64,000 nt of DNA from Giardia intestinalis (lineage: Eukaryota). A program made the translations under genes and the position numbers. Positions 1-64,000 of this stretch are shown piece after piece. A model generated the notes under the pieces. It worked only from the letters and a program-made list of their open reading frames with translations. It had not been told where the DNA came from and ran no database searches. The DNA lies in NCBI GenBank assembly GCA_000002435.2, contig CM018793.1. One strand, given 5' to 3'. How positions within the stretch are numbered: the first letter of the stretch is position 1; every line of letters starts with the position of its first letter.

Positions 1-331
1 TCATAGAGCTCAGAAAAGGTGTCGTCCATCACATTCCTCATATGATCTTGAATTTGAGGGGCAAGAAGATAGCCCTCTGCATACCCCATATAGTAGGCAC
101 GCTCCTCATCGGTATCATGTTCCGCCGTGCTTGCTGCAGAACGAAGTTGATAGTATCCTCCAACTGAATTGACGTCCGTTAGCTCGGAGTTAACTATAGC
201 ATTGGACGCAAAATTGTGGAGCAAGCTAACACCTCCCTGGTCATCGCGCACAATGGCCAGTCGTCTGGATGCGTGTGCAATGGTAACGAAGGATGTCAGG
301 ATGAGAAGCATTTAAAGTGTTTCACTTTTAA

Positions 332-1336
332 ATGCCAGTGGCAAAGCCTTTAATAAAGACTATCAAACTTTGGATGTCTGGTGGGTTCAGTTTCGGAGCT
401 CCCGCTCAAGCATCTTCCCAGCCACAAGGTAAAGCACCTGGATTCTCCTTTGGATCTGGCTTTGGCCCCGCGCAGTCAACGCAGTTAACCCAACAGCCAC
501 AGCAGTCACAGCCTGCCCCATCATTCACGTTCGGTGCATCATCCACAAGTGCACCAACCTCAGCCAACACTGGAACTACTGGCTTTGGATTCAGCTTCGC
601 GGCTAAGCCGCAGGTCTCAGGGGCTGGAGGCATCGGCCAGACAACTTCTTCCGTAGCTCCCACAACAACGGCGCCAACTACAGCATCTGCTCCTGCTCCC
701 TTTTCATTTGGGGCACCTGCTGCTCAGTCTTCACAACCTGCACAGCCCACACAACAACCACCGCCGTCAACAGCACCAGCAACCACTGCACCTTTTGCAT
801 TTGGCAAGCCGTCCGAGCCTGTCACTGTTAATAAGGCAAAGGAAGATCAGCCGTCAATAGCTAGTGGAACACAACCAGTCATGGATGCCCGGCTCGTTGA
901 ACTGGAGGGCAAAAAGGTCTCAGGTATTCTTGATAACTTGTATAGTGTTCTTTTAAAAGATTTAGGTACAGCTAACAAGCATTCTGCCGCATTGATAGCT
1001 TGCGAGAAAGACATTGAGCTTCTCGAGGAGACCATGAAACAGTTTTCCTCGAAGCTCACATATATTCAGCAAAAACAGTCTGCTACAGAAGAATCACTGC
1101 GAAAGCTATATGAGCTGCAATGTGATGTCCTTGATATTGTAAAGAAAATGGAAGATTATTCGCAGTACACTGCGCACCCCTTAACCCACGCCATCAATAC
1201 CGTGGAGAGTAATCTTCTGACCCTGGAACAGAAAATCTTGTCATCAAGCGTTATCGATAGAGAAGTACTAGAAGTGTATCAAGGTCTCCAGAGGCAGATT
1301 TCTCTTATAGCTATGCTCGAGGCGGAAGCGCAGTAA
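332..1336 (+). CDS. FG-repeat protein with C-terminal coiled coil; candidate Nup62/Nsp1-type central-channel nucleoporin
   Basis: ATG at 332 preceded by the AT-rich initiator 'tttaaagtgtttcacttttaaATG'. The N-terminal 160 aa or so carry six or more FxFG/FG repeats (GFSFG, FSFGSGFG, FTFG, FGFSF, FSFG, FAFG) set in S/T/P/Q/A-rich spacers. The C-terminal 170 aa or so has a heptad-like coiled-coil character (LVELEGKK...LEQKIL...). The antisense ORF 406..663 is a low-complexity artefact. Confidence 0.5.
   Translation: MPVAKPLIKTIKLWMSGGFSFGAPAQASSQPQGKAPGFSFGSGFGPAQSTQLTQQPQQSQPAPSFTFGASSTSAPTSANTGTTGFGFSFAAKPQVSGAGGIGQTTSSVAPTTTAPTTASAPAPFSFGAPAAQSSQPAQPTQQPPPSTAPATTAPFAFGKPSEPVTVNKAKEDQPSIASGTQPVMDARLVELEGKKVSGILDNLYSVLLKDLGTANKHSAALIACEKDIELLEETMKQFSSKLTYIQQKQSATEESLRKLYELQCDVLDIVKKMEDYSQYTAHPLTHAINTVESNLLTLEQKILSSSVIDREVLEVYQGLQRQISLIAMLEAEAQ
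377..830 (+). repeat. FG/FxFG repeat-encoding low-complexity region (protein-level repeat)
   Basis: Repeated ggnttnagnttngg-type FG codon blocks sit within S/T/A/P/Q-rich coding sequence. This region generates the spurious antisense ORF 406..663. Confidence 0.55.
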
Positions 1337-1344
1337 CTGAGTCA

Positions 1345-4300
1345 CTACTCTCCTACTGTGTGTCCTGGGCGTATGTGCCACTTTTTAAGCATTGAAATAA
1401 AGCGAGAGTTACCAATTTCAGAAGCCATGGATAGAGCTGTTTGTCCGCTACAGTTCCGCATTCCCAGCTCCTTATCTACTAACAGCAGCGCAGTTTCATA
1501 TGCATTATATTGCACACAGTACATGAGAGCGGTCATTCCTCGGTCATCTTTCATTCCACTCTCATGGGGGACAAGAGCTCTGGATAGTGCTGTATCTCCC
1601 AAGGCTATGGCGTGCATAAGGGCCGTTGCCCCCACGGCATCGCGGGCCCCACAGCCTAGAGGAATACATAATTGTGCAAATGGGAGTTTGTTGGCCTTGA
1701 TGGCATATATGAGAGACGAGTCGCAACCAGGACACCAGACGTTTGCCTCAAACGCTAGAATCTCAGCGCACTTGTAGTGTCCTGATTCTATGGCGACGAT
1801 GAGCCCGGTTTTTCCTTCCTTGGAGAGTATTTTGCCCTCGTGTGTAGATAGGTGCCTTACACCACCCACGTTCCCCACCTCCGCAGCAATCATAAGGGCT
1901 GTGATGCCTGTTTCTGTGACCGTCATTCCATATTCTTCAGAGAGAAGTGGGATGGAGGAGTTAAACGAGAGGAATGCGGCATACATCAAGGCAGTCCACC
2001 CTCTAGAGTCCTTATGACGCACTTGGTGTAAATGCTTTTTTACCTCGACTATGCTTTTCTTTTTGATAGAGTTGATTAGACCTAGCTCGCTATCACGGAG
2101 CATCGTGCTATGGGACATATTAAGTTGTGAAAGCTGCCTGACTGCATCGGGATCGTTTGCTGCAAATGGACCGGAAACAATAAGATTTGAAGAGGCTCCT
2201 AAACTGCTTTGATAACCAAAAAGGCCAGACGAGTGGGCTGATTGCCGAAGAACTTGTTGAGACGCCAAAGATGGAGATACTTGCCGAGAATTTCGCAAGA
2301 TCTGAGCGAGTCCTTTGTCATGTGTTGACCGAGCGCTTAGTGGCATTGCGCATACGCGCTCAATGCGAACCAGATCTTCCTTAGAAACGCAGTCTTTAAG
2401 CTTAGCCCAGTGGAGCTCTCCGAGTGCATCCCTAGCCGAGTCGATCAGATCAAGAGCCAGCTGTTTCATTCCCTTGCGCATAACATATTCTAGCGGAAAC
2501 ATGCCGTCTCTGCCTCTAATCATAAGTTCATACGGAGCCAGAAGCATCGCTATCTTAAGCATCCCCATTTCCAGAGCCACGGAGAGTGCAGTGGCCCCGT
2601 TCTTCTCACGCTTACCAGCATGCTCAGGTATAAGCTGAAGAATTTCTCTGGTAGGGTCATTATTCTTGACTGCGGCAATTAGAGGAGAACCTGTGTTTCG
2701 ATACAAAAGCTCTGGATGGCAAGACGTTGGTCTTTTCCGCTGCTTGATTGGTGTGCATTCGTTTGTCTCCTTTGTATCAGGCTGAGTCGTCGACAGTAAC
2801 AGAGTGCTTGCTACACTGGGAACAGCGTATTGATTAAATGTATCAACAGCAGACGCCTGCGAATTTAGAAGGATGCTCTGATTGCGTTGAAAGTCTTCCG
2901 CTAGAATAAGAATATTGACGATATCTCTGTTATTTAAACTTCGGGCTAAATCTATGGGAAGTAGATTTTGTGGACCGTGGATGCGGGATTCAAACCGAGC
3001 TAGAATGCGCACAAAGGATCGACGATTTAACCTTATAGCATGAGTTAGAGCGGTATTGGAAGAGGAATCGATGCAGCCACATTGAGACGGAGTGTACTTT
3101 TCAACACCACTTGGCAGATTATAAATCACGGATAGAATCAAACCTGTCTTCTTATCAGCGCCCACTAATAGCACCCCAGATGTTACTACGGCTTCTACTA
3201 GCTCTGTCATATTCTGGATGAGGGCGAACTCAAAGGCTTGAGTTGAAAGCAATATATTTGAGGTCAATTTCTGATGAAAAGCTTGTAGAGAAGACATGGT
3301 CTCTTCCAACTCCTTCACTAAAACAACAGCCTCATCAGATAGGAAAGCCTGCACTTGGTCGTTTTTATTTGTTACCTGCTTAATTCCCTCCGCAGAGTTG
3401 CATGCAGGGAGACTGTCATTAAGAGAAATATTAGAGACATCTAACGTTCCGCTTAAGCTACTATCCTCTCGAAGATTCTCTGCCTGACGATAGACCGGCT
3501 CAATCTTTTCGCTCCGAGAGAGAATTATGTGAGACTGAGGCCTGGGACGAGACGCTATAGAAGATAGGCTGGCAGAAGCAGTCTTTGCCTGCATATGCTG
3601 GGCTGCCGCGGTACGTAAAGTCTGAGTTCTATCAACACTACATGGAGCCTTTCTCATCATAGAAGTTCCTGACAAAGGTCTTCTGGTCCTTTCTGGAGTG
3701 ACGGCCGTCGGGATTAGCTTGTTAGCTTGAAAATACTCATACTCAAATATTCGTTGAACAGATCTCTGCAAGTCCCTAAATGACCGCAAAGATGTAATCC
3801 GCCGCAAGTAGAGAACTGTCTGCTCGAGCTCTGTGCTATACGTTCCATTAGGTACATATGCCATTGCATATGCCAGGATACTTCCCAGCTGGTTCGCGTC
3901 GTGGCAGGCGGAGACCGGTGCTTCTGGGTACATATCGTATCCTGTAGTGTGTTCCTTCCGAAATCTAAGTTGTCGAGCCATGGAGTGGATGTCACCGAAT
4001 GCGTAATCCGCGATCAAGATGGTGTCCCCAGTCACTGACGCCACAACATTTTCGAGAGAGAGGTGACCATGTATGTAGTGTCCCCCATTAATAGCCTCCA
4101 GAACAACAAGGCCTTCTATGATTCCTTTGCAGATCCTTCGCAGAAAGAGGTCTGGTGGCGCCTTCTGATGTGTCGCGGCCACTCGCAGAATATCTGCCAA
4201 AGAGCGGGAATTGTCGTACTTATACCCCAGCTTAATGGATCTCTGCGGTGACTCAGCATTATCTAGATGTATAACATCGTATGAGATAACTTGGGGCACT

Positions 4301-4458
4301 CTTATGGGAGCAATACTTCGCACCTGCTGGATGAACAGGGACACCATCTGCGGGGGCAAGTCTCGCAAAATAACGCGTCTAAAAATCTGCCGACTCTGTG
4401 TTGCTGCACTAGATGTTGCATAGATGCAGCTAATCCGGTCAGATGCGTACTCTTTCAT
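1345..4458 (-). CDS. NEK-like pseudokinase with C-terminal ankyrin ('TALM') repeats, a Giardia NEK/21.1-type architecture
   Basis: The ORF track starts at a GTG (4485); the first in-frame ATG is at 4458 (MKEYASD...). The N-terminus has a kinase-like fold with degenerate catalytic motifs: 'HGHLSLENV' in place of HRDLKPEN and 'ADYAFGD' in place of DFG. The C-terminal third holds repeated ankyrin units with the G(M/W/A)TALM signature (GWTALMYAAF, GITALMIAAEVG, GATALMHAIALG, GMTALMYCVQYN, GQTALSMASEIG). Stop TAG at 1345-1347. Confidence 0.6.
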   Translation of the reverse strand: MKEYASDRISCIYATSSAATQSRQIFRRVILRDLPPQMVSLFIQQVRSIAPIRVPQVISYDVIHLDNAESPQRSIKLGYKYDNSRSLADILRVAATHQKAPPDLFLRRICKGIIEGLVVLEAINGGHYIHGHLSLENVVASVTGDTILIADYAFGDIHSMARQLRFRKEHTTGYDMYPEAPVSACHDANQLGSILAYAMAYVPNGTYSTELEQTVLYLRRITSLRSFRDLQRSVQRIFEYEYFQANKLIPTAVTPERTRRPLSGTSMMRKAPCSVDRTQTLRTAAAQHMQAKTASASLSSIASRPRPQSHIILSRSEKIEPVYRQAENLREDSSLSGTLDVSNISLNDSLPACNSAEGIKQVTNKNDQVQAFLSDEAVVLVKELEETMSSLQAFHQKLTSNILLSTQAFEFALIQNMTELVEAVVTSGVLLVGADKKTGLILSVIYNLPSGVEKYTPSQCGCIDSSSNTALTHAIRLNRRSFVRILARFESRIHGPQNLLPIDLARSLNNRDIVNILILAEDFQRNQSILLNSQASAVDTFNQYAVPSVASTLLLSTTQPDTKETNECTPIKQRKRPTSCHPELLYRNTGSPLIAAVKNNDPTREILQLIPEHAGKREKNGATALSVALEMGMLKIAMLLAPYELMIRGRDGMFPLEYVMRKGMKQLALDLIDSARDALGELHWAKLKDCVSKEDLVRIERVCAMPLSARSTHDKGLAQILRNSRQVSPSLASQQVLRQSAHSSGLFGYQSSLGASSNLIVSGPFAANDPDAVRQLSQLNMSHSTMLRDSELGLINSIKKKSIVEVKKHLHQVRHKDSRGWTALMYAAFLSFNSSIPLLSEEYGMTVTETGITALMIAAEVGNVGGVRHLSTHEGKILSKEGKTGLIVAIESGHYKCAEILAFEANVWCPGCDSSLIYAIKANKLPFAQLCIPLGCGARDAVGATALMHAIALGDTALSRALVPHESGMKDDRGMTALMYCVQYNAYETALLLVDKELGMRNCSGQTALSMASEIGNSRFISMLKKWHIRPGHTVGE

Positions 4459-4584
4459 TTGGGAATTTTGGCGACAGATGACCACGTGGGAAATTTAAAC
4501 TGCGAAGATGCGCACGGACTAACAGATGTTCATGCAATTCTCTATACTGAGGTCATTTACATTAGAGTCGGTTAGCCCAAAAAG

Positions 4585-7245
4585 ATGTCTAATAGCAATC
4601 TTGATTCATATTTGCGTTCTGCTCGTCATGCGCCTGTGCTGCATTGTCCTTTTAGCATATATTCGGAGCTGCAGCACTTAAAAGACTCTAGCGATCTTCC
4701 CTCATTCCTTTTACGTCCGCTGAGCTATAGCTTATCCCGCTTTAACTTATTTAGAAGCGCAGGGTCCATCTCATTTTCAGCCGCACTAGCTCCTGCAGCT
4801 CCCCATGAACACTATGCATATCCGTGTCTTGCCTCACTGGTCCAATTTCTAGGCTACAGGCCAGAGGACTGTAATGCATCCGTGGAACTCGAAAAGCCTC
4901 TGCAAAATCATGATGTCTGCACATATATAGCTTCACCTGACGAGCTGGCGTGCGCTCTATCACTCCTCGGCACCCAACACACCCATCCACCTGATCTTGA
5001 GAGCGATACCACGAGCGACAGTGAAGAGCTGTCTGATGATCAACAATCGCCCAACAGGTCTCGCCCCAGAACTCACGTCGAGCTCCATTTGCAACACCTC
5101 CGGAGGTCAATTCCGCGTCCAAAATCAACTAAGCATGCAAATCTTTACTTACTTCGGGCATCATCTAGGCCTACTGTCTGTCCGAATATCATTCTCGTCG
5201 AAGACAGTGGGGGTGCTGGACTTGCTGCACTTTTTCGATCGATATGTCATCGGGTAAGTGACGTTTATAGCAATCTGCCTGTCCACAGTATCTTTTCAAC
5301 CGTTTATTCGACAAGTATTGGAGAAAAGCAGTGCTTAACAATGGCGCATAGAGGCTTGCAGATGCAATGTTGTAACGACGGTGCTACTAGTGACCTTGCT
5401 ACTGAACGTGTGCTCTTCACAGTCCAAGAATCAAAGAGAATCATGCGCTTATTCAATCGCAAAGAGCGCCAGAAAGACGGGACCTGGACAAAGAGACCCC
5501 GCAAACCCTTAGTATCTCCATCAGAGTCTATAACACAGGCTCTTTTGCGTGCCAAGGCTGCTGCTCAAACAAATAGCAAAGATGAAGATAAAGAGACATA
5601 CCAATTCTCCTCTTCTCTCTCCCCCTCTTCTTCTGAGTCCTCCCTTACTGCGCAACACAAACATAAAATTACATCCTATTTTAGCTATTTGTCAGGCTAC
5701 CCCACCCTTGCATGGCCCCCCGTAACAGTCATTGACTTTAGTCCCATTCAATACAACATCTCTACGTTTGATATGTGCAGCGAGATAAGCTTCAGCCTAG
5801 GTACGGTCCATAAGGAAGCAGGGACAAAGGCGGCTAAGCGGCCAATTCTCGTGGGCTATAGCAGACACCGCTTTAGCTACAGACGACAACTTTTTCGTGC
5901 GCAACTTTTTTATCATATGCTATCTAATTCCTCAAGCTACAAATTGGAAAGTGACAAGTATTACTATAATAGTCTAAATGATTGCATGGACCTACACGTA
6001 GAACAGGCAGTAGTTGAGAAGAGAAAAGGCCAGTTTCGTCCATTATCGGTTCAGGAAGTGCTCTGCGGGATAACTGGAGAGAGTAGATCCCTGGATGAAG
6101 TGGTGCAAAAGATCAGCGAGCCTGCTGATATCATCCCTCCCAAAAAAGTACCAGAGACGAAAAGAACCCAGAAGAAAAATGCAAAATCTAGTAGCAAGCA
6201 TTCTATCTTAGATCAAATGGTAAAGGTATCTCAGAAGCCATCAGAGGCAATAGACTGTGAGGTCGGCGAACCACTAAGAAAGCAGCTACCTTCATCCACC
6301 GTCCTAGACGCAGACTCTTTTATTAAGCTATTTAACAAAACATCAGACAGTAACATAAGCTCAATGCAGCACCTCGGAAGGGACGCACCTGTGCCGACCT
6401 TCATTAACGGTCGAGGCCGGGCGCAACATGAATACTCGCTCATTAATGAGTACTCAGCAGATGATCGGGAGGACATCTCTTTTATTAGTGTGCCGTTGTG
6501 TGAGATTGCTCCATTTAATTGTAGCCACTTATTTATGCTCAAAGATGTGGCTTCAGACATAGCCAAGTATAAAGCGCTTGCTTGTGAGGCACTTGTCTTA
6601 GCATGCTATGACACCGCCAGCTGGCAGGCGTCTAAGCATACGCTATCTCTGCGTCCAGACATACGCCAGCTTTCCAACCTTATACACTTTTGGGGAGATG
6701 CAGCGAGTATGCCCCTGGTGGCTAAGCGAAAACAGGGTGCTGCCTGGCCAGATCACACGTATGCAGACGTTATAGAAATATGTTCGTCTCTTTGTGGCGG
6801 GTTCCTCATTCTGTCGGGGTCATCTCACTTGTCACTGCATCAAGCATCTACTGGGCAGGCTAGTTGCACGATTGAAATAAGTCATATCGTGAATAGTGAA
6901 AGGATTCAGTCAGCCGTTCGCTATGTTCTGTTGTCGCAGAAAGGGTCTCGAAAGCGATACAGAGTAGACTTTGTACCGGAGACGTGTCCAGCACTTCCCG
7001 TAACAGAGAAGTACATATCGTATCTGGAACGTGCAGATCATCAAGATACCATACAATACAATATATCACTCAACATGGACCAGAAAGGCATATGGGGTGA
7101 TATTCTGTTGGCTAGTGGCGAGATCATGACCAGAAGAATGGTAGACATGGTACACATGGCGCTCCCGATGGTCGACTACGGGGCACCAAGCAGCGTACTT
7201 CAAGGTTTGAATGTCTTAAAAAAATGGTCTTATTTGTTGCTTTGA
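4585..7245 (+). CDS. hypothetical protein (886 aa); no family recognised
   Basis: Long uninterrupted ORF with ATG at 4585, divergent from the 4458 gene with a 126-bp spacer. Codon usage matches the neighbouring genes. The antisense ORFs are short. Confidence 0.45.
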   Translation: MSNSNLDSYLRSARHAPVLHCPFSIYSELQHLKDSSDLPSFLLRPLSYSLSRFNLFRSAGSISFSAALAPAAPHEHYAYPCLASLVQFLGYRPEDCNASVELEKPLQNHDVCTYIASPDELACALSLLGTQHTHPPDLESDTTSDSEELSDDQQSPNRSRPRTHVELHLQHLRRSIPRPKSTKHANLYLLRASSRPTVCPNIILVEDSGGAGLAALFRSICHRVSDVYSNLPVHSIFSTVYSTSIGEKQCLTMAHRGLQMQCCNDGATSDLATERVLFTVQESKRIMRLFNRKERQKDGTWTKRPRKPLVSPSESITQALLRAKAAAQTNSKDEDKETYQFSSSLSPSSSESSLTAQHKHKITSYFSYLSGYPTLAWPPVTVIDFSPIQYNISTFDMCSEISFSLGTVHKEAGTKAAKRPILVGYSRHRFSYRRQLFRAQLFYHMLSNSSSYKLESDKYYYNSLNDCMDLHVEQAVVEKRKGQFRPLSVQEVLCGITGESRSLDEVVQKISEPADIIPPKKVPETKRTQKKNAKSSSKHSILDQMVKVSQKPSEAIDCEVGEPLRKQLPSSTVLDADSFIKLFNKTSDSNISSMQHLGRDAPVPTFINGRGRAQHEYSLINEYSADDREDISFISVPLCEIAPFNCSHLFMLKDVASDIAKYKALACEALVLACYDTASWQASKHTLSLRPDIRQLSNLIHFWGDAASMPLVAKRKQGAAWPDHTYADVIEICSSLCGGFLILSGSSHLSLHQASTGQASCTIEISHIVNSERIQSAVRYVLLSQKGSRKRYRVDFVPETCPALPVTEKYISYLERADHQDTIQYNISLNMDQKGIWGDILLASGEIMTRRMVDMVHMALPMVDYGAPSSVLQGLNVLKKWSYLLL

Positions 7246-8426
7246 TCTGCACGGGACTCAGCCTTGAACTCAAGCGTGTCCAAGTTGTAACGCGTCACGG
7301 GGCCAGGACAACTTTAAACCCATTTCCGGCTGAGACAGAGGACTGGATCTGCGATGGAATCGGAACCATTGCCTTTTCCACTCTGCAGGCAGGGTCCACA
7401 GCACATACAAAGCATTTCTTGGCTGTATATAACACACCGCATCCCACTCTTAAGGGTGGTTCGTGCATTCAGGGCATACTCACGAGGGAGGGTCGACTTC
7501 AGCATGAGCAATTGGGCAAGGCTTTTCGACAAAAGTACGGCGACTTCTTTCCCCGCAGGTTTGTGCAGGAGGCATTTTATATTCGATCTACCAACTATGA
7601 AAGAACAAAGCAATCCGCTATGAGCTTCTTAATAGGCATGTATCCAGAGCTGGGCCAAGGGTCTTATCACGATGGTCACCAGATAACTATGCCGGCTATT
7701 CACATAGCGGAGACAGATGACTGGTTGGAACTTATGGACTGTCCGTCAATGGATAAGGCCAAGAAGTATTTTTCCAGAGATCCGGACTATGTGCAGTTGC
7801 TGGAGCTTCATCAAGAGTCGCAACAGCGCTTGAGTAGGCTTGCTGGATTTAATGAAACAGTGGGCTGGGGCGTTCTCCGTGACAATCTTATTGCTCGCAC
7901 AACCATGGGCATTCCCCTGATGAAGGGCTTTACAGAGGTTGACGTCGAAGAGTCTCGCGAACTGCACGACGCTAAGTACAGGCTTGTGTACTGCCGCTCT
8001 GATCTGGAGGAAAGGAAGAAGTATCTCCGTCCTGCCATCGGGAGGCTCTTGAAGCTCTTGACCACTGAAATGAGCGACGAGCAGAGGGTGGAGAAACTCC
8101 TGCTGTACTCGGCACACGATACCACCCTGGCTCCGTTGATGGGTGCCCTTACCGACCCAAGCAAGTACGATTGTGCCCAGCCAGATTATGCATCATCAGT
8201 GACTTTTGAGCTTTATCAGCATGAAAATGACCGATACGTACGTCTCCTCTATAATAGCAAACCATTTGTCCCGCCCTTCTGTGCCTCGATTACAATAGGC
8301 GATATCGACAGCTTATGTCTGTTCGACGATTATGTTGCAGGCGTTTCCGAGTTCTACAGTATAGACTTTGAGGAGGAGTGCTACCACACTCAGTGGCCTG
8401 ACGCTCAGGAGATCAAAGCGAACTGA
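7224..8426 (+). CDS. histidine acid phosphatase (lysosomal/prostatic acid phosphatase family), secreted or lumenal
   Basis: N-terminal signal peptide MVLFVALICTGLS. Contains the RHG motif 'VTRHGARTT' and the second catalytic motif 'LLYSAHDTTLAPLMGAL', which matches the YSAHDTT signature of the LAP/PAP family. Initiator 'cttaaaaaaATG'. The first 22 nt overlap the 3' end of the upstream gene. Confidence 0.75.
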   Translation: MVLFVALICTGLSLELKRVQVVTRHGARTTLNPFPAETEDWICDGIGTIAFSTLQAGSTAHTKHFLAVYNTPHPTLKGGSCIQGILTREGRLQHEQLGKAFRQKYGDFFPRRFVQEAFYIRSTNYERTKQSAMSFLIGMYPELGQGSYHDGHQITMPAIHIAETDDWLELMDCPSMDKAKKYFSRDPDYVQLLELHQESQQRLSRLAGFNETVGWGVLRDNLIARTTMGIPLMKGFTEVDVEESRELHDAKYRLVYCRSDLEERKKYLRPAIGRLLKLLTTEMSDEQRVEKLLLYSAHDTTLAPLMGALTDPSKYDCAQPDYASSVTFELYQHENDRYVRLLYNSKPFVPPFCASITIGDIDSLCLFDDYVAGVSEFYSIDFEEECYHTQWPDAQEIKAN

Positions 8427-8516
8427 GGATTACGGATCAACACTGGTATCTTTCAATCAAATCTGAGAAAAAAATCTGAAAAATTTAAAAAATAAAGCTC
8501 GGAAAGAAGGAAGCAG

Positions 8517-8921
8517 ATGGGAAATCCACGCATCGCAGCAGAGCAGTATCTCAAGAAGTACAACATCCCAGACCTTTTTGACTATCTCCTTTCCCAGATA
8601 GTCATCAACCTGCCGGAGGATCCATGGACCCATCTGTCCGAGATATGCGAAAAGCTTGACAGCCGCTCTTTCCAAGACAACATTCCCTTCTTCACGCGGG
8701 ACGAGATCAATATTGTATTCAGCAATTATGAGGTCTTAAACAGGGGTTACATCACAGGCGCCCAGGCAAAGCAGGCACTGAAGACAATGGGCCTTAAGCC
8801 GCGAATAGTAGATGATTTATTCATTGACGACGACGCCAATCTCTCTCGAGAGGAGTTCAGTCAGTATGCCGTCAACGGATTCAACAAGAGGTTGAACTCG
8901 TGGCTGGGGAAGTACCCATGA
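8517..8921 (+). CDS. small DPY-30/RIIa-like dimerisation-docking domain protein (possibly axoneme-associated)
   Basis: Residues 8-45 or so, 'AEQYLKKYNIPDLFDYLLSQIVINLPEDPWTHLSEI', fit the DPY-30 motif (YLxxxVxPxLxxGL...P.DP..FL). ATG preceded by 'aaaaaataaagctcggaaagaaggaagcagATG'. Confidence 0.45.
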   Translation: MGNPRIAAEQYLKKYNIPDLFDYLLSQIVINLPEDPWTHLSEICEKLDSRSFQDNIPFFTRDEINIVFSNYEVLNRGYITGAQAKQALKTMGLKPRIVDDLFIDDDANLSREEFSQYAVNGFNKRLNSWLGKYP

Positions 8922-8947
8922 GGTCGGGGCAGGCCTTCAGCCATCCA

Positions 8948-10687
8948 TCATTGTATGCACGGACAGCCCGTATGCACCTCTATCTGCTCAAAGCGATCAG
9001 TAAACCAGTACTTGGCCAGGCTATGCAAGAAGTTGCTACTTCCAGACAGACCGGTTCCTTTGAAGCACTCTTTCGTTAGCCGACGCCCCTGCTCGAGCCG
9101 AGTCCTGATGTTAGCGAAGAGCCGGGCATTTAGAGTGCAGATGAGGAAAGGAACGTTTTCGGCGTCCTTCTGAGCATCACAAAGACGTGTCATAGATTCG
9201 CCTAGTGTGCCCTGCACGCTGGCCTTAGTAAGAAACTTATACTTCTTTAGAAGCTTTGAGTTAACGTACACATTACTCAGACGTGTTTTGACGAGATAGG
9301 GATGAATGAGACTGGGCGTCAACTGTAACTGCCTGGTTTGAACAGAGGGCATAAGGATAACAATGTCAAACATCTCATGGAGCTGTGATATTTCTGTTGA
9401 TATGCCTATTACGCCATTGAATGCGATGTTAAATGTTTGTGCTTCGCCGAGAGTCAAGGAGGTTGAGGCCTTATCGTCTGCATCTGACCAGAGGTAATTA
9501 AACATGGATACTTGAGAAATATGCGTGAGCCTTGATTCAACTGGCCCGCCGTGTAATTTGTGAACGACATTCTCGGGCCCGCTCTCGGTAGGGTCTAGAA
9601 ACAGAAATGGGCGATTGATTTTGGTCTGCTGCGCCACAGCCAATGAATGCAGTTCAATGTGACCCAACAAACGAGGAAGTAACGTATATCTTAGGGCCTC
9701 GGGAACGTTGTCCGACGTATCCGAGAGCAAGTCGCCGGGGGCAGTTCGTGACTCACAATCGTCATCAAAGAAACCCGATGCATTGTTTTTCAATTGCGTA
9801 GTTTGAAAGGACTTTCTCTTTGGGGAGACAACGACTTTACCCTGTCTTTCTACCCGCCGGGCATTCTTCTTATTCTTGTGACCATCATGGGAGGCAGCCT
9901 TTGTGACTGTCTGGGGTGAGAGCAGTATGTGATCATTAAACGTTGTCGTTATGCTGAGCATGGCGAGGGTTCCGATGATATCTACTATATGCTTAACAGG
10001 TGGGTGTGCTGCAATACCGACTCGAAGACCTAGGAGAAGACCTGCTCTGACAATTGCTAAAGTCGATTCATCAAATTCCTCAACAAGACGCTGATCCTGA
10101 TGAGGTCGAAAGAGCTGTGGCCTCATCAGTAGTCTAGCACCCAGAAGTGGACGCAGATGTTCCTTGAGCTCAGACCCAAGATCCAATGGGCTCACAATAG
10201 CCTCGCTTTCGTCGCGAAGACGTACAAGCTCGGAATATATCGTGTCACATACCTTTTTAATCTGAATGGCGCAATCAGAGTCTACAAGCCCCCGTTCCAG
10301 GAACAAGAGCATGTCTCCATGCCCAAAAAGAAGACCAACAGAGAACATTACCGCGTTTCTATTCGCCTGCTTTCCTGTTTCTCCTCTATAGCAGAACAGT
10401 GCAAAGCAACCTTGATGATAGGAGTAACACAAGTCATGCGTCTGCGTATGTGCTCCAGAGATGATGGATGTATGTTCTAGATTATTACTAAGCTTGTGCA
10501 TTAGTAGCATAGCCGGATCAGAGCTCTTCAGGGCGGTGCTGAAGTTATATACAAGCCCCTCCGAACTCATCAATAAGTCTAAAGTACTGCCATGAAGCGG
10601 ATCGAAGTGCGTGCAGAACACATGAGTGGCTTCCGCAAACCGCGGTTCCTCAGACTTGGTGTCCTTGGACGCCGACAGGAAGGCCAT
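8948..10687 (-). CDS. hypothetical protein (579 aa)
   Basis: ATG at 10687 (plus-strand 'cat' at 10685-10687). Long ORF, convergent with the DPY-30 gene across a 26-bp gap. No motif recognised. Confidence 0.45.
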   Translation of the reverse strand: MAFLSASKDTKSEEPRFAEATHVFCTHFDPLHGSTLDLLMSSEGLVYNFSTALKSSDPAMLLMHKLSNNLEHTSIISGAHTQTHDLCYSYHQGCFALFCYRGETGKQANRNAVMFSVGLLFGHGDMLLFLERGLVDSDCAIQIKKVCDTIYSELVRLRDESEAIVSPLDLGSELKEHLRPLLGARLLMRPQLFRPHQDQRLVEEFDESTLAIVRAGLLLGLRVGIAAHPPVKHIVDIIGTLAMLSITTTFNDHILLSPQTVTKAASHDGHKNKKNARRVERQGKVVVSPKRKSFQTTQLKNNASGFFDDDCESRTAPGDLLSDTSDNVPEALRYTLLPRLLGHIELHSLAVAQQTKINRPFLFLDPTESGPENVVHKLHGGPVESRLTHISQVSMFNYLWSDADDKASTSLTLGEAQTFNIAFNGVIGISTEISQLHEMFDIVILMPSVQTRQLQLTPSLIHPYLVKTRLSNVYVNSKLLKKYKFLTKASVQGTLGESMTRLCDAQKDAENVPFLICTLNARLFANIRTRLEQGRRLTKECFKGTGLSGSSNFLHSLAKYWFTDRFEQIEVHTGCPCIQ

Positions 10688-10711
10688 CTAATTTACACAC
10701 TCTAATTTACG

Positions 10712-11422
10712 TTAAGCGAGGACCACCTTGATCGAGGTCTGGACTGTTGGCACATCGATAACGGTGAGAGTTTCGTGCAGGGCGACTGTCTGTGGAAAGG
10801 AGATGCGCGAGAGACTCGACACAAGGTGTGGGTATTGGGTTTTGGTGTACTGTGTGCTTATGTGAAGTTCTTTGAGGACGTCAGTGAGCAGAGGAAGGAC
10901 CTGAGTGCATGCCCTCTTGCTTCCAAACCACACCTCTATCGTGCAGAACTCCTTCTCTAGCTTCAAGCAGCAGCCGTTGATTCCAAGCTTGGTCTTGTCT
11001 GTGGAGGCCGAGGAGTGCTCCAAAGCTCCAGTCAAAAGCAGTGTGCAGATAAAATTCCAGAGAGAATCTAGATCCGTGGGATCGACAATTGGATGTAACT
11101 TGTTAGACGCTTGATAGACCGCCTGGACTGCTTGCACCGATAGGCAACAGCGAAACCTGACGATCGATCCGCCGGCATTCATGGGATCTTCCCACAGGCA
11201 CTCTATTTGGTCTCTGAACAGTGAAATATGACCCTGCCTCAACTTTGAAATGGACGGAATGCTGTGCAAGGAAGATATAATTTCATCTAGATCAGTTGAA
11301 TCCACGCAAATCCTGCTATTCTGCTGGCTGAACGGTATCGGCAGGCTGTGCTTGGAGTAGAAACGCAAGGGCACCCAAAAGGCAACGCTCCACGAGGAGA
11401 GTAGCTCTCCCGTTGCCCCCAT
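10712..11422 (-). CDS. hypothetical protein (about 236 aa)
   Basis: The ORF track begins at a GTG (11491) and overlaps the ARL gene. The first ATG (MGATGELL...) is at 11422 and is preceded on the coding strand by 'gggtcaaaaaATG'. Confidence 0.35.
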   Translation of the reverse strand: MGATGELLSSWSVAFWVPLRFYSKHSLPIPFSQQNSRICVDSTDLDEIISSLHSIPSISKLRQGHISLFRDQIECLWEDPMNAGGSIVRFRCCLSVQAVQAVYQASNKLHPIVDPTDLDSLWNFICTLLLTGALEHSSASTDKTKLGINGCCLKLEKEFCTIEVWFGSKRACTQVLPLLTDVLKELHISTQYTKTQYPHLVSSLSRISFPQTVALHETLTVIDVPTVQTSIKVVLA

Positions 11423-11463
11423 TTTTTGACCCACTCGTTTTAAAACAAAAAGGCAACACGGAT

Positions 11464-11970
11464 TCAAGGCTGCTTTGGCACATCGAGCCACTGCGCAATT
11501 TTGTCACAGCCTTGGCCGTCCAGCCCACAAAACATAAAAACCTCTTGGACGCGGTCTTTGTCCAGTTGTAAAGTGGTCCTGTAATAATCGGCCTTTTGCG
11601 ACACCCCAGGCTGGTCTATTTTCGTTACTACCACTGCAAAACGGGAAGCACGCATGTCCGTGTGCCCCAATATGTCCTTTATCAGATCCCGCGCTTGATC
11701 GAGCGGGCTTGTCCCGTCGACCACAAAGAGGCACGTTTGCGTGCCTGAGTAGTGCTCACTCCACAGCTGCATCATCTCAGCCGAGCCACCCACGTCTATA
11801 ACTTCATATCTATTGTATTTCTCTGCAGTGAAGTTGATTGTGGGATTGACAACAGTAAACGAGTTGGTTTTTAGGTAATTGATCAGGGTGGATTTCCCAG
11901 AGAACTGCCGGCCCAGAATCAATAACTTGGCTGTTTTATGGCGAGCGGGTCTGGAGCTGGCTGCACCCAT
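11464..11970 (-). CDS. ARF-like (ARL) small GTPase
   Basis: N-terminal MGxxxS (Gly2, a candidate myristoylation site). P-loop 'GRQFSGKST', switch II 'IDVGGSA' (DxGG), and 'TKID' (NKxD-like). AT-rich initiator on the minus strand ('cttaaaaaattataaaatattATG'). Confidence 0.7.
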   Translation of the reverse strand: MGAASSRPARHKTAKLLILGRQFSGKSTLINYLKTNSFTVVNPTINFTAEKYNRYEVIDVGGSAEMMQLWSEHYSGTQTCLFVVDGTSPLDQARDLIKDILGHTDMRASRFAVVVTKIDQPGVSQKADYYRTTLQLDKDRVQEVFMFCGLDGQGCDKIAQWLDVPKQP

Positions 11971-12104
11971 AATATTTTATAATTTTTTAAGTTATGAGCA
12001 AGGAAAGAGGAAGGCATAACAAAGGTCTTATTGGATGAAAAGCCTTAGTCAGTACTTACAGAACTAGAGCCGCAACAGAACGGGATCCGGTCATAAGACC
12101 CCAC

Positions 12105-15100
12105 TCAGATCTTACCGTAAGTGGACCTTCTGCTCGGTGTAAGAGCGGTCCCAGCCCCGGAGCTGGGAGCCCTGTAGTTCAGTGCTTCTGCAGCCTTCGG
12201 TAAGTCAACTAGCATGAGCTTGTCCATCAACTCCTTCTGCCTTTCCAACTCGGTCATAACTATGGTTTTCTGTTGCGAGAGGGTGCTCATTGTTTGAGAT
12301 GCATCCAGCATGGATTTGCTGAGCCTTGTCGTCATGTTCTCTGCCTGATTGCGTAGATCGTTAATTTCTTGCTCATATCTAACATTCTCGGCTATTATAT
12401 CATCCATGGCAGACATCTGCTTGTTCAGAGCCAATATATCTTTCTTGAGAGCATCGTTTTCTGCCTTAAGTAAAAGAAATTCTTTGGTTGATGTGATTAG
12501 GCTACTGAATTTTGAATAGAGCATAGAGTGCTCCCTCTCTATACCCTCTGGATTATCTGCCGTCACTTCTATCTCCTGTATTAGTGCTCTCAGTGCATCA
12601 CGCTCCTCAATGAGAGAGGTTATGTCTACATAGGTCTTCTTAAGAGATGCCAGTTTCCGTTTCAGTATTGTTACCTCCTCGATCAGGCAAGGATCGTCCT
12701 TATGACCCAGAAACTGTGCCAATTGGTCTTCAAGATACTGTCGTTCGAGAACAGCAGCGGCTACTTCCGGGTTAGCTTGTCTTGCCTCCTCAAGTGAGCT
12801 GGAGAGTGAGGCTATCTGCCGGTCCAGAAGTGTCGGATTGGTGGAAAAATCCCGAAACTCTTGTAAGTCCTGAGACAGTTCGGCTCTGTGCTTAATTCTG
12901 GCGCTCAGGGACGTGTTGCTGTCACGAGCAGTTGCTAGCTGTACTTCCAGTGTCTCTATTTCATTTTGGAGGCGACTCTCTTGGCCTATTTGGCTCTTGA
13001 ATTCCTTTAATTCCTTTCTCAACGATAAAGCCTTATCGATCATGGTGCTAAGGTTATAGTTACTGGACTTAAACGCCTCCAATATGTTGTGCAAATTATC
13101 AATCCTGGTTTGTAGCGCCTTTGTGTTTCTCTCAGTTCCTTCTGCGCTCTCTGCTGCCATCTGGCAGTCCTCACAGAGGATGGTGAGGTCTTCTATGTCA
13201 AGAAGGCAGTTATGTATTTCTGGATAAGACTCTCGTAATTCAAGAAGGTTGTTTTGTATGACTTCGCGGCGAGTTTCTAGCTCATCTAGGGCTCCTGGCC
13301 TGAGATAATTGTCTATCTCGGCGTGCAAGTCCTTTATGTCCTGGTTCAATGCAGTTATCGCGTGATCATCCTGCTGCAGTTGTTGAAGCTGCAGTTGAAG
13401 ATGTGCCTTCTTGGCCTCTAATTGGTCAAGGACGACTTTTGGATCCTCGATGCGCTCATATTGCTTTAGTGACATTCCCAGCTCGTCGCAGTCCTTTATT
13501 AACTGGTGTAGCTGTGGATTGGCCTTCATTAGCGCATCGAAACGAAGCTGCAGATCACTCTTCTTTGTCTCGAGCAGCTCAGTATTGAGCCTCCCTTCAT
13601 GGATGTCACCAACCAACGTCTCTAGGTACTTATTTTCCTCTATGATGCTGAAAATGGAAGGATGCTTCTGTTTGAGAGCAGACAGTTGATCTACCAAGTT
13701 GGCATTTTCACGCACTATGGCAGAAGGCTGTTTAATGGCATTTGTTAAGCTATTAAGCTCTACCGTGGTTACTTCTATGCGGTTAATAAGCTCGGCTAGC
13801 TGGGGATTAGACTTCCGGAGCGTCTCCACTTCTGTTTCCAGACTCCTCTGACGGGCCTCGAGACGGCTCGGGTTATCTTTGTATGTCTTCATCTCTTCTA
13901 ATATCAGTTTGAGGTGCTCTACCTCGTTGACAAGGTGAGTGATGCCTTTTTCGCTCTTTATAGTGAAAAGCTCGGTCTGGAGTTGCGAGATATCATCAGA
14001 CAACGTCTTTTCATTGATCTCTCCGGATTTAAAGGCATTAATGAGACCTCTGAGCCGGTCTTGTTCGTCAAGTAGTAGCGAAACAGCAGAATTAGTATTT
14101 CTTAGAACGCGTGCCTCATTGCTTAACGATGTAATGACATTGCGTAACTCTGTTGTATCCAGAGAGTAGCGCTGAAGTTCAACAATCTCACGCTCTAGTT
14201 GGGCTTTCTCAGCTAAAAGTGCACCAACGGGTGACTTCTTTGCAGTATCATCTAGCGCTTTCAGTTGAGCCTTCAGTTGGGCAATTTGTTCCACGAGGCA
14301 TTCTGACTTGACAGAGTTATCTTTAGCTAATTGCGTGCTGGCTTCCAGCTTCTGCTGAAGAGAGTCAATCTCTGCAAGACGCTCAAACACATGGCTGTGC
14401 GCACTGTGCAATTCAGCAATCTCGTGCTCAATCTCTACTTTTTTCTGAGCAAGCTGGTCAGGACTATTAATATAGTTTTTGTATTGGCTCACTTCCTGCT
14501 GCATGCCCTCAACAGACTGCAGCAGCTGAAGAACATCCGGGGAGCCACGCTTCAAATCCTCCAAGGCATTGATTAGCTCACGATTTTGCTGCTCTAGCCG
14601 TGGCCTAGATTGAATAGCTATCTCTAGTGTTTGCATCTTCTCCTTCAGGCGTTCATTTTCAGCCAAAAGGGAATCTATGTCTGGGTTAAGTGTCTTCAGT
14701 TCTGCAATCTTATCTAGCAATACCTGCTTGCTTTCCTCCAAACGTCCTCTATCATCAATGCTCGCGTGGAACTCATTGATTTGCTGCAGCAAGCACAGCT
14801 TATCTTGTATGATGGATTCGATATCTGGAAAGTCGAGCTGCAATGCCGCCAGATTCTCTTGTAGCTTGTAATTATCTTCTTGCAAAGCTTCAGGATCTAT
14901 ATTTCCTTCTTTAATATCCATTATTTGGGTGCGGAGTGCGTTGTTTTCGTCCAGGAGCCTCAGAGTATTTCCGTGGGCTTCTTTCAACGCTGCTAGATTT
15001 TCCTGCAGCTGGATATAGTCCGCCTCAATTGTGAGCTTATTGCGCACTGCTGTCTCTACTGCTGCTTGCTCTTCACGGATCTTCTCCAAACCGGTTATCA

Positions 15101-17063
15101 TAGATAGAATCTCCGCACTACTCTCCTTTATTGAAGCCAGCTCTTCTTGAGACTTAACTAGCTCCCCTAGAAGTGTAGAAGGAGACTCAGCGTATAGCTT
15201 AAGCGACTTGATCTCGTTCTGAATGATGCCACGCTTTTCTAGAAGCTCCACTACTCCCGGTGAGTTTGTGCGGAGATCGTTTAGCTCCTGTTCTAGATTA
15301 CAAATCTCTGTGGCAAGAGCGGTGCTGCTGGTTGCAAGTCCATTGAGCTCCATGATCTCGTCTTGCAGAGCTGCTCTCTGCTTAGTAAGTTTCTCCACCT
15401 CTGGGTTATTGCGTTTAAGCTCTTCTTTCAGCCCGCGCATAGCCTCCACTTCGTTGTAAATTGTCTTTATATTGGCCAATGAATCTCCGAAGTTCTTGAT
15501 ATCCTGAGCCAGCTTGTTCTTATCTGCCAAAAGCCCAACGATATCTGGGTTCCCTTCTACTAGCATTGTTAGCTCTCCTCTCAATACCTCTAGTTCTTGC
15601 TCCAAGCTTTGCTTGTTATTTATGTACTCCTTAAACTCTAAGATCTCGTCATGTGTTCGCTTATAGATGTCAACGAGAAGTTTCACATCCGGAGAGGATG
15701 TCTTCAGCATTCCTAGCGTCTCCTTTTCCTGATTAAGCTTGTCAGCAAATCCAGCATTGTTGTCGAGTGCCTGCTGATAGAGGTCCACAATAGATCTGCA
15801 CTCCACATGCTCTCTAACCAGGAGGGAAATCTCTGGGTTGTTCTTTTCAAGTTCTGTAAGCTTCTGCTTCAGGCTTGTACATTCAAAAAGAGCACTTTCT
15901 AGAGTGCTGGTAGAGATGCGTTGTATCATGGAGCGCAGGTCTTCTGCCTTCTTAAGGGTCTCTGCGACATCCGGGTGGTTGGCCGCCATTTCCTGGTATT
16001 GCTTGCGAAGCAACGCATTCTCATTTAACCCATTTGTGGGAAACTGCACCATCTGCCGCAACTCTTCGATGTTCGATAGTAGCTGCTTTCTCTCTGTATA
16101 CCCTTGCATGACTGCCGGGTTGCTTTCGAGTATGGAGTCTATGCTCTGCTGGAGCATGCTTATATTATCAGTTAAACTAACAGGATTAATAATATAATTG
16201 TCCAACAGGCTTTTCTCTGCTTTGAGTTCCATGATTTTGTCAATATACACCGATGCAGTTTGATGTTTCGCGCGCTTAAGCTCAATGGTCGCTTGAAGTG
16301 CAGAGATCTGGTGCGATAGTTGGCTCAGGTCTTCCCCTGTATCCTCGGATGGCGCTGGACCATTACGAACAGGATGCTCAATTAAGGAATATAGATTAAG
16401 CTCGTGTTCTGCGTCTAAATAATCCTGTACCAAGGCCAGTGAATCCGCACTCATCGCTTTTCGAGTCTCCTCAATCTGCTTCCTCAGCAGCTCTGCCTCT
16501 GGGAGCATGACATGGCTTCCACTTGAAGCTGCCTGGATAGCTCGTGTAAGTACTTCAAGCTCCTTTTCAAGCTCTAATTTTTCAGATGTACATTTTTGAA
16601 TGGTCGGGTTTGTGCCCAAATCTGCCACCCGTGTCCGTAGCTCTTCGACTGTGCGGGAAAGAGAGCTCAACTCGGCAAGCTGATCCTGCAATTTAGTGCA
16701 TTCTTCTTTGAGAGCTTCCCTACTTCCTGATTGTTGTTCAATGGCTTCAATACTGGCAAGAAGGTCCTGTCGTGTGACAGATAACGTGGCACGCCCAGAG
16801 AGATCTTGGCAGGACGCAAGAATTGCACCATAAAGAGACTCCACCCGGCCATCGAGTTGCTGACGATACGTCTCCGAGAGCCTCTGTACCTGGAGCTGAA
16901 GCTCAGCACCAAGATTCTTCACGACTTCCTCCGGAAAAAGCCCTGCACCGCCCAAAAGCGCCAAGACATATGTGCTAAAGATATCCATTGTGCCGCTCAC
17001 AGCACCGTTCACTTCCTCGACCAGGGCACTCAGCTGCTCCAGTGGCACGGGATTCAAGGACAT
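12105..17063 (-). CDS. giant coiled-coil repeat protein (about 1,650 aa), probably cytoskeletal
   Basis: The ORF track starts at a TTG (17084); the first ATG (MSLNPVPLEQ...) is at 17063. The protein is almost entirely heptad-rich alpha-helical sequence. It is organised as 20 or more degenerate units of 30-40 residues, each punctuated by an N/S-P-(D/E)-h-x-x-L-L motif: NPEISLLV, SPDVKLLV, NPDIVGLL, NPEVEKLT, SPGVVELL, NPDIDSLL, SPDVLQLL, NPQLAELI, NPQLHQLI, YPEIHNCL, NPEVAAAV and others. Confidence 0.6.
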   Translation of the reverse strand: MSLNPVPLEQLSALVEEVNGAVSGTMDIFSTYVLALLGGAGLFPEEVVKNLGAELQLQVQRLSETYRQQLDGRVESLYGAILASCQDLSGRATLSVTRQDLLASIEAIEQQSGSREALKEECTKLQDQLAELSSLSRTVEELRTRVADLGTNPTIQKCTSEKLELEKELEVLTRAIQAASSGSHVMLPEAELLRKQIEETRKAMSADSLALVQDYLDAEHELNLYSLIEHPVRNGPAPSEDTGEDLSQLSHQISALQATIELKRAKHQTASVYIDKIMELKAEKSLLDNYIINPVSLTDNISMLQQSIDSILESNPAVMQGYTERKQLLSNIEELRQMVQFPTNGLNENALLRKQYQEMAANHPDVAETLKKAEDLRSMIQRISTSTLESALFECTSLKQKLTELEKNNPEISLLVREHVECRSIVDLYQQALDNNAGFADKLNQEKETLGMLKTSSPDVKLLVDIYKRTHDEILEFKEYINNKQSLEQELEVLRGELTMLVEGNPDIVGLLADKNKLAQDIKNFGDSLANIKTIYNEVEAMRGLKEELKRNNPEVEKLTKQRAALQDEIMELNGLATSSTALATEICNLEQELNDLRTNSPGVVELLEKRGIIQNEIKSLKLYAESPSTLLGELVKSQEELASIKESSAEILSMITGLEKIREEQAAVETAVRNKLTIEADYIQLQENLAALKEAHGNTLRLLDENNALRTQIMDIKEGNIDPEALQEDNYKLQENLAALQLDFPDIESIIQDKLCLLQQINEFHASIDDRGRLEESKQVLLDKIAELKTLNPDIDSLLAENERLKEKMQTLEIAIQSRPRLEQQNRELINALEDLKRGSPDVLQLLQSVEGMQQEVSQYKNYINSPDQLAQKKVEIEHEIAELHSAHSHVFERLAEIDSLQQKLEASTQLAKDNSVKSECLVEQIAQLKAQLKALDDTAKKSPVGALLAEKAQLEREIVELQRYSLDTTELRNVITSLSNEARVLRNTNSAVSLLLDEQDRLRGLINAFKSGEINEKTLSDDISQLQTELFTIKSEKGITHLVNEVEHLKLILEEMKTYKDNPSRLEARQRSLETEVETLRKSNPQLAELINRIEVTTVELNSLTNAIKQPSAIVRENANLVDQLSALKQKHPSIFSIIEENKYLETLVGDIHEGRLNTELLETKKSDLQLRFDALMKANPQLHQLIKDCDELGMSLKQYERIEDPKVVLDQLEAKKAHLQLQLQQLQQDDHAITALNQDIKDLHAEIDNYLRPGALDELETRREVIQNNLLELRESYPEIHNCLLDIEDLTILCEDCQMAAESAEGTERNTKALQTRIDNLHNILEAFKSSNYNLSTMIDKALSLRKELKEFKSQIGQESRLQNEIETLEVQLATARDSNTSLSARIKHRAELSQDLQEFRDFSTNPTLLDRQIASLSSSLEEARQANPEVAAAVLERQYLEDQLAQFLGHKDDPCLIEEVTILKRKLASLKKTYVDITSLIEERDALRALIQEIEVTADNPEGIEREHSMLYSKFSSLITSTKEFLLLKAENDALKKDILALNKQMSAMDDIIAENVRYEQEINDLRNQAENMTTRLSKSMLDASQTMSTLSQQKTIVMTELERQKELMDKLMLVDLPKAAEALNYRAPSSGAGTALTPSRRSTYGKI

Positions 17064-17157
17064 TGCCTGTATAGTATTAGTCAAAAATTATTACAAGTAG
17101 TTGCAAAAATTATGGCAAATGCTAAATTCCGAATTTTGAGACACCTCTAAATTAAAA
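17064..17157. promoter_or_regulatory. 94-bp bidirectional promoter region between the two head-to-head coiled-coil genes; AT-rich initiators on both strands
   Basis: '...tcaaaaattattacaagtagttgcaaaaattatggcaaatgctaaattccgaattttgagacacctctaaattaaaa' lies between ATG 17063 (minus strand) and ATG 17158 (plus strand). Confidence 0.5.
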
Positions 17158-19731
17158 ATGTCCGAGGCTATGGTTTTCAGCAAGATCGACGAGTACACGC
17201 TCTTTATGAGCCGGTCTCTCCAGAAATCGCTCAAAACATTTGCTGAGCAGGTCATGGCCCTAATTTATCAGTATAAAGATACGCTTGTCGAGGATAGGCT
17301 TGCTCTCACCAACACCCTCGACGAGGCGGTTCAGATTCTTGTCGACAGTGGCAAGGAGGAGGCGGATAAGCTTGGATTTAATATATACTCTGCGGTGAGT
17401 AGGTATATCAGCGAGATCTGGGCCTCTCAGTCTGGTCAGACAACGGCGGCCCCGCCAGCGACGGATATCGACGGGCTCCACAGGCAGCTTGTTGCTCTCA
17501 AGAATAGCCTTGGCCAAAATGCTGAGCTCTATGAGCAGAGGTGCCAACTTCAGGCGGAGTTGCGCGAACTTCAGGAATTTTCGGAGAACCCCGCGGCAGC
17601 AGTCGAGGAAATTATGCAGCTGAAGGCCCAGATAGATGAGCTCAAGTACGGGGCCTCGAACCACAACGCCCTTGTCCAGGAGAAGAGGGATCTTGAGCGC
17701 CATCTTGCAGACCTGCGCCTCAGTAGACAAGACACTAACTCACGCCTCCCCCAGGAGATCGACAGACTTCGCGCTGAGATCGAGGACGAGAAGCGCAATC
17801 TGCCGCATATGGACGATCTGCAAAGGCAGCGCGACGAGCTCCAGAGGCAGCTAGACACAATCAGGCGCCGGGGCAACACGTCGGGTGTCATGGCCGAGAT
17901 TGAGAACATACAGAGGCAGATAGACGATGCCAACTCCTCTGCGTCGAGCGAGCATGAGCTTCGAATGCTCCGTGCCGAAGTTGAGACTCTCCGTGCCCAG
18001 AAGTCCATCGTCACCCGTCTTGAGGCGGAGAATGCGGATCTGCGCCGAGAGCTACAGGACATTCGTGGCCGTGCTCAGGAAATGAGCGCTAGCCAGCGCT
18101 ACAGCGCCAATCAGGCGCAGGAGCTGCAGGAGAAGGCGATGCAGGCAGAGGAGCTTCTGCAGCAGAAGATTGAGCTTAGGCGCCAGCTTCATGAGGCTCT
18201 AGAGCGAGCAGATGCAGGTGAGGCTGCTCTTCGTGACAAGAGGCGACTTGAAGATGAGATAAAGGGCCTTCAGTTGCGTCTTACCGAAAACGACTTTACG
18301 AAGGAGCGCTCTATCCTCCGGAACGAGATCCAGGCTAAGACTACCGAGATAGACACACTTATCAGTGACCGTCGCGCTCTGGAGACCAAGCTCCTCAATA
18401 AAGAGGCAGAAGTGGATCAGCTTCTTTATGAAAAGCAACTTCTCAAGACAGAGCTGAACTCCTATCGCGGAACAAACGAGGATATAGACAAGCTTACCTT
18501 TGAGAAACGCCAGCTTGTTGAGGAGCTAAACGACCTGCGTGAGAAGACTATCAAATACGACCAATTGGCTCGTGAGAAGGCGGCGCTCGAGACTGAACTC
18601 AAGGAAAACTCGTACAACTTTGACCAGTTGCTTGAACAAAAGCAACAGATGCGTAGCGATCTCAATGCCCTTCGCGAAAAGGCAGCCGACTACGAGCGCG
18701 TCGATCGCGAGCTTCGCCTCAAGGACAAGGAGCTCGAGGAGAAGAATGCTGAGATCGAGAGGCTTCTTGAGGACCGCCGCGTCATGCGTACCGAGCTCCT
18801 CCACTCTAAGGAGTCTGCGACCGATGTTGACAGTTTGATACAAGAGAAGAGGCTGCGTGACCGAGAGCTTGCCCACCTTCGTGACCGCATGAGCGAGTAT
18901 GAGCGTGTGGTAGAAGAGAGGATCCAAAAGGAGAAAGAAAATAACCTTCTTAAGCAGCGTATCACGGAATTGGAGCAGCAGCAGCGCACCGCGACAGTCC
19001 GCGAGACCGAGATGAGTGCCCTCCGTGAGAAGGCTAACGAGTTAGATGGCTACAACCGTGAGCGCCAGGCAAGAGAGCATGAGATCAACATGTTGCGTGA
19101 CAAGGCCTTGGAGTCCGACAAGCTTCGCCAGGATAACAGGGTGATGGCGATGGAATTGACAGAGCTTCGCGAGAAGGTGCAACTTCTCGAGAAACTCCAA
19201 TACGAGAAGAGAGCACGAGACGTAGAGATGCTCGAGTTGCGCCACAAAGCCATGGACGTTGACACTCTTGTTGAGGAGAAGCAACGCCTTGAAATGCGTC
19301 TTGCAGAGCTCAAGATCAAGGTCAATAATTATGATCAGCTGGCAGACGACAAGGCTCGTCTGCAGGAGCAACTGAAAGAAATGTCAGACAAGCTGATAGA
19401 GTTCGAGATGATCATGGATGACAACCGAAGGCTTAAGCTTCAGGTTAAGGAGCTCGACCTTAAGACTGCAAACATGGAGAAGCTTTATGAGGAGTACAAG
19501 AAGCTCGAAGACCAGCTGAAGGCAACGAAGGCGATGACCTCTACAGGCATGGGTGTGTCGGCTGCCTCTCCGGCATTTTACAAGACGAAGAGTATGCGCC
19601 TTACACAACAAAACAACCAGATGAAAAACACAACAGACAACCTCCTAACGCGCGACATTCCCAAGTTGATCGACAAGCTTATTGAGCGCCCTGCGGGGAC
19701 TACAACCATGGGCCGAAGTGGTAAGTTCTGA
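17158..19731 (+). CDS. coiled-coil repeat protein (857 aa)
   Basis: ATG at 17158 preceded by 'ctctaaattaaaaATG'. The central region consists of degenerate 29-residue repeats of the form L-x-x-LR(E/D)KAx-x-(Y/D)-(E/D)-x-x-x-x-EK-x-x-LExEL: LNDLREKTIKYDQLAREKAALETEL, LNALREKAADYERVDRELRLKDKEL, MSALREKANELDGYNRERQAREHEI, LTELREKVQLLEKLQYEKRARDVEM. The antisense ORFs are repeat artefacts. Confidence 0.6.
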   Translation: MSEAMVFSKIDEYTLFMSRSLQKSLKTFAEQVMALIYQYKDTLVEDRLALTNTLDEAVQILVDSGKEEADKLGFNIYSAVSRYISEIWASQSGQTTAAPPATDIDGLHRQLVALKNSLGQNAELYEQRCQLQAELRELQEFSENPAAAVEEIMQLKAQIDELKYGASNHNALVQEKRDLERHLADLRLSRQDTNSRLPQEIDRLRAEIEDEKRNLPHMDDLQRQRDELQRQLDTIRRRGNTSGVMAEIENIQRQIDDANSSASSEHELRMLRAEVETLRAQKSIVTRLEAENADLRRELQDIRGRAQEMSASQRYSANQAQELQEKAMQAEELLQQKIELRRQLHEALERADAGEAALRDKRRLEDEIKGLQLRLTENDFTKERSILRNEIQAKTTEIDTLISDRRALETKLLNKEAEVDQLLYEKQLLKTELNSYRGTNEDIDKLTFEKRQLVEELNDLREKTIKYDQLAREKAALETELKENSYNFDQLLEQKQQMRSDLNALREKAADYERVDRELRLKDKELEEKNAEIERLLEDRRVMRTELLHSKESATDVDSLIQEKRLRDRELAHLRDRMSEYERVVEERIQKEKENNLLKQRITELEQQQRTATVRETEMSALREKANELDGYNRERQAREHEINMLRDKALESDKLRQDNRVMAMELTELREKVQLLEKLQYEKRARDVEMLELRHKAMDVDTLVEEKQRLEMRLAELKIKVNNYDQLADDKARLQEQLKEMSDKLIEFEMIMDDNRRLKLQVKELDLKTANMEKLYEEYKKLEDQLKATKAMTSTGMGVSAASPAFYKTKSMRLTQQNNQMKNTTDNLLTRDIPKLIDKLIERPAGTTTMGRSGKF

Positions 19732-19753
19732 GCCTCTGTGAATTTACACCTGG

Positions 19754-22720
19754 TCATAAGTAGCCTGTGTTAGAAAAGTTAGCAATTTTGTCGTACATGT
19801 ATGGTTTGCAAAAGTTCATCTTTATATGTGGTCGTGACTTCTGTGATATGAGATCGCAGTAGGAGACGATGGCCGGACGTATCCTGTAAACATGCTTAGA
19901 TCGTGCTATGGAATCCAATCTTTTCATTAGCTTTTCGTCGATAGATTGCTGGAGTTGCTGCTTGCGTAAGATATCGCCTGCGTTGAAGGCCAGTGAGAGG
20001 TCTAGAATAGCTGTAGTGGTTTCTGTGATAATGTCTAATGGTTCTTTCGCTCTGGAACCTAGTAGATGAAATGAATCAATCTCTACGCCACTTGTTGCAG
20101 TCGAGGGTTGCTTTCCTTGCGTGCTGTTGCTCTCATAAGATAGGTATTTGCTGGAACGGGGATTAAGGGACAATGGCTCTAAGACGGACTGTCCATTCTT
20201 GTAAAAGCGTATTGTCTCGGTTGCCATATCCACTATGGCGCCTACCACATCGTTGGATCCCAAGAATAGTCCACTGAATCTCCTTTGACCACGCTCAAAG
20301 ATAAATCCATCTGTAGTTATAAAAGCTCCATTGATAGCCGGAGAGTCGCATCCGTGGAATAGCTGCTCTTCATACATTACCCCCAATGCTAGATTTGTAG
20401 CACTGGGGAGGTTCTTGAGGATAAACTCGAAGTACACCTTAGCGAATTTGGAAGATGATAAGATGTACTTATTACATTTGATCGTGACATAGTGCCTAGG
20501 AGTCTTTAGTTCAATATGGAGCCCGCTCACATCAAGATCATAGAGGTCCATATGCTTAAGCATGCAGACGGTTCCATCCAGGATCTGATATTGTTTCACT
20601 AGCTTCCGGCTCTCAAGCACCTCTGTGAGAAGATCTTGGAACGGTTCCGTCCCTGAGGTAAGAGCCATTTTGATTGCATCCTCACTCCACTGTTTGTACA
20701 TTTCACGCATGGCAGCTCTTCTACTACGCATCTCCTCTATAAGGTATTCAAACGGCACTATCTCTACTCGTGTACGTTTAGGGCATTGCTTGGTCCCACA
20801 GGGGTCTCGAGGATGATCACAGGGATGCTCCTGGGCCTCCTCTGATGGGTGGGAGAAAGGATTGGGGGCACTATATATTGTAGCGCTTGTCTCTGATAGC
20901 TCATTATTGGGATTGTTGGTAGTATTAAGCTGATGGAACGAGGAGAACTCCTGGACAGATGGAATGACGACATGCTCCAGGTCCTTTAGGGTTTCGTCAT
21001 CAATGTGAACAGAACTACTATCAATTAATGGAAATAGTTGCTCCTTTAACTCCTGATTTTCCCCTGTTAATAGATTGATCTGTAACGTGACTCCTTGCTT
21101 GTCTTGCAACACGAGATTGTACTTATCTCCATCTAATCCTGACTGTCCTGTGCTCTCCTCATCTCCTGTGAAGGGCGCACGGGATTGTCTTATGGCCGCA
21201 GAAAAGCCTAGGTTAATAAGCTCTTTATTTGCACAGTCCTTCATAAGAATGCACCCGTACGCCCTGATATGCATGAAAAGAAGACCCAAGTCCTTTGTAG
21301 AGACGCGTCGAAGAATCTCTCGATAGATATCTTCTGATACAAGCTTGCAACTGGTCAGTGCTGGTGATGTATATATCTCTGGTGAGACAATATGGCGTGC
21401 AATTAGGACCGTGACAGCATCTATGAATGTGTCCGACTCCAGAGAAATGGCCATTATGAGCAGTTGCGGTAGCTGAGCTATAGGCTTAAAGATCATTTCC
21501 TCTAGCATCTTTAGATCTGCCAGTCTGCGACTCGTTCCCGCTGTCTCCTGAGTTAGCGCAAAGAACGCCTGAAGGTGGTCCCTGTACTCTGTTTCGAGCG
21601 CATCATAGTACTGCAAAGCATCCACTTGGTGATCCACATACACACTATCAATCTGCTTGGCTCCATTTTTCAGCAGCCCCTCATATTTCAACTGCACCTC
21701 CTTCACTGCTTCTATGAAGCTCGCGGTCACCTCATCACAGAGTCGCTTCTCTGCGTATGCCTTCCAGCTTTTGAGACAGTTAAGCCTTTCCTCCCTACGT
21801 ATGTCGATCAGCATATTGAATTCGTTGGTTATTTCAGTTGCATATGTTTCAGCCAGAGAAATGGCAGATGATATCAGTCGCTGCTCACTTATAACAGTGG
21901 GGTGGCGGCAAAAGAGAAGAAAGCGTGCAAAGCCATCGGGATATAAGTGAGGATGAGATCTGTGTGTTTCGCAGGAGGCCATATGGGGGAAGCTTCTGTC
22001 CACTAGCTCTATGGCAGCATCCTCTTCAATAGTCGCAAAGCAGCCCTGAGACTCTCCATAGATGGCGGGGGGAAGGTCACGTGTCTTTTGTGCGTAAAGC
22101 CGTGACATGAGATTGGACTGCCTGGTAAGAGCGCATCTTCGAGTAACAAAGGAAATAAACTTCTGGCCTTTCAAGTTTGTGTAGAGTAGGGAGTCTGAGA
22201 TATGAGATAGAACAGGGGAGCTTGCCTTTAGTTCCTCTGGTGGCACATGCAGAGGAAACTGAACAATTAGCTTCTCTTTTCCGTAGTTTGAGGTTTCTCG
22301 TTGGAAGATCAGTTTCTCCTGAGTGTCTGTCTGGGGAGGAAAGGCCAGCAAGGACCGATCCTTGAGAAGTATGCTCTCCGGATCCTTAAGTATGGCATCT
22401 CTCTCCTCTTGTAGTGTAAGCTCTCTGGAGATAAGGGAAACTAAGGGTGCATATAAAGGAGAATTAATGAGTGTATCTAGGCGCAGAAGAAGCGCTTTAC
22501 TGTACAAGTTGTACCTCTCTGGTTTGGGAAATTTGCCGGGCGCCTTTTCTCTCGCTTTTGCATAAAGATAACAGAGTGCATCATTGATCCCATCCTCTGT
22601 CGTACTTTCATAGTTATTGGCCCAGTACGCCGAGAGGAGGAGCTTGTCTTCCGAAAACGAAAACTCAGTAATGGCAAGGGGCATCGGCCACTCCACGACA
22701 GGGGACGCGGGATAGCCCAT
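19754..22720 (-). CDS. SPRY (B30.2-like) domain-containing protein (988 aa)
   Basis: ATG at 22720 with 'gttaaaataATG' on the coding strand. The segment '...KVYFEFIL...LALGVMYEE...FITTDGFIFERGQRRFSGLFLGSNDVVGAIVDMATETIRFYKNGQSV' fits the SPRY core pattern (G.NDVIG..lD...g.l.FykNG). Confidence 0.4.
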   Translation of the reverse strand: MGYPASPVVEWPMPLAITEFSFSEDKLLLSAYWANNYESTTEDGINDALCYLYAKAREKAPGKFPKPERYNLYSKALLLRLDTLINSPLYAPLVSLISRELTLQEERDAILKDPESILLKDRSLLAFPPQTDTQEKLIFQRETSNYGKEKLIVQFPLHVPPEELKASSPVLSHISDSLLYTNLKGQKFISFVTRRCALTRQSNLMSRLYAQKTRDLPPAIYGESQGCFATIEEDAAIELVDRSFPHMASCETHRSHPHLYPDGFARFLLFCRHPTVISEQRLISSAISLAETYATEITNEFNMLIDIRREERLNCLKSWKAYAEKRLCDEVTASFIEAVKEVQLKYEGLLKNGAKQIDSVYVDHQVDALQYYDALETEYRDHLQAFFALTQETAGTSRRLADLKMLEEMIFKPIAQLPQLLIMAISLESDTFIDAVTVLIARHIVSPEIYTSPALTSCKLVSEDIYREILRRVSTKDLGLLFMHIRAYGCILMKDCANKELINLGFSAAIRQSRAPFTGDEESTGQSGLDGDKYNLVLQDKQGVTLQINLLTGENQELKEQLFPLIDSSSVHIDDETLKDLEHVVIPSVQEFSSFHQLNTTNNPNNELSETSATIYSAPNPFSHPSEEAQEHPCDHPRDPCGTKQCPKRTRVEIVPFEYLIEEMRSRRAAMREMYKQWSEDAIKMALTSGTEPFQDLLTEVLESRKLVKQYQILDGTVCMLKHMDLYDLDVSGLHIELKTPRHYVTIKCNKYILSSSKFAKVYFEFILKNLPSATNLALGVMYEEQLFHGCDSPAINGAFITTDGFIFERGQRRFSGLFLGSNDVVGAIVDMATETIRFYKNGQSVLEPLSLNPRSSKYLSYESNSTQGKQPSTATSGVEIDSFHLLGSRAKEPLDIITETTTAILDLSLAFNAGDILRKQQLQQSIDEKLMKRLDSIARSKHVYRIRPAIVSYCDLISQKSRPHIKMNFCKPYMYDKIANFSNTGYL

Positions 22721-22883
22721 TATTTTAACAAGTGCTCGTCACACGTGGGCGCTCTAGATTTACAATAATCACACAGAAAATCTAATGGTCTTCTTGTCAA
22801 GCCTTTACTAAGGTTTATGGCAGTGTATAGACAGAAAAATAATACAACGCAAGTGAAGGCCCGAGCTGCTGCCTACGCTGCCT

Positions 22884-23492
22884 ATGGCCTCATGGAAGCA
22901 CAACCAAATAGGCTCGTCCGATTTTATCTTTGCCGAGATTGACTGTATGGGGGTCTCCATCATTGTCACCGAGCTGCCCACCGTGTCTTCGCTTCCGCTC
23001 CATTTGCAAGTTTATGATTTTCTCAACGTCACAGCCTTAGTCACATTTGGCCCAGCTAGCTACAGCATGGCACCTATCAGGAATCGTGGCTTGAGCGTCA
23101 CGATGTTTGACTATTCATCTTCAACAGCGCTCACACACAACGCCCTGGCTGAGTGGCAAAGCTTTATGCAGAGGAAAATTCTGGATGCACACTCCTCTCC
23201 CAGACGTGAGCTGATTTGCATATTGGACGATACAGCCGGTGTCAAGACGATCATTCTCTTCTCTCTACTAATGTATCACTGGGGGTGCTCTTTGGAACAT
23301 GCGCTGCAACGTGGCCGAGAGTACTTGCCTCGAGTTGTCCTCACGTCTGAAGAGGAGATCTTTCTGTGCAAGCAAATCTTAGCTACCAAGCAAATATCAC
23401 GTACCAAACGGTTCCTTTTCCTCTTTCGACGGTATGTGCTGCAACTGAGGCTTTGTAAGCGGCGTAAAGAGTATAGTGCTACTCTTCTTTAG
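22884..23492 (+). CDS. dual-specificity-phosphatase-fold protein with a mutated catalytic loop (probable pseudophosphatase)
   Basis: A DUSP-like alignment runs across roughly 120 aa: 'FLNVTALVTF' matches the GITAVLNVS region, and 'LAEWQSFMQRKI' matches the aA helix. 'RELICILDDTAGVKTIILFSLLMY' lies where VxVHCxAGxSRSxTxxxAYLM is expected, so the Cys nucleophile is Asp and the Arg is Lys. The start context is not AT-rich, so the start is uncertain. Confidence 0.4.
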   Translation: MASWKHNQIGSSDFIFAEIDCMGVSIIVTELPTVSSLPLHLQVYDFLNVTALVTFGPASYSMAPIRNRGLSVTMFDYSSSTALTHNALAEWQSFMQRKILDAHSSPRRELICILDDTAGVKTIILFSLLMYHWGCSLEHALQRGREYLPRVVLTSEEEIFLCKQILATKQISRTKRFLFLFRRYVLQLRLCKRRKEYSATLL

Positions 23493-23506
23493 ATCAAGAA
23501 AAAACA

Positions 23507-23827
23507 ATGGCCGTGGCCTCTCCTCTTTTAGAGCAGTTCCTGATGGTCAACTCTGGTAATTTTCAATACAACATCGTTGACAAAGGTGTAGACGGTGATA
23601 TGCTCTTTTACAAAGTTGCATTTTTCCTCATGGACCCCAAGGAGCCCATCCCAGAGGCAATCATTTTTACCTTTTATGAAGGCTCTAGCAATGGAGAAAG
23701 CAACCTTCTGTTTGTTCCCGAAAATTATCACTACAAATGTGACACGCGGTGCATCGCCGAAGGGAAGTTTTCTGCCCTTTTGATGTCACGCTTCAACCAG
23801 AAGTTGCGGGCCAAAGGCCTTACTTAG
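23507..23827 (+). CDS. small hypothetical protein (106 aa)
   Basis: Carries a canonical Giardia initiator, 'agatcaagaaaaaacaATGgcc'. The ORF lies between two confidently called genes. No family recognised. Confidence 0.35.
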   Translation: MAVASPLLEQFLMVNSGNFQYNIVDKGVDGDMLFYKVAFFLMDPKEPIPEAIIFTFYEGSSNGESNLLFVPENYHYKCDTRCIAEGKFSALLMSRFNQKLRAKGLT

Positions 23828-23870
23828 CGGTGTTACAATCTAGTGCGTAAATTTTTCTGTACATGTCAAG

Positions 23871-23877
23871 GTTCACT
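23871..23877 (-). promoter_or_regulatory. AGTGAAC polyadenylation signal overlapping the RPA1 TGA stop codon
   Basis: Plus strand 'gttcact'; the minus strand reads AAG-TGA-AC, i.e. AGTGAAC with TGA as the stop. AGTRAAY is the established Giardia poly(A) signal. Confidence 0.5.
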
Positions 23878-25324
23878 TGAATGCCTCCATGTTCCGCCTA
23901 TAGGCTTGGAGCTGACCCACCAGGTTGTCGAAAATGGTAACGTAGGACGGAGCCAGTTCTATTCCCATCAGGTTCGTTCTGTCTCTTCCATCATACTTCC
24001 CTTGGGTCATCTTGACCGCTACGTCAACCTCCAGAACCTTGGAAAGAAGGTGTAGTTTTTCGTCGTCTCCCCTCTCCATAAACTCATCTGCAGACATGCC
24101 CATGAGGGTGGATGCATAGGGGTCAAAAATCGTTATGCGCGTGTGTGCCAGCACATCAGATATGTTCCCCCCTATGCGCCAGTAATACTTTTCGCCTGCA
24201 CTGGTCTCTTGGCACTTCGGGCAGATGGGACTGTCTCGCAGAGCACACTTGCAGGATGCACACCCCCGATAGGTGGCTAACTCCAGATTACGGTCCAGTA
24301 CGAGAGACACCAAGGCACGCAAGGGCTCGCTACTTGCGAGTTCTCCAAGAGTGCTGTAGGGCATCGTCTTCCAGCCACCTGCTCCCCTGTCGTCGCGCCT
24401 AGGAGAATTGGGCTCCATGTTTGCTCCCGATAGATTAGCACACGCCTCTTTGGCCTCCTGAGACGCCCACCAGAAGCGAAAGTCCTTTAGATTGCCAAGC
24501 TCATCCGGCTTGGATGGAGCGTCAGTAACCAGAAAAATCTTAGTGTGACTTGTGCAAGAACATTGGATACCATACCTCTCGCTGCTTCTGAACTGAACTC
24601 TCGAGAAAACAACAATCTTTCCTGTGAGGTGTGTATCGACGTTGTCTTTCGTGAAGTTGTACGCACTAAGGAACGGCTCTAGTTGCTCCGACCAAATAGA
24701 GACTTTAATGTTCCCTGTCTTATCAACAACCAAAAGGTCTAACCGGGACCACTGGCGAGCCGATTCTGGCGATGAGTAAACCATAGTTGCATCCGAGATG
24801 CCGGCAAGAATGGTACACACATGAGTGTGGGGTTGCTCAGAATCACCTTGCAGCTCGGACCTAAAGCCTACTGAGTTGTGTGTTTGATTCAAAAGGCCTT
24901 TTACAACCTCCTTAGCCTCAGATATGGCCGAAACAGTAGAGAGCGCAGATTCAAGTTGTTTCTCCTTATTTGGTGGCGGGGCAGTGCTAGCTGCTGAGAG
25001 TAGAGTAATGATTGTCCCGCTCTTTATTGAGATCTTATAATCTGACCGCGACATGTCGAACTTTCTGTCTGCTGGAGTCTTTGAGGAAATCCCAATATTC
25101 TTCAACTGTATGATATCCCCCACCGAGATCTGAGGGGAAAACTTATCAGCGTCGGTGAAGCAGTCAACCTTGACGTCTGAAGAATCGTCGTCGAGCAGAA
25201 AAGAGAACCACGGCTTTCCTGTGCGCGTAGTAGCAAGCGGCTTCCTACTAACGACTCTTCCTTGAACTGTGTGCTGACCAAAGTCGACCAAGTCAGCTAT
25301 TCGGGTGATAATTGGTTCCATCAT
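23873..25324 (-). CDS. replication protein A large subunit (RPA1)-like; short form lacking the N-terminal 70N domain
   Basis: The ORF track starts at a TTG (25333); the ATG-ATG pair is at 25324/25321 (MMEPIITRIADL...). Three OB-fold-like segments are present. The last contains a C4 zinc ribbon 'CASCKCALRDSPICPKC', followed by 'YYWRIGGNISDVLAHTRITIFDPYASTLMGMSADEF'. This matches the RPA70 DBD-C signature (C..C...C..C...Y.Y.l...i.D.tg.....F...a..l.G.sA.E). Confidence 0.55.
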   Translation of the reverse strand: MMEPIITRIADLVDFGQHTVQGRVVSRKPLATTRTGKPWFSFLLDDDSSDVKVDCFTDADKFSPQISVGDIIQLKNIGISSKTPADRKFDMSRSDYKISIKSGTIITLLSAASTAPPPNKEKQLESALSTVSAISEAKEVVKGLLNQTHNSVGFRSELQGDSEQPHTHVCTILAGISDATMVYSSPESARQWSRLDLLVVDKTGNIKVSIWSEQLEPFLSAYNFTKDNVDTHLTGKIVVFSRVQFRSSERYGIQCSCTSHTKIFLVTDAPSKPDELGNLKDFRFWWASQEAKEACANLSGANMEPNSPRRDDRGAGGWKTMPYSTLGELASSEPLRALVSLVLDRNLELATYRGCASCKCALRDSPICPKCQETSAGEKYYWRIGGNISDVLAHTRITIFDPYASTLMGMSADEFMERGDDEKLHLLSKVLEVDVAVKMTQGKYDGRDRTNLMGIELAPSYVTIFDNLVGQLQAYRRNMEAFK

Positions 25325-25773
25325 TTTTTGCAATCCTCATAACAGGATGTGAGAGGAGGGGCGATGACTGTGTTGATCCAACCACGTACACTATTGGTCA
25401 ACGCTTCCCAGTGTCACCAGATCAACCGCCTGACAAAATTACAGCTGTATACCTTAATTCCCTTTTGAGAAAGAAAACATTAGGAAGTTAGCAACAACGA
25501 TTGCTCCCACAGAAAACCGCATCAGAGGTGCACGTGCGCTCAAAAAGGCCAAAAAAACAGAATCTTTCGGGCCTCTTTTGGGCCAATCGTTTTTACTGAC
25601 ATGAACAACTGTTAAACGTTGGTGAATAACTAGAAGGCCGCTAAAGATGCGACGATTCACTGGCACGCCACAGCTATAATTTTCTCTCACTATAGGTAAA
25701 AAGATATTGTAAAGCATTACATTAAACCCATCTCTGCGTTAAAAATTAATTATTGGCAGTACTCGGAGGCACC

Positions 25774-28587
25774 ATGTCCTGGTCATCACTGTTCGCGCTT
25801 TTAATTATTGCTATGCATGCTCATGATGAAGTCTGCGCACGCTGCCTTCATGATAAGTGCTTGCAGACGAGGCACGGCAGTGTATGCACTCATTGCGAGA
25901 CTGGATATGTCCCCTTGGAGGGCCGGTGCACCGCCACGGATGTGTCTTTCTGTCTTGTCGAATCAGAAGGGGGAGGTACATGTTCTCAGTGTGCCTATGG
26001 ATATAGAGGCCTCCTAAATGGTTGCTATCCTGTGCCACTGTTTGGAGTGCTTGACGGTAATGTATCTGCTGCCTCAGCCTTTTACATTTCCACTCACGTC
26101 CTTCTTAATGGCCAAATTCTCTTCACGGGGTGCTTTGCAAACAATGAACTGCCCATCAATGGTGTCTGCGCCGAGGACACTGACAATTGGTGTGCTCAAT
26201 CTGGAGAGACTGACTTTAGCTATGGAACGTCCTGTTTGCGGTGCACAGGGACTAATGTGTTCTATTTCAAGGGAGGATGCTATAACACCAAGACAGAGCC
26301 TGGCAGCCTGATTTGCAAGGCAGCTTTGGATGGAGTCTGTACTGCTTGCAATACCGATAGCGGCTACGTGTTCGAGAACCCTAGTACAGGTACGAAGACA
26401 GACCAGTGCATATCATGCGGCGATGGATATGGAGCCGATGGGTACAGTGGCGTTGAAAGTTGTAAAACATGTGTAGCGCCAAGTGGAAATAGCAAAATAG
26501 CTACGTGCTCTGCATGCCCAGATGGCTATAAATTTAACATTGCACACACTCGGTGCTTTAACTGTGCATTGCAGGGGTGCTTAAACTGTGATGGCTACGA
26601 CAGCTGTGAACACTGTGACACCGGCTTCTTTATGGCTGATCAATCGTACAGCAAAATCTGTGTTACGACGTGTCCATCAGGAACGTTCCCGTTTGTCAAC
26701 TCCACTGGATATAATAAGTGTTTCTCGTGCTCAAGTTCTGATGGAAGTGATTCTATAGCTGTAGAGCGCATACCAGGCTGTGAAACATGCGCAGTTGGTA
26801 GTGGCAACCTCCTGACATGCAGCGCATGCCTACAAGGGTATCAGCTCACGCCCACTGGATGCAAACAGGTTTGCGCTGACGTATTAGGGTGCGGTTTAGA
26901 TGCTTGTACTGTTGTCATAGGCTCTATGTCATACTGTTCAAAGTGCAAAAGTACAAATAACTATGCGCCCATAAACGGAGTATGTGAATATGTTTCCATG
27001 AATGATAAGTCTGGTTGCAGAAGAGAAGAAACTATCGCTGGGGTCTGTCCTCAATGCGGTGAGGGGTATTTCCTGCACATGAATGGTTGCTATAAAGCTG
27101 ATCAGGCTCCAGGAAATCTTGTGTGTAGCAGTGTTGGAACTGGTAGTCGATCTCTTAGAAACGCTGGCGCAGGGTTGTGCAGCGTCTGCGGGTCAGGGTA
27201 CCGTGCTAAGCATGGGCGGTGTATATCATGCAATAAACAGCACTGCCTTGAATACATCCCAAACACTTGTGTATGCACGCTATGCGAGGACAACGTTCTC
27301 CTAATTCAGGGGGAGTGCGTTTCGTTTCCCAGTTCCGGGTGCAAGGTGCCCTACTGTGCGCTGTGCGAAAAGAAGCTGGAAGTGTGCACGCGTTGTGAGG
27401 CCAGCTACTATATCACACCCCTGCACGGATGCACAAAGGACTGTGAAGACCTCATGGGATACCACAACAACGCTGATCTGGGCAAATGCGTTAGATGCAG
27501 AATTAGAAACTGTTACAAGTGCTACGATAGCGCTCGCTGCTCAGAATGCTCTACCGGATACGGGCTCACGGACAACCAGCAATGTGTACGGTGCCCCAAG
27601 AACTGCTTTGCATGCGCACATCACAATAAGTGCACGACATGCAAGTCTGGATACATCTTGAGTGACTCCGAAGTATGTGAGTCGGAGGATGAGTATAAGG
27701 TGGATTGCAAACATGCTGACGCTAAATACATCAAGTACGAGTTCGCACGTCATATAAAGGGATCTGTGCGCCAGAGATTAACGGCCTCCATGTGTTCAGA
27801 ATGTAATGCTGGTAAGGTGCCCATAAACGGTAAGTGCGTTTCAGTATCTGCAAAAGCTCCGAGTTGCACGCCTGGGACCGGGGAGAATGCTGGAAAGTGC
27901 ACCCGCTGCATAAGTAGTGGCAGCTCAAATAGTACCTTCCTTTATTCAGGGGGTTGCTACGATAGCAATACTAACGTGGGTAAGTCTCTCTGTGCAAGCG
28001 TTGGCGACAACGGATTGTGCGCCAGGTGCCCACGGGGCGGGTTTATGCTCGACACCAGTCGTAATGAGTGTGTACCGTGTCCCATGAACTGTATGAAATG
28101 TAACTCATCTGGCTGCCTAAGGTGTGATTCTGGCTGGCTGCTTATCGAAAGTGAGTGCGTGCCGTGCAAAAAAGGCTGCCTTGAATGCGGCAGTTCTTCA
28201 GACAAGTGCACAAGTTGCATCACTGGGTACTACGTAGCTGGAGCCACTACGTCATCTGGAAAGGAGGGGATATGCCGTAGGTGTGATGATACACAGGAAG
28301 TAGACGGTTGGAAAGGGATCCAAGGATGCACACTGTGTACACCACCAGTTTTTGCTGGAGAGGTGCTATGTTTGTCCAAAGAAGTGATAGAAGATGTAGT
28401 AACCCGCTCGCTCAGTTCTGGGGTCGTAGCAGGAATCTCTATTACAATAGTAGTTGTGGTTGCAGCGATCGTGGGGGTCCTAGTTTGGAAATATGTTTGC
28501 AAAAAGAAATCATCCAAACGCATCAAAATGGTTGACATGGACGTCAGCATCAATACCAGCCAGTACATGTCCACAAGCACTGTGTAA
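25774..28587 (+). CDS. high-cysteine membrane protein (HCMP; VSP-like ectodomain, non-VSP cytoplasmic tail)
   Basis: The ORF track starts at a TTG (25753); the ATG at 25774 gives the signal peptide MSWSSLFALLIIAMHA. About 38 CXXC motifs. GGCY motifs are present (FYFKGGCYNTK, LYSGGCYDSNT, NGCYKADQ). A single C-terminal TM segment (GVVAGISITIVVVVAAIVGVLVW) is followed by a 30-aa basic tail, KKKSSKRIKMVDMDVSINTSQYMSTSTV, rather than CRGKA. Confidence 0.75.
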   Translation: MSWSSLFALLIIAMHAHDEVCARCLHDKCLQTRHGSVCTHCETGYVPLEGRCTATDVSFCLVESEGGGTCSQCAYGYRGLLNGCYPVPLFGVLDGNVSAASAFYISTHVLLNGQILFTGCFANNELPINGVCAEDTDNWCAQSGETDFSYGTSCLRCTGTNVFYFKGGCYNTKTEPGSLICKAALDGVCTACNTDSGYVFENPSTGTKTDQCISCGDGYGADGYSGVESCKTCVAPSGNSKIATCSACPDGYKFNIAHTRCFNCALQGCLNCDGYDSCEHCDTGFFMADQSYSKICVTTCPSGTFPFVNSTGYNKCFSCSSSDGSDSIAVERIPGCETCAVGSGNLLTCSACLQGYQLTPTGCKQVCADVLGCGLDACTVVIGSMSYCSKCKSTNNYAPINGVCEYVSMNDKSGCRREETIAGVCPQCGEGYFLHMNGCYKADQAPGNLVCSSVGTGSRSLRNAGAGLCSVCGSGYRAKHGRCISCNKQHCLEYIPNTCVCTLCEDNVLLIQGECVSFPSSGCKVPYCALCEKKLEVCTRCEASYYITPLHGCTKDCEDLMGYHNNADLGKCVRCRIRNCYKCYDSARCSECSTGYGLTDNQQCVRCPKNCFACAHHNKCTTCKSGYILSDSEVCESEDEYKVDCKHADAKYIKYEFARHIKGSVRQRLTASMCSECNAGKVPINGKCVSVSAKAPSCTPGTGENAGKCTRCISSGSSNSTFLYSGGCYDSNTNVGKSLCASVGDNGLCARCPRGGFMLDTSRNECVPCPMNCMKCNSSGCLRCDSGWLLIESECVPCKKGCLECGSSSDKCTSCITGYYVAGATTSSGKEGICRRCDDTQEVDGWKGIQGCTLCTPPVFAGEVLCLSKEVIEDVVTRSLSSGVVAGISITIVVVVAAIVGVLVWKYVCKKKSSKRIKMVDMDVSINTSQYMSTSTV

Positions 28588-28792
28588 ATTACTGTAAGAT
28601 AATGTCGGCATCATGTCTTGATCCACGGGTGTTCGCCCTTAGTGTCCTGGACAATACAGTGAGCCTCCACGGAACAAATACAAAGTCCTTATGGTGTTCT
28701 CATAGTAGTAGAGTTGTCGAACATATTTGCTTAAAAGTTTTTACACTCCAATTTGCAAAAAAGTTTGTGTTTTAACTTTGTTTTAAATTTTA

Positions 28793-31700
28793 ATGACAAA
28801 CCCGCCTCCTCTCGCAGAGACGATCCTGCAATGCAGCAACCCGGAGCAGGAGATGTTCCGCTCTCTCAATGTGGACATGAGCGACCGCAATGACGAGATC
28901 ACCAACAAGCTTGTCCTCAGGGAGTACATAAATATGAAGCTCCAGACCCTTGGATACGAGCCAATTCCGTCGTTAGAGTCGCTTGTACTAACAACACCTG
29001 GTTCCACAAACTCACAGAGTGCTTCACAGGCAAATACGCCTGGCCCTGCCCACTGCATCCAACCCTACAGCAAGCCTTGCGCAGAGTCAGGTGTGACGTC
29101 CGCTCAACATGAAGTTGTGACGGTGTCGTCTATTGCGCGAGATCTGCTGAGGTCTCTCCGTATTGCAGACATTGCACTAGCGGATCACCCATCTCCTGTT
29201 GACATGCGTATCCAGGACTTCATTAACCAGGACCTGAAACCCTTCCCAGGCCTCTCTGCGGACGAGGTAGCTGCACTGAATCTTCCTCCGAAGGCGAACT
29301 GCTTCTCTATGGATCGCTGTGGAATCTCATTCGAGCTATCTACGCCTTTTGACTCGAACTACTACAAGGCAAGTGGCACAGAAGCAGTTCACCTCCCGCA
29401 GGGTCTCCTTGCCAACCCAGAGTCTGACAAACGCACCACAGTGGGAACATTTCATGTTGCAGAAGGTCATCTGCCGATTCCACAAGATAAACTGGCGGTC
29501 CCCACGCGAACCTTCATCCACTTGCTTTCACACGCCCTACATCCACCGAAGGAAACGATGGAGCTTCCATTCACGGGTACCCTCCCTGCTGAGAAACGCT
29601 GCCGCTGCTGGTGCTCTGCCTACCTGACCCCTGTGGTGCAGCCAGGCGTCAGTGCAAACTTTCCTCAGAAGCACATGGAAGTGCGCTTCTTTGTTCCAGG
29701 AGCCTACGTCAGCAATTTAGCATTCGTTGAGTATATTTTTGGGAACGCTGGGGATCCCAGCCTTCCCGAAAACGATCTCTGGCTCAAGCCTGACCGGAAC
29801 ATTGGGGTCACCAGCTGCATCATCATAGCGCCTCACCTGCGCAAGCTCCGAAAGAAGGACCTTGGCCTGCCTAACGTTGCGGATGCAACAGATCGCCAGA
29901 AGAGGGATGGAATGTGCTGGGCATCTGAGGATGAACTGTACAATGGTGGAAAGGCGTTTAAGATCTGTTACCGCTCCAAGGAGGGTGTGTCGATCACGCT
30001 TGTTGCAGACACCTACTACGGCTACTCTAAGAAAGAGATAAAGACGCAGATTTCATATGCTGCCAATGTCCGTGGAAATGCAGAGGAGGAACACAGCGGG
30101 GGCTGTCTCGCTTTCCCTGTTATGTCGTGGGGTCGCAACTTCCGTGCGGATGATAAGCGCATCGGGCTTGTTTCTACCGTGGACGAGCATTCGAATCCAC
30201 GCAGACTTGTTCGTGAAAACTCGTGTCTTTCAACTGGCCTCCCGACAACCTGTCATACGTTCAACGAAATGAGGAAGCTTTTGGCTCCATCTCCAGCGTC
30301 CCTATTCCTGACACTTACCTCTCAAAATTCATCGGGACACGATGGTTCTTCCAAGAAGAGTATTTCTGCGCACGTGAAGCCTGTTGCCACTTATAACAAG
30401 GCAAGGGGTGTTCTGATTGACACTCGCTACCCAGATGACATCGTTTATGTGCCTGAGACTATGTCTATCGATTTGGCCACACGGCACATCAGCTGGACTC
30501 ACCCTGAGTCGGGGGAGCAGATCACAGAAACCATCCTGGCCAATGTCGACTACATCCTCCCTAATGGATACCGTGTTCGCTTAATTCGTCACCCTATTTC
30601 CCATACCTGGATGATTAAGGGAACAAGCGCCGAAGCGATTTGCAATTTCCATAAGCCATTCACTGTCTCCGGGGGTGGAAAGTCAGAGATCAGCAAATCG
30701 GTCCTGGACGCAATAACTTCGGGGACCTTCTATGTAAAAAACTTCGACGATCTAAAGACACAGGTTGATACCGTGTTCAACTACGACTTTCCTAAGAGGT
30801 TCCGCGACGGAAATATCAAGGCAACATCACGCCACATCCTGTCCGAAGATCGTACGCTGGGGTCTGTGATCAAACTTCTAACGGTTGACTATGATATCTA
30901 CACCGATGAGTATAACGAATGGCTCGAAAAGCTTCATAAGGAGATGCCGGATGTCATTGGCTTTATCTTTATTCTAAAGGCTCTCTATCGCCCGTCCTGG
31001 GGTGACTACGACAGCTGGAAAACCAGATTCAGGGTTGATAAGATGAACGGGTCAACAAGTCACACTATCATTTACCAGGATGCACCCCTGGCCGTTAACT
31101 ATTTGAGAGTGGGGTCTGAGAGGGACGAGAAGGGAATGTGGAGGTGGCGAAATTATCGCCTACGCGCAGATTACTACCCCAGCCAGAAGATTCAAACAGA
31201 GGATGACATTACGGCGTCCACAGTTGTGCGCAGCAAGGACCTTTACGACATGGAGATGGACGCAAGCTCAGCGTTGATGGGGTCGCACTGTGGATTGCCT
31301 ACGCCCAATACAGAGGGCGATGCCTCCGAAAAGTCCTACAAATTCGTCAGCAATTGTGAGTACCGCTTTTTCCAGCGCCCGGATGACTGCGTACACCCAG
31401 GAGCAGATAAGCAGTGCGAGATGGACCTCTCTCGTTGCAAGGGGAGGACCTTCATCACAAACTTCCAAAAGATCACTAGAAGCGAGTGCAAGGCAATGGC
31501 AGCCGATGTAATGAGCCTCGAAAAGTACACACAGCCTGTTCAGCAGCTGATCCGCGACTTCGCAGCAGGCGCTTATCCACATGAGGAGTACTGTGTCGTC
31601 TCGTCTCTTCCACGCATTACAGGGACAAAACCGGACGGCACTCCCATTCGCAGTGCTAATGTCCGCTACCTCCAAGACAGGCCTGAGTGGTACGAGCCGT

Positions 31701-32785
31701 GCAAGCGCGAAAAGTACTCTAGCGAGATTTCCCTGCGACTGGCGCGAGGGATAAGTCTAGAGAAGCCTGTGCTCCTGCCTGTTTCGCTGGTCGTTCCGGG
31801 GCGTAGACTGAATCCTAAGGACGGAGATATCAGGCCTCTCGCGGTCTTCAATCCGATGCACTATCAAGAGCTCCCAGAGCTTTTCATGGATCTGATCCCG
31901 TGTATCACCGGGAAGTCTCCATCCACGACTGGAGCTGGCGTTGAGGGGGCGCTCACAAAGGGCCCGTTCAACAGTATTCTTCCGATAGTGGACCTCAACA
32001 ACTGCTTCCTTTCTCTTGTACTCACTGGAACGCCATGCTTTTCAACAGCTGCAGGCTACATCGGCCACAAGTTTAAGGTAGATCACGACATTTCTCTCAT
32101 CATCCCAGAGGTCCTGAGCAGGATGAGCGTTGAAGAGAGGACCCCGAAGTATCTCATCTCTCACAAGTTTATGGAGAAGATTGAGGATTTCGAACACAAT
32201 GGAAAGCATATCCCTGCATCAATCCTCGGTTACCGTATCACTTGGAGTTTTGTCAAGACGTTCTTTGCGAGAGTCTTTGATTCCGTTCATTCCCTCTTCA
32301 CAGAGGAGCATCTCAAGCCTGAACTCCAGGACATGGATGCGTTTGCAGATGGTGTCCTGAACATCCACGAATCGCAGCTGCGAATAATCGACAACTATTT
32401 TGCAGACGGCTCAGTTAACGAGGCAATCCCACCTCTTAAGTACCTCCTTCACATCTGCAAATACGGCGAGTATAAGGGCCTGAAGCTCCACTCCCCCGAG
32501 TTCAGAAAGATGTTTACTCGCGACTACGTGTTAGATAGCGACTGGTATCAGCGACGCCTTGTGGTTAAACAGAGCTTAGACCTGAAGCTTTTAGAGAAGA
32601 ATATCAAATACGTCTTTAACTTCTCCAAGAACGAAGCCATTGCAGAGGAAGCAAACCGTCGCGGCCTGTGTGTGGATAGGGTTCTTGCAGAATCCCTTGC
32701 ACTGAAGAGCTATATTGGCAGCAACAAGTATCTCAACGATCTGGTCGGCACAATTGGTGTGCAAGTGTGGGGTGACGAAGATTGA
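28793..32785 (+). CDS. large conserved hypothetical protein (1,330 aa); probably an enzyme, family not recognised
   Basis: Uninterrupted 4-kb ORF. ATG at 28793 with initiator 'ttttaaattttaATG'. Globular and non-repetitive composition, with no TM segment and no low-complexity stretch. AGTGAAT poly(A) signal 26 nt after the stop. Confidence 0.5.
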   Translation: MTNPPPLAETILQCSNPEQEMFRSLNVDMSDRNDEITNKLVLREYINMKLQTLGYEPIPSLESLVLTTPGSTNSQSASQANTPGPAHCIQPYSKPCAESGVTSAQHEVVTVSSIARDLLRSLRIADIALADHPSPVDMRIQDFINQDLKPFPGLSADEVAALNLPPKANCFSMDRCGISFELSTPFDSNYYKASGTEAVHLPQGLLANPESDKRTTVGTFHVAEGHLPIPQDKLAVPTRTFIHLLSHALHPPKETMELPFTGTLPAEKRCRCWCSAYLTPVVQPGVSANFPQKHMEVRFFVPGAYVSNLAFVEYIFGNAGDPSLPENDLWLKPDRNIGVTSCIIIAPHLRKLRKKDLGLPNVADATDRQKRDGMCWASEDELYNGGKAFKICYRSKEGVSITLVADTYYGYSKKEIKTQISYAANVRGNAEEEHSGGCLAFPVMSWGRNFRADDKRIGLVSTVDEHSNPRRLVRENSCLSTGLPTTCHTFNEMRKLLAPSPASLFLTLTSQNSSGHDGSSKKSISAHVKPVATYNKARGVLIDTRYPDDIVYVPETMSIDLATRHISWTHPESGEQITETILANVDYILPNGYRVRLIRHPISHTWMIKGTSAEAICNFHKPFTVSGGGKSEISKSVLDAITSGTFYVKNFDDLKTQVDTVFNYDFPKRFRDGNIKATSRHILSEDRTLGSVIKLLTVDYDIYTDEYNEWLEKLHKEMPDVIGFIFILKALYRPSWGDYDSWKTRFRVDKMNGSTSHTIIYQDAPLAVNYLRVGSERDEKGMWRWRNYRLRADYYPSQKIQTEDDITASTVVRSKDLYDMEMDASSALMGSHCGLPTPNTEGDASEKSYKFVSNCEYRFFQRPDDCVHPGADKQCEMDLSRCKGRTFITNFQKITRSECKAMAADVMSLEKYTQPVQQLIRDFAAGAYPHEEYCVVSSLPRITGTKPDGTPIRSANVRYLQDRPEWYEPCKREKYSSEISLRLARGISLEKPVLLPVSLVVPGRRLNPKDGDIRPLAVFNPMHYQELPELFMDLIPCITGKSPSTTGAGVEGALTKGPFNSILPIVDLNNCFLSLVLTGTPCFSTAAGYIGHKFKVDHDISLIIPEVLSRMSVEERTPKYLISHKFMEKIEDFEHNGKHIPASILGYRITWSFVKTFFARVFDSVHSLFTEEHLKPELQDMDAFADGVLNIHESQLRIIDNYFADGSVNEAIPPLKYLLHICKYGEYKGLKLHSPEFRKMFTRDYVLDSDWYQRRLVVKQSLDLKLLEKNIKYVFNFSKNEAIAEEANRRGLCVDRVLAESLALKSYIGSNKYLNDLVGTIGVQVWGDED

Positions 32786-32810
32786 GCAGGCTGAGTCCGA
32801 TAGGGCAGTG

Positions 32811-32817
32811 AGTGAAT
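32811..32817 (+). promoter_or_regulatory. AGTGAAT polyadenylation signal of the 1,330-aa gene
   Basis: 'cagtgAGTGAATttg' lies 26 nt downstream of the TGA at 32783-32785. Confidence 0.5.
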
Positions 32818-32857
32818 TTGCGTGTGCTGCATCTTTATGTGGAGCTTGGTTGCAGGG

Positions 32858-32864
32858 ATTTACT
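32858..32864 (-). promoter_or_regulatory. AGTAAAT polyadenylation signal of the convergent kinase gene
   Basis: Plus strand 'atttact' is AGTAAAT on the minus strand, 26-32 nt downstream of the kinase TGA (plus strand 32890-32892). Confidence 0.45.
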
Positions 32865-32889
32865 GCGGAGCACGACGGTGCGTTCTGAC

Positions 32890-34875
32890 TCAAGAAAGGC
32901 GTCTCTGCGTCAAAACGCCGCGAGGGATTGAGATTGAATGATGAACTGACTGTGCAGATGAGGTCCTGCCATGGCTATTGACGGGACTATTGCTTCGCAC
33001 GTGCTGACATGTACGGTTTATTTGACGAAGCTTTTCAATGCAGCGAGTAACAGAGTCTGCATACTTTAAGGATGCAAACCCCTTGGGGTTCCACTTAGCA
33101 GATTCATATTTCTCATTATAATCTTCCTGGAGTCTTGCCGGGGAAGGATACGAAAAGTGCCGTACGTTTTCCTTGATTATAGAAAAGGCAGAATGCGATC
33201 GTTGTGCAGCACGCTCATCCGGCATATTACGCAAGTCTGTTAAGTTCTGCATTTCTCGGAGCTCTTTAATGGTGCAAAATTCGTCAAACTTCGACAAGGA
33301 TGCTTCCATCTGTGCGGCCAGAACATCCTCATCTCCATCTATAGGAGTGCTGATTCTGGCAACATCAGTAGTGGCCAGACGCTGTGCTCTAGCAGGCTCC
33401 TCACTGCGGGGAGAGCTTGGAGTCGCTGAGAAAGCACGTCTCTTGTCAACAGCTGAATCGGTAGGAAGTGCACATCTTCTATTATAGCGCTCTGGAGAGA
33501 TGTTACTGTAAAGAATGTAGCCCCGCGACGGAGAAATAGGCTCATCAACCAATCTGCTAGATTGCACTTTATTGGCGTGCCTATCCATTGACCTATCGTT
33601 TGAGGCTTCTGGCTCCATGATCCTGATACTGTTTCGGGCAGAAGAATGGGAAGAAGAGTTAATCCGTGGCTTAGCGTCATTGCTATCATCCCCAACTGTT
33701 CTAACAACACTTTCAGTAAGAGGAAGGCTCCGCAAGATGTTAAAGAGGTACTCCAGCGAACATTCATCAATACTCCCAGACCATGATAGCTTGCAAAGAA
33801 GCTGCTTCAACTCGTCACAAGTTTCAACCCTAAAAAGAAGCTTTCTAGCTATATCGCTGGGCACGTACAGTTCCCTTTTCAAATCATCCGACAAAATATC
33901 TTTGAAACAGGGATTACGGAGGAGTTGAGATGCTCTAGGTCGAGCGGCTGGGTTTATGGTCAGCATGGCCTCCACCAGCTTAACTAACTCAGAGGATCTC
34001 CCCGGCAAGCATATGCCGAAACGATTTTCTCCCGAAAAGTATGCCTTTTGGACATCGGTATTGGGGAAAAGGCGCTCCGTAGTGGCCATCTCATAAACAA
34101 CGCATCCAAGAGCCCAGATATCATTCTCCACCCCAGCTACAGAATAGTACGCTTCAGGAGCCCTGTATCCTGGCGCTCCAGCAAAGCCCGACTCCTCTGT
34201 GTTAGTAACGTAGTCAAGGGTAATGTTCTTCAACTGCCTCAGCTCCTCTTCATCAAACTGTGCCGCCATAGTAAAGTCTGCTAGCTTGATGTTATTATCG
34301 TAGTCCAACAAGATGTTATCTGGCTTGATGTCACGGTGGGGTATGGGGAAGTGAATACGTGCACTGTCCACGGTACCCTGATCATCTTCTGTGTTGCCAG
34401 ATTTGTCGTCTATGCAGCTTGGCCGTCTACTGGTCGATCTGGAAAGTAATTCAGGGATTTTGTACCATGCTTCTGTCGATGGATCGTGCAGATAATGCAG
34501 AGCACTGAGAAGTTGGTACGTGTACTTCCATATGTCTGCCTCAGGAATGGGTTCCCTGCGTCTGCGGTGGCTCTGAATAAGCTTCTTGAGAGAGTATTTC
34601 ATGAGAGGCATAATAATATTGATTGTTTGCAGCCTGCTGTCAATGACGACTTCCCGTACGGGGAGGATGTATGGGTGATGGAATCCCTGCATTAGGTAGC
34701 CCTCCCTAGACATCCCATAGTACTCCTTGCTGTCTCGGTCAATATCGCCATAATAGATAATTTTGACCACCAACTCCTCTCCAGTCGCCCTATCCATGCA
34801 ATGGTGTATCTTTGCCTGTGTTCCCATGCCAATCATTGCCGCTACGTCATACTTTAAGGCGATTTTGCTCTGCAT
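32890..34875 (-). CDS. atypical Ser/Thr protein kinase (DFG replaced by DFT; large insert before the catalytic loop)
   Basis: The ORF track starts at a TTG (34890); the ATG is at 34875 (MQSKIALKYDVAAMIGMGTQAKI...VVKI). Catalytic loop 'HRDIKPDNILLD'. 'KLADFTMA' stands in place of DFG. 'APGYRAPE' is present. A hydrophilic insert of about 45 aa lies between 'LHYLH' and HRD. The C-terminal 300 aa are S-rich and low-complexity. Confidence 0.6.
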   Translation of the reverse strand: MQSKIALKYDVAAMIGMGTQAKIHHCMDRATGEELVVKIIYYGDIDRDSKEYYGMSREGYLMQGFHHPYILPVREVVIDSRLQTINIIMPLMKYSLKKLIQSHRRRREPIPEADIWKYTYQLLSALHYLHDPSTEAWYKIPELLSRSTSRRPSCIDDKSGNTEDDQGTVDSARIHFPIPHRDIKPDNILLDYDNNIKLADFTMAAQFDEEELRQLKNITLDYVTNTEESGFAGAPGYRAPEAYYSVAGVENDIWALGCVVYEMATTERLFPNTDVQKAYFSGENRFGICLPGRSSELVKLVEAMLTINPAARPRASQLLRNPCFKDILSDDLKRELYVPSDIARKLLFRVETCDELKQLLCKLSWSGSIDECSLEYLFNILRSLPLTESVVRTVGDDSNDAKPRINSSSHSSARNSIRIMEPEASNDRSMDRHANKVQSSRLVDEPISPSRGYILYSNISPERYNRRCALPTDSAVDKRRAFSATPSSPRSEEPARAQRLATTDVARISTPIDGDEDVLAAQMEASLSKFDEFCTIKELREMQNLTDLRNMPDERAAQRSHSAFSIIKENVRHFSYPSPARLQEDYNEKYESAKWNPKGFASLKYADSVTRCIEKLRQINRTCQHVRSNSPVNSHGRTSSAQSVHHSISIPRGVLTQRRLS

Positions 34876-34972
34876 TGGCTTCTGTTGCAACTTTTTTACC
34901 CTTTGATTTACTGACTTTCGTTGTAAGCGCCCAAAAGACTTGTCGCCCAGGCTGATACTTCCCTTTGACGAA

Positions 34973-36709
34973 CTAGTACTGCCCTTCGATGATGTTATTC
35001 TGAGAGACGTTGGCGTTATTTCTTTTCATTTGCTCTGGGTTATGGAGGCGCATGACCTCGGATCCGGGCTGATTGGTGACGTCGCGCTCTGCTCCTGCAT
35101 ACTGTCGAAGACGCTCAACAACAATCCTGTCTATGTCCTCGTCGCAAAGCTCAAAGTTGTCCACGGCGGTCTTGATGCGGGCACCTGCTTCTCTGCGCAG
35201 CGCACTCTCTATGGATTTAAAGATCTCGTCTTCTCTGCTGCGTTTCCAGTTGCGAGCCTCAGAGTTAGTGACCATCTTATTAATCTTCAGTCGGAACTGC
35301 TTGGCTTCTTCTGCTTCCTTCATGAGGGCGAGGTCGTTTGCTTTCTTGGTTGCAAGAGCCTCCTTTAGTATTCGCTCCTGGCGTAGCTGCTCATTTAGCT
35401 CGTCCCTCTTCCACTTTGCCTCGAGCCGGAGGTTTTCCCGCTCGACAGCAAGCGCTCTCTTTAGGGTTTGAGCTATGCGGCCCTCGAGCTTGTAGTAGTA
35501 TGAGACTTCTTGCTGATGTATCTCCTGCATTACCTTGTAGATCATCTTGTGCAGTTTTATCTTCATCCTCTCCTCTTCGAATTGGATTGTTTTCTGTTGT
35601 GTTAGAGATCGAGGCTCGGTTGGCGTCCTCGGTGTTCTGGATGCTCCTCGTCCAGAGCCAGTACCGGGTGTGACAGGTGTGCGCAGCTGTCGTGACCGAG
35701 AGGTTGTTGAGCGATAGGGGGACATGGACTTGGAAGGAGACGCGCCACTGTAGGCTGCTGCCCGAGTGTTAGCACTTACGGATCTGTCTGCAAGGGCCAC
35801 CACAAAATTGCGGAGGTACTTATCGTAGTAGAGATCTACCATTTCACGCACTTCCTGATTGAGTGCCTCTTGGTCAACAACAGACTTTCTACTCCCCTTT
35901 TGGTGAGCACTGATAGTTGCCCGAGACGGAGTGTTCGAACTGGTGCTGGGTCGAGACAGCGCCATAGTTCTGTATGGCGGAGATCTATGCTCAATACTGG
36001 GGGTTGATTGATTGACTCCTTTGTTCCCTCTAATGGGAGAGCTAGAGTCCCCTAAATAAGAAGAACTAACGGACTGATTCTGAGAAGAACGCTGTGGCGG
36101 ATTGACAGAATCAGTTATTAGTAGGGACCCGTTGAGATTTCCCGACGCCCCAACACCAATAGGTCCAATGGATGCTTGATGGCTATCTGCCTCGGCATAC
36201 CTATCTAGGATCTGCTTTGCAGATAGAATACCCTTTGGATCCTCGTACTTCTTCTGCTGCTCCATATACTCAGCTTGTCGCTCCATCAAATCCCGTGACT
36301 CTAGTTCCATCTGCATCTTAAGCAACTTCGTGGCGACCGCTTCCGACATCATCGGGTAACTGGGCATGTCCTCGCTCTTAATAAGCGTGTATACTATCTC
36401 TAGAAGCAGGACACAGTCGAAAAGCTGGTGCTCTTTGAGTCCCTTTGGAGATATGTGATTCGTGGTGATACCCAGTTTGCTTTCAATGTATGAAAGCAGG
36501 CTAACTTCTTTGGCATACGCACGCATGGATGACGTCAGAGATTGCGGAGTGGGAAAGCGGTCCAGCTTGAAGTAGACAAGTGCTAGCTGGTTCACGACCT
36601 CAAACGTAATCTGGCTTGTGTCCGAGAGTATGTTCTTGATTCCAAGCTTGCGGAGCAATATATTAATGCAGGACAGGGCCTGGGCCTTGTAAGAGTCCAC
36701 GCTGGACAT
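34973..36709 (-). CDS. hypothetical protein; S/T/P-rich N-terminal half and coiled-coil C-terminal half
   Basis: In-frame ATGs at 36811 (MMREALG) and 36709 (MSSVDSYK). I prefer 36709: it has an AT-rich initiator ('aaattttattctggaaatccaATG') and does not overlap the divergent neighbour. Confidence 0.4.
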   Translation of the reverse strand: MSSVDSYKAQALSCINILLRKLGIKNILSDTSQITFEVVNQLALVYFKLDRFPTPQSLTSSMRAYAKEVSLLSYIESKLGITTNHISPKGLKEHQLFDCVLLLEIVYTLIKSEDMPSYPMMSEAVATKLLKMQMELESRDLMERQAEYMEQQKKYEDPKGILSAKQILDRYAEADSHQASIGPIGVGASGNLNGSLLITDSVNPPQRSSQNQSVSSSYLGDSSSPIRGNKGVNQSTPSIEHRSPPYRTMALSRPSTSSNTPSRATISAHQKGSRKSVVDQEALNQEVREMVDLYYDKYLRNFVVALADRSVSANTRAAAYSGASPSKSMSPYRSTTSRSRQLRTPVTPGTGSGRGASRTPRTPTEPRSLTQQKTIQFEEERMKIKLHKMIYKVMQEIHQQEVSYYYKLEGRIAQTLKRALAVERENLRLEAKWKRDELNEQLRQERILKEALATKKANDLALMKEAEEAKQFRLKINKMVTNSEARNWKRSREDEIFKSIESALRREAGARIKTAVDNFELCDEDIDRIVVERLRQYAGAERDVTNQPGSEVMRLHNPEQMKRNNANVSQNNIIEGQY

Positions 36710-36750
36710 TGGATTTCCAGAATAAAATTTCTTTTCTTCCGCAAATTTCC

Positions 36751-38430
36751 ATGGAGACCGGAGTGGGCTCAGAGCAACACTGGGGATTATGCCCAGGGCT
36801 TCGCGCATCATCGTGTCAAGGTATTTCTCCAGATTTATTAGAGTGTACCCTCTTTGTTGACATGGGCGATCTACGTTATTTATTTGCTAATATATGTGAT
36901 ATTGTCCGGGCCGTCAAAGGGGGCAAGCAGTGTCGTGTGTTTCTTTATGAGAGGCATGCACATCTACTATGTAAGTTGATTGTCAAGCTCATCCTCTTAC
37001 TTCTTATTGGTCAGGAGACAGACGTCAACTCCAAGATCGAGCTAGCCCACTGCTATTCGGAGATCCACGGGAACACATTTATCTCAGCAGATGCCAAAGA
37101 GCTTTTAAAGTCCGCATTGAAGATAGCATTAGCACTATTTTCTCCTGGATATCGATCCAAGCTCTCTGATGCACACAGAAAGACTTATCTGGCAGCAGCT
37201 AATGTTCTTGATTTTCGAAGCTATTTAAAGCGCGGCGATCAAGACGATTTCTATAGTATTCTTCATTCTATGCTAGAAGAATGCACGGTGAAGCAGGCAG
37301 CACCAGACGATGGGAAAGCAGTCTATCGCAAGAATAGTCACACCCTGACCCCTGGGGTCGAGAAGATAGAGGCGGTGATGGGCCCAGGTGATGCGTTTGA
37401 CAAGCGTTTGAGAGACTTCTATCTGGAGAGATATGATGTGCGTGCAAATGTCTGCATGTGGGACAAGCACATGCACTTAGCTAGTCGCCTGGCCGTTATA
37501 CACGACCCTTTCTTTCAGTCGTTTCGTACCTCGGGGATTTCATACCTAAGAGCCTACTACCGTGGAGCTGCAGTCCTGGGCAACACCGAGGAGGCCCTTC
37601 CAGTGGCGCGGCGTGCAGCAACTACCCAGGAATCCAAAATGTACTGTGGCGAGGACAATCCGCTTCTTCTTTCGAGAACCGTCGAAGGGTCAAAGGTTTC
37701 AACTACTGGATATAGAGGAGACATTCTTCTAGGTCCCTGGTTCGAGGTCGGTTACAATGTGCACTACTGCTTTCCAGACTATTTTGAGCAGGTCCTGAAG
37801 CCCACAATGCATCGAGAACCTAATGCTACCGTACCACTAGTTTCCGACCTGCACGAGTTGACGACTCTGGAAGACTTTGAGCTCTATCGTGTGTACTCCC
37901 CCACGGGCCCGTCATCCTTTGAAGGGATCTTCTCCAGCGTAGAGATATCTGTCTTTAATCTATGTGTCTGCTCTTCTCTGCTCTGGGAGCTAGTAGATGC
38001 ATACAGTACCTTGGACAGGTCACAGCCCACTGGCCCCATTGTCTTGCTCACCGGTGACTTCGGGTCCAGGGTTGGGACCATCCACAAGACTGCCAATCTC
38101 TTCACTGCTGTCTTCCTGAGCATAGAGGGGTGTCGTCTTCTCCAGTCTCCGGATGTATATCATGCCCAGCTGGAGCCGTGCTTGCGTAAGGGTGCTGGTC
38201 ACGTACTTATCACTGAGTTAGGACAGTACGTACTGAGACTGCAGCGAGCAGAGGTTCCTCTGTTCAAGGACAAGCTTAAGAGACAATTGACATCTTGTGG
38301 CTATGAAGCCTCTGAGGCAACGGCAGTTCTTCCTTTCTTCAATAAATATCCAAAGGAGGAGCAAACAGAGGCTATGGGGACGCACCTTGTTGCTGTTGTT
38401 GCAACCGCGAAAACCCCCAATCTTGAATAA
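36751..38430 (+). CDS. hypothetical protein (about 560 aa)
   Basis: The ORF track starts at a TTG (36709); the first ATG is at 36751 (METGVGSEQ...), preceded by 'aataaaatttcttttcttccgcaaatttccATG'. Stop TAA at 38428-38430. Confidence 0.4.
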   Translation: METGVGSEQHWGLCPGLRASSCQGISPDLLECTLFVDMGDLRYLFANICDIVRAVKGGKQCRVFLYERHAHLLCKLIVKLILLLLIGQETDVNSKIELAHCYSEIHGNTFISADAKELLKSALKIALALFSPGYRSKLSDAHRKTYLAAANVLDFRSYLKRGDQDDFYSILHSMLEECTVKQAAPDDGKAVYRKNSHTLTPGVEKIEAVMGPGDAFDKRLRDFYLERYDVRANVCMWDKHMHLASRLAVIHDPFFQSFRTSGISYLRAYYRGAAVLGNTEEALPVARRAATTQESKMYCGEDNPLLLSRTVEGSKVSTTGYRGDILLGPWFEVGYNVHYCFPDYFEQVLKPTMHREPNATVPLVSDLHELTTLEDFELYRVYSPTGPSSFEGIFSSVEISVFNLCVCSSLLWELVDAYSTLDRSQPTGPIVLLTGDFGSRVGTIHKTANLFTAVFLSIEGCRLLQSPDVYHAQLEPCLRKGAGHVLITELGQYVLRLQRAEVPLFKDKLKRQLTSCGYEASEATAVLPFFNKYPKEEQTEAMGTHLVAVVATAKTPNLE

Positions 38431-38441
38431 CTTCCAAAAAA

Positions 38442-40049
38442 ATGTATTCGCTGGGCCTCCCGAATCTTCCTCACACTTACAGATCAGACCGACAGAGATT
38501 GTTTGTTGAGGAAGACCGCACATACGTAACACTCAGAGACGAGAAGAGCCACTGTTTGCTCCTTAGTTTAAGAGAAAAAGGTGTTTACCAATATCTTCCC
38601 ATCCTGGTCTCCACGTCTCAATACATTCTAGTTGAAGATGAGGTAGAATACGCGGATGAAATCGCATGCAACCTGACCTCATCAACGCTGAAGTCTGCTA
38701 ATTCCATTCGAGCAATTGTAGTTGATGACCCTGCATACAGCTCCTTTATCGCTAGCCCCACTGAGGAACCAAATAGCTCTCTGCAAAAGAACTTTGCTAA
38801 GAGTATCACATACCACGCCGTCTACAGCATCAATCCCACCAATCTTATATTGATTCTTTACTCCCGCCTCTCCCTTGATGTGCAGTTCTATCACATTATT
38901 TTGAAGAAGAAACTGATTATCAAGGAATATACGCGGATTCTACCCAATGCAGTGTCAGTCTCTGCTGTTGTCGAAACAATGAAGGTGGATAACCAGATTT
39001 TCATAGGGGCGTACGACCGGCTATACAGTCTCACATTCCCTAGACTAAAGGGTCGCGAGCTTCACATGTTTATTGAGCCTCCAGAAATAAATCTGGTTCT
39101 ATTTGGCAGGCTTATCTCTGGCTACAAACTTAGTATAAACTTTATCCCCACAAATGCAGTGGTTGGACAGCCTAGCAAAGAGAATTGTGGGCCTGATCTT
39201 CCCAGGGAGTCCACGCAGAAGAGCCAACGCAGTGCTGTAGATGGAGAGCTTCTCAATTGCGACGTGGAGCGATTACCCACGCCTTCCGAGAGTGCTATGC
39301 TCGCCGCTGATCAGCACCAGGACAATTACAATCCAGTAACTCTGATTAGCACGAACAACGCCGCAACCATGGATCTTGCTGACTTCGGTGCTGTCCCAGA
39401 CACTCTGGGAGTGGAGGAGGTTAGAGCTGCGTTGCAGAGGGGCAGTGAGGGAGGGCTGCACCGATTTCCATCCAAGGCAGACACTGTGGTCACCCCATTT
39501 AATGTGCAGGACACAGAGCACGGTACTAACATATATCCCAATAGTACCGATCATCCTACACGCGCAGTCGCCTGCTCTTCTTATAGTGATGAGGCTAACG
39601 CATACATGCGTAATCAGCTACAAAGCATGGTGAGTGCCTCCACGGCGTGTGTGGTATTGATTGGTGGGGTTGTGCGCGCTAACGGAAGAAAGTACAACAA
39701 CAAGCGCATACTATACATACCGATAAGCAACATGAATAACTGGGTTTATCAGACGCTGGGGGAATCGAAAGCCATATGGCAGGACTGGGACATTTCCTTC
39801 TTGGAGCGGGAAAAGATAATAGCATTTGGGGGGCGGCGGCGACGCCTCTCATCCGACCTTCGAGTGATCGACCTATCGAAGGGTACTGTGTACGTATGTA
39901 GTCCACTCTATGGGTGTTTGGTTACTCCGAGAAGAAAGGCATCAATCTTCCTTTTCTACGATAAGGGGGTTCGGAAACTGCGAATAGAGTCGGGCTGTAC
40001 TCAAACAGAAGTATTACGAGATGTGGCGGAGCTTGTTTTGCCGATGTGA
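38442..40049 (+). CDS. hypothetical protein (535 aa)
   Basis: ATG at 38442 preceded by 'cttccaaaaaaATG', only 11 nt after the upstream stop. No motif recognised. Confidence 0.4.
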   Translation: MYSLGLPNLPHTYRSDRQRLFVEEDRTYVTLRDEKSHCLLLSLREKGVYQYLPILVSTSQYILVEDEVEYADEIACNLTSSTLKSANSIRAIVVDDPAYSSFIASPTEEPNSSLQKNFAKSITYHAVYSINPTNLILILYSRLSLDVQFYHIILKKKLIIKEYTRILPNAVSVSAVVETMKVDNQIFIGAYDRLYSLTFPRLKGRELHMFIEPPEINLVLFGRLISGYKLSINFIPTNAVVGQPSKENCGPDLPRESTQKSQRSAVDGELLNCDVERLPTPSESAMLAADQHQDNYNPVTLISTNNAATMDLADFGAVPDTLGVEEVRAALQRGSEGGLHRFPSKADTVVTPFNVQDTEHGTNIYPNSTDHPTRAVACSSYSDEANAYMRNQLQSMVSASTACVVLIGGVVRANGRKYNNKRILYIPISNMNNWVYQTLGESKAIWQDWDISFLEREKIIAFGGRRRRLSSDLRVIDLSKGTVYVCSPLYGCLVTPRRKASIFLFYDKGVRKLRIESGCTQTEVLRDVAELVLPM

Positions 40050-40276
40050 CCCGGACCTCTGTAAACGGCGCTCTTTAACGATGGGCTTTCCACTTCTACT
40101 TTTAACTTTTCTGTGCCCATAGGTTGGTATGAACACCTTTATCCACAAGCAGTGAGAATGCTCAAACGAACGTCTGGGATATTGAAGCTAATTAACACTG
40201 AAACTTAATTAATCTTCAAAATCACAAGGCCGAGGAAACTTAGAGGCTTGGCGAGAGTATACTGGTTGTTCCGTAC

Positions 40277-40302
40277 TTTATCTAGGCTTATTTATCTAGG
40301 CT
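40277..40302 (+). repeat. tandem direct repeat (TTTATCTAGGCT x2, period 14) immediately 5' of the kinase ATG
   Basis: 'acTTTATCTAGGCTtaTTTATCTAGGCTcttaggggtaATG'. Confidence 0.6.
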
Positions 40303-40312
40303 CTTAGGGGTA

Positions 40313-43069
40313 ATGAGCAGACCTGGCTTGTATATAGGGCAAGTTATTTACAACTACCGAGTCTTAGAAAAGATTGGTACGGGGAGGTTTGGGACTGTCT
40401 ATCGCGTCCAGAGAGTGGGTACAAACAAGCTTTTTGCACTGAAATACATAGACCTCAAAATGAGCACAGAGAAAGCCAGAAGGCTGCACATGCGCGAACT
40501 ACAGTTACTGCCGTATCTTAAGCATCGCAACGTCATAAACTGCTGTGAGGCACACTTAGACAACAATATGACCGCGTATTTGTTCATGGAGCTTGCAATT
40601 AGCGATTTGAGTAGCCTCTCTAGGACGTGTGCAGCGGCCTATGCACCTGATTATGAACAGCATATCTGCAGAATCATTGCTGACGTAGCTTCTGGGCTGC
40701 ACTACCTCCACACCTATCATACCATGGAAGCTGTCTGTGGACAACCAATCGCTGGGCCCACACCAACAAAGATAGTTCACCGCGACATCAAGCCCGAGAA
40801 CCTCCTTCAGATGGCCGACGGCACAGTGAAGATAGCCGATTTTGGAATCATTGGGCAGTTGAATGTAGAGGAGATGCTCTCCACAGGAGTCGGCACAATC
40901 CGGAACTGTGCGCCAGAGATCTTCAAGCTTCTCAAGTACACAGAGAAGATAGATATATGGGCTCTGGGATGCGCCATTTATCGGTTTTGTCATGGGACTG
41001 ATATCTTTAGTCAGCCCCAAAAGGCCACTACGCTGTCAAGGGTGCGGGAAAGCATGCTTCAGCAACATTCTGCCCTGGCCGACGGAAGAATAGCCTTTGA
41101 GTTTCGCGGTTTTTCTCAAGAGCTATGCAATTTAGTGAAGAGCATGTTTGCCATAGATCCCAGCCAGCGTCCCAGTGCCTATGAGATTCTTTGTCATCCT
41201 CTTATTAACAGGTGGGTGTACAGAGAACGCTATCTGGACTATAACATCCACAATGACATCCCAGCAATCGCCGGTTATCACGACTTTCATTTAATTGAAT
41301 GTACACATAACAGCAATATCTATAAAGCAGTATCTAGTCACACAAGGCAGCCTGTGGTGGTAAAGCGGATTCAATTAGAAGACTCTGGGCATGCTCGCTA
41401 TTTGCAAGATGTTGAACTGCAAATTAGTAGAGAGATCGCCAAAGGGACGTGGAACAATCTTCTTGGTACCATATTGGATGTAATAGATCCGATAGAAGTG
41501 CATCCTGGGTGCCAAGAGGCATACATAGTTATGGAATACTATGAGCGGGGAGACTTGAACGAATACTGCAGAGTAGCAAATATAACAAACGAGCAACTGG
41601 CAGAAGATTATATTTTAGTGATTATGGCTTCCATTCTGGAAGCCTTGGCATTTCTTCATACACCGAACGCTGCACTTAATAAGCCTGCTATTATTCATAA
41701 AGACGTTAAGCCAGGTAACATCCTCTTGACCTCATTTGGTAGCGTGGTACTCATTGACTTTGGATCCGCCACCGAATTGGAAGGCGACTTTCATGAGAGA
41801 GACGACTTCATTACAGGCTCATTGATGTACATGGCACCAGAGTTGTTGCGAGGAGAAAGATATAACGAAAAGGTTGATATCTGGTCTCTCGGAATGACTG
41901 CCTTGTTCCTTTGCGAAAGCCACTATCTAGTTGTTGGATCTACGGCCGGCGCAATACTAAGTAGCATAGAGAGTATATTTCGTAGTGACTATAGGATACC
42001 AAGTAGATATAGTGATGGGCTTAACTCCTTGATCATGATGATGCTCCAATGTGATGTGCAGGAACGACCCTCGGCGCAGGCTCTGTTGAAGCACCCTCTG
42101 ATTGCCGCTAACAGACCAAACTCTTCAGTGGACAGACACGGGAAGTGTCCAGTGATTCGTGCCATCGAAGCTCGTAAGGAAATAACACACTCCTTAGCGA
42201 CACGCTATCCAGACACAGTGGATTCCTCAGGGATGTTTGCCTTAGCGCATGCTGCAAAGTACTGGGACTCAGCCGCCATTCGCATCCTATTGGATATCCA
42301 GAAGAAGATGGTGACACTTCACAAGCAATTCACACCCCTAATGGTATTTCTCTTATCATTACAACTATCTCGTGAGAAAGATGTGGTGAGCAATCTCGAA
42401 AAGATTGAGGAGTGCTTTGAACTTTTAGTACCCTCATTTGCTCGACTTCAAGATGCAACGGGGTATACAGCCCTCATGTGGACTATCCGTCTATATACGC
42501 AGATTAAAGAATCCGGCACACCAGAATCAACTACCTGCGAGGTGCTTCTGAAGTTTATTCCGCGGCTTATCCAAATGGAGCAAGGGGTGGTTCGATCGAC
42601 TGGAGGCACGGCTCTCATGTTAGCCGCGGAGCTGGGATGTCTCGAGGCCGTTGAAGAGTTTGTCCGTATGAACGCAGAGCTCGGCATGCAGAAGCCCAAT
42701 GGAGTCACGGCGCTAATGATTGCAATCAGAAAAGGGCATAACAGCATCGTCAATCTTTTGGTTGAGCGGGAGCACTCACACACAGTAACTGATCCTCCAG
42801 GGTTCACCGCCCTCATGCTCGCTGTGTTGGCCCAGAACACTAAGGCGGTGGAGCGCCTACTGGCATTCGAGGCACAGAGGGCAACAAACGACGGGGTGAC
42901 CGCATTGATGATCGCCGCGGAGATAGGCAAGTCGGAAATACTCGATCTTTTAGCTCCAGCAGAATACGGCCTACTAGACAAAAACCACAATACAGCCGTG
43001 GACTATGCGTGTAGTAATGAAGTGGGGATTTATCTACAGAGATATGCCAAGGGTGATAGTAACCTATAG
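40313..43069 (+). CDS. NEK-family protein with tandem kinase domains (the second degenerate) and C-terminal ankyrin 'TALM' repeats
   Basis: Domain 1 has GTGRFGTV, ALKYI, HRDIKPENLL, DFGI and APE, so it looks catalytically competent. Domain 2, at about aa 320-600, has VVVKRI, 'IHKDVKPGNILL' (HRD replaced by HKD, no Gly loop), DFGSA and MAPELL. The C-terminal 300 aa carry five or more ankyrin units (GYTALMWTI, GGTALMLAAELG, GVTALMIAIRKG, GFTALMLAVLAQ, GVTALMIAAEIG). Confidence 0.7.
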   Translation: MSRPGLYIGQVIYNYRVLEKIGTGRFGTVYRVQRVGTNKLFALKYIDLKMSTEKARRLHMRELQLLPYLKHRNVINCCEAHLDNNMTAYLFMELAISDLSSLSRTCAAAYAPDYEQHICRIIADVASGLHYLHTYHTMEAVCGQPIAGPTPTKIVHRDIKPENLLQMADGTVKIADFGIIGQLNVEEMLSTGVGTIRNCAPEIFKLLKYTEKIDIWALGCAIYRFCHGTDIFSQPQKATTLSRVRESMLQQHSALADGRIAFEFRGFSQELCNLVKSMFAIDPSQRPSAYEILCHPLINRWVYRERYLDYNIHNDIPAIAGYHDFHLIECTHNSNIYKAVSSHTRQPVVVKRIQLEDSGHARYLQDVELQISREIAKGTWNNLLGTILDVIDPIEVHPGCQEAYIVMEYYERGDLNEYCRVANITNEQLAEDYILVIMASILEALAFLHTPNAALNKPAIIHKDVKPGNILLTSFGSVVLIDFGSATELEGDFHERDDFITGSLMYMAPELLRGERYNEKVDIWSLGMTALFLCESHYLVVGSTAGAILSSIESIFRSDYRIPSRYSDGLNSLIMMMLQCDVQERPSAQALLKHPLIAANRPNSSVDRHGKCPVIRAIEARKEITHSLATRYPDTVDSSGMFALAHAAKYWDSAAIRILLDIQKKMVTLHKQFTPLMVFLLSLQLSREKDVVSNLEKIEECFELLVPSFARLQDATGYTALMWTIRLYTQIKESGTPESTTCEVLLKFIPRLIQMEQGVVRSTGGTALMLAAELGCLEAVEEFVRMNAELGMQKPNGVTALMIAIRKGHNSIVNLLVEREHSHTVTDPPGFTALMLAVLAQNTKAVERLLAFEAQRATNDGVTALMIAAEIGKSEILDLLAPAEYGLLDKNHNTAVDYACSNEVGIYLQRYAKGDSNL

Positions 43070-43111
43070 CGTAGCAATGCACGTGCTACTAGGCTATCAC
43101 AACTACTAAAA

Positions 43112-45205
43112 CTAGATAGGGGTGGAGTAGAAGTTCCTTATAACTGAGATAACATGCTCAAGCTCTCTTAGCGTGCTATCATAGAGAGCAAGATCAGTTT
43201 GCAACACCGTGAGCTGAGAGTCATTAGTTTCGATTAGAGTGTCAACAGATACGTCTATGGCCGAGTTAAACGACTCGCCTTGCAAGAGATAAGGGGCCAT
43301 GCTTTTGTAAAGCGCGGAAAGCTTATTAGATATCAACGAGGAAAATACATTGGGTGCCATCACTTCCCGTTGCTTCAGCAGAGTATGCGTATCTACAACC
43401 CACCCATCCAGCTGGGCCACCTTGATGCCCTGCACAATCCCTGTACCTCTATCGAGCTTGAGATGTGGGTTAGCGGTACCGCCGAGCTTTGTGACTCCAG
43501 AAGGTGTCAGGTATGCGTCTGTCATGTGGTCATTGATGATCCTTTTTGAGAATATCGATTTGAGGCTCTCTTGATAGCCGTCAATACGTGCCAAAAACGA
43601 GTCCAAAGCATCAAAAACTTGATTCTGGACCTCCCAATTCCTTGAGAGACAGGTTTTAGTGAACATGGATGTGAAAAAGTGTCTTTTGGAGTGATTTAGA
43701 AGCTTAAATAATTCATACACGGATTGGATGCAGTCAACAGAATCCCTCAATTGATGTGAGTACAGTCCTGGTAAGATATCATCACTGTGGGCCACATGAG
43801 AAATCACTTTTCGGTGTCGGTGCTCCTCTGTCACCATTCTCTCTGAGACAGAGTCCTGACTCAAGGGGATTGTTGCACCTGTTCTTATTATTTCCTTAAG
43901 GCGCATCAGCACTGCACTACTAGAAGACCCCTGCTCAAGCTCTCTGATTGCCAAAGAGTGCGCATACATGTCTCTGAAAGATGTAATCGCAGACAAGGAT
44001 GAATAGGTGTCTAGGGAAGCATGAATATCACTGAAAACTTTCCATATCCCATCCAGCTTTTCAGTGAGTAATTGCCTGTGCTCTTCTCTACCAGAACTCG
44101 TTACAGTAGCCTCTATTTTCTTGTTGGTTCGCTGAATAGTATCAGTAAGGTATTCTATCTGTTGCAATTGGTTTTCTGTTTTCTGTCTAAGTGTGTTTGT
44201 TTTGTTCATAGCTGATACTAGCTCGTCAACAAGGCGCTTTGTTCGACGACCGCAATTCTCAAGCTCTCTGCTGTGGTCCTGCAAAAACGAACTGCACCGT
44301 TGTAACCCGAAAACCTCTGCCTTCAGGAGAACTGCGCCTAGCTGTGGTGTCTTTGTCATCAAATGCTTAATAACCTGAGATGTGATGTTTTCTGGGGCCA
44401 GTTCAAAAGACTCATTACAATAGGTTAGCAAAAGGTCGTTTTCACGCATGCGCAGCAGATCTAGCTCAGCTAGTATTGCTTCTCCCTCCTTAATGTTACG
44501 GAGCGTTGCCTTGTACACGAATCCTAAGCGCGGATGAGTATCTGGGTAGGTCTCATTAGACTCTTCAAAGACCTCTTCATCGTCTCGAAGAAATACCTTA
44601 AGTTGGTGAATCGCTGACTCTATCTCACTCTTGAGTTGACGGAGGAGGGTGGCAAGCCGATGCTTGGTGCTCATGGTGAACTGTCGTGTAGCCTGCTCCT
44701 GTGCAGACAAAAGGTCACGCTCAGAAGTTGCTGTCTCAGATAAATTGGTAGAATCAACCAGAGCCGACCCACATGCGCCTCGAAAAGCGTTCAAGGATTG
44801 CACAATTCCATCTAAAGCCTCATTGACCCTTGTTAGATGGACAATTTTAGTTAGTTGGTTTCGTGTGCTTTCTTCGCTCTTTGCATATGTATCTGTGTCC
44901 ACAAGTACAGACTGCACTAGCTCAAGGAGTTTGGATGGCTGCTCTCCGACTGACATTTGAGTAGACGCGTTCGTGGCAGCAATCTTTTGCTTTTGGAGCT
45001 CCATGATGCGGAAAATCTTTCGAATGCGTGTATACTCGCCCGGGCTAACAGTGTGACGCATCAGCTCTTCCTGAAAGCTCTCATTTGATGCTGAAAGGCA
45101 ATCAAAGTTCTTGGGATGCGGCCGTAGCCTTTCGTCATGCGGAGCATAGCCGAGATCCTTCGTCAGCCAAGTATGAAACTTGATGGATGCCGGTGTGGCA
45201 CACAT
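43112..45205 (-). CDS. hypothetical protein (697 aa); partly coiled-coil
   Basis: ATG at 45205 (plus-strand 'cat' at 45203-45205) with 'ttttaattccacaccaaATG' on the coding strand. Convergent with the kinase gene across a 42-bp gap. Confidence 0.4.
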   Translation of the reverse strand: MCATPASIKFHTWLTKDLGYAPHDERLRPHPKNFDCLSASNESFQEELMRHTVSPGEYTRIRKIFRIMELQKQKIAATNASTQMSVGEQPSKLLELVQSVLVDTDTYAKSEESTRNQLTKIVHLTRVNEALDGIVQSLNAFRGACGSALVDSTNLSETATSERDLLSAQEQATRQFTMSTKHRLATLLRQLKSEIESAIHQLKVFLRDDEEVFEESNETYPDTHPRLGFVYKATLRNIKEGEAILAELDLLRMRENDLLLTYCNESFELAPENITSQVIKHLMTKTPQLGAVLLKAEVFGLQRCSSFLQDHSRELENCGRRTKRLVDELVSAMNKTNTLRQKTENQLQQIEYLTDTIQRTNKKIEATVTSSGREEHRQLLTEKLDGIWKVFSDIHASLDTYSSLSAITSFRDMYAHSLAIRELEQGSSSSAVLMRLKEIIRTGATIPLSQDSVSERMVTEEHRHRKVISHVAHSDDILPGLYSHQLRDSVDCIQSVYELFKLLNHSKRHFFTSMFTKTCLSRNWEVQNQVFDALDSFLARIDGYQESLKSIFSKRIINDHMTDAYLTPSGVTKLGGTANPHLKLDRGTGIVQGIKVAQLDGWVVDTHTLLKQREVMAPNVFSSLISNKLSALYKSMAPYLLQGESFNSAIDVSVDTLIETNDSQLTVLQTDLALYDSTLRELEHVISVIRNFYSTPI

Positions 45206-45234
45206 TTGGTGTGGAATTAAAAAGTATTCCTTTA

Positions 45235-46713
45235 ATGAATGTTGAGCCTAGCAGGGCCTCAACTGCTTCATATGTGCGTCTAGTAAAACTATATACCCGT
45301 AGCCTTGAAAGGTGTGCCAAAATAGGAAGTATGTTTCCATCTGCTACGATAGTTTCTATGTGCCTGAAATGTGCTAAAATACTCGAAACTCTCAAATTAT
45401 CACATTCCGGACATACACCGGCTTCTTTTTGTGAGGCCCACACGGTGGACGATGCCTGCGGTGTCCAAGATTCATATGCAGTTGCCAGGCCTTTATATGA
45501 TTTTCTATTCAAGTTGTTAGAGATTGCATCTCAGGTGAGCGATAGTGAACATGCAAGAATGCAATTGAAGGGTATATTAGATAACAGGGAAAACAGATCA
45601 GCATCAGAAATTAGAGACAATCTGCAGCGTATATTATCCTTACCTCAACAGCCATGTGCGCCTCCTACAGAGGCGATATGCATTGCATTATTGGCTACTA
45701 AAGATATCAATCAAATGGCTTTTCAAATTGAACAGAATTTCGATCAACAAATGGCAGACCTCTATACACTGATGCGCGCCGGCAAGGCCACCTCTACTGA
45801 GGTTGAGGACTTTCTTAATGGAGAACGCAACCACTCTAATTTCCGGTTTTATATACTTTTATGCACGTACATAAGCACGGCGGGATTGACTGTCAAAATC
45901 AATCAACGAACCGGGACTTTGGTGCAGTGGAAGACCGCCCTGATTGATGCAGCAATCAATAATGACCCCGAACAGGTATACGCGCACCACGACAAGCTAT
46001 TTCAACAGAGCCAAGAGTGGATAGATCTGGCTGCCAATGGGGGGTCACACAAAGATCATGTCAAGCTGTCGTCTTTCAATTTAACTGCCTTGATGGCCGC
46101 TGCGTGGTATGGTCACATCGAGTGTGTAAAGCTTCTCTTGGCGGAAATGGGCCTGCAGGACAAGCTGGGGTATACCGCGCTAATGATGGCTGCACAGAAT
46201 GGAAGCGTAGACGCAGCCCTACTCCTTCTGGCAGAGGCAGGGTTTTCTGATGAGTCTGGGTTTACGGCACTGATGGCTGCTGCCTCCAACGGGCACACAG
46301 AGATTGTAGCTATGCTGGCAAGCAGGGAGTCTCGCATGCAAAACAAGGATGGGTCGACCGCCCTAATGCTAGCAACATCCAGGAACAATATCGACGCAGC
46401 ACGGATTCTTGCAGAATATGAGGCAGGGATGTGTGATAACGACGGCATGACTGCTCTGATGATAGCATCTGCTAATGGCTGTCTCCAAATTGTCGGGCTC
46501 TTATACCCAAAAGAAATAGGGCATCGTGACAAGTCTGGCTGGACAGCAATGATATGGGCTGCCCAGCGATGTGCATATTGGTGTATGAAGCTCCTTCTCC
46601 CTTATGAAGGAGAGATCAAGGATAACACGGGAAAGAGCCCAATGGATCATGTAATATGTTCCTCTCATGGAAAGCCTTTAGACAAACAACGGTGTCTTTT
46701 TCTTCTCGTCTAA
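45235..46713 (+). CDS. ankyrin-repeat protein of the Giardia 'protein 21.1' type
   Basis: The ATG at 45235 (MNVEPS...) carries the initiator 'ggaattaaaaagtattcctttaATG'. The upstream ATG at 45187 would overlap the divergent gene. Six or more ankyrin units carry TALM: LTALMAAAWYGH, GYTALMMAAQNGS, GFTALMAAASNGH, GSTALMLATS, GMTALMIASANG, GWTAMIWAAQ. Confidence 0.65.
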   Translation: MNVEPSRASTASYVRLVKLYTRSLERCAKIGSMFPSATIVSMCLKCAKILETLKLSHSGHTPASFCEAHTVDDACGVQDSYAVARPLYDFLFKLLEIASQVSDSEHARMQLKGILDNRENRSASEIRDNLQRILSLPQQPCAPPTEAICIALLATKDINQMAFQIEQNFDQQMADLYTLMRAGKATSTEVEDFLNGERNHSNFRFYILLCTYISTAGLTVKINQRTGTLVQWKTALIDAAINNDPEQVYAHHDKLFQQSQEWIDLAANGGSHKDHVKLSSFNLTALMAAAWYGHIECVKLLLAEMGLQDKLGYTALMMAAQNGSVDAALLLLAEAGFSDESGFTALMAAASNGHTEIVAMLASRESRMQNKDGSTALMLATSRNNIDAARILAEYEAGMCDNDGMTALMIASANGCLQIVGLLYPKEIGHRDKSGWTAMIWAAQRCAYWCMKLLLPYEGEIKDNTGKSPMDHVICSSHGKPLDKQRCLFLLV

Positions 46714-46762
46714 GTGGATGATTTGCTGATAGCAACTTGCTTTTAGTTTCAAAAATTGATTC

Positions 46763-48097
46763 ATGGACAGAGAGAACATTCAGGCCCTTCGACAGTACAG
46801 GAAGTTCGCTGACTTGACAGACAGAGACCTGCAAATATTGAACTGGGACACGCGCAGCCAGTTGCTAGCAACGCTGATGGACGGCATCGCCCCCAGCTGC
46901 AAGCTTTGCAGGTTGTACTACTCTTGCTCACAGACTATATTGCCACGCAGACACCAAGCAGAACGGGGGGTATTCACCTATGAGGACTATATGGAGACGA
47001 TGAGCAGGGGCATTCTGGTCGAGCTACGTAAATTGAACTACAGCTTAGAGCACATCTCGCCGGAAATGGTGCGCAGCGGCTCTACAGAAGCATTCAACGA
47101 GATCGTGCAGATACTTCTTCGGCACTATAACCCAAATATGGAACCTCCCCCGGAGGCGACTTCTAAACGACCAAAACGGCCCCAGGCTGAGACTGTACAC
47201 CCTCATGACCATATTTTCTCCGGGGCAGCATACGAGGCTAATGGAGAAGCAGAATCGTGCAACAACCCAGGGCTGGATGCTCCTGATGCTGTGGAGGAAG
47301 AGCTTCAGGAGCCGAAACAAAGGCCTTCAGAGCGTAGGCTAGGAAGACAGAAATCTACACAATCACGACAAGGCACGGCTTCGTCTTTTGGCCGCCCTGT
47401 TTCCTCAGCTTCTGGTGGGAAAAAGCTCACGGCATTAACCCAACAATTTGAGGCCGTAACTCGGGCGATTATGCTAGATCTTCCCACGGAGTTCAAGAAT
47501 TGCCTCCAACATTTGCCGCTACCGTATGACCTCAGTCAAGAAGAGATAGAAGGTAGGCGTCTCATGTACGTGAGTGCGCGGCGCCTCTGCATGCTGAAGG
47601 CTCAGATAGCATGTCTGGAGGTGTCTCTTCAAAGCTACAAGAAGGGCCTTACCGAGCACAGAGAGCGAATGGATAATGTACTGTCCGCAACGGATAATCT
47701 GGAAGCGGCGTGTCGTAAAGCCCTTCGAGAAGCAGGCACCAATGGGTCACTAACCAATGACCTAACGGTTGTCTTGAACAGCTGTCGACACCTGCGGGAT
47801 ACAGCAGAACCGGAGACATTAGATGTAGACTTTTCACTGATCAAAAGACAGCAGTCGCTCCCTGCAGTCCAGGAGCTTGAAGAGCAGGTGGTGCGCCTCT
47901 CTGCTGATGTTAGAGCAATGATAGAGCCTGTGCGCACTCTCTTTACCAAGGACTTTGGGCTGGAGCTGAGCCCCCAGAAAGCGAATTTGTATGAGCAATT
48001 CCACTCGGCTCTAACACTTTTAGAATATACTACTGTTCGCTTGATTGGGGAGCGCAGCAACGTTGCGACCATAGACGACACCCTTGCCAAAAAATAA
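46763..48097 (+). CDS. hypothetical protein (444 aa)
   Basis: ATG at 46763 preceded by 'ttttagtttcaaaaattgattcATG'. No motif recognised. Confidence 0.4.
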   Translation: MDRENIQALRQYRKFADLTDRDLQILNWDTRSQLLATLMDGIAPSCKLCRLYYSCSQTILPRRHQAERGVFTYEDYMETMSRGILVELRKLNYSLEHISPEMVRSGSTEAFNEIVQILLRHYNPNMEPPPEATSKRPKRPQAETVHPHDHIFSGAAYEANGEAESCNNPGLDAPDAVEEELQEPKQRPSERRLGRQKSTQSRQGTASSFGRPVSSASGGKKLTALTQQFEAVTRAIMLDLPTEFKNCLQHLPLPYDLSQEEIEGRRLMYVSARRLCMLKAQIACLEVSLQSYKKGLTEHRERMDNVLSATDNLEAACRKALREAGTNGSLTNDLTVVLNSCRHLRDTAEPETLDVDFSLIKRQQSLPAVQELEEQVVRLSADVRAMIEPVRTLFTKDFGLELSPQKANLYEQFHSALTLLEYTTVRLIGERSNVATIDDTLAKK

Positions 48098-48125
48098 GGA
48101 CGCCTCTGAATTAAAAAACTGCGGC

Positions 48126-49337
48126 ATGAATGTTCGGACTGTGGAGGACTGGTTCGCCGCTGTGGCCTCGGGAGATCAGCCTCTTGTGGCGGGCTATAGT
48201 CCACGATTTAAAAAGTCAGTTAATGAGAACGGTATGACGGCCCTTATGGTTGCAGCACAGACAGGAAACACAGAGCTTGCAGCCATTCTTCTTAAGGACG
48301 AGCAACAGATAAAGGACAGTCAAGGTCGCACGGCATTGATATATGCCATCCAAAGTGGTCAGTCGCAGCTCTGCCGACTCCTAGCCACCCGTGAACTGGA
48401 TACGAGCAACTTAAAGAGCCAGTCTCCATTTTCGGTGGCAATTCAGAACGATGCTCACGATTGCCTTGAAGCCATGCTGCAGGCTGTTGGACCCGTTAAG
48501 GTAGTGGATAACCCCTTGCTGACTGCGACGTCCGTGGGGTGTCTTCGCTGCCTCAGGATCTTGCTAGAGTATGGCCAGTGTTTCGAGATGAGCGAGTTTG
48601 ACGAGGCACTCGCTCGAGCAGAGGAGCTGGGTCTTGCGGAGCTTTGTACCGAGCTGGTGAGTTGGAAGCACGAAATCACAGACATAATAGCGATCGCAAA
48701 CAAAGCCCCTCAGATTTCGAAGGAGAAATTTCACAATACTATCGATACGTCTACCAGAGCACTAGTGGAGAGCCATTTTGTCGATATCTCCGAGGTAAAG
48801 CATGATCTCAATGAGCGGATAGCTCATCTGCTCGCAGAGAACAAGGAGCTGCGGGCTATGTTGAAGAACTTAGAAGCTAACAACAAAGTACTGCGCGCTG
48901 AGTTGGCCGACGTGCGGACTCAGCAGGAGGACCAGATAGATGGCTACAACCTTGGTGTAGAGGACCCTTGCCTACAACCGCACGGCAACGGCACGACACT
49001 TCTCAGCACTGATTTTCCCAACACCAGTTTACAGCCCCCTGTGGATCTTCTCGATGAGGTTCTACCATTCGACGTCACTGAGACGGTCACCCCTTCCATG
49101 ATCCAAGCCGCACGAAATTTCACGCTGAAAACCAATCCGTATCTACTTTCTCGAAGGCTATTTGGGGAGCAGAGCGCGTGTGACCAATCTTACTCGACGG
49201 CTTTTTTGGCCGAGCAGCACAGCATCCCAGAAGACGGTGACAGAAAGAATACAGGGACGGGGCAAGCACACTATAAAGGATCAGCCTATCATCGTAACGC
49301 AGGAAATAAACGCAGGAAGGCACACCACACTAAGTAG
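48126..49337 (+). CDS. ankyrin-repeat (21.1-type) protein with a C-terminal coiled coil
   Basis: The ORF track begins at a TTG (48084) inside the upstream gene's stop region. The first ATG is at 48126, with 'gaattaaaaaactgcggcATG'. Ankyrin units GMTALMVAAQTGN and GRTALIYAIQSGQ. Heptad segment 'LNERIAHLLAENKELRAMLKNLEANNKVLRAELADV'. Confidence 0.55.
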   Translation: MNVRTVEDWFAAVASGDQPLVAGYSPRFKKSVNENGMTALMVAAQTGNTELAAILLKDEQQIKDSQGRTALIYAIQSGQSQLCRLLATRELDTSNLKSQSPFSVAIQNDAHDCLEAMLQAVGPVKVVDNPLLTATSVGCLRCLRILLEYGQCFEMSEFDEALARAEELGLAELCTELVSWKHEITDIIAIANKAPQISKEKFHNTIDTSTRALVESHFVDISEVKHDLNERIAHLLAENKELRAMLKNLEANNKVLRAELADVRTQQEDQIDGYNLGVEDPCLQPHGNGTTLLSTDFPNTSLQPPVDLLDEVLPFDVTETVTPSMIQAARNFTLKTNPYLLSRRLFGEQSACDQSYSTAFLAEQHSIPEDGDRKNTGTGQAHYKGSAYHRNAGNKRRKAHHTK

Positions 49338-49360
49338 CTCTTTGTTGTTTGGGTTAGATT

Positions 49361-51184
49361 TCAGTTAGATTGATTAGGATGATACTCACTGCCATTTGGA
49401 CATTTTTCTTCTACTTCTGGTGCCAAGTTCAGTATGTTTATAATGAAAGACGATAGGTTATAGATTGTGGCGAGGGCCATGCAGGTACCGAACACGGCAT
49501 ATCGCCACTTGGGCAGCGCAATGTCTGGAAGCCGTCTCCTTCCAGGGCCCTTGCGAATACGTTTCCTGAGACTGGTCTGTTTGCCCTTAGAAGACGACTT
49601 CTCAGGCGCGGCGTCGACTGTAGAACTATTCGCCATGTACGATGACTCATTGCAGGTCACGGTCATCTCGGTGAGCTCTGTCCCTGTAGCATTAAGGTTC
49701 TTGACGTCCCTGTCGTCGAAGTCTTCTGTAGGCTTTCCCATGGCGCGAATCCGCGGCATGTACATGATGACCATGAGGGGTGCGATCCACGTCACGAAAA
49801 TGCCGAAGATCGATGCTGCATAGTTAAATATCTCTCCGATGTTGGGGTATAACATGGCTACGCCCATGCACAGCAATGTTACACCAAAGCCAACGGAGTA
49901 AAATACAATTGTGTCTGTTCTCCCGTTCATCTTGTTGTATGGAATCCACCGCATTATGGAGGCCCGGACAGGGAGAAGGATGATGGGATACGAGACGATG
50001 ACAACGCATGACATCGCCACTCGGATGGCAGAAATGATTTTTTCTTCGTTCCCAGGCTTAAATGTGTTTAGAATGTTGTCCTTTGGCCTGGTAAACATAG
50101 TGCTGCCAACAATTCCCATAACCAGGTTTATGATTGTGGTTATAGGTACGGATATCATGATTGCAAGCTCCATAATCCTTTTGCGCGCTGTCATCGATTG
50201 GCCGCGCATCTCTGCAAACATTGGAGGGATAGAGGAGTGGACCAAATACAGTGTAATAGGGAACGCAGCATATATCATAAAGTGTAGAGAACTCGGCGGG
50301 TAGGGTTTTACGTGTATCAAACACTTTTCAGTTCCTATAACAGGGGTCCTACTCTTCACATGACTACAAAGTAGCACAACTAGGGTCACCGTGGTGAAGA
50401 GGACCATGATGGTGGCGACAATGCTAACATAGTTCAGAAAGTTCAGGCCACGGAAGCATATTAACGGCACTATTATAATGGTAACAATTACAACCGCTAT
50501 GTAGTGTTGGTGACATTGCGGAGCATACTTCCTTGCATAACACGTGTCGTAGTCGTACCCTATTTGGCCTCCAAACGACGTTATGAACCCGAGTGAGTAC
50601 TGAGAGGCGATGACGATGTATCCAATCAGATAAGACGATAGAATAAGGGTGTTAGCGACGTCGATGATGGTCGCAAAGACTGGCCCGAAAATAAAAATAA
50701 ATAGTTCCCTAAATGTTCTACTTTTTGTGTAGTATACAGCCTCGTTGATGGCTATAAAGCTAAAGTAAATTATAACAGCAGATCCTATGAGAATGATTGT
50801 CGCGCCGATCAGGCCCATACTGTAAAATGTGTCTCCCAGCGCTAGCATGCCGGCGCCGATGACGCCGTTCACTATGGTCATAGCAGTGTTGAGCCCCATT
50901 GCACACATCTTCCCGCTGGAGAGATCCCCGGCCGGGGCCTTGAGTCCTGCTGCATCGCCGCTGAGCTTACTTCTTTTGGCAGCCTTCGGTTGAATGTCCC
51001 ACTGTTGTGCTCCAGCCTCCTCATCTGCAACGTTGACAACAGACAGCGGGGTGTGCTGTGCTGTGCTGGGAGACGAGCCCCGATAGGGTGTGGAAATCGA
51101 AGCAAACGCTTCTCCCGGCGGCACTGCAGGGTGTGCGCACTCAATCCCCATCTCATTGCCCGTTTCCGGAAACCTTTGCTCCAT
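49361..51184 (-). CDS. amino-acid transporter, AAAP/SLC38-like family (Aa_trans)
   Basis: A hydrophilic N-terminus of about 100 aa is followed by about 11 hydrophobic segments. The TM1 signature 'TAMTIVNGVIGAGMLALGDTF' matches the AAAP consensus (N..(i)G.G(i)L.LP.A). AT-rich initiator on the minus strand ('tgtgtaaaaaatttaaagtATG'). Confidence 0.65.
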   Translation of the reverse strand: MEQRFPETGNEMGIECAHPAVPPGEAFASISTPYRGSSPSTAQHTPLSVVNVADEEAGAQQWDIQPKAAKRSKLSGDAAGLKAPAGDLSSGKMCAMGLNTAMTIVNGVIGAGMLALGDTFYSMGLIGATIILIGSAVIIYFSFIAINEAVYYTKSRTFRELFIFIFGPVFATIIDVANTLILSSYLIGYIVIASQYSLGFITSFGGQIGYDYDTCYARKYAPQCHQHYIAVVIVTIIIVPLICFRGLNFLNYVSIVATIMVLFTTVTLVVLLCSHVKSRTPVIGTEKCLIHVKPYPPSSLHFMIYAAFPITLYLVHSSIPPMFAEMRGQSMTARKRIMELAIMISVPITTIINLVMGIVGSTMFTRPKDNILNTFKPGNEEKIISAIRVAMSCVVIVSYPIILLPVRASIMRWIPYNKMNGRTDTIVFYSVGFGVTLLCMGVAMLYPNIGEIFNYAASIFGIFVTWIAPLMVIMYMPRIRAMGKPTEDFDDRDVKNLNATGTELTEMTVTCNESSYMANSSTVDAAPEKSSSKGKQTSLRKRIRKGPGRRRLPDIALPKWRYAVFGTCMALATIYNLSSFIINILNLAPEVEEKCPNGSEYHPNQSN

Positions 51185-51904
51185 ACTTTAAATTTTTTAC
51201 ACAGGAGAATTTCGGTAGGTGTTGTACTAAGTTTGTCGGCTTGAAAATGTTTGTATGCTGGGTCGCTCCCTGCAACCAGGAAGACAGGAGTGCACCGCAC
51301 ATCTTGCCCATCTTGGTCATCTTCTCCTGATAGTTTCAGTGATCTACCTCAAGTAGATTGGCGAGCTACTGCTGCTATCGATGTATCAAGCTATCTAGTG
51401 GGTTGACACTTATGATGGCCTATCTTTAGACTATTTACATGATTATCATAACCCTAGTCATAGTCTAAACCAGAGTCTAAAAAAGTCAAAACATTACATG
51501 CATCCATTTCATCCCAAAGCAAAAGCTATCTCTCTGCCCTTGCCATCTTGACTACAGAGCAGCAGAACAGATAGCAAGTGGTAAGTCGTTCCTCACAGGC
51601 TAATCAAAGAGCACTTTTTTTTGAATTTTTTGAAATAGAATCTAACACGGATGCGTTTTAAAGGTGATCAAGATTGAAATTACTTTCATGTGTTTCACCT
51701 AAGACCTTCTGTACAGAGCAGCCAACCACTAGGAGGCAGCTTGTCAAAGTGTACACAGAGACTACGCTCGTTTTGACCGCCAGTTTACTCAGTGACTACA
51801 AGAAATGGTGTGGGGCCGGTCATCCTAAAGCTGTAGTCTACAGATCAGGAGTGAGGCTGTGAGGGCGAAAAGGCAGCTAACCAACAGGGTGTCAATCAGC
51901 CTAT

Positions 51905-54220
51905 CTACGGCTTCTGCTTGCGCTTGCTCTGCATTTCCTCCTCTGACTCATCAAAAGAGGAGTCATCATAGCTTGACTCTTGTTCAGAGGCTGCTCTTCG
52001 CTTGCTCTTCCTCCTGTTCTTTCGTTTATGTGCTTCCCGATCGAAGGAATCGTTATGTGCTATGCGTTGTTGGAGCCTAGAGACGTGAGAGGCTTCATTT
52101 GGAAACGTTGTACCGGAGTGTTCTTCACTAGCCGAAGTATATGACGACAGCTCGCTCTCATCGCTTTCGTCTTGAGCTGAATTGTTGGTGTGTTTCGCAC
52201 TGAAAGCGCCAGACGTAGATTGGCTCTCCTCGTCGCTACTTGTATTAAGAATCTTGTGGCGCCCAGCTTCTCGGGCAATTCGAGCAGCCTCCTCAATGGA
52301 CCCCTTTAATAACTTTCTCTCTATTTGCTTTTCCCGTTCTTGTTGAAGCTCCTCTTTTTCCTTGGAGCTGAGTACAGATGTGACAATCTTGGTGACCTTT
52401 AAGAGATCGTCTCTCTCCTCTTCATCGTCTGCATCAGTATGCTCGCCTTCTGGTTGGCGGATCCCTGTAGCTGATGCCATCTGCTGTTCTGATGCAGGGT
52501 GTTGCGTAGATATACCAGGCTGCTTTCCAACTGATAAATTAATATTGCTGGCCAATCCGTAGCTCAATGCTATATCTGTTAGGTTGAGTTCAGATGCCGG
52601 GGGAAACACCTCCCGATCACCTTGGACATGGATGGATTTAGCATATGAAACTATCGCTTTTTGTGCTAGGTGCTTTATGTATGTATCTGTGATGCAAAGC
52701 TCTGTAAGCTTCTGGCGTATGGACACGACGGTCCTTAGCTTCACCGTCTTCTTCTGATAGTCAATCTTTGCCTCGTCCAGCCTCTTCGTGAACCCCTGCT
52801 CCTGATCTGTTAGGAATAGAAGTGAGAAGCCAGGGAGGTTCATTCTTGCTGCACGACCTGCTCTGTGTGCGTAGGTGATCACACCATCTGGACAGTCGAA
52901 GTGCACCACCCAGTGAACAATAGGAAGGTCTACACCACGGGCACACATGTCTGTGGTTATAAGGGCAGCTGTGCGCATCCCAGAGAATTCGATAAAGGTA
53001 TCGTGGCGCTTCCCAGCCTTCATCCTTCCACTGAGGCACATGATAGGTATTCCTGGCTCACAGAGCTTAAAGCTTTCACAGAGAAAAGCTGCCTGGCGGG
53101 CTGTAGCAACGAAAATCACGATCTTGCTGTTGCTCTTGCTCTTTAGAAAGCTAAACAGAATGTCTATCTTGTCTGCCGGATGTACTGTCATGATGATGTT
53201 TGTCAAATTTGGAGGGAGCTTTATACCTCCCGTGTCTGGGCAAGAAGAGGTAACAAACTGTATGTTCTCTCCGTATGTATCTGATGTAATGTCTTTCTGT
53301 GAGATACCCGCTAACTGTGCCAGTGATATCCCATCAGCTTTGTAGAGATCTTTTCCTTTCGGCTTTTCTTTCAAATCGTCTGTCTCCTGCTGGACAAGCT
53401 GATCAAGATTTGCCACTGTCACTACTCCTGTATTCATATCAGCAATCTTCAACATGTGCTCTGCTATTCCAAAGTACTTTATTAATTTGATGATGGCCTT
53501 GCGCACAAGAGGCGTTTCTATTGCCGTAAAGAAGCCTAGCCAGAGCTGCTCGCTCTGCTGTGGTATGTACTTTATGATAGAAAAAATATCAGCATAGAAT
53601 CCCTTTTCAAGTAGGTTATCAACCTCGTCAAAGATCAGAACGCGAAGATTGTCAGCTGAAAACTGGATGCAAGAGGAAAGCTGGTGGAGAAGCCTGCCTG
53701 GAGTAGCTATTATGACATTCATAGACATGAGCACACGTTGCTCTTCCTTGACGTCGTGGCCGCCAGTGATGAGGCCGACAGACATTTTGTATTTTCGCCC
53801 GAGAACGTTGAGGACAGTGAAGGTCTGGACACAAAGCTCGGCTGTAGGAAGAAGAATGAGCGCGCCCAGGCCGTCTAGACGCTGCCATTGAAGGGATATA
53901 AGCCGCTGAAGTAAGGGTATCAGGAACGCTAGAGTCTTGCCACTACCCGTCCTGCTGAGCCCGAAAACGGCCACAGACTCTCCTGTAAACAGAGGAATAG
54001 TGTACCTTTGAATTGGGGTCATCGTCTTAAAACCGCTCTGGGCGAGGTTGTGCTTGAGGGTTTCGTCTATGTCTAGTGTTTGAAACGAATGTTCTTGAAC
54101 ATTCTCCTGTTTAGTATCCTCAGCAGGAGCCAAGAGCGACGGCCCCCTGCGATATGCGCGCCGCTTGTGAGTGGGCATAACTTGAATTATTTTCTGGAAA
54201 GACCCCAACTGGTGCTGCAT
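51905..54220 (-). CDS. DEAD-box (DEVD variant) ATP-dependent RNA helicase with a basic/acidic C-terminal extension, probably a ribosome-biogenesis helicase
   Basis: The ORF track starts at a GTG (54400), overlapping the dynein 3' end. In-frame ATGs lie at 54220 and 54178. Q motif 'FKTMTPIQ'. Motif I 'TGSGKTLAF'. Motif Ia 'PTAELC'. Motif II 'DEVD'. Motif III-like 'FTAIETP'. Motif V 'ARGVD'. Motif VI 'HRAGRAAR'. K/E/S-rich C-terminal tail. Confidence 0.75.
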   Translation of the reverse strand: MQHQLGSFQKIIQVMPTHKRRAYRRGPSLLAPAEDTKQENVQEHSFQTLDIDETLKHNLAQSGFKTMTPIQRYTIPLFTGESVAVFGLSRTGSGKTLAFLIPLLQRLISLQWQRLDGLGALILLPTAELCVQTFTVLNVLGRKYKMSVGLITGGHDVKEEQRVLMSMNVIIATPGRLLHQLSSCIQFSADNLRVLIFDEVDNLLEKGFYADIFSIIKYIPQQSEQLWLGFFTAIETPLVRKAIIKLIKYFGIAEHMLKIADMNTGVVTVANLDQLVQQETDDLKEKPKGKDLYKADGISLAQLAGISQKDITSDTYGENIQFVTSSCPDTGGIKLPPNLTNIIMTVHPADKIDILFSFLKSKSNSKIVIFVATARQAAFLCESFKLCEPGIPIMCLSGRMKAGKRHDTFIEFSGMRTAALITTDMCARGVDLPIVHWVVHFDCPDGVITYAHRAGRAARMNLPGFSLLFLTDQEQGFTKRLDEAKIDYQKKTVKLRTVVSIRQKLTELCITDTYIKHLAQKAIVSYAKSIHVQGDREVFPPASELNLTDIALSYGLASNINLSVGKQPGISTQHPASEQQMASATGIRQPEGEHTDADDEEERDDLLKVTKIVTSVLSSKEKEELQQEREKQIERKLLKGSIEEAARIAREAGRHKILNTSSDEESQSTSGAFSAKHTNNSAQDESDESELSSYTSASEEHSGTTFPNEASHVSRLQQRIAHNDSFDREAHKRKNRRKSKRRAASEQESSYDDSSFDESEEEMQSKRKQKP

Positions 54221-54226
54221 ACAAAA

Positions 54227-54233
54227 GTTCACT
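54227..54233 (-). promoter_or_regulatory. AGTGAAC polyadenylation signal of the dynein gene, 8 nt after its TGA and 7 nt before the helicase ATG
   Basis: The minus strand reads 'TGA tttcattatcAGTGAACttttgt ATG'. Confidence 0.5.
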
Positions 54234-54243
54234 GATAATGAAA

Positions 54244-57200
54244 TCACTGGTTCAGCGCTGCAAACAAGGCTACGCCGCGCTTGGTCCACTTGGCACTTTC
54301 GTCGGCTTGAATCGGTAAATCCACGGGCATGATGAAATTGGTGCTGTGTCCTGTCGTACTCAGGACACCAGCGCGCGCAAGAGTTCGGTATGCAGGGCAC
54401 CGATATATTCTACGAGCAACCTCGGGGTCGACATCCTTCCCTTGCTCATCTGGAAGGAAGTGGATGACCGGCATCCGTGAATACAGCTCGCGAGAGTATG
54501 ATTCCTGGATAGTGCTGGTTTCCATGCACCACCTGGCCCCCTCCATATAGAGTCCGTAAACGTAACACCCATCTGTGTTTGAGCGGTGCAAAGCTTCTAC
54601 ACGAGTGTTGAGCTCTGGGCCTTCGTTGAGGAAGTTGGTTGTGTTTACCATTACATTGCTAATAGTAAATCTAAAGATGAGCTTATCGATTGCAATGACA
54701 TACTTTCTAGCAAAGTTCTGCAAACAGCCGGTCAAGAAGCCCTGCGTGAAGAAGAAGCCCGAGATCCAGAAGCAGATTGGAATCCCCTTCTCAATCCAGA
54801 CATTGATGAAGGATATCCGGTCCAAGAGGTCAATATAGTACGAAGCAAGAGGCTTGAGGCATGGATAGCTATATTTAAGCCACAGTGCTGGGGTTTTGTT
54901 GTTCGACAGGTTATCCGCCAGCTCTTCAAGCTCGGCGTTCATGACGGAGAAGCCCCGAATTGCCTTTTGTAGGTCTTGGAGAGACTTCTTGATATTTATA
55001 AGCAGCTTGTTATACCTCATACATTCTTGAACAAGAACAGTGTTGAACGACTCTTCATAACGCGTGGGATACTTCAGGCTGACCGCCTCAACGTCGAAAA
55101 GGTCGGGGCAGCGGTCTAGGAGCCCCTGGGCTTGATCGAGGAGAAGAACGTTTTTGTCATTTCCGGTGGAATTCTGGGAACTGTCTTCGGCGTCTCCGTC
55201 TTTGGTGTCTTTATTGTCTTTTGGTTGCAGCTTAATCAGGTCATTCAGCATGGCCTGCACAGCTTGATTATCGCAGGTTATGGCTGCATTCATGTGGAGG
55301 CCAAAGATTTCTGGTCTGGGGTCGTTGGGAATCTGCTCTCGGATACACTCCAGATAGTCCTTATAGTTTAGATTGTCTGGAAGCTGTTTGATCGAAACAA
55401 TCTCTGTGTCGTTCATCCGACTAAAGTCATAGCCCTCCACAAGGGCTTCGTCTGAAAGGTAGTCGTTAAGGATGGTAGTCAGACACCTCTCGTCGTTATA
55501 GTCTGTTACACGCCCGCAGTAGTTTATCTTTCCGAAAAGAAACTGGAGGACGTTGTACGGCACCGAAGTGTACGAATCAATGAAGAGACCTAGCTGTTTA
55601 AAGCACATGTCAAGATCGCCAGACGTGAAGTCGTAGGAGATGTTATATCCGAGCGGGCCAAATTTGCGCCTCTCCTGAGTGACAGCATGAAAGACCGACA
55701 TGGAGAAGGTAAGCTTCTTGAAGATCTGAATCTTTGTCGGATCGCCAGACTGTATCGTCTCGTTAAGAATTTTATCGTTCAGGTTGCTGTACGTTCTAAG
55801 CACATTGTTACGCATCCCGAGGGCGGCTTCGTTTGTCATTTTAACGGAGTTCTGCAGAATAGAGACAGGGAATTGTTCGCTGGGCATAGAGGTGAGCCAC
55901 AGCCTGAAGTCGCGATGAATATTTGAGGGATCGGAGCTTAGTTGTTCAATAATCTTGTCTAGCTCTGGCATCCACGAGACCGCCAGGTGGCAGTTCATGA
56001 GAATGATCCACGAGCCCCGCTCGATACCTTGAGTAATCAACTGGCTTGCTATCGCTCCCTGTCCTTGGCCCAGAGAGATGGACTGCATCTTTCGGCTCAT
56101 CCTCATTTCGTCTGCGAAGCGGAAAAGGTCGGCCATGGGATCTGATCCGCTACTCAAAATGAAGAGCAGGGGCGTAACATTGTTGGAGTCCTTAAAGGAG
56201 AGCTCTAGATTGAAGAGTTGCGGTTCGTTAAAGCGTGGTCCAAGCTCCTGCTCTATGTATATACGAGAGTACGCGATAATCTTGTCTGGACGAATGCACA
56301 TGAGTGGTAGAAACCGCTGGAAGGGAGTGAGTGCGTCTTGGTATGGCTGTGGGATTGGAAGCGTCTCGGGTTGTGAACTCTCAAACATTCGCCTCCAGAT
56401 AGCCTGGTTTTCTTTGTTGGCAAACGTATTAGAAAAGCCTTTGAAAGTACCTGAAACGTTGTCCAGATCACATATGTTGATCCAAGACCTCTCACTGAGC
56501 CATTCGGGGCACGGGTTAGGCTTTGGGGCCGTTGCAGACGCAGACCCAATAAGCAGATATCGAAGCTCGTTGGTGTTGAGGTCTCCGGCATGGTGCTTTA
56601 TGCGTATCGCTACTAGCACGGCGAAAAGAAGCTTATGGACTTCGAAGAGAGACCTGCAAATAGTGGTGTAAAGGTAATAGGTAAAGTGATCAATCAAGTT
56701 CTCTAAGCGTACACTCAGCTCGTCGGCCTGCTCAGCGTCAGCTATTGCTTGGACAAAAAGACTAACGTACCACTGCAAGGAGTATTGGTACATGCTGTCG
56801 ATGTTCGCCATATCACAGCAGCAGAAGTACAGGATGCTAGCACGCGTGGCAACAGGGCGGTACAGCTCGCGCGTGACATCAATCTCTTTTTCGGTCTTTT
56901 CAGACTCGGCAACCTTCGTCGCGATTTCCTGGCTAGTCTTCTGAGACTGCGATAGCGTCTCTATCAGTGTTTCGTCCGACAGGATATCGCCCGTAGACTC
57001 CGAGAGAAGCCTGAGGATCGTTGCCTCAAGGGACTTGAGCTCCTGACGCATTCGACTGTTGCTTATGACAAGCTGGCTCTTCATGCTTTCGAGGTCCTGG
57101 CGTTCTCTGTTCACGACGGTGGCCAACAGCTGCTCCTCAAGCCCGGACTCGTTGATGGCAAAGTTGAGGGTTAGGACCTTGACTGCGTTTTCTGGAGAGT

Positions 57201-60200
57201 ATTTTGGGTTTGGCAAGCTTGTGACAAGGTAAACCCTGAAGTTCGGATTATATGGAATAATCTGGTCTCCTAGTTTTATCACCACAGTGTTCCCATCCTT
57301 GTAAACTTGCTTCTGCAGAATTCCGTCAAGTGCAGGGTCGATCTCCTCCAAGAGATTGACGATCATAACCGGCTTGCCAAAGCGCAATGCATTCTCCATG
57401 GTTCTGAGGAGATCTTTGTCGCTTGCTTTGCAAACTGTGAGCGAATTGTCCTTCTCCATGTTACGGACGAACTTCATGCCCTGGCCCTGTGGGTCAATGA
57501 GTAGTGGATACTTGTCACTATTGTACATAAAAAGAGCGTTCTCTATCGAGTGATTATCCGAGGGCAATCCGTTGACATGGAAATGCTGAATTTCAACCTC
57601 GTCAGAAAGTATCTCCTTCAGGTTTAAGTGTTCTCCTGTAGAGCGCGGTATGTTCAGCTCATCAATGAACTTAATCCAGCTCTGGGCAATCTTTGTTCTG
57701 AACTGCGATGTAAATGCGCCGAGGTAGACGATGCATCCAGCAGAGAACAGACAGTCTCCGAGGATGGAGCTCAGCTTCTTGTCCATGTCGGCCATAGCCT
57801 GCGTCCAACGATCCTTTTCTCCGCCAAGCCCACTTATCAGCTTTTCAGCCCTCTCGAGTTTCAGCCCTGTCTCCTCAACCTGGCGAGTAAGGTCCTCCTT
57901 CTTTTCAACAGCTGCCGAGAATTGCGCTTCCAGTTGGGCAATCTTATTTTCAACGGTATTTAGCTCATCCACCAGCTTATCCAGGTTCTGCTGGACAATT
58001 GTTAGCTCTCCCTCTGCTTCGGCAAGCTTTTGACGTTTAGGCTCGACCTGTTTCGCCACGTGATAGTACTTGTTCATAGCGTGCACCCAGGAACACATCG
58101 CCATGGCGGCCTTGGACTTCTTCTCAATCTCCTTCGGAACAAATTCTGGGTCAACAATATACTTTTGAATCTTCTTTATGATGTCTGGTTTGATGTTATC
58201 TCGATCGTAGTTCATAAGCTTGTCTAGAAGACCACGAGGATCCGAAAGTAGCTTTTTGCTAGGGTCCCAATAATCCTCGATAAACTGGCCTGGCTTATCC
58301 TTGTCTTGAACGCGATTGCCCTTGACGCCGAAGAATTGACAGACCGCTTCAAGGACCAACTTGACACCGTAGGGTGGGCTAGTGTAGTGTCCAATTTCAG
58401 AGAGATCTGAAACCTTCAGGGACTTAAGCGCTTCGAGAGCAGCTTCGAGGGCGGGAATTGCCTCTGCCAAATCGCGCTCAGCATCATTCTTGATAGCTTC
58501 ACACTCGTCGCGCTTCGCTGCAGCAATTTGTTTCTCCTTCGCGACAACTTGCCTGGTCTTATCGGCTTCTGTTTTGTCCTTATCAAGATCAACCATCATG
58601 GCCTCCACCTCTGTCTGCGTCCGCTCAAGGACGGGTTGGAGCGCAATGAGATCTTCCTGCATCTTTGCAACCATAGTTTGTGTGTCCAGAAGCTTGTGCA
58701 GCCCAGATTTAAGTTGCATCTTGTACTCATTAACCTTGTTGTACTGGGCCTGGAGAACGCGTGCAAAGGTGGATAAGAGCGTAAGATAAAGAGTTGGGGT
58801 GATATGATTTAGACGTCCTGACTCTTCCTTGTACCTCTTGGACCAGGTTTCGATAGAGATATGGAATCGCATGCATAGCTTGATAATTGAGTTCTGTAAG
58901 AGGGTCTTTTTCTCCTTCCTCTTAGTCTCATCTAGCTCCATCCCAGACTGCTCGTCCAGATAAGCATTGAGAAACTCGGATTGCGGAGAGTCTGGGAAGC
59001 ATGTCACACCCTGTTCTATTAAAGCATAATTATAGACACTGCGACCAACGTCGATCAGCGCCTCATCTGGCCATCCTGTGAACCAGTCCAGCGTGCAGCA
59101 ATTGACCAGAGATGGGAAGTTCCGAAGGCGTGTTCTGAGTGCTGCAGACGGACTGAAGGTCAGAACCAAGTGGATATTGGCCTTGACCCGGGTAAGATAC
59201 GCATCAAAGAGGGCTATCTTTGTAGGCTGGAGGCCCTTCTCCATACACAGTGGTCGTACGGCTGCGAAGATTGTCTCCATATCGTTTAGGTCATAGAGGT
59301 TCTGGATGTCAGCAGTGTTCAGGATTGCGTTGATATCTTCCACCATCGCCTCGTTGACAATCATGGAGTCTGTAAAGAGGAAGACAATCTGCTTATTGTC
59401 TACACCAGCAGTCATCAGAATCTTCTTCAAGTCATCGCGCCATTCTGGTATCCCGTAGTTCTTTCGTAGTTCAATTGTGTGTAGATCATACTCGGCAAGA
59501 AAGGCGCTAAGACGCGCCAGGCTACTACGACCAGAGCCCCCAAGGCCTATCAGCAAGCAGTTTCCACCGGGTTGGCGCAAAATGCGTGAGATCCTGCTTA
59601 GGTGCGAGATGGCATCCCTGAACATAACGAGGTTCATCTGCTTGCTGTTCTGATCGTTATAATCGTTGAGAGTGTCTGAAAGAACATGAGAAAGAGCAGG
59701 TATATCAGTAATTTCTTTGTAAGGCCGAATTGCCTGCTGTGGATTAGCAAAGTTACCAAAAAGAAGAGTGTCTGGGTGCTTGCCCTCTAAGACGTCCTTA
59801 TCCAGATCACGGTTAAAGAAGTTGCTTGTCTGCTTTGTCAAAAGCTTCTCAAACCAATGCCTATCGTGGTCATCGACCAAACGATCGTAATACACTCGCA
59901 TGTTCTCGTGGATCCAGAGTCTGATTAAGTTCTTCTCAACATCAGCGATAGAATAGGGGACGGTGGATCCATCATTGCTGAGCTTAGCGACAACGCTGAG
60001 AGGGTCTATCATGAGGATGCCCTGGAACACTTTAGAGAGATCGCGCAGATTGAAAACATAGTGGGACTTCTCTGGAGTTGGCAGAAGTTCCGCCCTTGCA
60101 CTGTTGTACACACTGAGAGAAGCGTCAACAAGAATCTGGCACCGCTTCTTCACCTCGTCAGCCAGGTCTGCTGCCGACGCCGTTGTGAAGGATCTGCCGG

Positions 60201-63200
60201 ACCACCACTTAACAATAGTCGAAAAAATGCCCTTAAGGCCGTTATCGTTCATCTCTGGAAAGACCAGAAAGTTCAGATGCCTTTGCATACGATTTGTTAT
60301 TGTCTGTCGTCCACCTCCAGGCGGCCCCATAGCCGTGATGAGATACGTGTCAATGATCTGCTTAAAGAAAAGCTCGTCTCGGTCGTACCAGCCGCCGTGA
60401 TCCACCATTTGCCGAATAAGTTCAATGACAGGAATAGCTCCGTACTTCTCCTTGTTAGGAAGATTAAGGTCATCTATGAAAAGCACAAACTTCTTCCCTG
60501 CTACAGGCCCATAAACGCCCTTCCTCCGCTTCTCCATCTTTCCATCTATAAAATCTTGGGTCTGATTCGCCCCCGTCCTAGCGGAAAAGTTCAAAAAGAT
60601 AGGGATGTTTGTAGTCATGTCACTCGCGGGGCCTCGGAGAAGGTAATTCTTTATAACACTAGTCTTACCGGTTCCAGTTTGACCCACAGCAAGCACTGGG
60701 AATCCATTTAGAAGAAGCTTACGGACAAGATAGCTCGAGCGAACGGTGTCGGCTGTGGGAATGAAGATGTCTTGGAATTCAACGGTCTTGTTGGGACCTG
60801 TCCCCAGGCTGTCAATGGAAAATTCTGGGATTGTCTGCATCCATGGCACCCAGCGCGGTTGGTTCTCACCTTCTTCGTTATCATCCATAGTTACTTTGGC
60901 ATCTATCGGCGGATAGACAAAACAGTAATCGTAAATAGTCGTTGGATGACCGGTCTGGGGGTCTTTTTCAGGAAGCGGAAAATCTGCCAAGTAGCCGCCC
61001 TCGTTGATCCTTGCTCTTAGCCAGTTGTCAAAGCGCTTTCTGTCGTCTTCTGTCGCGATATTGCTGCCAACACCCCAAGCCAGAGCGAAGAAGAAGAAGA
61101 CCTCGAGATAAGTGTTCAGTGTGTCGATCTTCTGTTCCTCAATGACATTAAACTCATTTGGCTTGAACTCTCGGATGAAGCAATCAAGGATTTTAGTCGT
61201 TGCATGTATAAGATTTTGAGGGCACGATTTTATCATGCTCTGCGTGTTTTTGGCTACAAAATCAAGTGAGTCGTTGAGGTGTGAAACGAACAACTCCTTA
61301 AAGCGCTTTGCCACATCGGAGTACCTCTCCGTGACACCGAGGCGCGACTTCATCGAGGTTCCGCGAGAAGAATCAGCGTTTGCACTCTTTCCACGAGCAG
61401 CATTAGTCCCGACAACGCGCAAATCATCAGGAAGACGGTCAATCCATGTGTCGACATAGGCTGATGAGCTGACTGTGTCCAACCCATTGAAGAAGATCAT
61501 GCCTGCACGACTGACGGTGGCTGGGGAGGCTTCGGCGAGATCCTCGACTTCAAAAACAAGACTAATCACATTCGTTAAGGCAATGATTTCGCCAGATGTC
61601 AAACAGAGTTTCTTGTTGTCATCGAGAACAGTGTTCATAGACTCTATCCACAAGGCATCGATGGGTCCACAGATATGGAGCCACTGCCGCACATGGTCGA
61701 ACTTCCGGACGAATGCCGGTCCGTTCACCTGAGATATCGTTAAGATATTCTTGTCGGTGACACCATCGTTTTGCAAATACATAGACTGCTCAATATAAGT
61801 CGTATGCGCATTGTACGCAGCCACCGACTTTCTGATCAGGTCGGCCAGAATACCATCAGACCATTCGTGGGATACCAGGTCAAATTCACCATAAAGCTGG
61901 CCCATCGTGATAGACTTTGGATTAATGCGGTGGATCACTGCCTTCATGAATGTGTAGTCCTCGGGGATCTCCTTGTCCGCCTCAGCCAGGGTCATGCCGG
62001 GGTTGCTTCGGAGAAGCTTATTAAAGTGTGCAAGTCTAGCGTCATATTCTTCCTGATTAAGCTTGTTGAGTGCCAAGGCCAGCGCCTCAAGAGCCACGGT
62101 CTTTCCAGAAGACGTCTGGCCAACGGTCATGAGACCGTGACGAAGCAGAACAGTCTGGTACACCTCGATGACCTTATTGATGAACGATTCCTCTATCTGC
62201 ATATAGCCCATCTGATTGGACCGCAGCACGTATGTAATGCTTTCAATAAGTTTGGTGAAGTCGACATGCGGTGATTCTGTCCCTGGGAACATATCCTTGA
62301 CGATGTTGCCAAAAAGAATAACGTCATTGCTGAGGAACTTAGGTACGTTGACCTCTTTAATAGCGCGCAAAAGAATTTGCTCCTCTGTAACAGTTAGCTT
62401 TCCGTTGGACGTGTACTCCCGAATCATGTTGCCGGCAGCCTGAAGAGTGGTGTTGAGCGCACGCATGCCAAAGTCGTAGTGGTCCTGTGACGATAGTTGT
62501 TCTGAACTAAGCTTAAACGACGCAGTCGTCTTACGGGCAAGGATCTTCGCATTCTTGTATCCAAAGCTATAGAGCCGTATTTCTGCAATAAGAGAATAGT
62601 CTGGAACCATACACGAAACCGACCTAAACAAAGCCTTAAGATTGTCAGGCAGCTCAACGCGACCAGCGTATCCTGGGTTCATTGTGATGAACACAGCGCA
62701 GGTTGGCTTGAGGCTGATCTCGCGGCCTTCAAAGAGGAAGCGCTCCTGCCTGTTAATGATGGCACGTTGAATCGTCAAAATCTGCTGAGCGATAACAGAA
62801 AGAACCTCTATGTCAATGCGGTTGAATTCATCGAAGCAGCTCCAAGCTCCAGACATCGCCAGTCCGGTGAAGAACTTCCCCATGGCCTTGTAGTCTAGAC
62901 CCTCAGAGCAGTTGAAGACAATAACTGGCTGTGCGAGGGCTTTTGCAAGATCCTTTGTAGACTCTGTTTTTCCTGTTCCCGCAGGTCCTGCGGGAGCGCC
63001 TCCAAGATAGTTTGAAAGGGCAGAGGTCAAGGTAATATAGATTCTATCAGTAAGAGGAGTAATGACAAGTCGGGATGTATTGCCTAAATATTCAAAACCA
63101 TAGGGATAAGTGGTCTGAACCTGTCGGATATGCATGTCGATTTGATTATTGGTCTTGGTGAAATAAGTTCTGGCCGCAGACTGGACCTGAATAACACCGG

Positions 63201-64000
63201 TGTCTTCATTAGTCTCCAAGGAACCAGGATCAATATTCTGAATGGCTATGTCCAAAAGATCTTCTGGCTTGCTCTGATCAGGAACGTTGCAGACATAGTA
63301 TCGAAGCTGCGACATCCACTCGAAGTCCGACGTGCGCGTGATCTTCGCCTTAACGAGGTTAGCGACTGTGTCTCTGTTGTGAACGTCGAGGGTTAGAAGA
63401 GCTGCTAAAGTCTTTGCCTCAAGCTTCGTGAGTCCCTGCCTCACAAGGTCTGTCAGAGACGAAAGTTGCTCCTCTTGCCGAGCATAGAATTCTTCTATTC
63501 TCCCTTCTACAATAGCTGTTTCTGTGTCTGAGCAGAAGAAGAGCTGGCTTGCAGCCAGTACGCCCTGGGCAAAGAAACGGCGCACCCACTGAGAGCGGCC
63601 CTTGATTCCGTCACTGACCCACGCGACTTGATACGCCAAGATAGACTCAAAAATGCGCTGGCGAACGGTCCGAATCATCATCTTCTCGAGATTGCCCATC
63701 CAAACCTCAACAGACCCCTTCGGATAAAGAGGCTCGGAAAACTCAACCCACTCACCTTCGTGAGAGAACATCCCGCTCATCTGGTAATCCTGCTCCTCTG
63801 GGGCAAACTTGACCCGGTTGATATTTTCGAAGCAAGACCTGAAGTAAGGTTGTACGCAGTTCGGATCTCTTGTCTGAGATAAGATGGATAGGAGCTCTGC
63901 ATCGGACAGAAAGTAGAATCGGGGAAATGCTTGCCTTTTCGCCTCAAGATAGTCTGAAAGACCCTTCTGAACCGTATCAAGGATCTTATTGGACTCTCGA
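54244..64000 (-). CDS. dynein heavy chain, C-terminal ~3,250 codons (motor domain); the 5' end lies beyond the window edge
   Basis: Four P-loops sit at the expected spacing: AAA1 'GPAGTGKTETTKDLAKAL', AAA2 'GQTSSGKT', AAA3 'GQTGTGKTS', AAA4 'GLGGSGRSSL'. A stalk coiled coil and a C-terminal domain are present. I translated the minus strand above the ORF-track ATG (63780). The frame stays open to position 64000 and encodes '...LDTVQKGLSDYLEAKRQAFPRFYFLSDAELLSILSQTRDPNCVQPYFRSCFENINRVKF', which is the conserved DHC linker motif. The gene is therefore cut by the window boundary and does not start at 63780. Confidence 0.9.
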   Translation of the reverse strand, partial: RESNKILDTVQKGLSDYLEAKRQAFPRFYFLSDAELLSILSQTRDPNCVQPYFRSCFENINRVKFAPEEQDYQMSGMFSHEGEWVEFSEPLYPKGSVEVWMGNLEKMMIRTVRQRIFESILAYQVAWVSDGIKGRSQWVRRFFAQGVLAASQLFFCSDTETAIVEGRIEEFYARQEEQLSSLTDLVRQGLTKLEAKTLAALLTLDVHNRDTVANLVKAKITRTSDFEWMSQLRYYVCNVPDQSKPEDLLDIAIQNIDPGSLETNEDTGVIQVQSAARTYFTKTNNQIDMHIRQVQTTYPYGFEYLGNTSRLVITPLTDRIYITLTSALSNYLGGAPAGPAGTGKTESTKDLAKALAQPVIVFNCSEGLDYKAMGKFFTGLAMSGAWSCFDEFNRIDIEVLSVIAQQILTIQRAIINRQERFLFEGREISLKPTCAVFITMNPGYAGRVELPDNLKALFRSVSCMVPDYSLIAEIRLYSFGYKNAKILARKTTASFKLSSEQLSSQDHYDFGMRALNTTLQAAGNMIREYTSNGKLTVTEEQILLRAIKEVNVPKFLSNDVILFGNIVKDMFPGTESPHVDFTKLIESITYVLRSNQMGYMQIEESFINKVIEVYQTVLLRHGLMTVGQTSSGKTVALEALALALNKLNQEEYDARLAHFNKLLRSNPGMTLAEADKEIPEDYTFMKAVIHRINPKSITMGQLYGEFDLVSHEWSDGILADLIRKSVAAYNAHTTYIEQSMYLQNDGVTDKNILTISQVNGPAFVRKFDHVRQWLHICGPIDALWIESMNTVLDDNKKLCLTSGEIIALTNVISLVFEVEDLAEASPATVSRAGMIFFNGLDTVSSSAYVDTWIDRLPDDLRVVGTNAARGKSANADSSRGTSMKSRLGVTERYSDVAKRFKELFVSHLNDSLDFVAKNTQSMIKSCPQNLIHATTKILDCFIREFKPNEFNVIEEQKIDTLNTYLEVFFFFALAWGVGSNIATEDDRKRFDNWLRARINEGGYLADFPLPEKDPQTGHPTTIYDYCFVYPPIDAKVTMDDNEEGENQPRWVPWMQTIPEFSIDSLGTGPNKTVEFQDIFIPTADTVRSSYLVRKLLLNGFPVLAVGQTGTGKTSVIKNYLLRGPASDMTTNIPIFLNFSARTGANQTQDFIDGKMEKRRKGVYGPVAGKKFVLFIDDLNLPNKEKYGAIPVIELIRQMVDHGGWYDRDELFFKQIIDTYLITAMGPPGGGRQTITNRMQRHLNFLVFPEMNDNGLKGIFSTIVKWWSGRSFTTASAADLADEVKKRCQILVDASLSVYNSARAELLPTPEKSHYVFNLRDLSKVFQGILMIDPLSVVAKLSNDGSTVPYSIADVEKNLIRLWIHENMRVYYDRLVDDHDRHWFEKLLTKQTSNFFNRDLDKDVLEGKHPDTLLFGNFANPQQAIRPYKEITDIPALSHVLSDTLNDYNDQNSKQMNLVMFRDAISHLSRISRILRQPGGNCLLIGLGGSGRSSLARLSAFLAEYDLHTIELRKNYGIPEWRDDLKKILMTAGVDNKQIVFLFTDSMIVNEAMVEDINAILNTADIQNLYDLNDMETIFAAVRPLCMEKGLQPTKIALFDAYLTRVKANIHLVLTFSPSAALRTRLRNFPSLVNCCTLDWFTGWPDEALIDVGRSVYNYALIEQGVTCFPDSPQSEFLNAYLDEQSGMELDETKRKEKKTLLQNSIIKLCMRFHISIETWSKRYKEESGRLNHITPTLYLTLLSTFARVLQAQYNKVNEYKMQLKSGLHKLLDTQTMVAKMQEDLIALQPVLERTQTEVEAMMVDLDKDKTEADKTRQVVAKEKQIAAAKRDECEAIKNDAERDLAEAIPALEAALEALKSLKVSDLSEIGHYTSPPYGVKLVLEAVCQFFGVKGNRVQDKDKPGQFIEDYWDPSKKLLSDPRGLLDKLMNYDRDNIKPDIIKKIQKYIVDPEFVPKEIEKKSKAAMAMCSWVHAMNKYYHVAKQVEPKRQKLAEAEGELTIVQQNLDKLVDELNTVENKIAQLEAQFSAAVEKKEDLTRQVEETGLKLERAEKLISGLGGEKDRWTQAMADMDKKLSSILGDCLFSAGCIVYLGAFTSQFRTKIAQSWIKFIDELNIPRSTGEHLNLKEILSDEVEIQHFHVNGLPSDNHSIENALFMYNSDKYPLLIDPQGQGMKFVRNMEKDNSLTVCKASDKDLLRTMENALRFGKPVMIVNLLEEIDPALDGILQKQVYKDGNTVVIKLGDQIIPYNPNFRVYLVTSLPNPKYSPENAVKVLTLNFAINESGLEEQLLATVVNRERQDLESMKSQLVISNSRMRQELKSLEATILRLLSESTGDILSDETLIETLSQSQKTSQEIATKVAESEKTEKEIDVTRELYRPVATRASILYFCCCDMANIDSMYQYSLQWYVSLFVQAIADAEQADELSVRLENLIDHFTYYLYTTICRSLFEVHKLLFAVLVAIRIKHHAGDLNTNELRYLLIGSASATAPKPNPCPEWLSERSWINICDLDNVSGTFKGFSNTFANKENQAIWRRMFESSQPETLPIPQPYQDALTPFQRFLPLMCIRPDKIIAYSRIYIEQELGPRFNEPQLFNLELSFKDSNNVTPLLFILSSGSDPMADLFRFADEMRMSRKMQSISLGQGQGAIASQLITQGIERGSWIILMNCHLAVSWMPELDKIIEQLSSDPSNIHRDFRLWLTSMPSEQFPVSILQNSVKMTNEAALGMRNNVLRTYSNLNDKILNETIQSGDPTKIQIFKKLTFSMSVFHAVTQERRKFGPLGYNISYDFTSGDLDMCFKQLGLFIDSYTSVPYNVLQFLFGKINYCGRVTDYNDERCLTTILNDYLSDEALVEGYDFSRMNDTEIVSIKQLPDNLNYKDYLECIREQIPNDPRPEIFGLHMNAAITCDNQAVQAMLNDLIKLQPKDNKDTKDGDAEDSSQNSTGNDKNVLLLDQAQGLLDRCPDLFDVEAVSLKYPTRYEESFNTVLVQECMRYNKLLINIKKSLQDLQKAIRGFSVMNAELEELADNLSNNKTPALWLKYSYPCLKPLASYYIDLLDRISFINVWIEKGIPICFWISGFFFTQGFLTGCLQNFARKYVIAIDKLIFRFTISNVMVNTTNFLNEGPELNTRVEALHRSNTDGCYVYGLYMEGARWCMETSTIQESYSRELYSRMPVIHFLPDEQGKDVDPEVARRIYRCPAYRTLARAGVLSTTGHSTNFIMPVDLPIQADESAKWTKRGVALFAALNQ

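Follow-up and report, generated by a model that had tools for sequence, protein, structure and literature searches.

A Nek-like tandem-kinase protein with an ankyrin tail in Giardia intestinalis retains the catalytic residues of both kinase domains

The Giardia kinome is approximately 70% Nek-like, and most of these kinases are presumed to be dead. To our knowledge, almost none of the Nek-like proteins of Giardia have been characterised. An architecture described among them places TALM-bearing ankyrin repeats after a kinase domain (PMC3218828, section 17). A 2025 re-annotation doubts the Nek membership of most Giardia 'Neks', and renames the Nek-ankyrin kinases as non-core PKs with interaction domains, 'Int-ncPKDD' (PMC12538575). 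Here, we describe GL50803_95003, which follows the same order of an N-terminal Nek-like kinase and TALM-type ankyrin repeats, but differs from the Giardia Nek-ankyrin kinases in carrying two kinase domains in tandem.

The gene was found in the window, a stretch of 64,000 nucleotides from contig CM018793.1 of the Giardia intestinalis assembly GCA_000002435.2. It is a single-exon gene of assemblage A, isolate WB, and the product of the open reading frame is 100% identical to the WB protein XP_001707397.1 (A8BEP3). Manning et al. 2011 listed it in Table S1 as GK218, assigned it to Nek-Unclassified with 1:1:1 orthologs, an active triad and 5 ankyrin repeats, and marked it 'Dual Kinase Domains'. 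Among the rows listed in the WB sheet of that table, GL50803_115786 is the only other Nek with this mark. Thus, the tandem-kinase and ankyrin architecture has already been catalogued, and the tandem form is not new. In the literature on GL50803_95003 and on tandem kinases, we found neither biochemical nor localisation nor phosphoproteomic data for the gene, and it is not named in the main text of the 2025 kinome paper (PMC12538575).

Using Pfam, we identified two Pkinase stretches in the whole 918-aa protein (E 4.4e-92), and the protein contains no Pfam domains besides these two and the ankyrin repeats. Each part was also recovered when scanned alone, namely kinase domain 1 (D1) in aa 1-309 (Pkinase, E 1.3e-51, aa 15-297), kinase domain 2 (D2) in aa 310-611 (Pkinase, E 1.2e-40) and the tail in aa 612-918 (Ank_2, E 2.3e-37). 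The Pkinase scores were 175.9 bits for D1 and 140 bits for D2, against a Pfam gathering cutoff of 31.7. This confirms that one polypeptide holds two full kinase folds followed by a TALM-ankyrin tail. The elements listed by the original prediction were all found where it had placed them, with E-values far beyond chance. In the tail, we counted five exact TALM motifs, one TPLM and two degenerate repeats, in agreement with the expected five or more TALM repeats. The features and their positions are collected in Table 1.

Table 1. Features of GL50803_95003 and their positions in the window
Feature	Residues	Position	Strand	Remarks
Complete CDS of GL50803_95003, 'Kinase, NEK'	918 aa + stop	40313..43069	+	ATG-to-stop ORF
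Kinase domain 1 (D1), canonical RD kinase	15-297	40355..41203	+	Pkinase E 1.3e-51; best solved-structure match human NEK2
D1 Gly-rich loop GTGRFG	22-27	40376..40393	+	Glycines invariant, including in G. muris
D1 beta3 lysine K44 (FALK)	44	40442..40444	+	Motif reading and ortholog alignment
D1 catalytic loop HRDIKPEN	156-163	40778..40801	+	HRDITLSN in G. muris
D1 DFG	176-178	40838..40846	+	DFD in G. muris
D1 activation-loop T191	191	40883..40885	+	Residue-level alignment to NEK2 T175; invariant in all orthologs, including G. muris
Inter-kinase linker INRWVYRERYLDYNIHNDIPAIAG	298-321 (24 residues)	41204..41275	+	Three Tyr, Ser/Thr absent (WB)
Kinase domain 2 (D2), atypical non-RD, without loop glycines	322-597	41276..42103	+	Pkinase E 1.2e-40
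D2 Gly-loop equivalent ECTHNS	329-334	41297..41314	+	G1 to E, G2 to T, G3 to S; invariant in G. intestinalis lineages; RDAIGV in G. muris
D2 beta3 lysine K351 (VVVK)	351	41363..41365	+	Invariant, including in G. muris
D2 alphaC glutamate E368	368	41414..41416	+	Invariant, including in G. muris
D2 catalytic loop HKDVKPGN	462-469	41696..41719	+	H, D, K, P and N invariant; middle residue K/R/N
D2 DFG	482-484	41756..41764	+	Invariant
D2 D498, acidic at the NEK2 T175 position	498	41804..41806	+	NEK2 alignment; D or E in 6/6 orthologs
Ankyrin-repeat region, ~8 repeats	640-914	42230..43054	+	Ank_2 E 2.3e-37; five exact TALM

Every kinase motif is present in D1. The claim that the first domain has a complete set of catalytic motifs was confirmed by coordinate for GTGRFG, FALK44, the alphaC glutamate E62, HRDIKPEN, DFG and APE (aa 200-202), with E62 and APE read from the translation. 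In G. muris, D1 carries substitutions at conserved positions, where the catalytic-loop Lys is replaced by Thr, DFG by DFD and the alphaC Glu by Gly.

For D2, the coordinates likewise confirmed that the Gly-rich loop is missing, that HKD stands in place of HRD, and that the VxxK lysine, DFG and APE (aa 508-510 in the translation) are retained. The canonical GxGxxG is absent both from the G. intestinalis lineages, which all have ECTHNS, and from G. muris, which has RDAIGV. All lineages, including G. muris, keep K351, E368, D464, K466, N469, DFG and APE, and the HKD position varies, with HRD in one lineage and HND in G. muris. The N-lobe is the most divergent part of the domain, with 22% identity to G. 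muris versus 35% for the C-lobe. The AlphaFold2 model of D2 (pLDDT 84.4, pTM 0.83) predicted a beta1-turn-beta2 hairpin at ECTHNS, and a Foldseek search with this model returned active-state Aurora A, MST1/2, PAK1, CDK2 and NEK2 at E ~1e-17 and TMt 0.70-0.81. The profile search and both structural methods thus agree that D2 is a protein-kinase fold, as is D1. Read at the residue level, both domains retain the Lys/Asp/Asp triad, the alphaC Glu, and the Lys and Asn of the catalytic loop.

To place the two domains in a family, we compared them with solved structures, protein databases and other Giardia kinases. NEK2 was the top PDB match for each domain separately, over the full domain for D1 (E 1e-26) and over the C-lobe only for D2 (E 6e-26), which supports the 'Nek' identity first proposed. 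The resemblance to human NEK2 (e.g. 2W5A) includes the alignment of Thr191 of D1 with NEK2 Thr175, and in this comparison D1 and D2 were found to have an insertion ahead of the HxD catalytic loop in common. However, identity to D1 and D2 is only ~28-30%, the N-lobe of D2 fails to align, and the coiled-coil tail of NEK2 is absent, with ankyrin repeats instead. A search of 1.84 billion representatives placed insect Nek2 and Giardia Neks among the nearest to the GL50803_95003 domains. When D1 or D2 alone was searched against a word-indexed protein database, generic kinases of ~30% identity were found (Nek, STE20 and Aurora-like); such single-domain searches did not list the full-length orthologs. 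The nearest paralog, XP_001708041.1, is a single-domain Nek-ankyrin protein, 35% identical to D1 and 33% identical to the D2 C-lobe. The nearest relatives are the complete Neks P0005 and P0371. Those of D2 are catalytically complete Neks, and D2 does not group with dead Neks, the grouping that the original prediction had proposed to test.

In the neighbor-joining tree, D2 grouped with the G. muris D2 (97% bootstrap) and D1 with the G. muris D1 (69%). Both domains were placed with Giardia Neks, next to the clade of non-Giardia Neks, without bootstrap support. Since the deep nodes lack resolution, the membership of D2 in the Nek family rests on best-hit similarity. We rejected D2 as a member of STE20, because the STE20 clade (99%) excludes it. 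A recent internal duplication was also rejected as the origin of D2, because D1 and D2 share 28% identity and do not pair as sisters.

Giardia has approximately 200 Nek genes in a compact genome whose intergenic regions are short, and for this reason alone we considered whether two neighbouring Nek genes had been joined wrongly in the assembly or fused during annotation. We found no evidence for such an artefact in the comparative data. The 918-aa ORF recurs in independent assemblies of WB, DH, P15, GS and BAH15c1, as well as in many assemblies of read runs. Across assemblages A, B and E and two further lineages, every ortholog is 918 aa long and lies in conserved synteny, and the five G. intestinalis lineages share an identical CDS length of 2757 nt and the same neighbouring genes. 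There are no indels among these lineages, even though their synonymous sites are saturated. No Met occurs in aa 279-406, so that a separate D2 protein would have no start, and no AGTRAAY polyadenylation-like signal was found within the CDS. The linker shows pN of 0-0.11 versus pS of 0.59-0.97 across lineages; it is translated and under purifying selection. The G. muris ortholog TNJ27763.1 has the same architecture (Pkinase x2 + Ank) and is collinear (7-593 to 2-573, E 2.3e-73). Taken together, these data refute the fusion artefact, whose probability we consider negligible, and confirm that the tandem form is conserved across assemblages A, B and E. Judging from the sequences of both species, the kinase-kinase-ankyrin order was in place before G. 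muris and G. intestinalis diverged.

We then assessed selection on each domain. Because synonymous sites are saturated in most lineage pairs, dN/dS could be drawn from two unsaturated pairs only. Between WB and P15, it was 0.041 for D1, 0.091 for D2 and 0.025 for the ankyrin region (aa 761-900); the second usable pair gave 0.033 for D1 and 0.060 for D2. D1 and D2 are thus both under strong purifying selection (dN/dS ~0.03-0.04 and ~0.06-0.09), with non-synonymous change about 2-fold faster in D2.

The original prediction described D2 as degenerate and 'pseudo'. In the triad definition, a pseudokinase lacks K72, D166 or D184 (PMC3218828, section 12; PMC12538575). D2 falls outside this definition, since it has K351, D464 and D482, all three invariant, and E368, K466 and N469 are also retained in all lineages. 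A broad definition takes in the loss of any conserved nucleotide-binding or catalytic motif, and Gly52 of PKA, the second glycine of the loop, is regarded as a critical nucleotide-binding residue (PMC4718504). D2, with Thr331 at the Gly52 position, comes under this broad definition. On the residues present, the 'pseudo' label is defensible in the broad sense only (PMC4718504), and the label of a dead pseudokinase is not warranted. The HKD motif had been read as a sign of decay; judged from its alignment, it is a non-RD variant that changes only the non-catalytic Arg, a position occupied by K, R or N among the orthologs, and not a loss. With Thr331 at the Gly52 position and Glu at the first glycine, D2 may have little or no capacity to bind ATP. 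However, the function of an atypical kinase domain is not readable from sequence alone (PMC4718504), and Toxoplasma WNG1, a kinase without the Gly-rich loop, is experimentally active (PMC6442604). Like D2, the WNG kinases have a Ser/Thr kinase fold without a glycine-rich loop and keep the VAIK Lys, the HRD Asp and the DFG Asp. They belong to an unrelated lineage, and their beta1 strand and loop are wholly missing, whereas D2 is predicted to retain the beta1-turn-beta2 without its glycines.

These features could mean that D2 is a dead pseudokinase, which regulates the active D1 allosterically in the same chain as JH2 does JH1 in the JAKs. The JAKs provide a precedent for regulation in a pseudokinase-kinase tandem (PMC4718504) and likewise have two kinase folds per chain, of which one is canonical and the other has a degraded Gly-rich loop. 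The absence of all three loop glycines (0/3), the N-lobe's divergence and the faster non-synonymous evolution of D2 are consistent with this explanation, and non-catalytic kinase folds are common in the family, with 71% of the Giardia Neks placed in the inactive class (PMC3218828). However, that every lineage retains the active-site residues of D2 is difficult to account for unless the active site is under selection. Under the triad criterion applied to Giardia, D2 is 'active', its nearest relatives are complete Neks, and in G. muris it is D1, not D2, that has substitutions at conserved positions. The JAK comparison itself does not hold for the order of the domains or for their kinase class: the atypical domain comes first in the JAKs and second in GL50803_95003, and the JAKs are tyrosine kinases with FERM-SH2, whereas both domains here are of the Ser/Thr Nek-like type and are followed by ankyrin repeats. 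GL50803_95003 therefore lacks the JAK-type order of an N-terminal pseudokinase and an active tyrosine kinase with FERM-SH2. In addition, JAK JH2 retains Gly50 and Gly52 (PMC4718504), whereas D2 retains no loop glycine and has a full catalytic triad. The AlphaFold2 model of D1-D2 (pTM 0.55) showed no confident interface and a linker with pLDDT <50 (aa 303-316), and thus gives intramolecular regulation no support; this interdomain result is weak because MAFFT put nearly all single-domain homologs on D1, which left the D2 half of the alignment shallow. With the same shallow D2 half, the two-domain model matched JAK1 (7T6F) in Foldseek with TMq 0.37 and rmsd 25.7 A, no better than single-domain matches. 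We consider a dead, allosteric D2 possible but rather improbable.

In RSK, the conventional effector kinase domain is N-terminal. The order in GL50803_95003, with an N-terminal effector and a C-terminal atypical domain, matches this arrangement, and, as in RSK/MSK, two catalytically complete kinase domains are found in one chain. A relay of this type, in which both domains are active, D2 phosphorylates and activates D1, and D1 phosphorylates substrates, would agree with the full set of catalytic residues in D1 and D2. It would also agree with D1 as an RD kinase with the conserved Thr191 at the NEK2 Thr175 position, and with D2 as a non-RD kinase whose fixed acidic residue there should make activation-loop phosphorylation of its own unnecessary. 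Against it, the WB linker has no Ser/Thr, which rules out the hydrophobic-motif step of RSK-style linker phosphorylation, and no docking or hydrophobic motif was identified in GL50803_95003. RSK/MSK combine AGC and CaMK domains, whereas both domains here are Nek-like. D2 may fail to bind ATP without its loop glycines, and the G. muris D1, less canonical than D2, fits poorly with D1 as a universal effector. We therefore regard an RSK/MSK-type relay as unlikely. A related idea, to which we give similarly low odds, is that D2 is an active non-RD kinase without loop glycines (cf. WNG1) that serves as the conserved engine or priming kinase, with D1 as a partner that is regulated or, in G. muris, degenerate in part.

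The explanation that we prefer, with a probability of roughly 0.6, is that GL50803_95003 encodes one protein composed of a Nek-like RD kinase (D1), a linker, an anciently diverged Nek-like D2 and approximately eight TALM-type repeats. In this protein, D1 would act as a conventional substrate-directed kinase, presumably switched on by phosphorylation of Thr191, as expected for an HRD kinase. D2, as a non-RD domain (HKD/HND/HRD) whose phosphosite position is held by a fixed acidic residue, would not need activation-loop phosphorylation. It most likely still binds nucleotide, given that its catalytic residues have been kept over deep time despite the N-lobe's drift and the lost glycines. D2 might be a low-activity or specialised kinase, for example one that primes or activates D1 in cis or in trans, or alternatively an allosteric partner of D1 whose action depends on nucleotide. 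The most likely role of the ankyrin tail is in localising or scaffolding the protein, by analogy with the role proposed for other Giardia Nek-ankyrin proteins.

Of the original prediction, the architecture and the motif observations stand, and the 'pseudo' D2 and the JAK analogy do not. Since the architecture is already on record, it adds little as a discovery; what is new is modest, namely its conservation in G. muris, the measured selection on each domain, and the finding that the 'pseudo' label of D2 is unwarranted by sequence. An active priming D2, if true, would reverse the polarity originally assumed between the two domains, and would give the Nek family its first described case of an intramolecular relay between two kinases. 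GL50803_95003 provides a test case, in which a glycine-less, triad-complete domain is found genus-wide and fused to a canonical kinase. It could show how reliable the 'KDD present' rule is for calling Giardia kinases active, and could reveal cooperation between tandem kinase domains outside animals and plants.

GL50803_95003 is a single unbroken open reading frame. Its product shows 100% identity to XP_001707397.1 of Giardia intestinalis WB (UniProt A8BEP3), annotated 'Kinase, NEK'. The full protein matched the Protein kinase domain twice (Pfam, E 4.4e-92), together with several ankyrin families. When scanned separately, aa 1-309 (first domain, D1; match spanning aa 15-297) and aa 310-611 (second domain, D2) matched Pkinase with E values of 1.3e-51 and 1.2e-40, and aa 612-918 matched Ank_2 (E 2.3e-37). 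About 8 ankyrin repeats lie at aa 640-914 (exact TALM in five, TPLM in one, two degenerate). The original prediction described a competent NEK domain followed by a degenerate one and a TALM ankyrin tail, and every motif it named was found in place, including the missing Gly-rich loop and the HKD for HRD of D2.

Features of the window and motifs read from translation
Feature	Position	Strand	Description
Surface protein ORF	25753-28587	+	944 aa; Giardia variant-specific surface protein family match (VSP, E 1.9e-56)
666-aa kinase	32890-34890	-	two Pkinase stretches, best-scoring one C-terminal half of profile only
Upstream neighbours			DUF4471 protein and 535-aa protein; common to 5/5 lineages
Tandem duplication	40276-40305		12 nt (TTATCTAGGCT plus one base), immediately 5' of GL50803_95003 start codon
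GL50803_95003 CDS	40313..43069	+	ATG to stop, 918 aa
D1 motifs	aa 15-297		GTGRFG, FALK44, E62, HRDIKPEN, DFG, APE
D2 motifs	aa 322-597		ECTHNS at GxGxxG position, VVVK351, E368, HKDVKPGN, DFG, APE
Downstream neighbours			697-aa protein (opposite strand) and ankyrin protein; common to 5/5 lineages
Downstream ankyrin ORF	45187..46713	+	ATG-initiated, 508 aa
Overlap of ankyrin ORF	45187-45205		19 nt, with 5' end of opposite-strand 697-aa gene
Dynein heavy-chain motor ORF	54244-63780	-	3178 aa; AAA1-AAA6, stalk, C-terminal domain
G. muris TNJ27763.1 D1 changes	aa 8-280		catalytic-loop Lys->Thr (HRDITLSN); DFG->DFD; alphaC Glu->Gly

For this gene, entries of Table S1 in Manning et al. 2011 (PMC3218828) give 5 ankyrin repeats, a SAGE R of 1.93 (maximum 5.1) and a blank differential-expression category. 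Among the Neks in those entries, the 'Dual Kinase Domains' note is shared only with GL50803_115786. Hence the tandem form was already on record, although solely in supplementary material. Our literature search found no functional study of the gene, which is also absent from the main text of the 2025 kinome re-annotation. On the WB sheet of Table S1 (Additional file 1), the D2 sequence stands in the 'Additional Kinase Domains' column beside G279 / GL50803_6624, and the cell in the gene's own row is empty. Judged from these rows, this looks like a spreadsheet mis-sort, which could mislead table users.

Orthologs of 918 aa with zero indels were found in assemblages A (WB, DH), E (P15) and B (GS, BAH15c1), so the tandem form is conserved across all three. 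The same holds for L003 (ERR3333383) and L004 (SRR17450160), two lineages from public read runs (gene at 6001-8757). At this gene each shares ~79% identity with assemblages A and B; they group together (85-87% bootstrap) and are probably other G. intestinalis assemblages. The flanking genes were the same in 5/5 lineages with DNA compared. Translation of the CDS revealed no Met codon between residues 278 and 407, and the CDS contains no Giardia polyadenylation-like signal. The 24-residue linker between D1 and D2 has a pN of 0-0.11 despite saturated synonymous sites, indicating that it is translated and constrained. An assembly mis-join or annotation fusion of two genes is refuted by the indel-free orthologs, the shared neighbours and the constrained linker.

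Several other features of the window were observed. The 12-nt duplication was found only in WB (single copy in P15, GS, L003 and L004) and may represent a change peculiar to this strain in Giardia's very short promoter/5' region. The 666-aa kinase gene lies upstream of GL50803_95003 in all Giardia lineages examined, and probably encodes one domain split by an insert, not a second tandem kinase. The real start of the downstream ankyrin protein is probably a later Met, since its orthologs are annotated with 490-491 aa. The dynein ORF starts inside DHC_N2 (profile positions 359-402 at residues 2-45); therefore the N-terminal tail must lie outside it, elsewhere or in a separate gene.

An exhaustive search of aa 1-610 against 1.84 billion representative proteins found one collinear match across both domains (7-593 to 2-573, E 2.3e-73). 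This is TNJ27763.1 (P0338), a 793-aa Giardia muris 'Kinase, NEK' with two Pkinase domains and TALM-ankyrin repeats. A neighbour-joining tree built from 34 kinase domains paired the D2 domains of the two species with 97% bootstrap and the D1 domains with 69%. Together, collinearity and pairing show that the fusion is ancient, older than the G. muris / G. intestinalis split. D1 and D2 share only 28% identity and are not sisters, which rules out D2 by recent internal duplication; D2 also falls outside the STE20 clade (99%), which excludes membership there. The same representative search returned a 737-aa eukaryotic protein from a read-run assembly (P0443) that carries a tandem pair of canonical Nek-like domains and lacks ankyrin repeats, and a 2027-aa protein (P0337) with four PAK-like kinase domains on one chain.

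Human NEK2 was the best solved-structure match of D1 over the full domain and of D2 over the C-lobe only, followed for D2 by PAK and MST; NEK2 as top match for each agrees with the note in the Manning et al. 2011 entries (PMC3218828). D2 did not group with pseudokinase Neks: the nearest relatives are the complete Nek-ankyrin protein XP_001708041.1 and the G. muris ortholog of that protein, TNJ29136.1, along with an insect Nek2. The AlphaFold2 model of D2 alone (pLDDT 84.4, pTM 0.83) has the canonical bilobal kinase architecture, beta1-turn-beta2 hairpin included, and matches Aurora A/TPX2, MST1/2, PAK1, phospho-CDK2/cyclin A and NEK2 (Foldseek, E ~1e-17, TMt 0.70-0.81). With the Pkinase match, this establishes D2 as a protein-kinase fold.

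D1 is 94% identical between WB and P15 and 83% between WB and GS (D2, 85% and 77%). These values bracket the averages of 92% and 84% that PMC3218828 reports for core kinases, and of 88% and 78% for Neks. In the two lineage pairs with unsaturated synonymous sites, to which dN/dS was limited, D1, D2 and the ankyrin core gave 0.041, 0.091 and 0.025 (WB-P15) and 0.033, 0.060 and 0.061. D2 thus evolves about twice as fast as D1, yet far from neutrally. No lineage, nor G. muris, departs from its K351, E368, H462, D464, K466, N469, D482-F-G, APE, D522 or R585. At the middle HxD position most lineages have K, one of L003/L004 has R and G. muris has N, and this variation indicates that HKD is a non-RD variant, not a loss. 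D2 has Asp498 at the aligned NEK2 Thr175 position (Asp or Glu in every ortholog), which, from what is generally known of RD and non-RD kinases, would fit a domain independent of activation-loop phosphorylation. The Gly-rich loop substitutions (G1->E, G2->T, G3->S) are invariant across G. intestinalis, and the G. muris loop is also non-canonical (RDAIGV); judged by sequence, the lost glycines are the sole true defect. D2 is not a pseudokinase under the K/D/D triad criterion used for calling Giardia kinases in sections of PMC3218828 and PMC12538575, and is atypical under the wider definition including Gly52 (PMC4718504). According to a passage of the latter, sequence alone cannot predict the function of such domains, and Toxoplasma WNG1 is described in PMC6442604 as an active kinase without a Gly-loop. 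In G. muris, D1 is off consensus at three conserved positions and D2 has all catalytic residues, a polarity opposite to that assumed for WB.

We favour, at roughly 0.6, a dual-kinase Nek-ankyrin protein whose D1 would be an RD kinase of the conventional type, controlled through Thr191, whose D2 would be an atypical domain, probably nucleotide-binding and either weakly active or regulatory, and whose ankyrin repeats would target or scaffold the protein. That D2 is dead and regulates D1 as in JAK kinases is doubtful; this model shares ground with the favoured reading's 'allosteric partner' branch. The aa 1-610 model (pTM 0.55) folds both domains with the linker below pLDDT 50 and predicts no fixed D1-D2 interface, a weak negative since the D2 half of the input alignment is shallow. 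In Foldseek, JAK1 and EGFR-KDD aligned with both domains in order, but the values (TMq 0.36-0.37, rmsd 21-26 A) did not improve on those of single-domain matches, with the same shallow D2 alignment behind the model. Slightly less probable still is an RSK-like relay between D2 and D1, which overlaps the 'priming kinase' branch; the WB linker contains no Ser or Thr, which excludes RSK-style linker phosphorylation there. Because these readings overlap, their probabilities are not meant to sum to one, and the two alternatives are sub-cases inseparable by sequence. Of the original prediction, the two-kinase arrangement holds, as does the atypical character of D2; the 'degenerate' or 'pseudo' label and JAK-like regulation are not supported. 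GL50803_95003 is useful chiefly as a test case for calling Giardia kinases 'active'.
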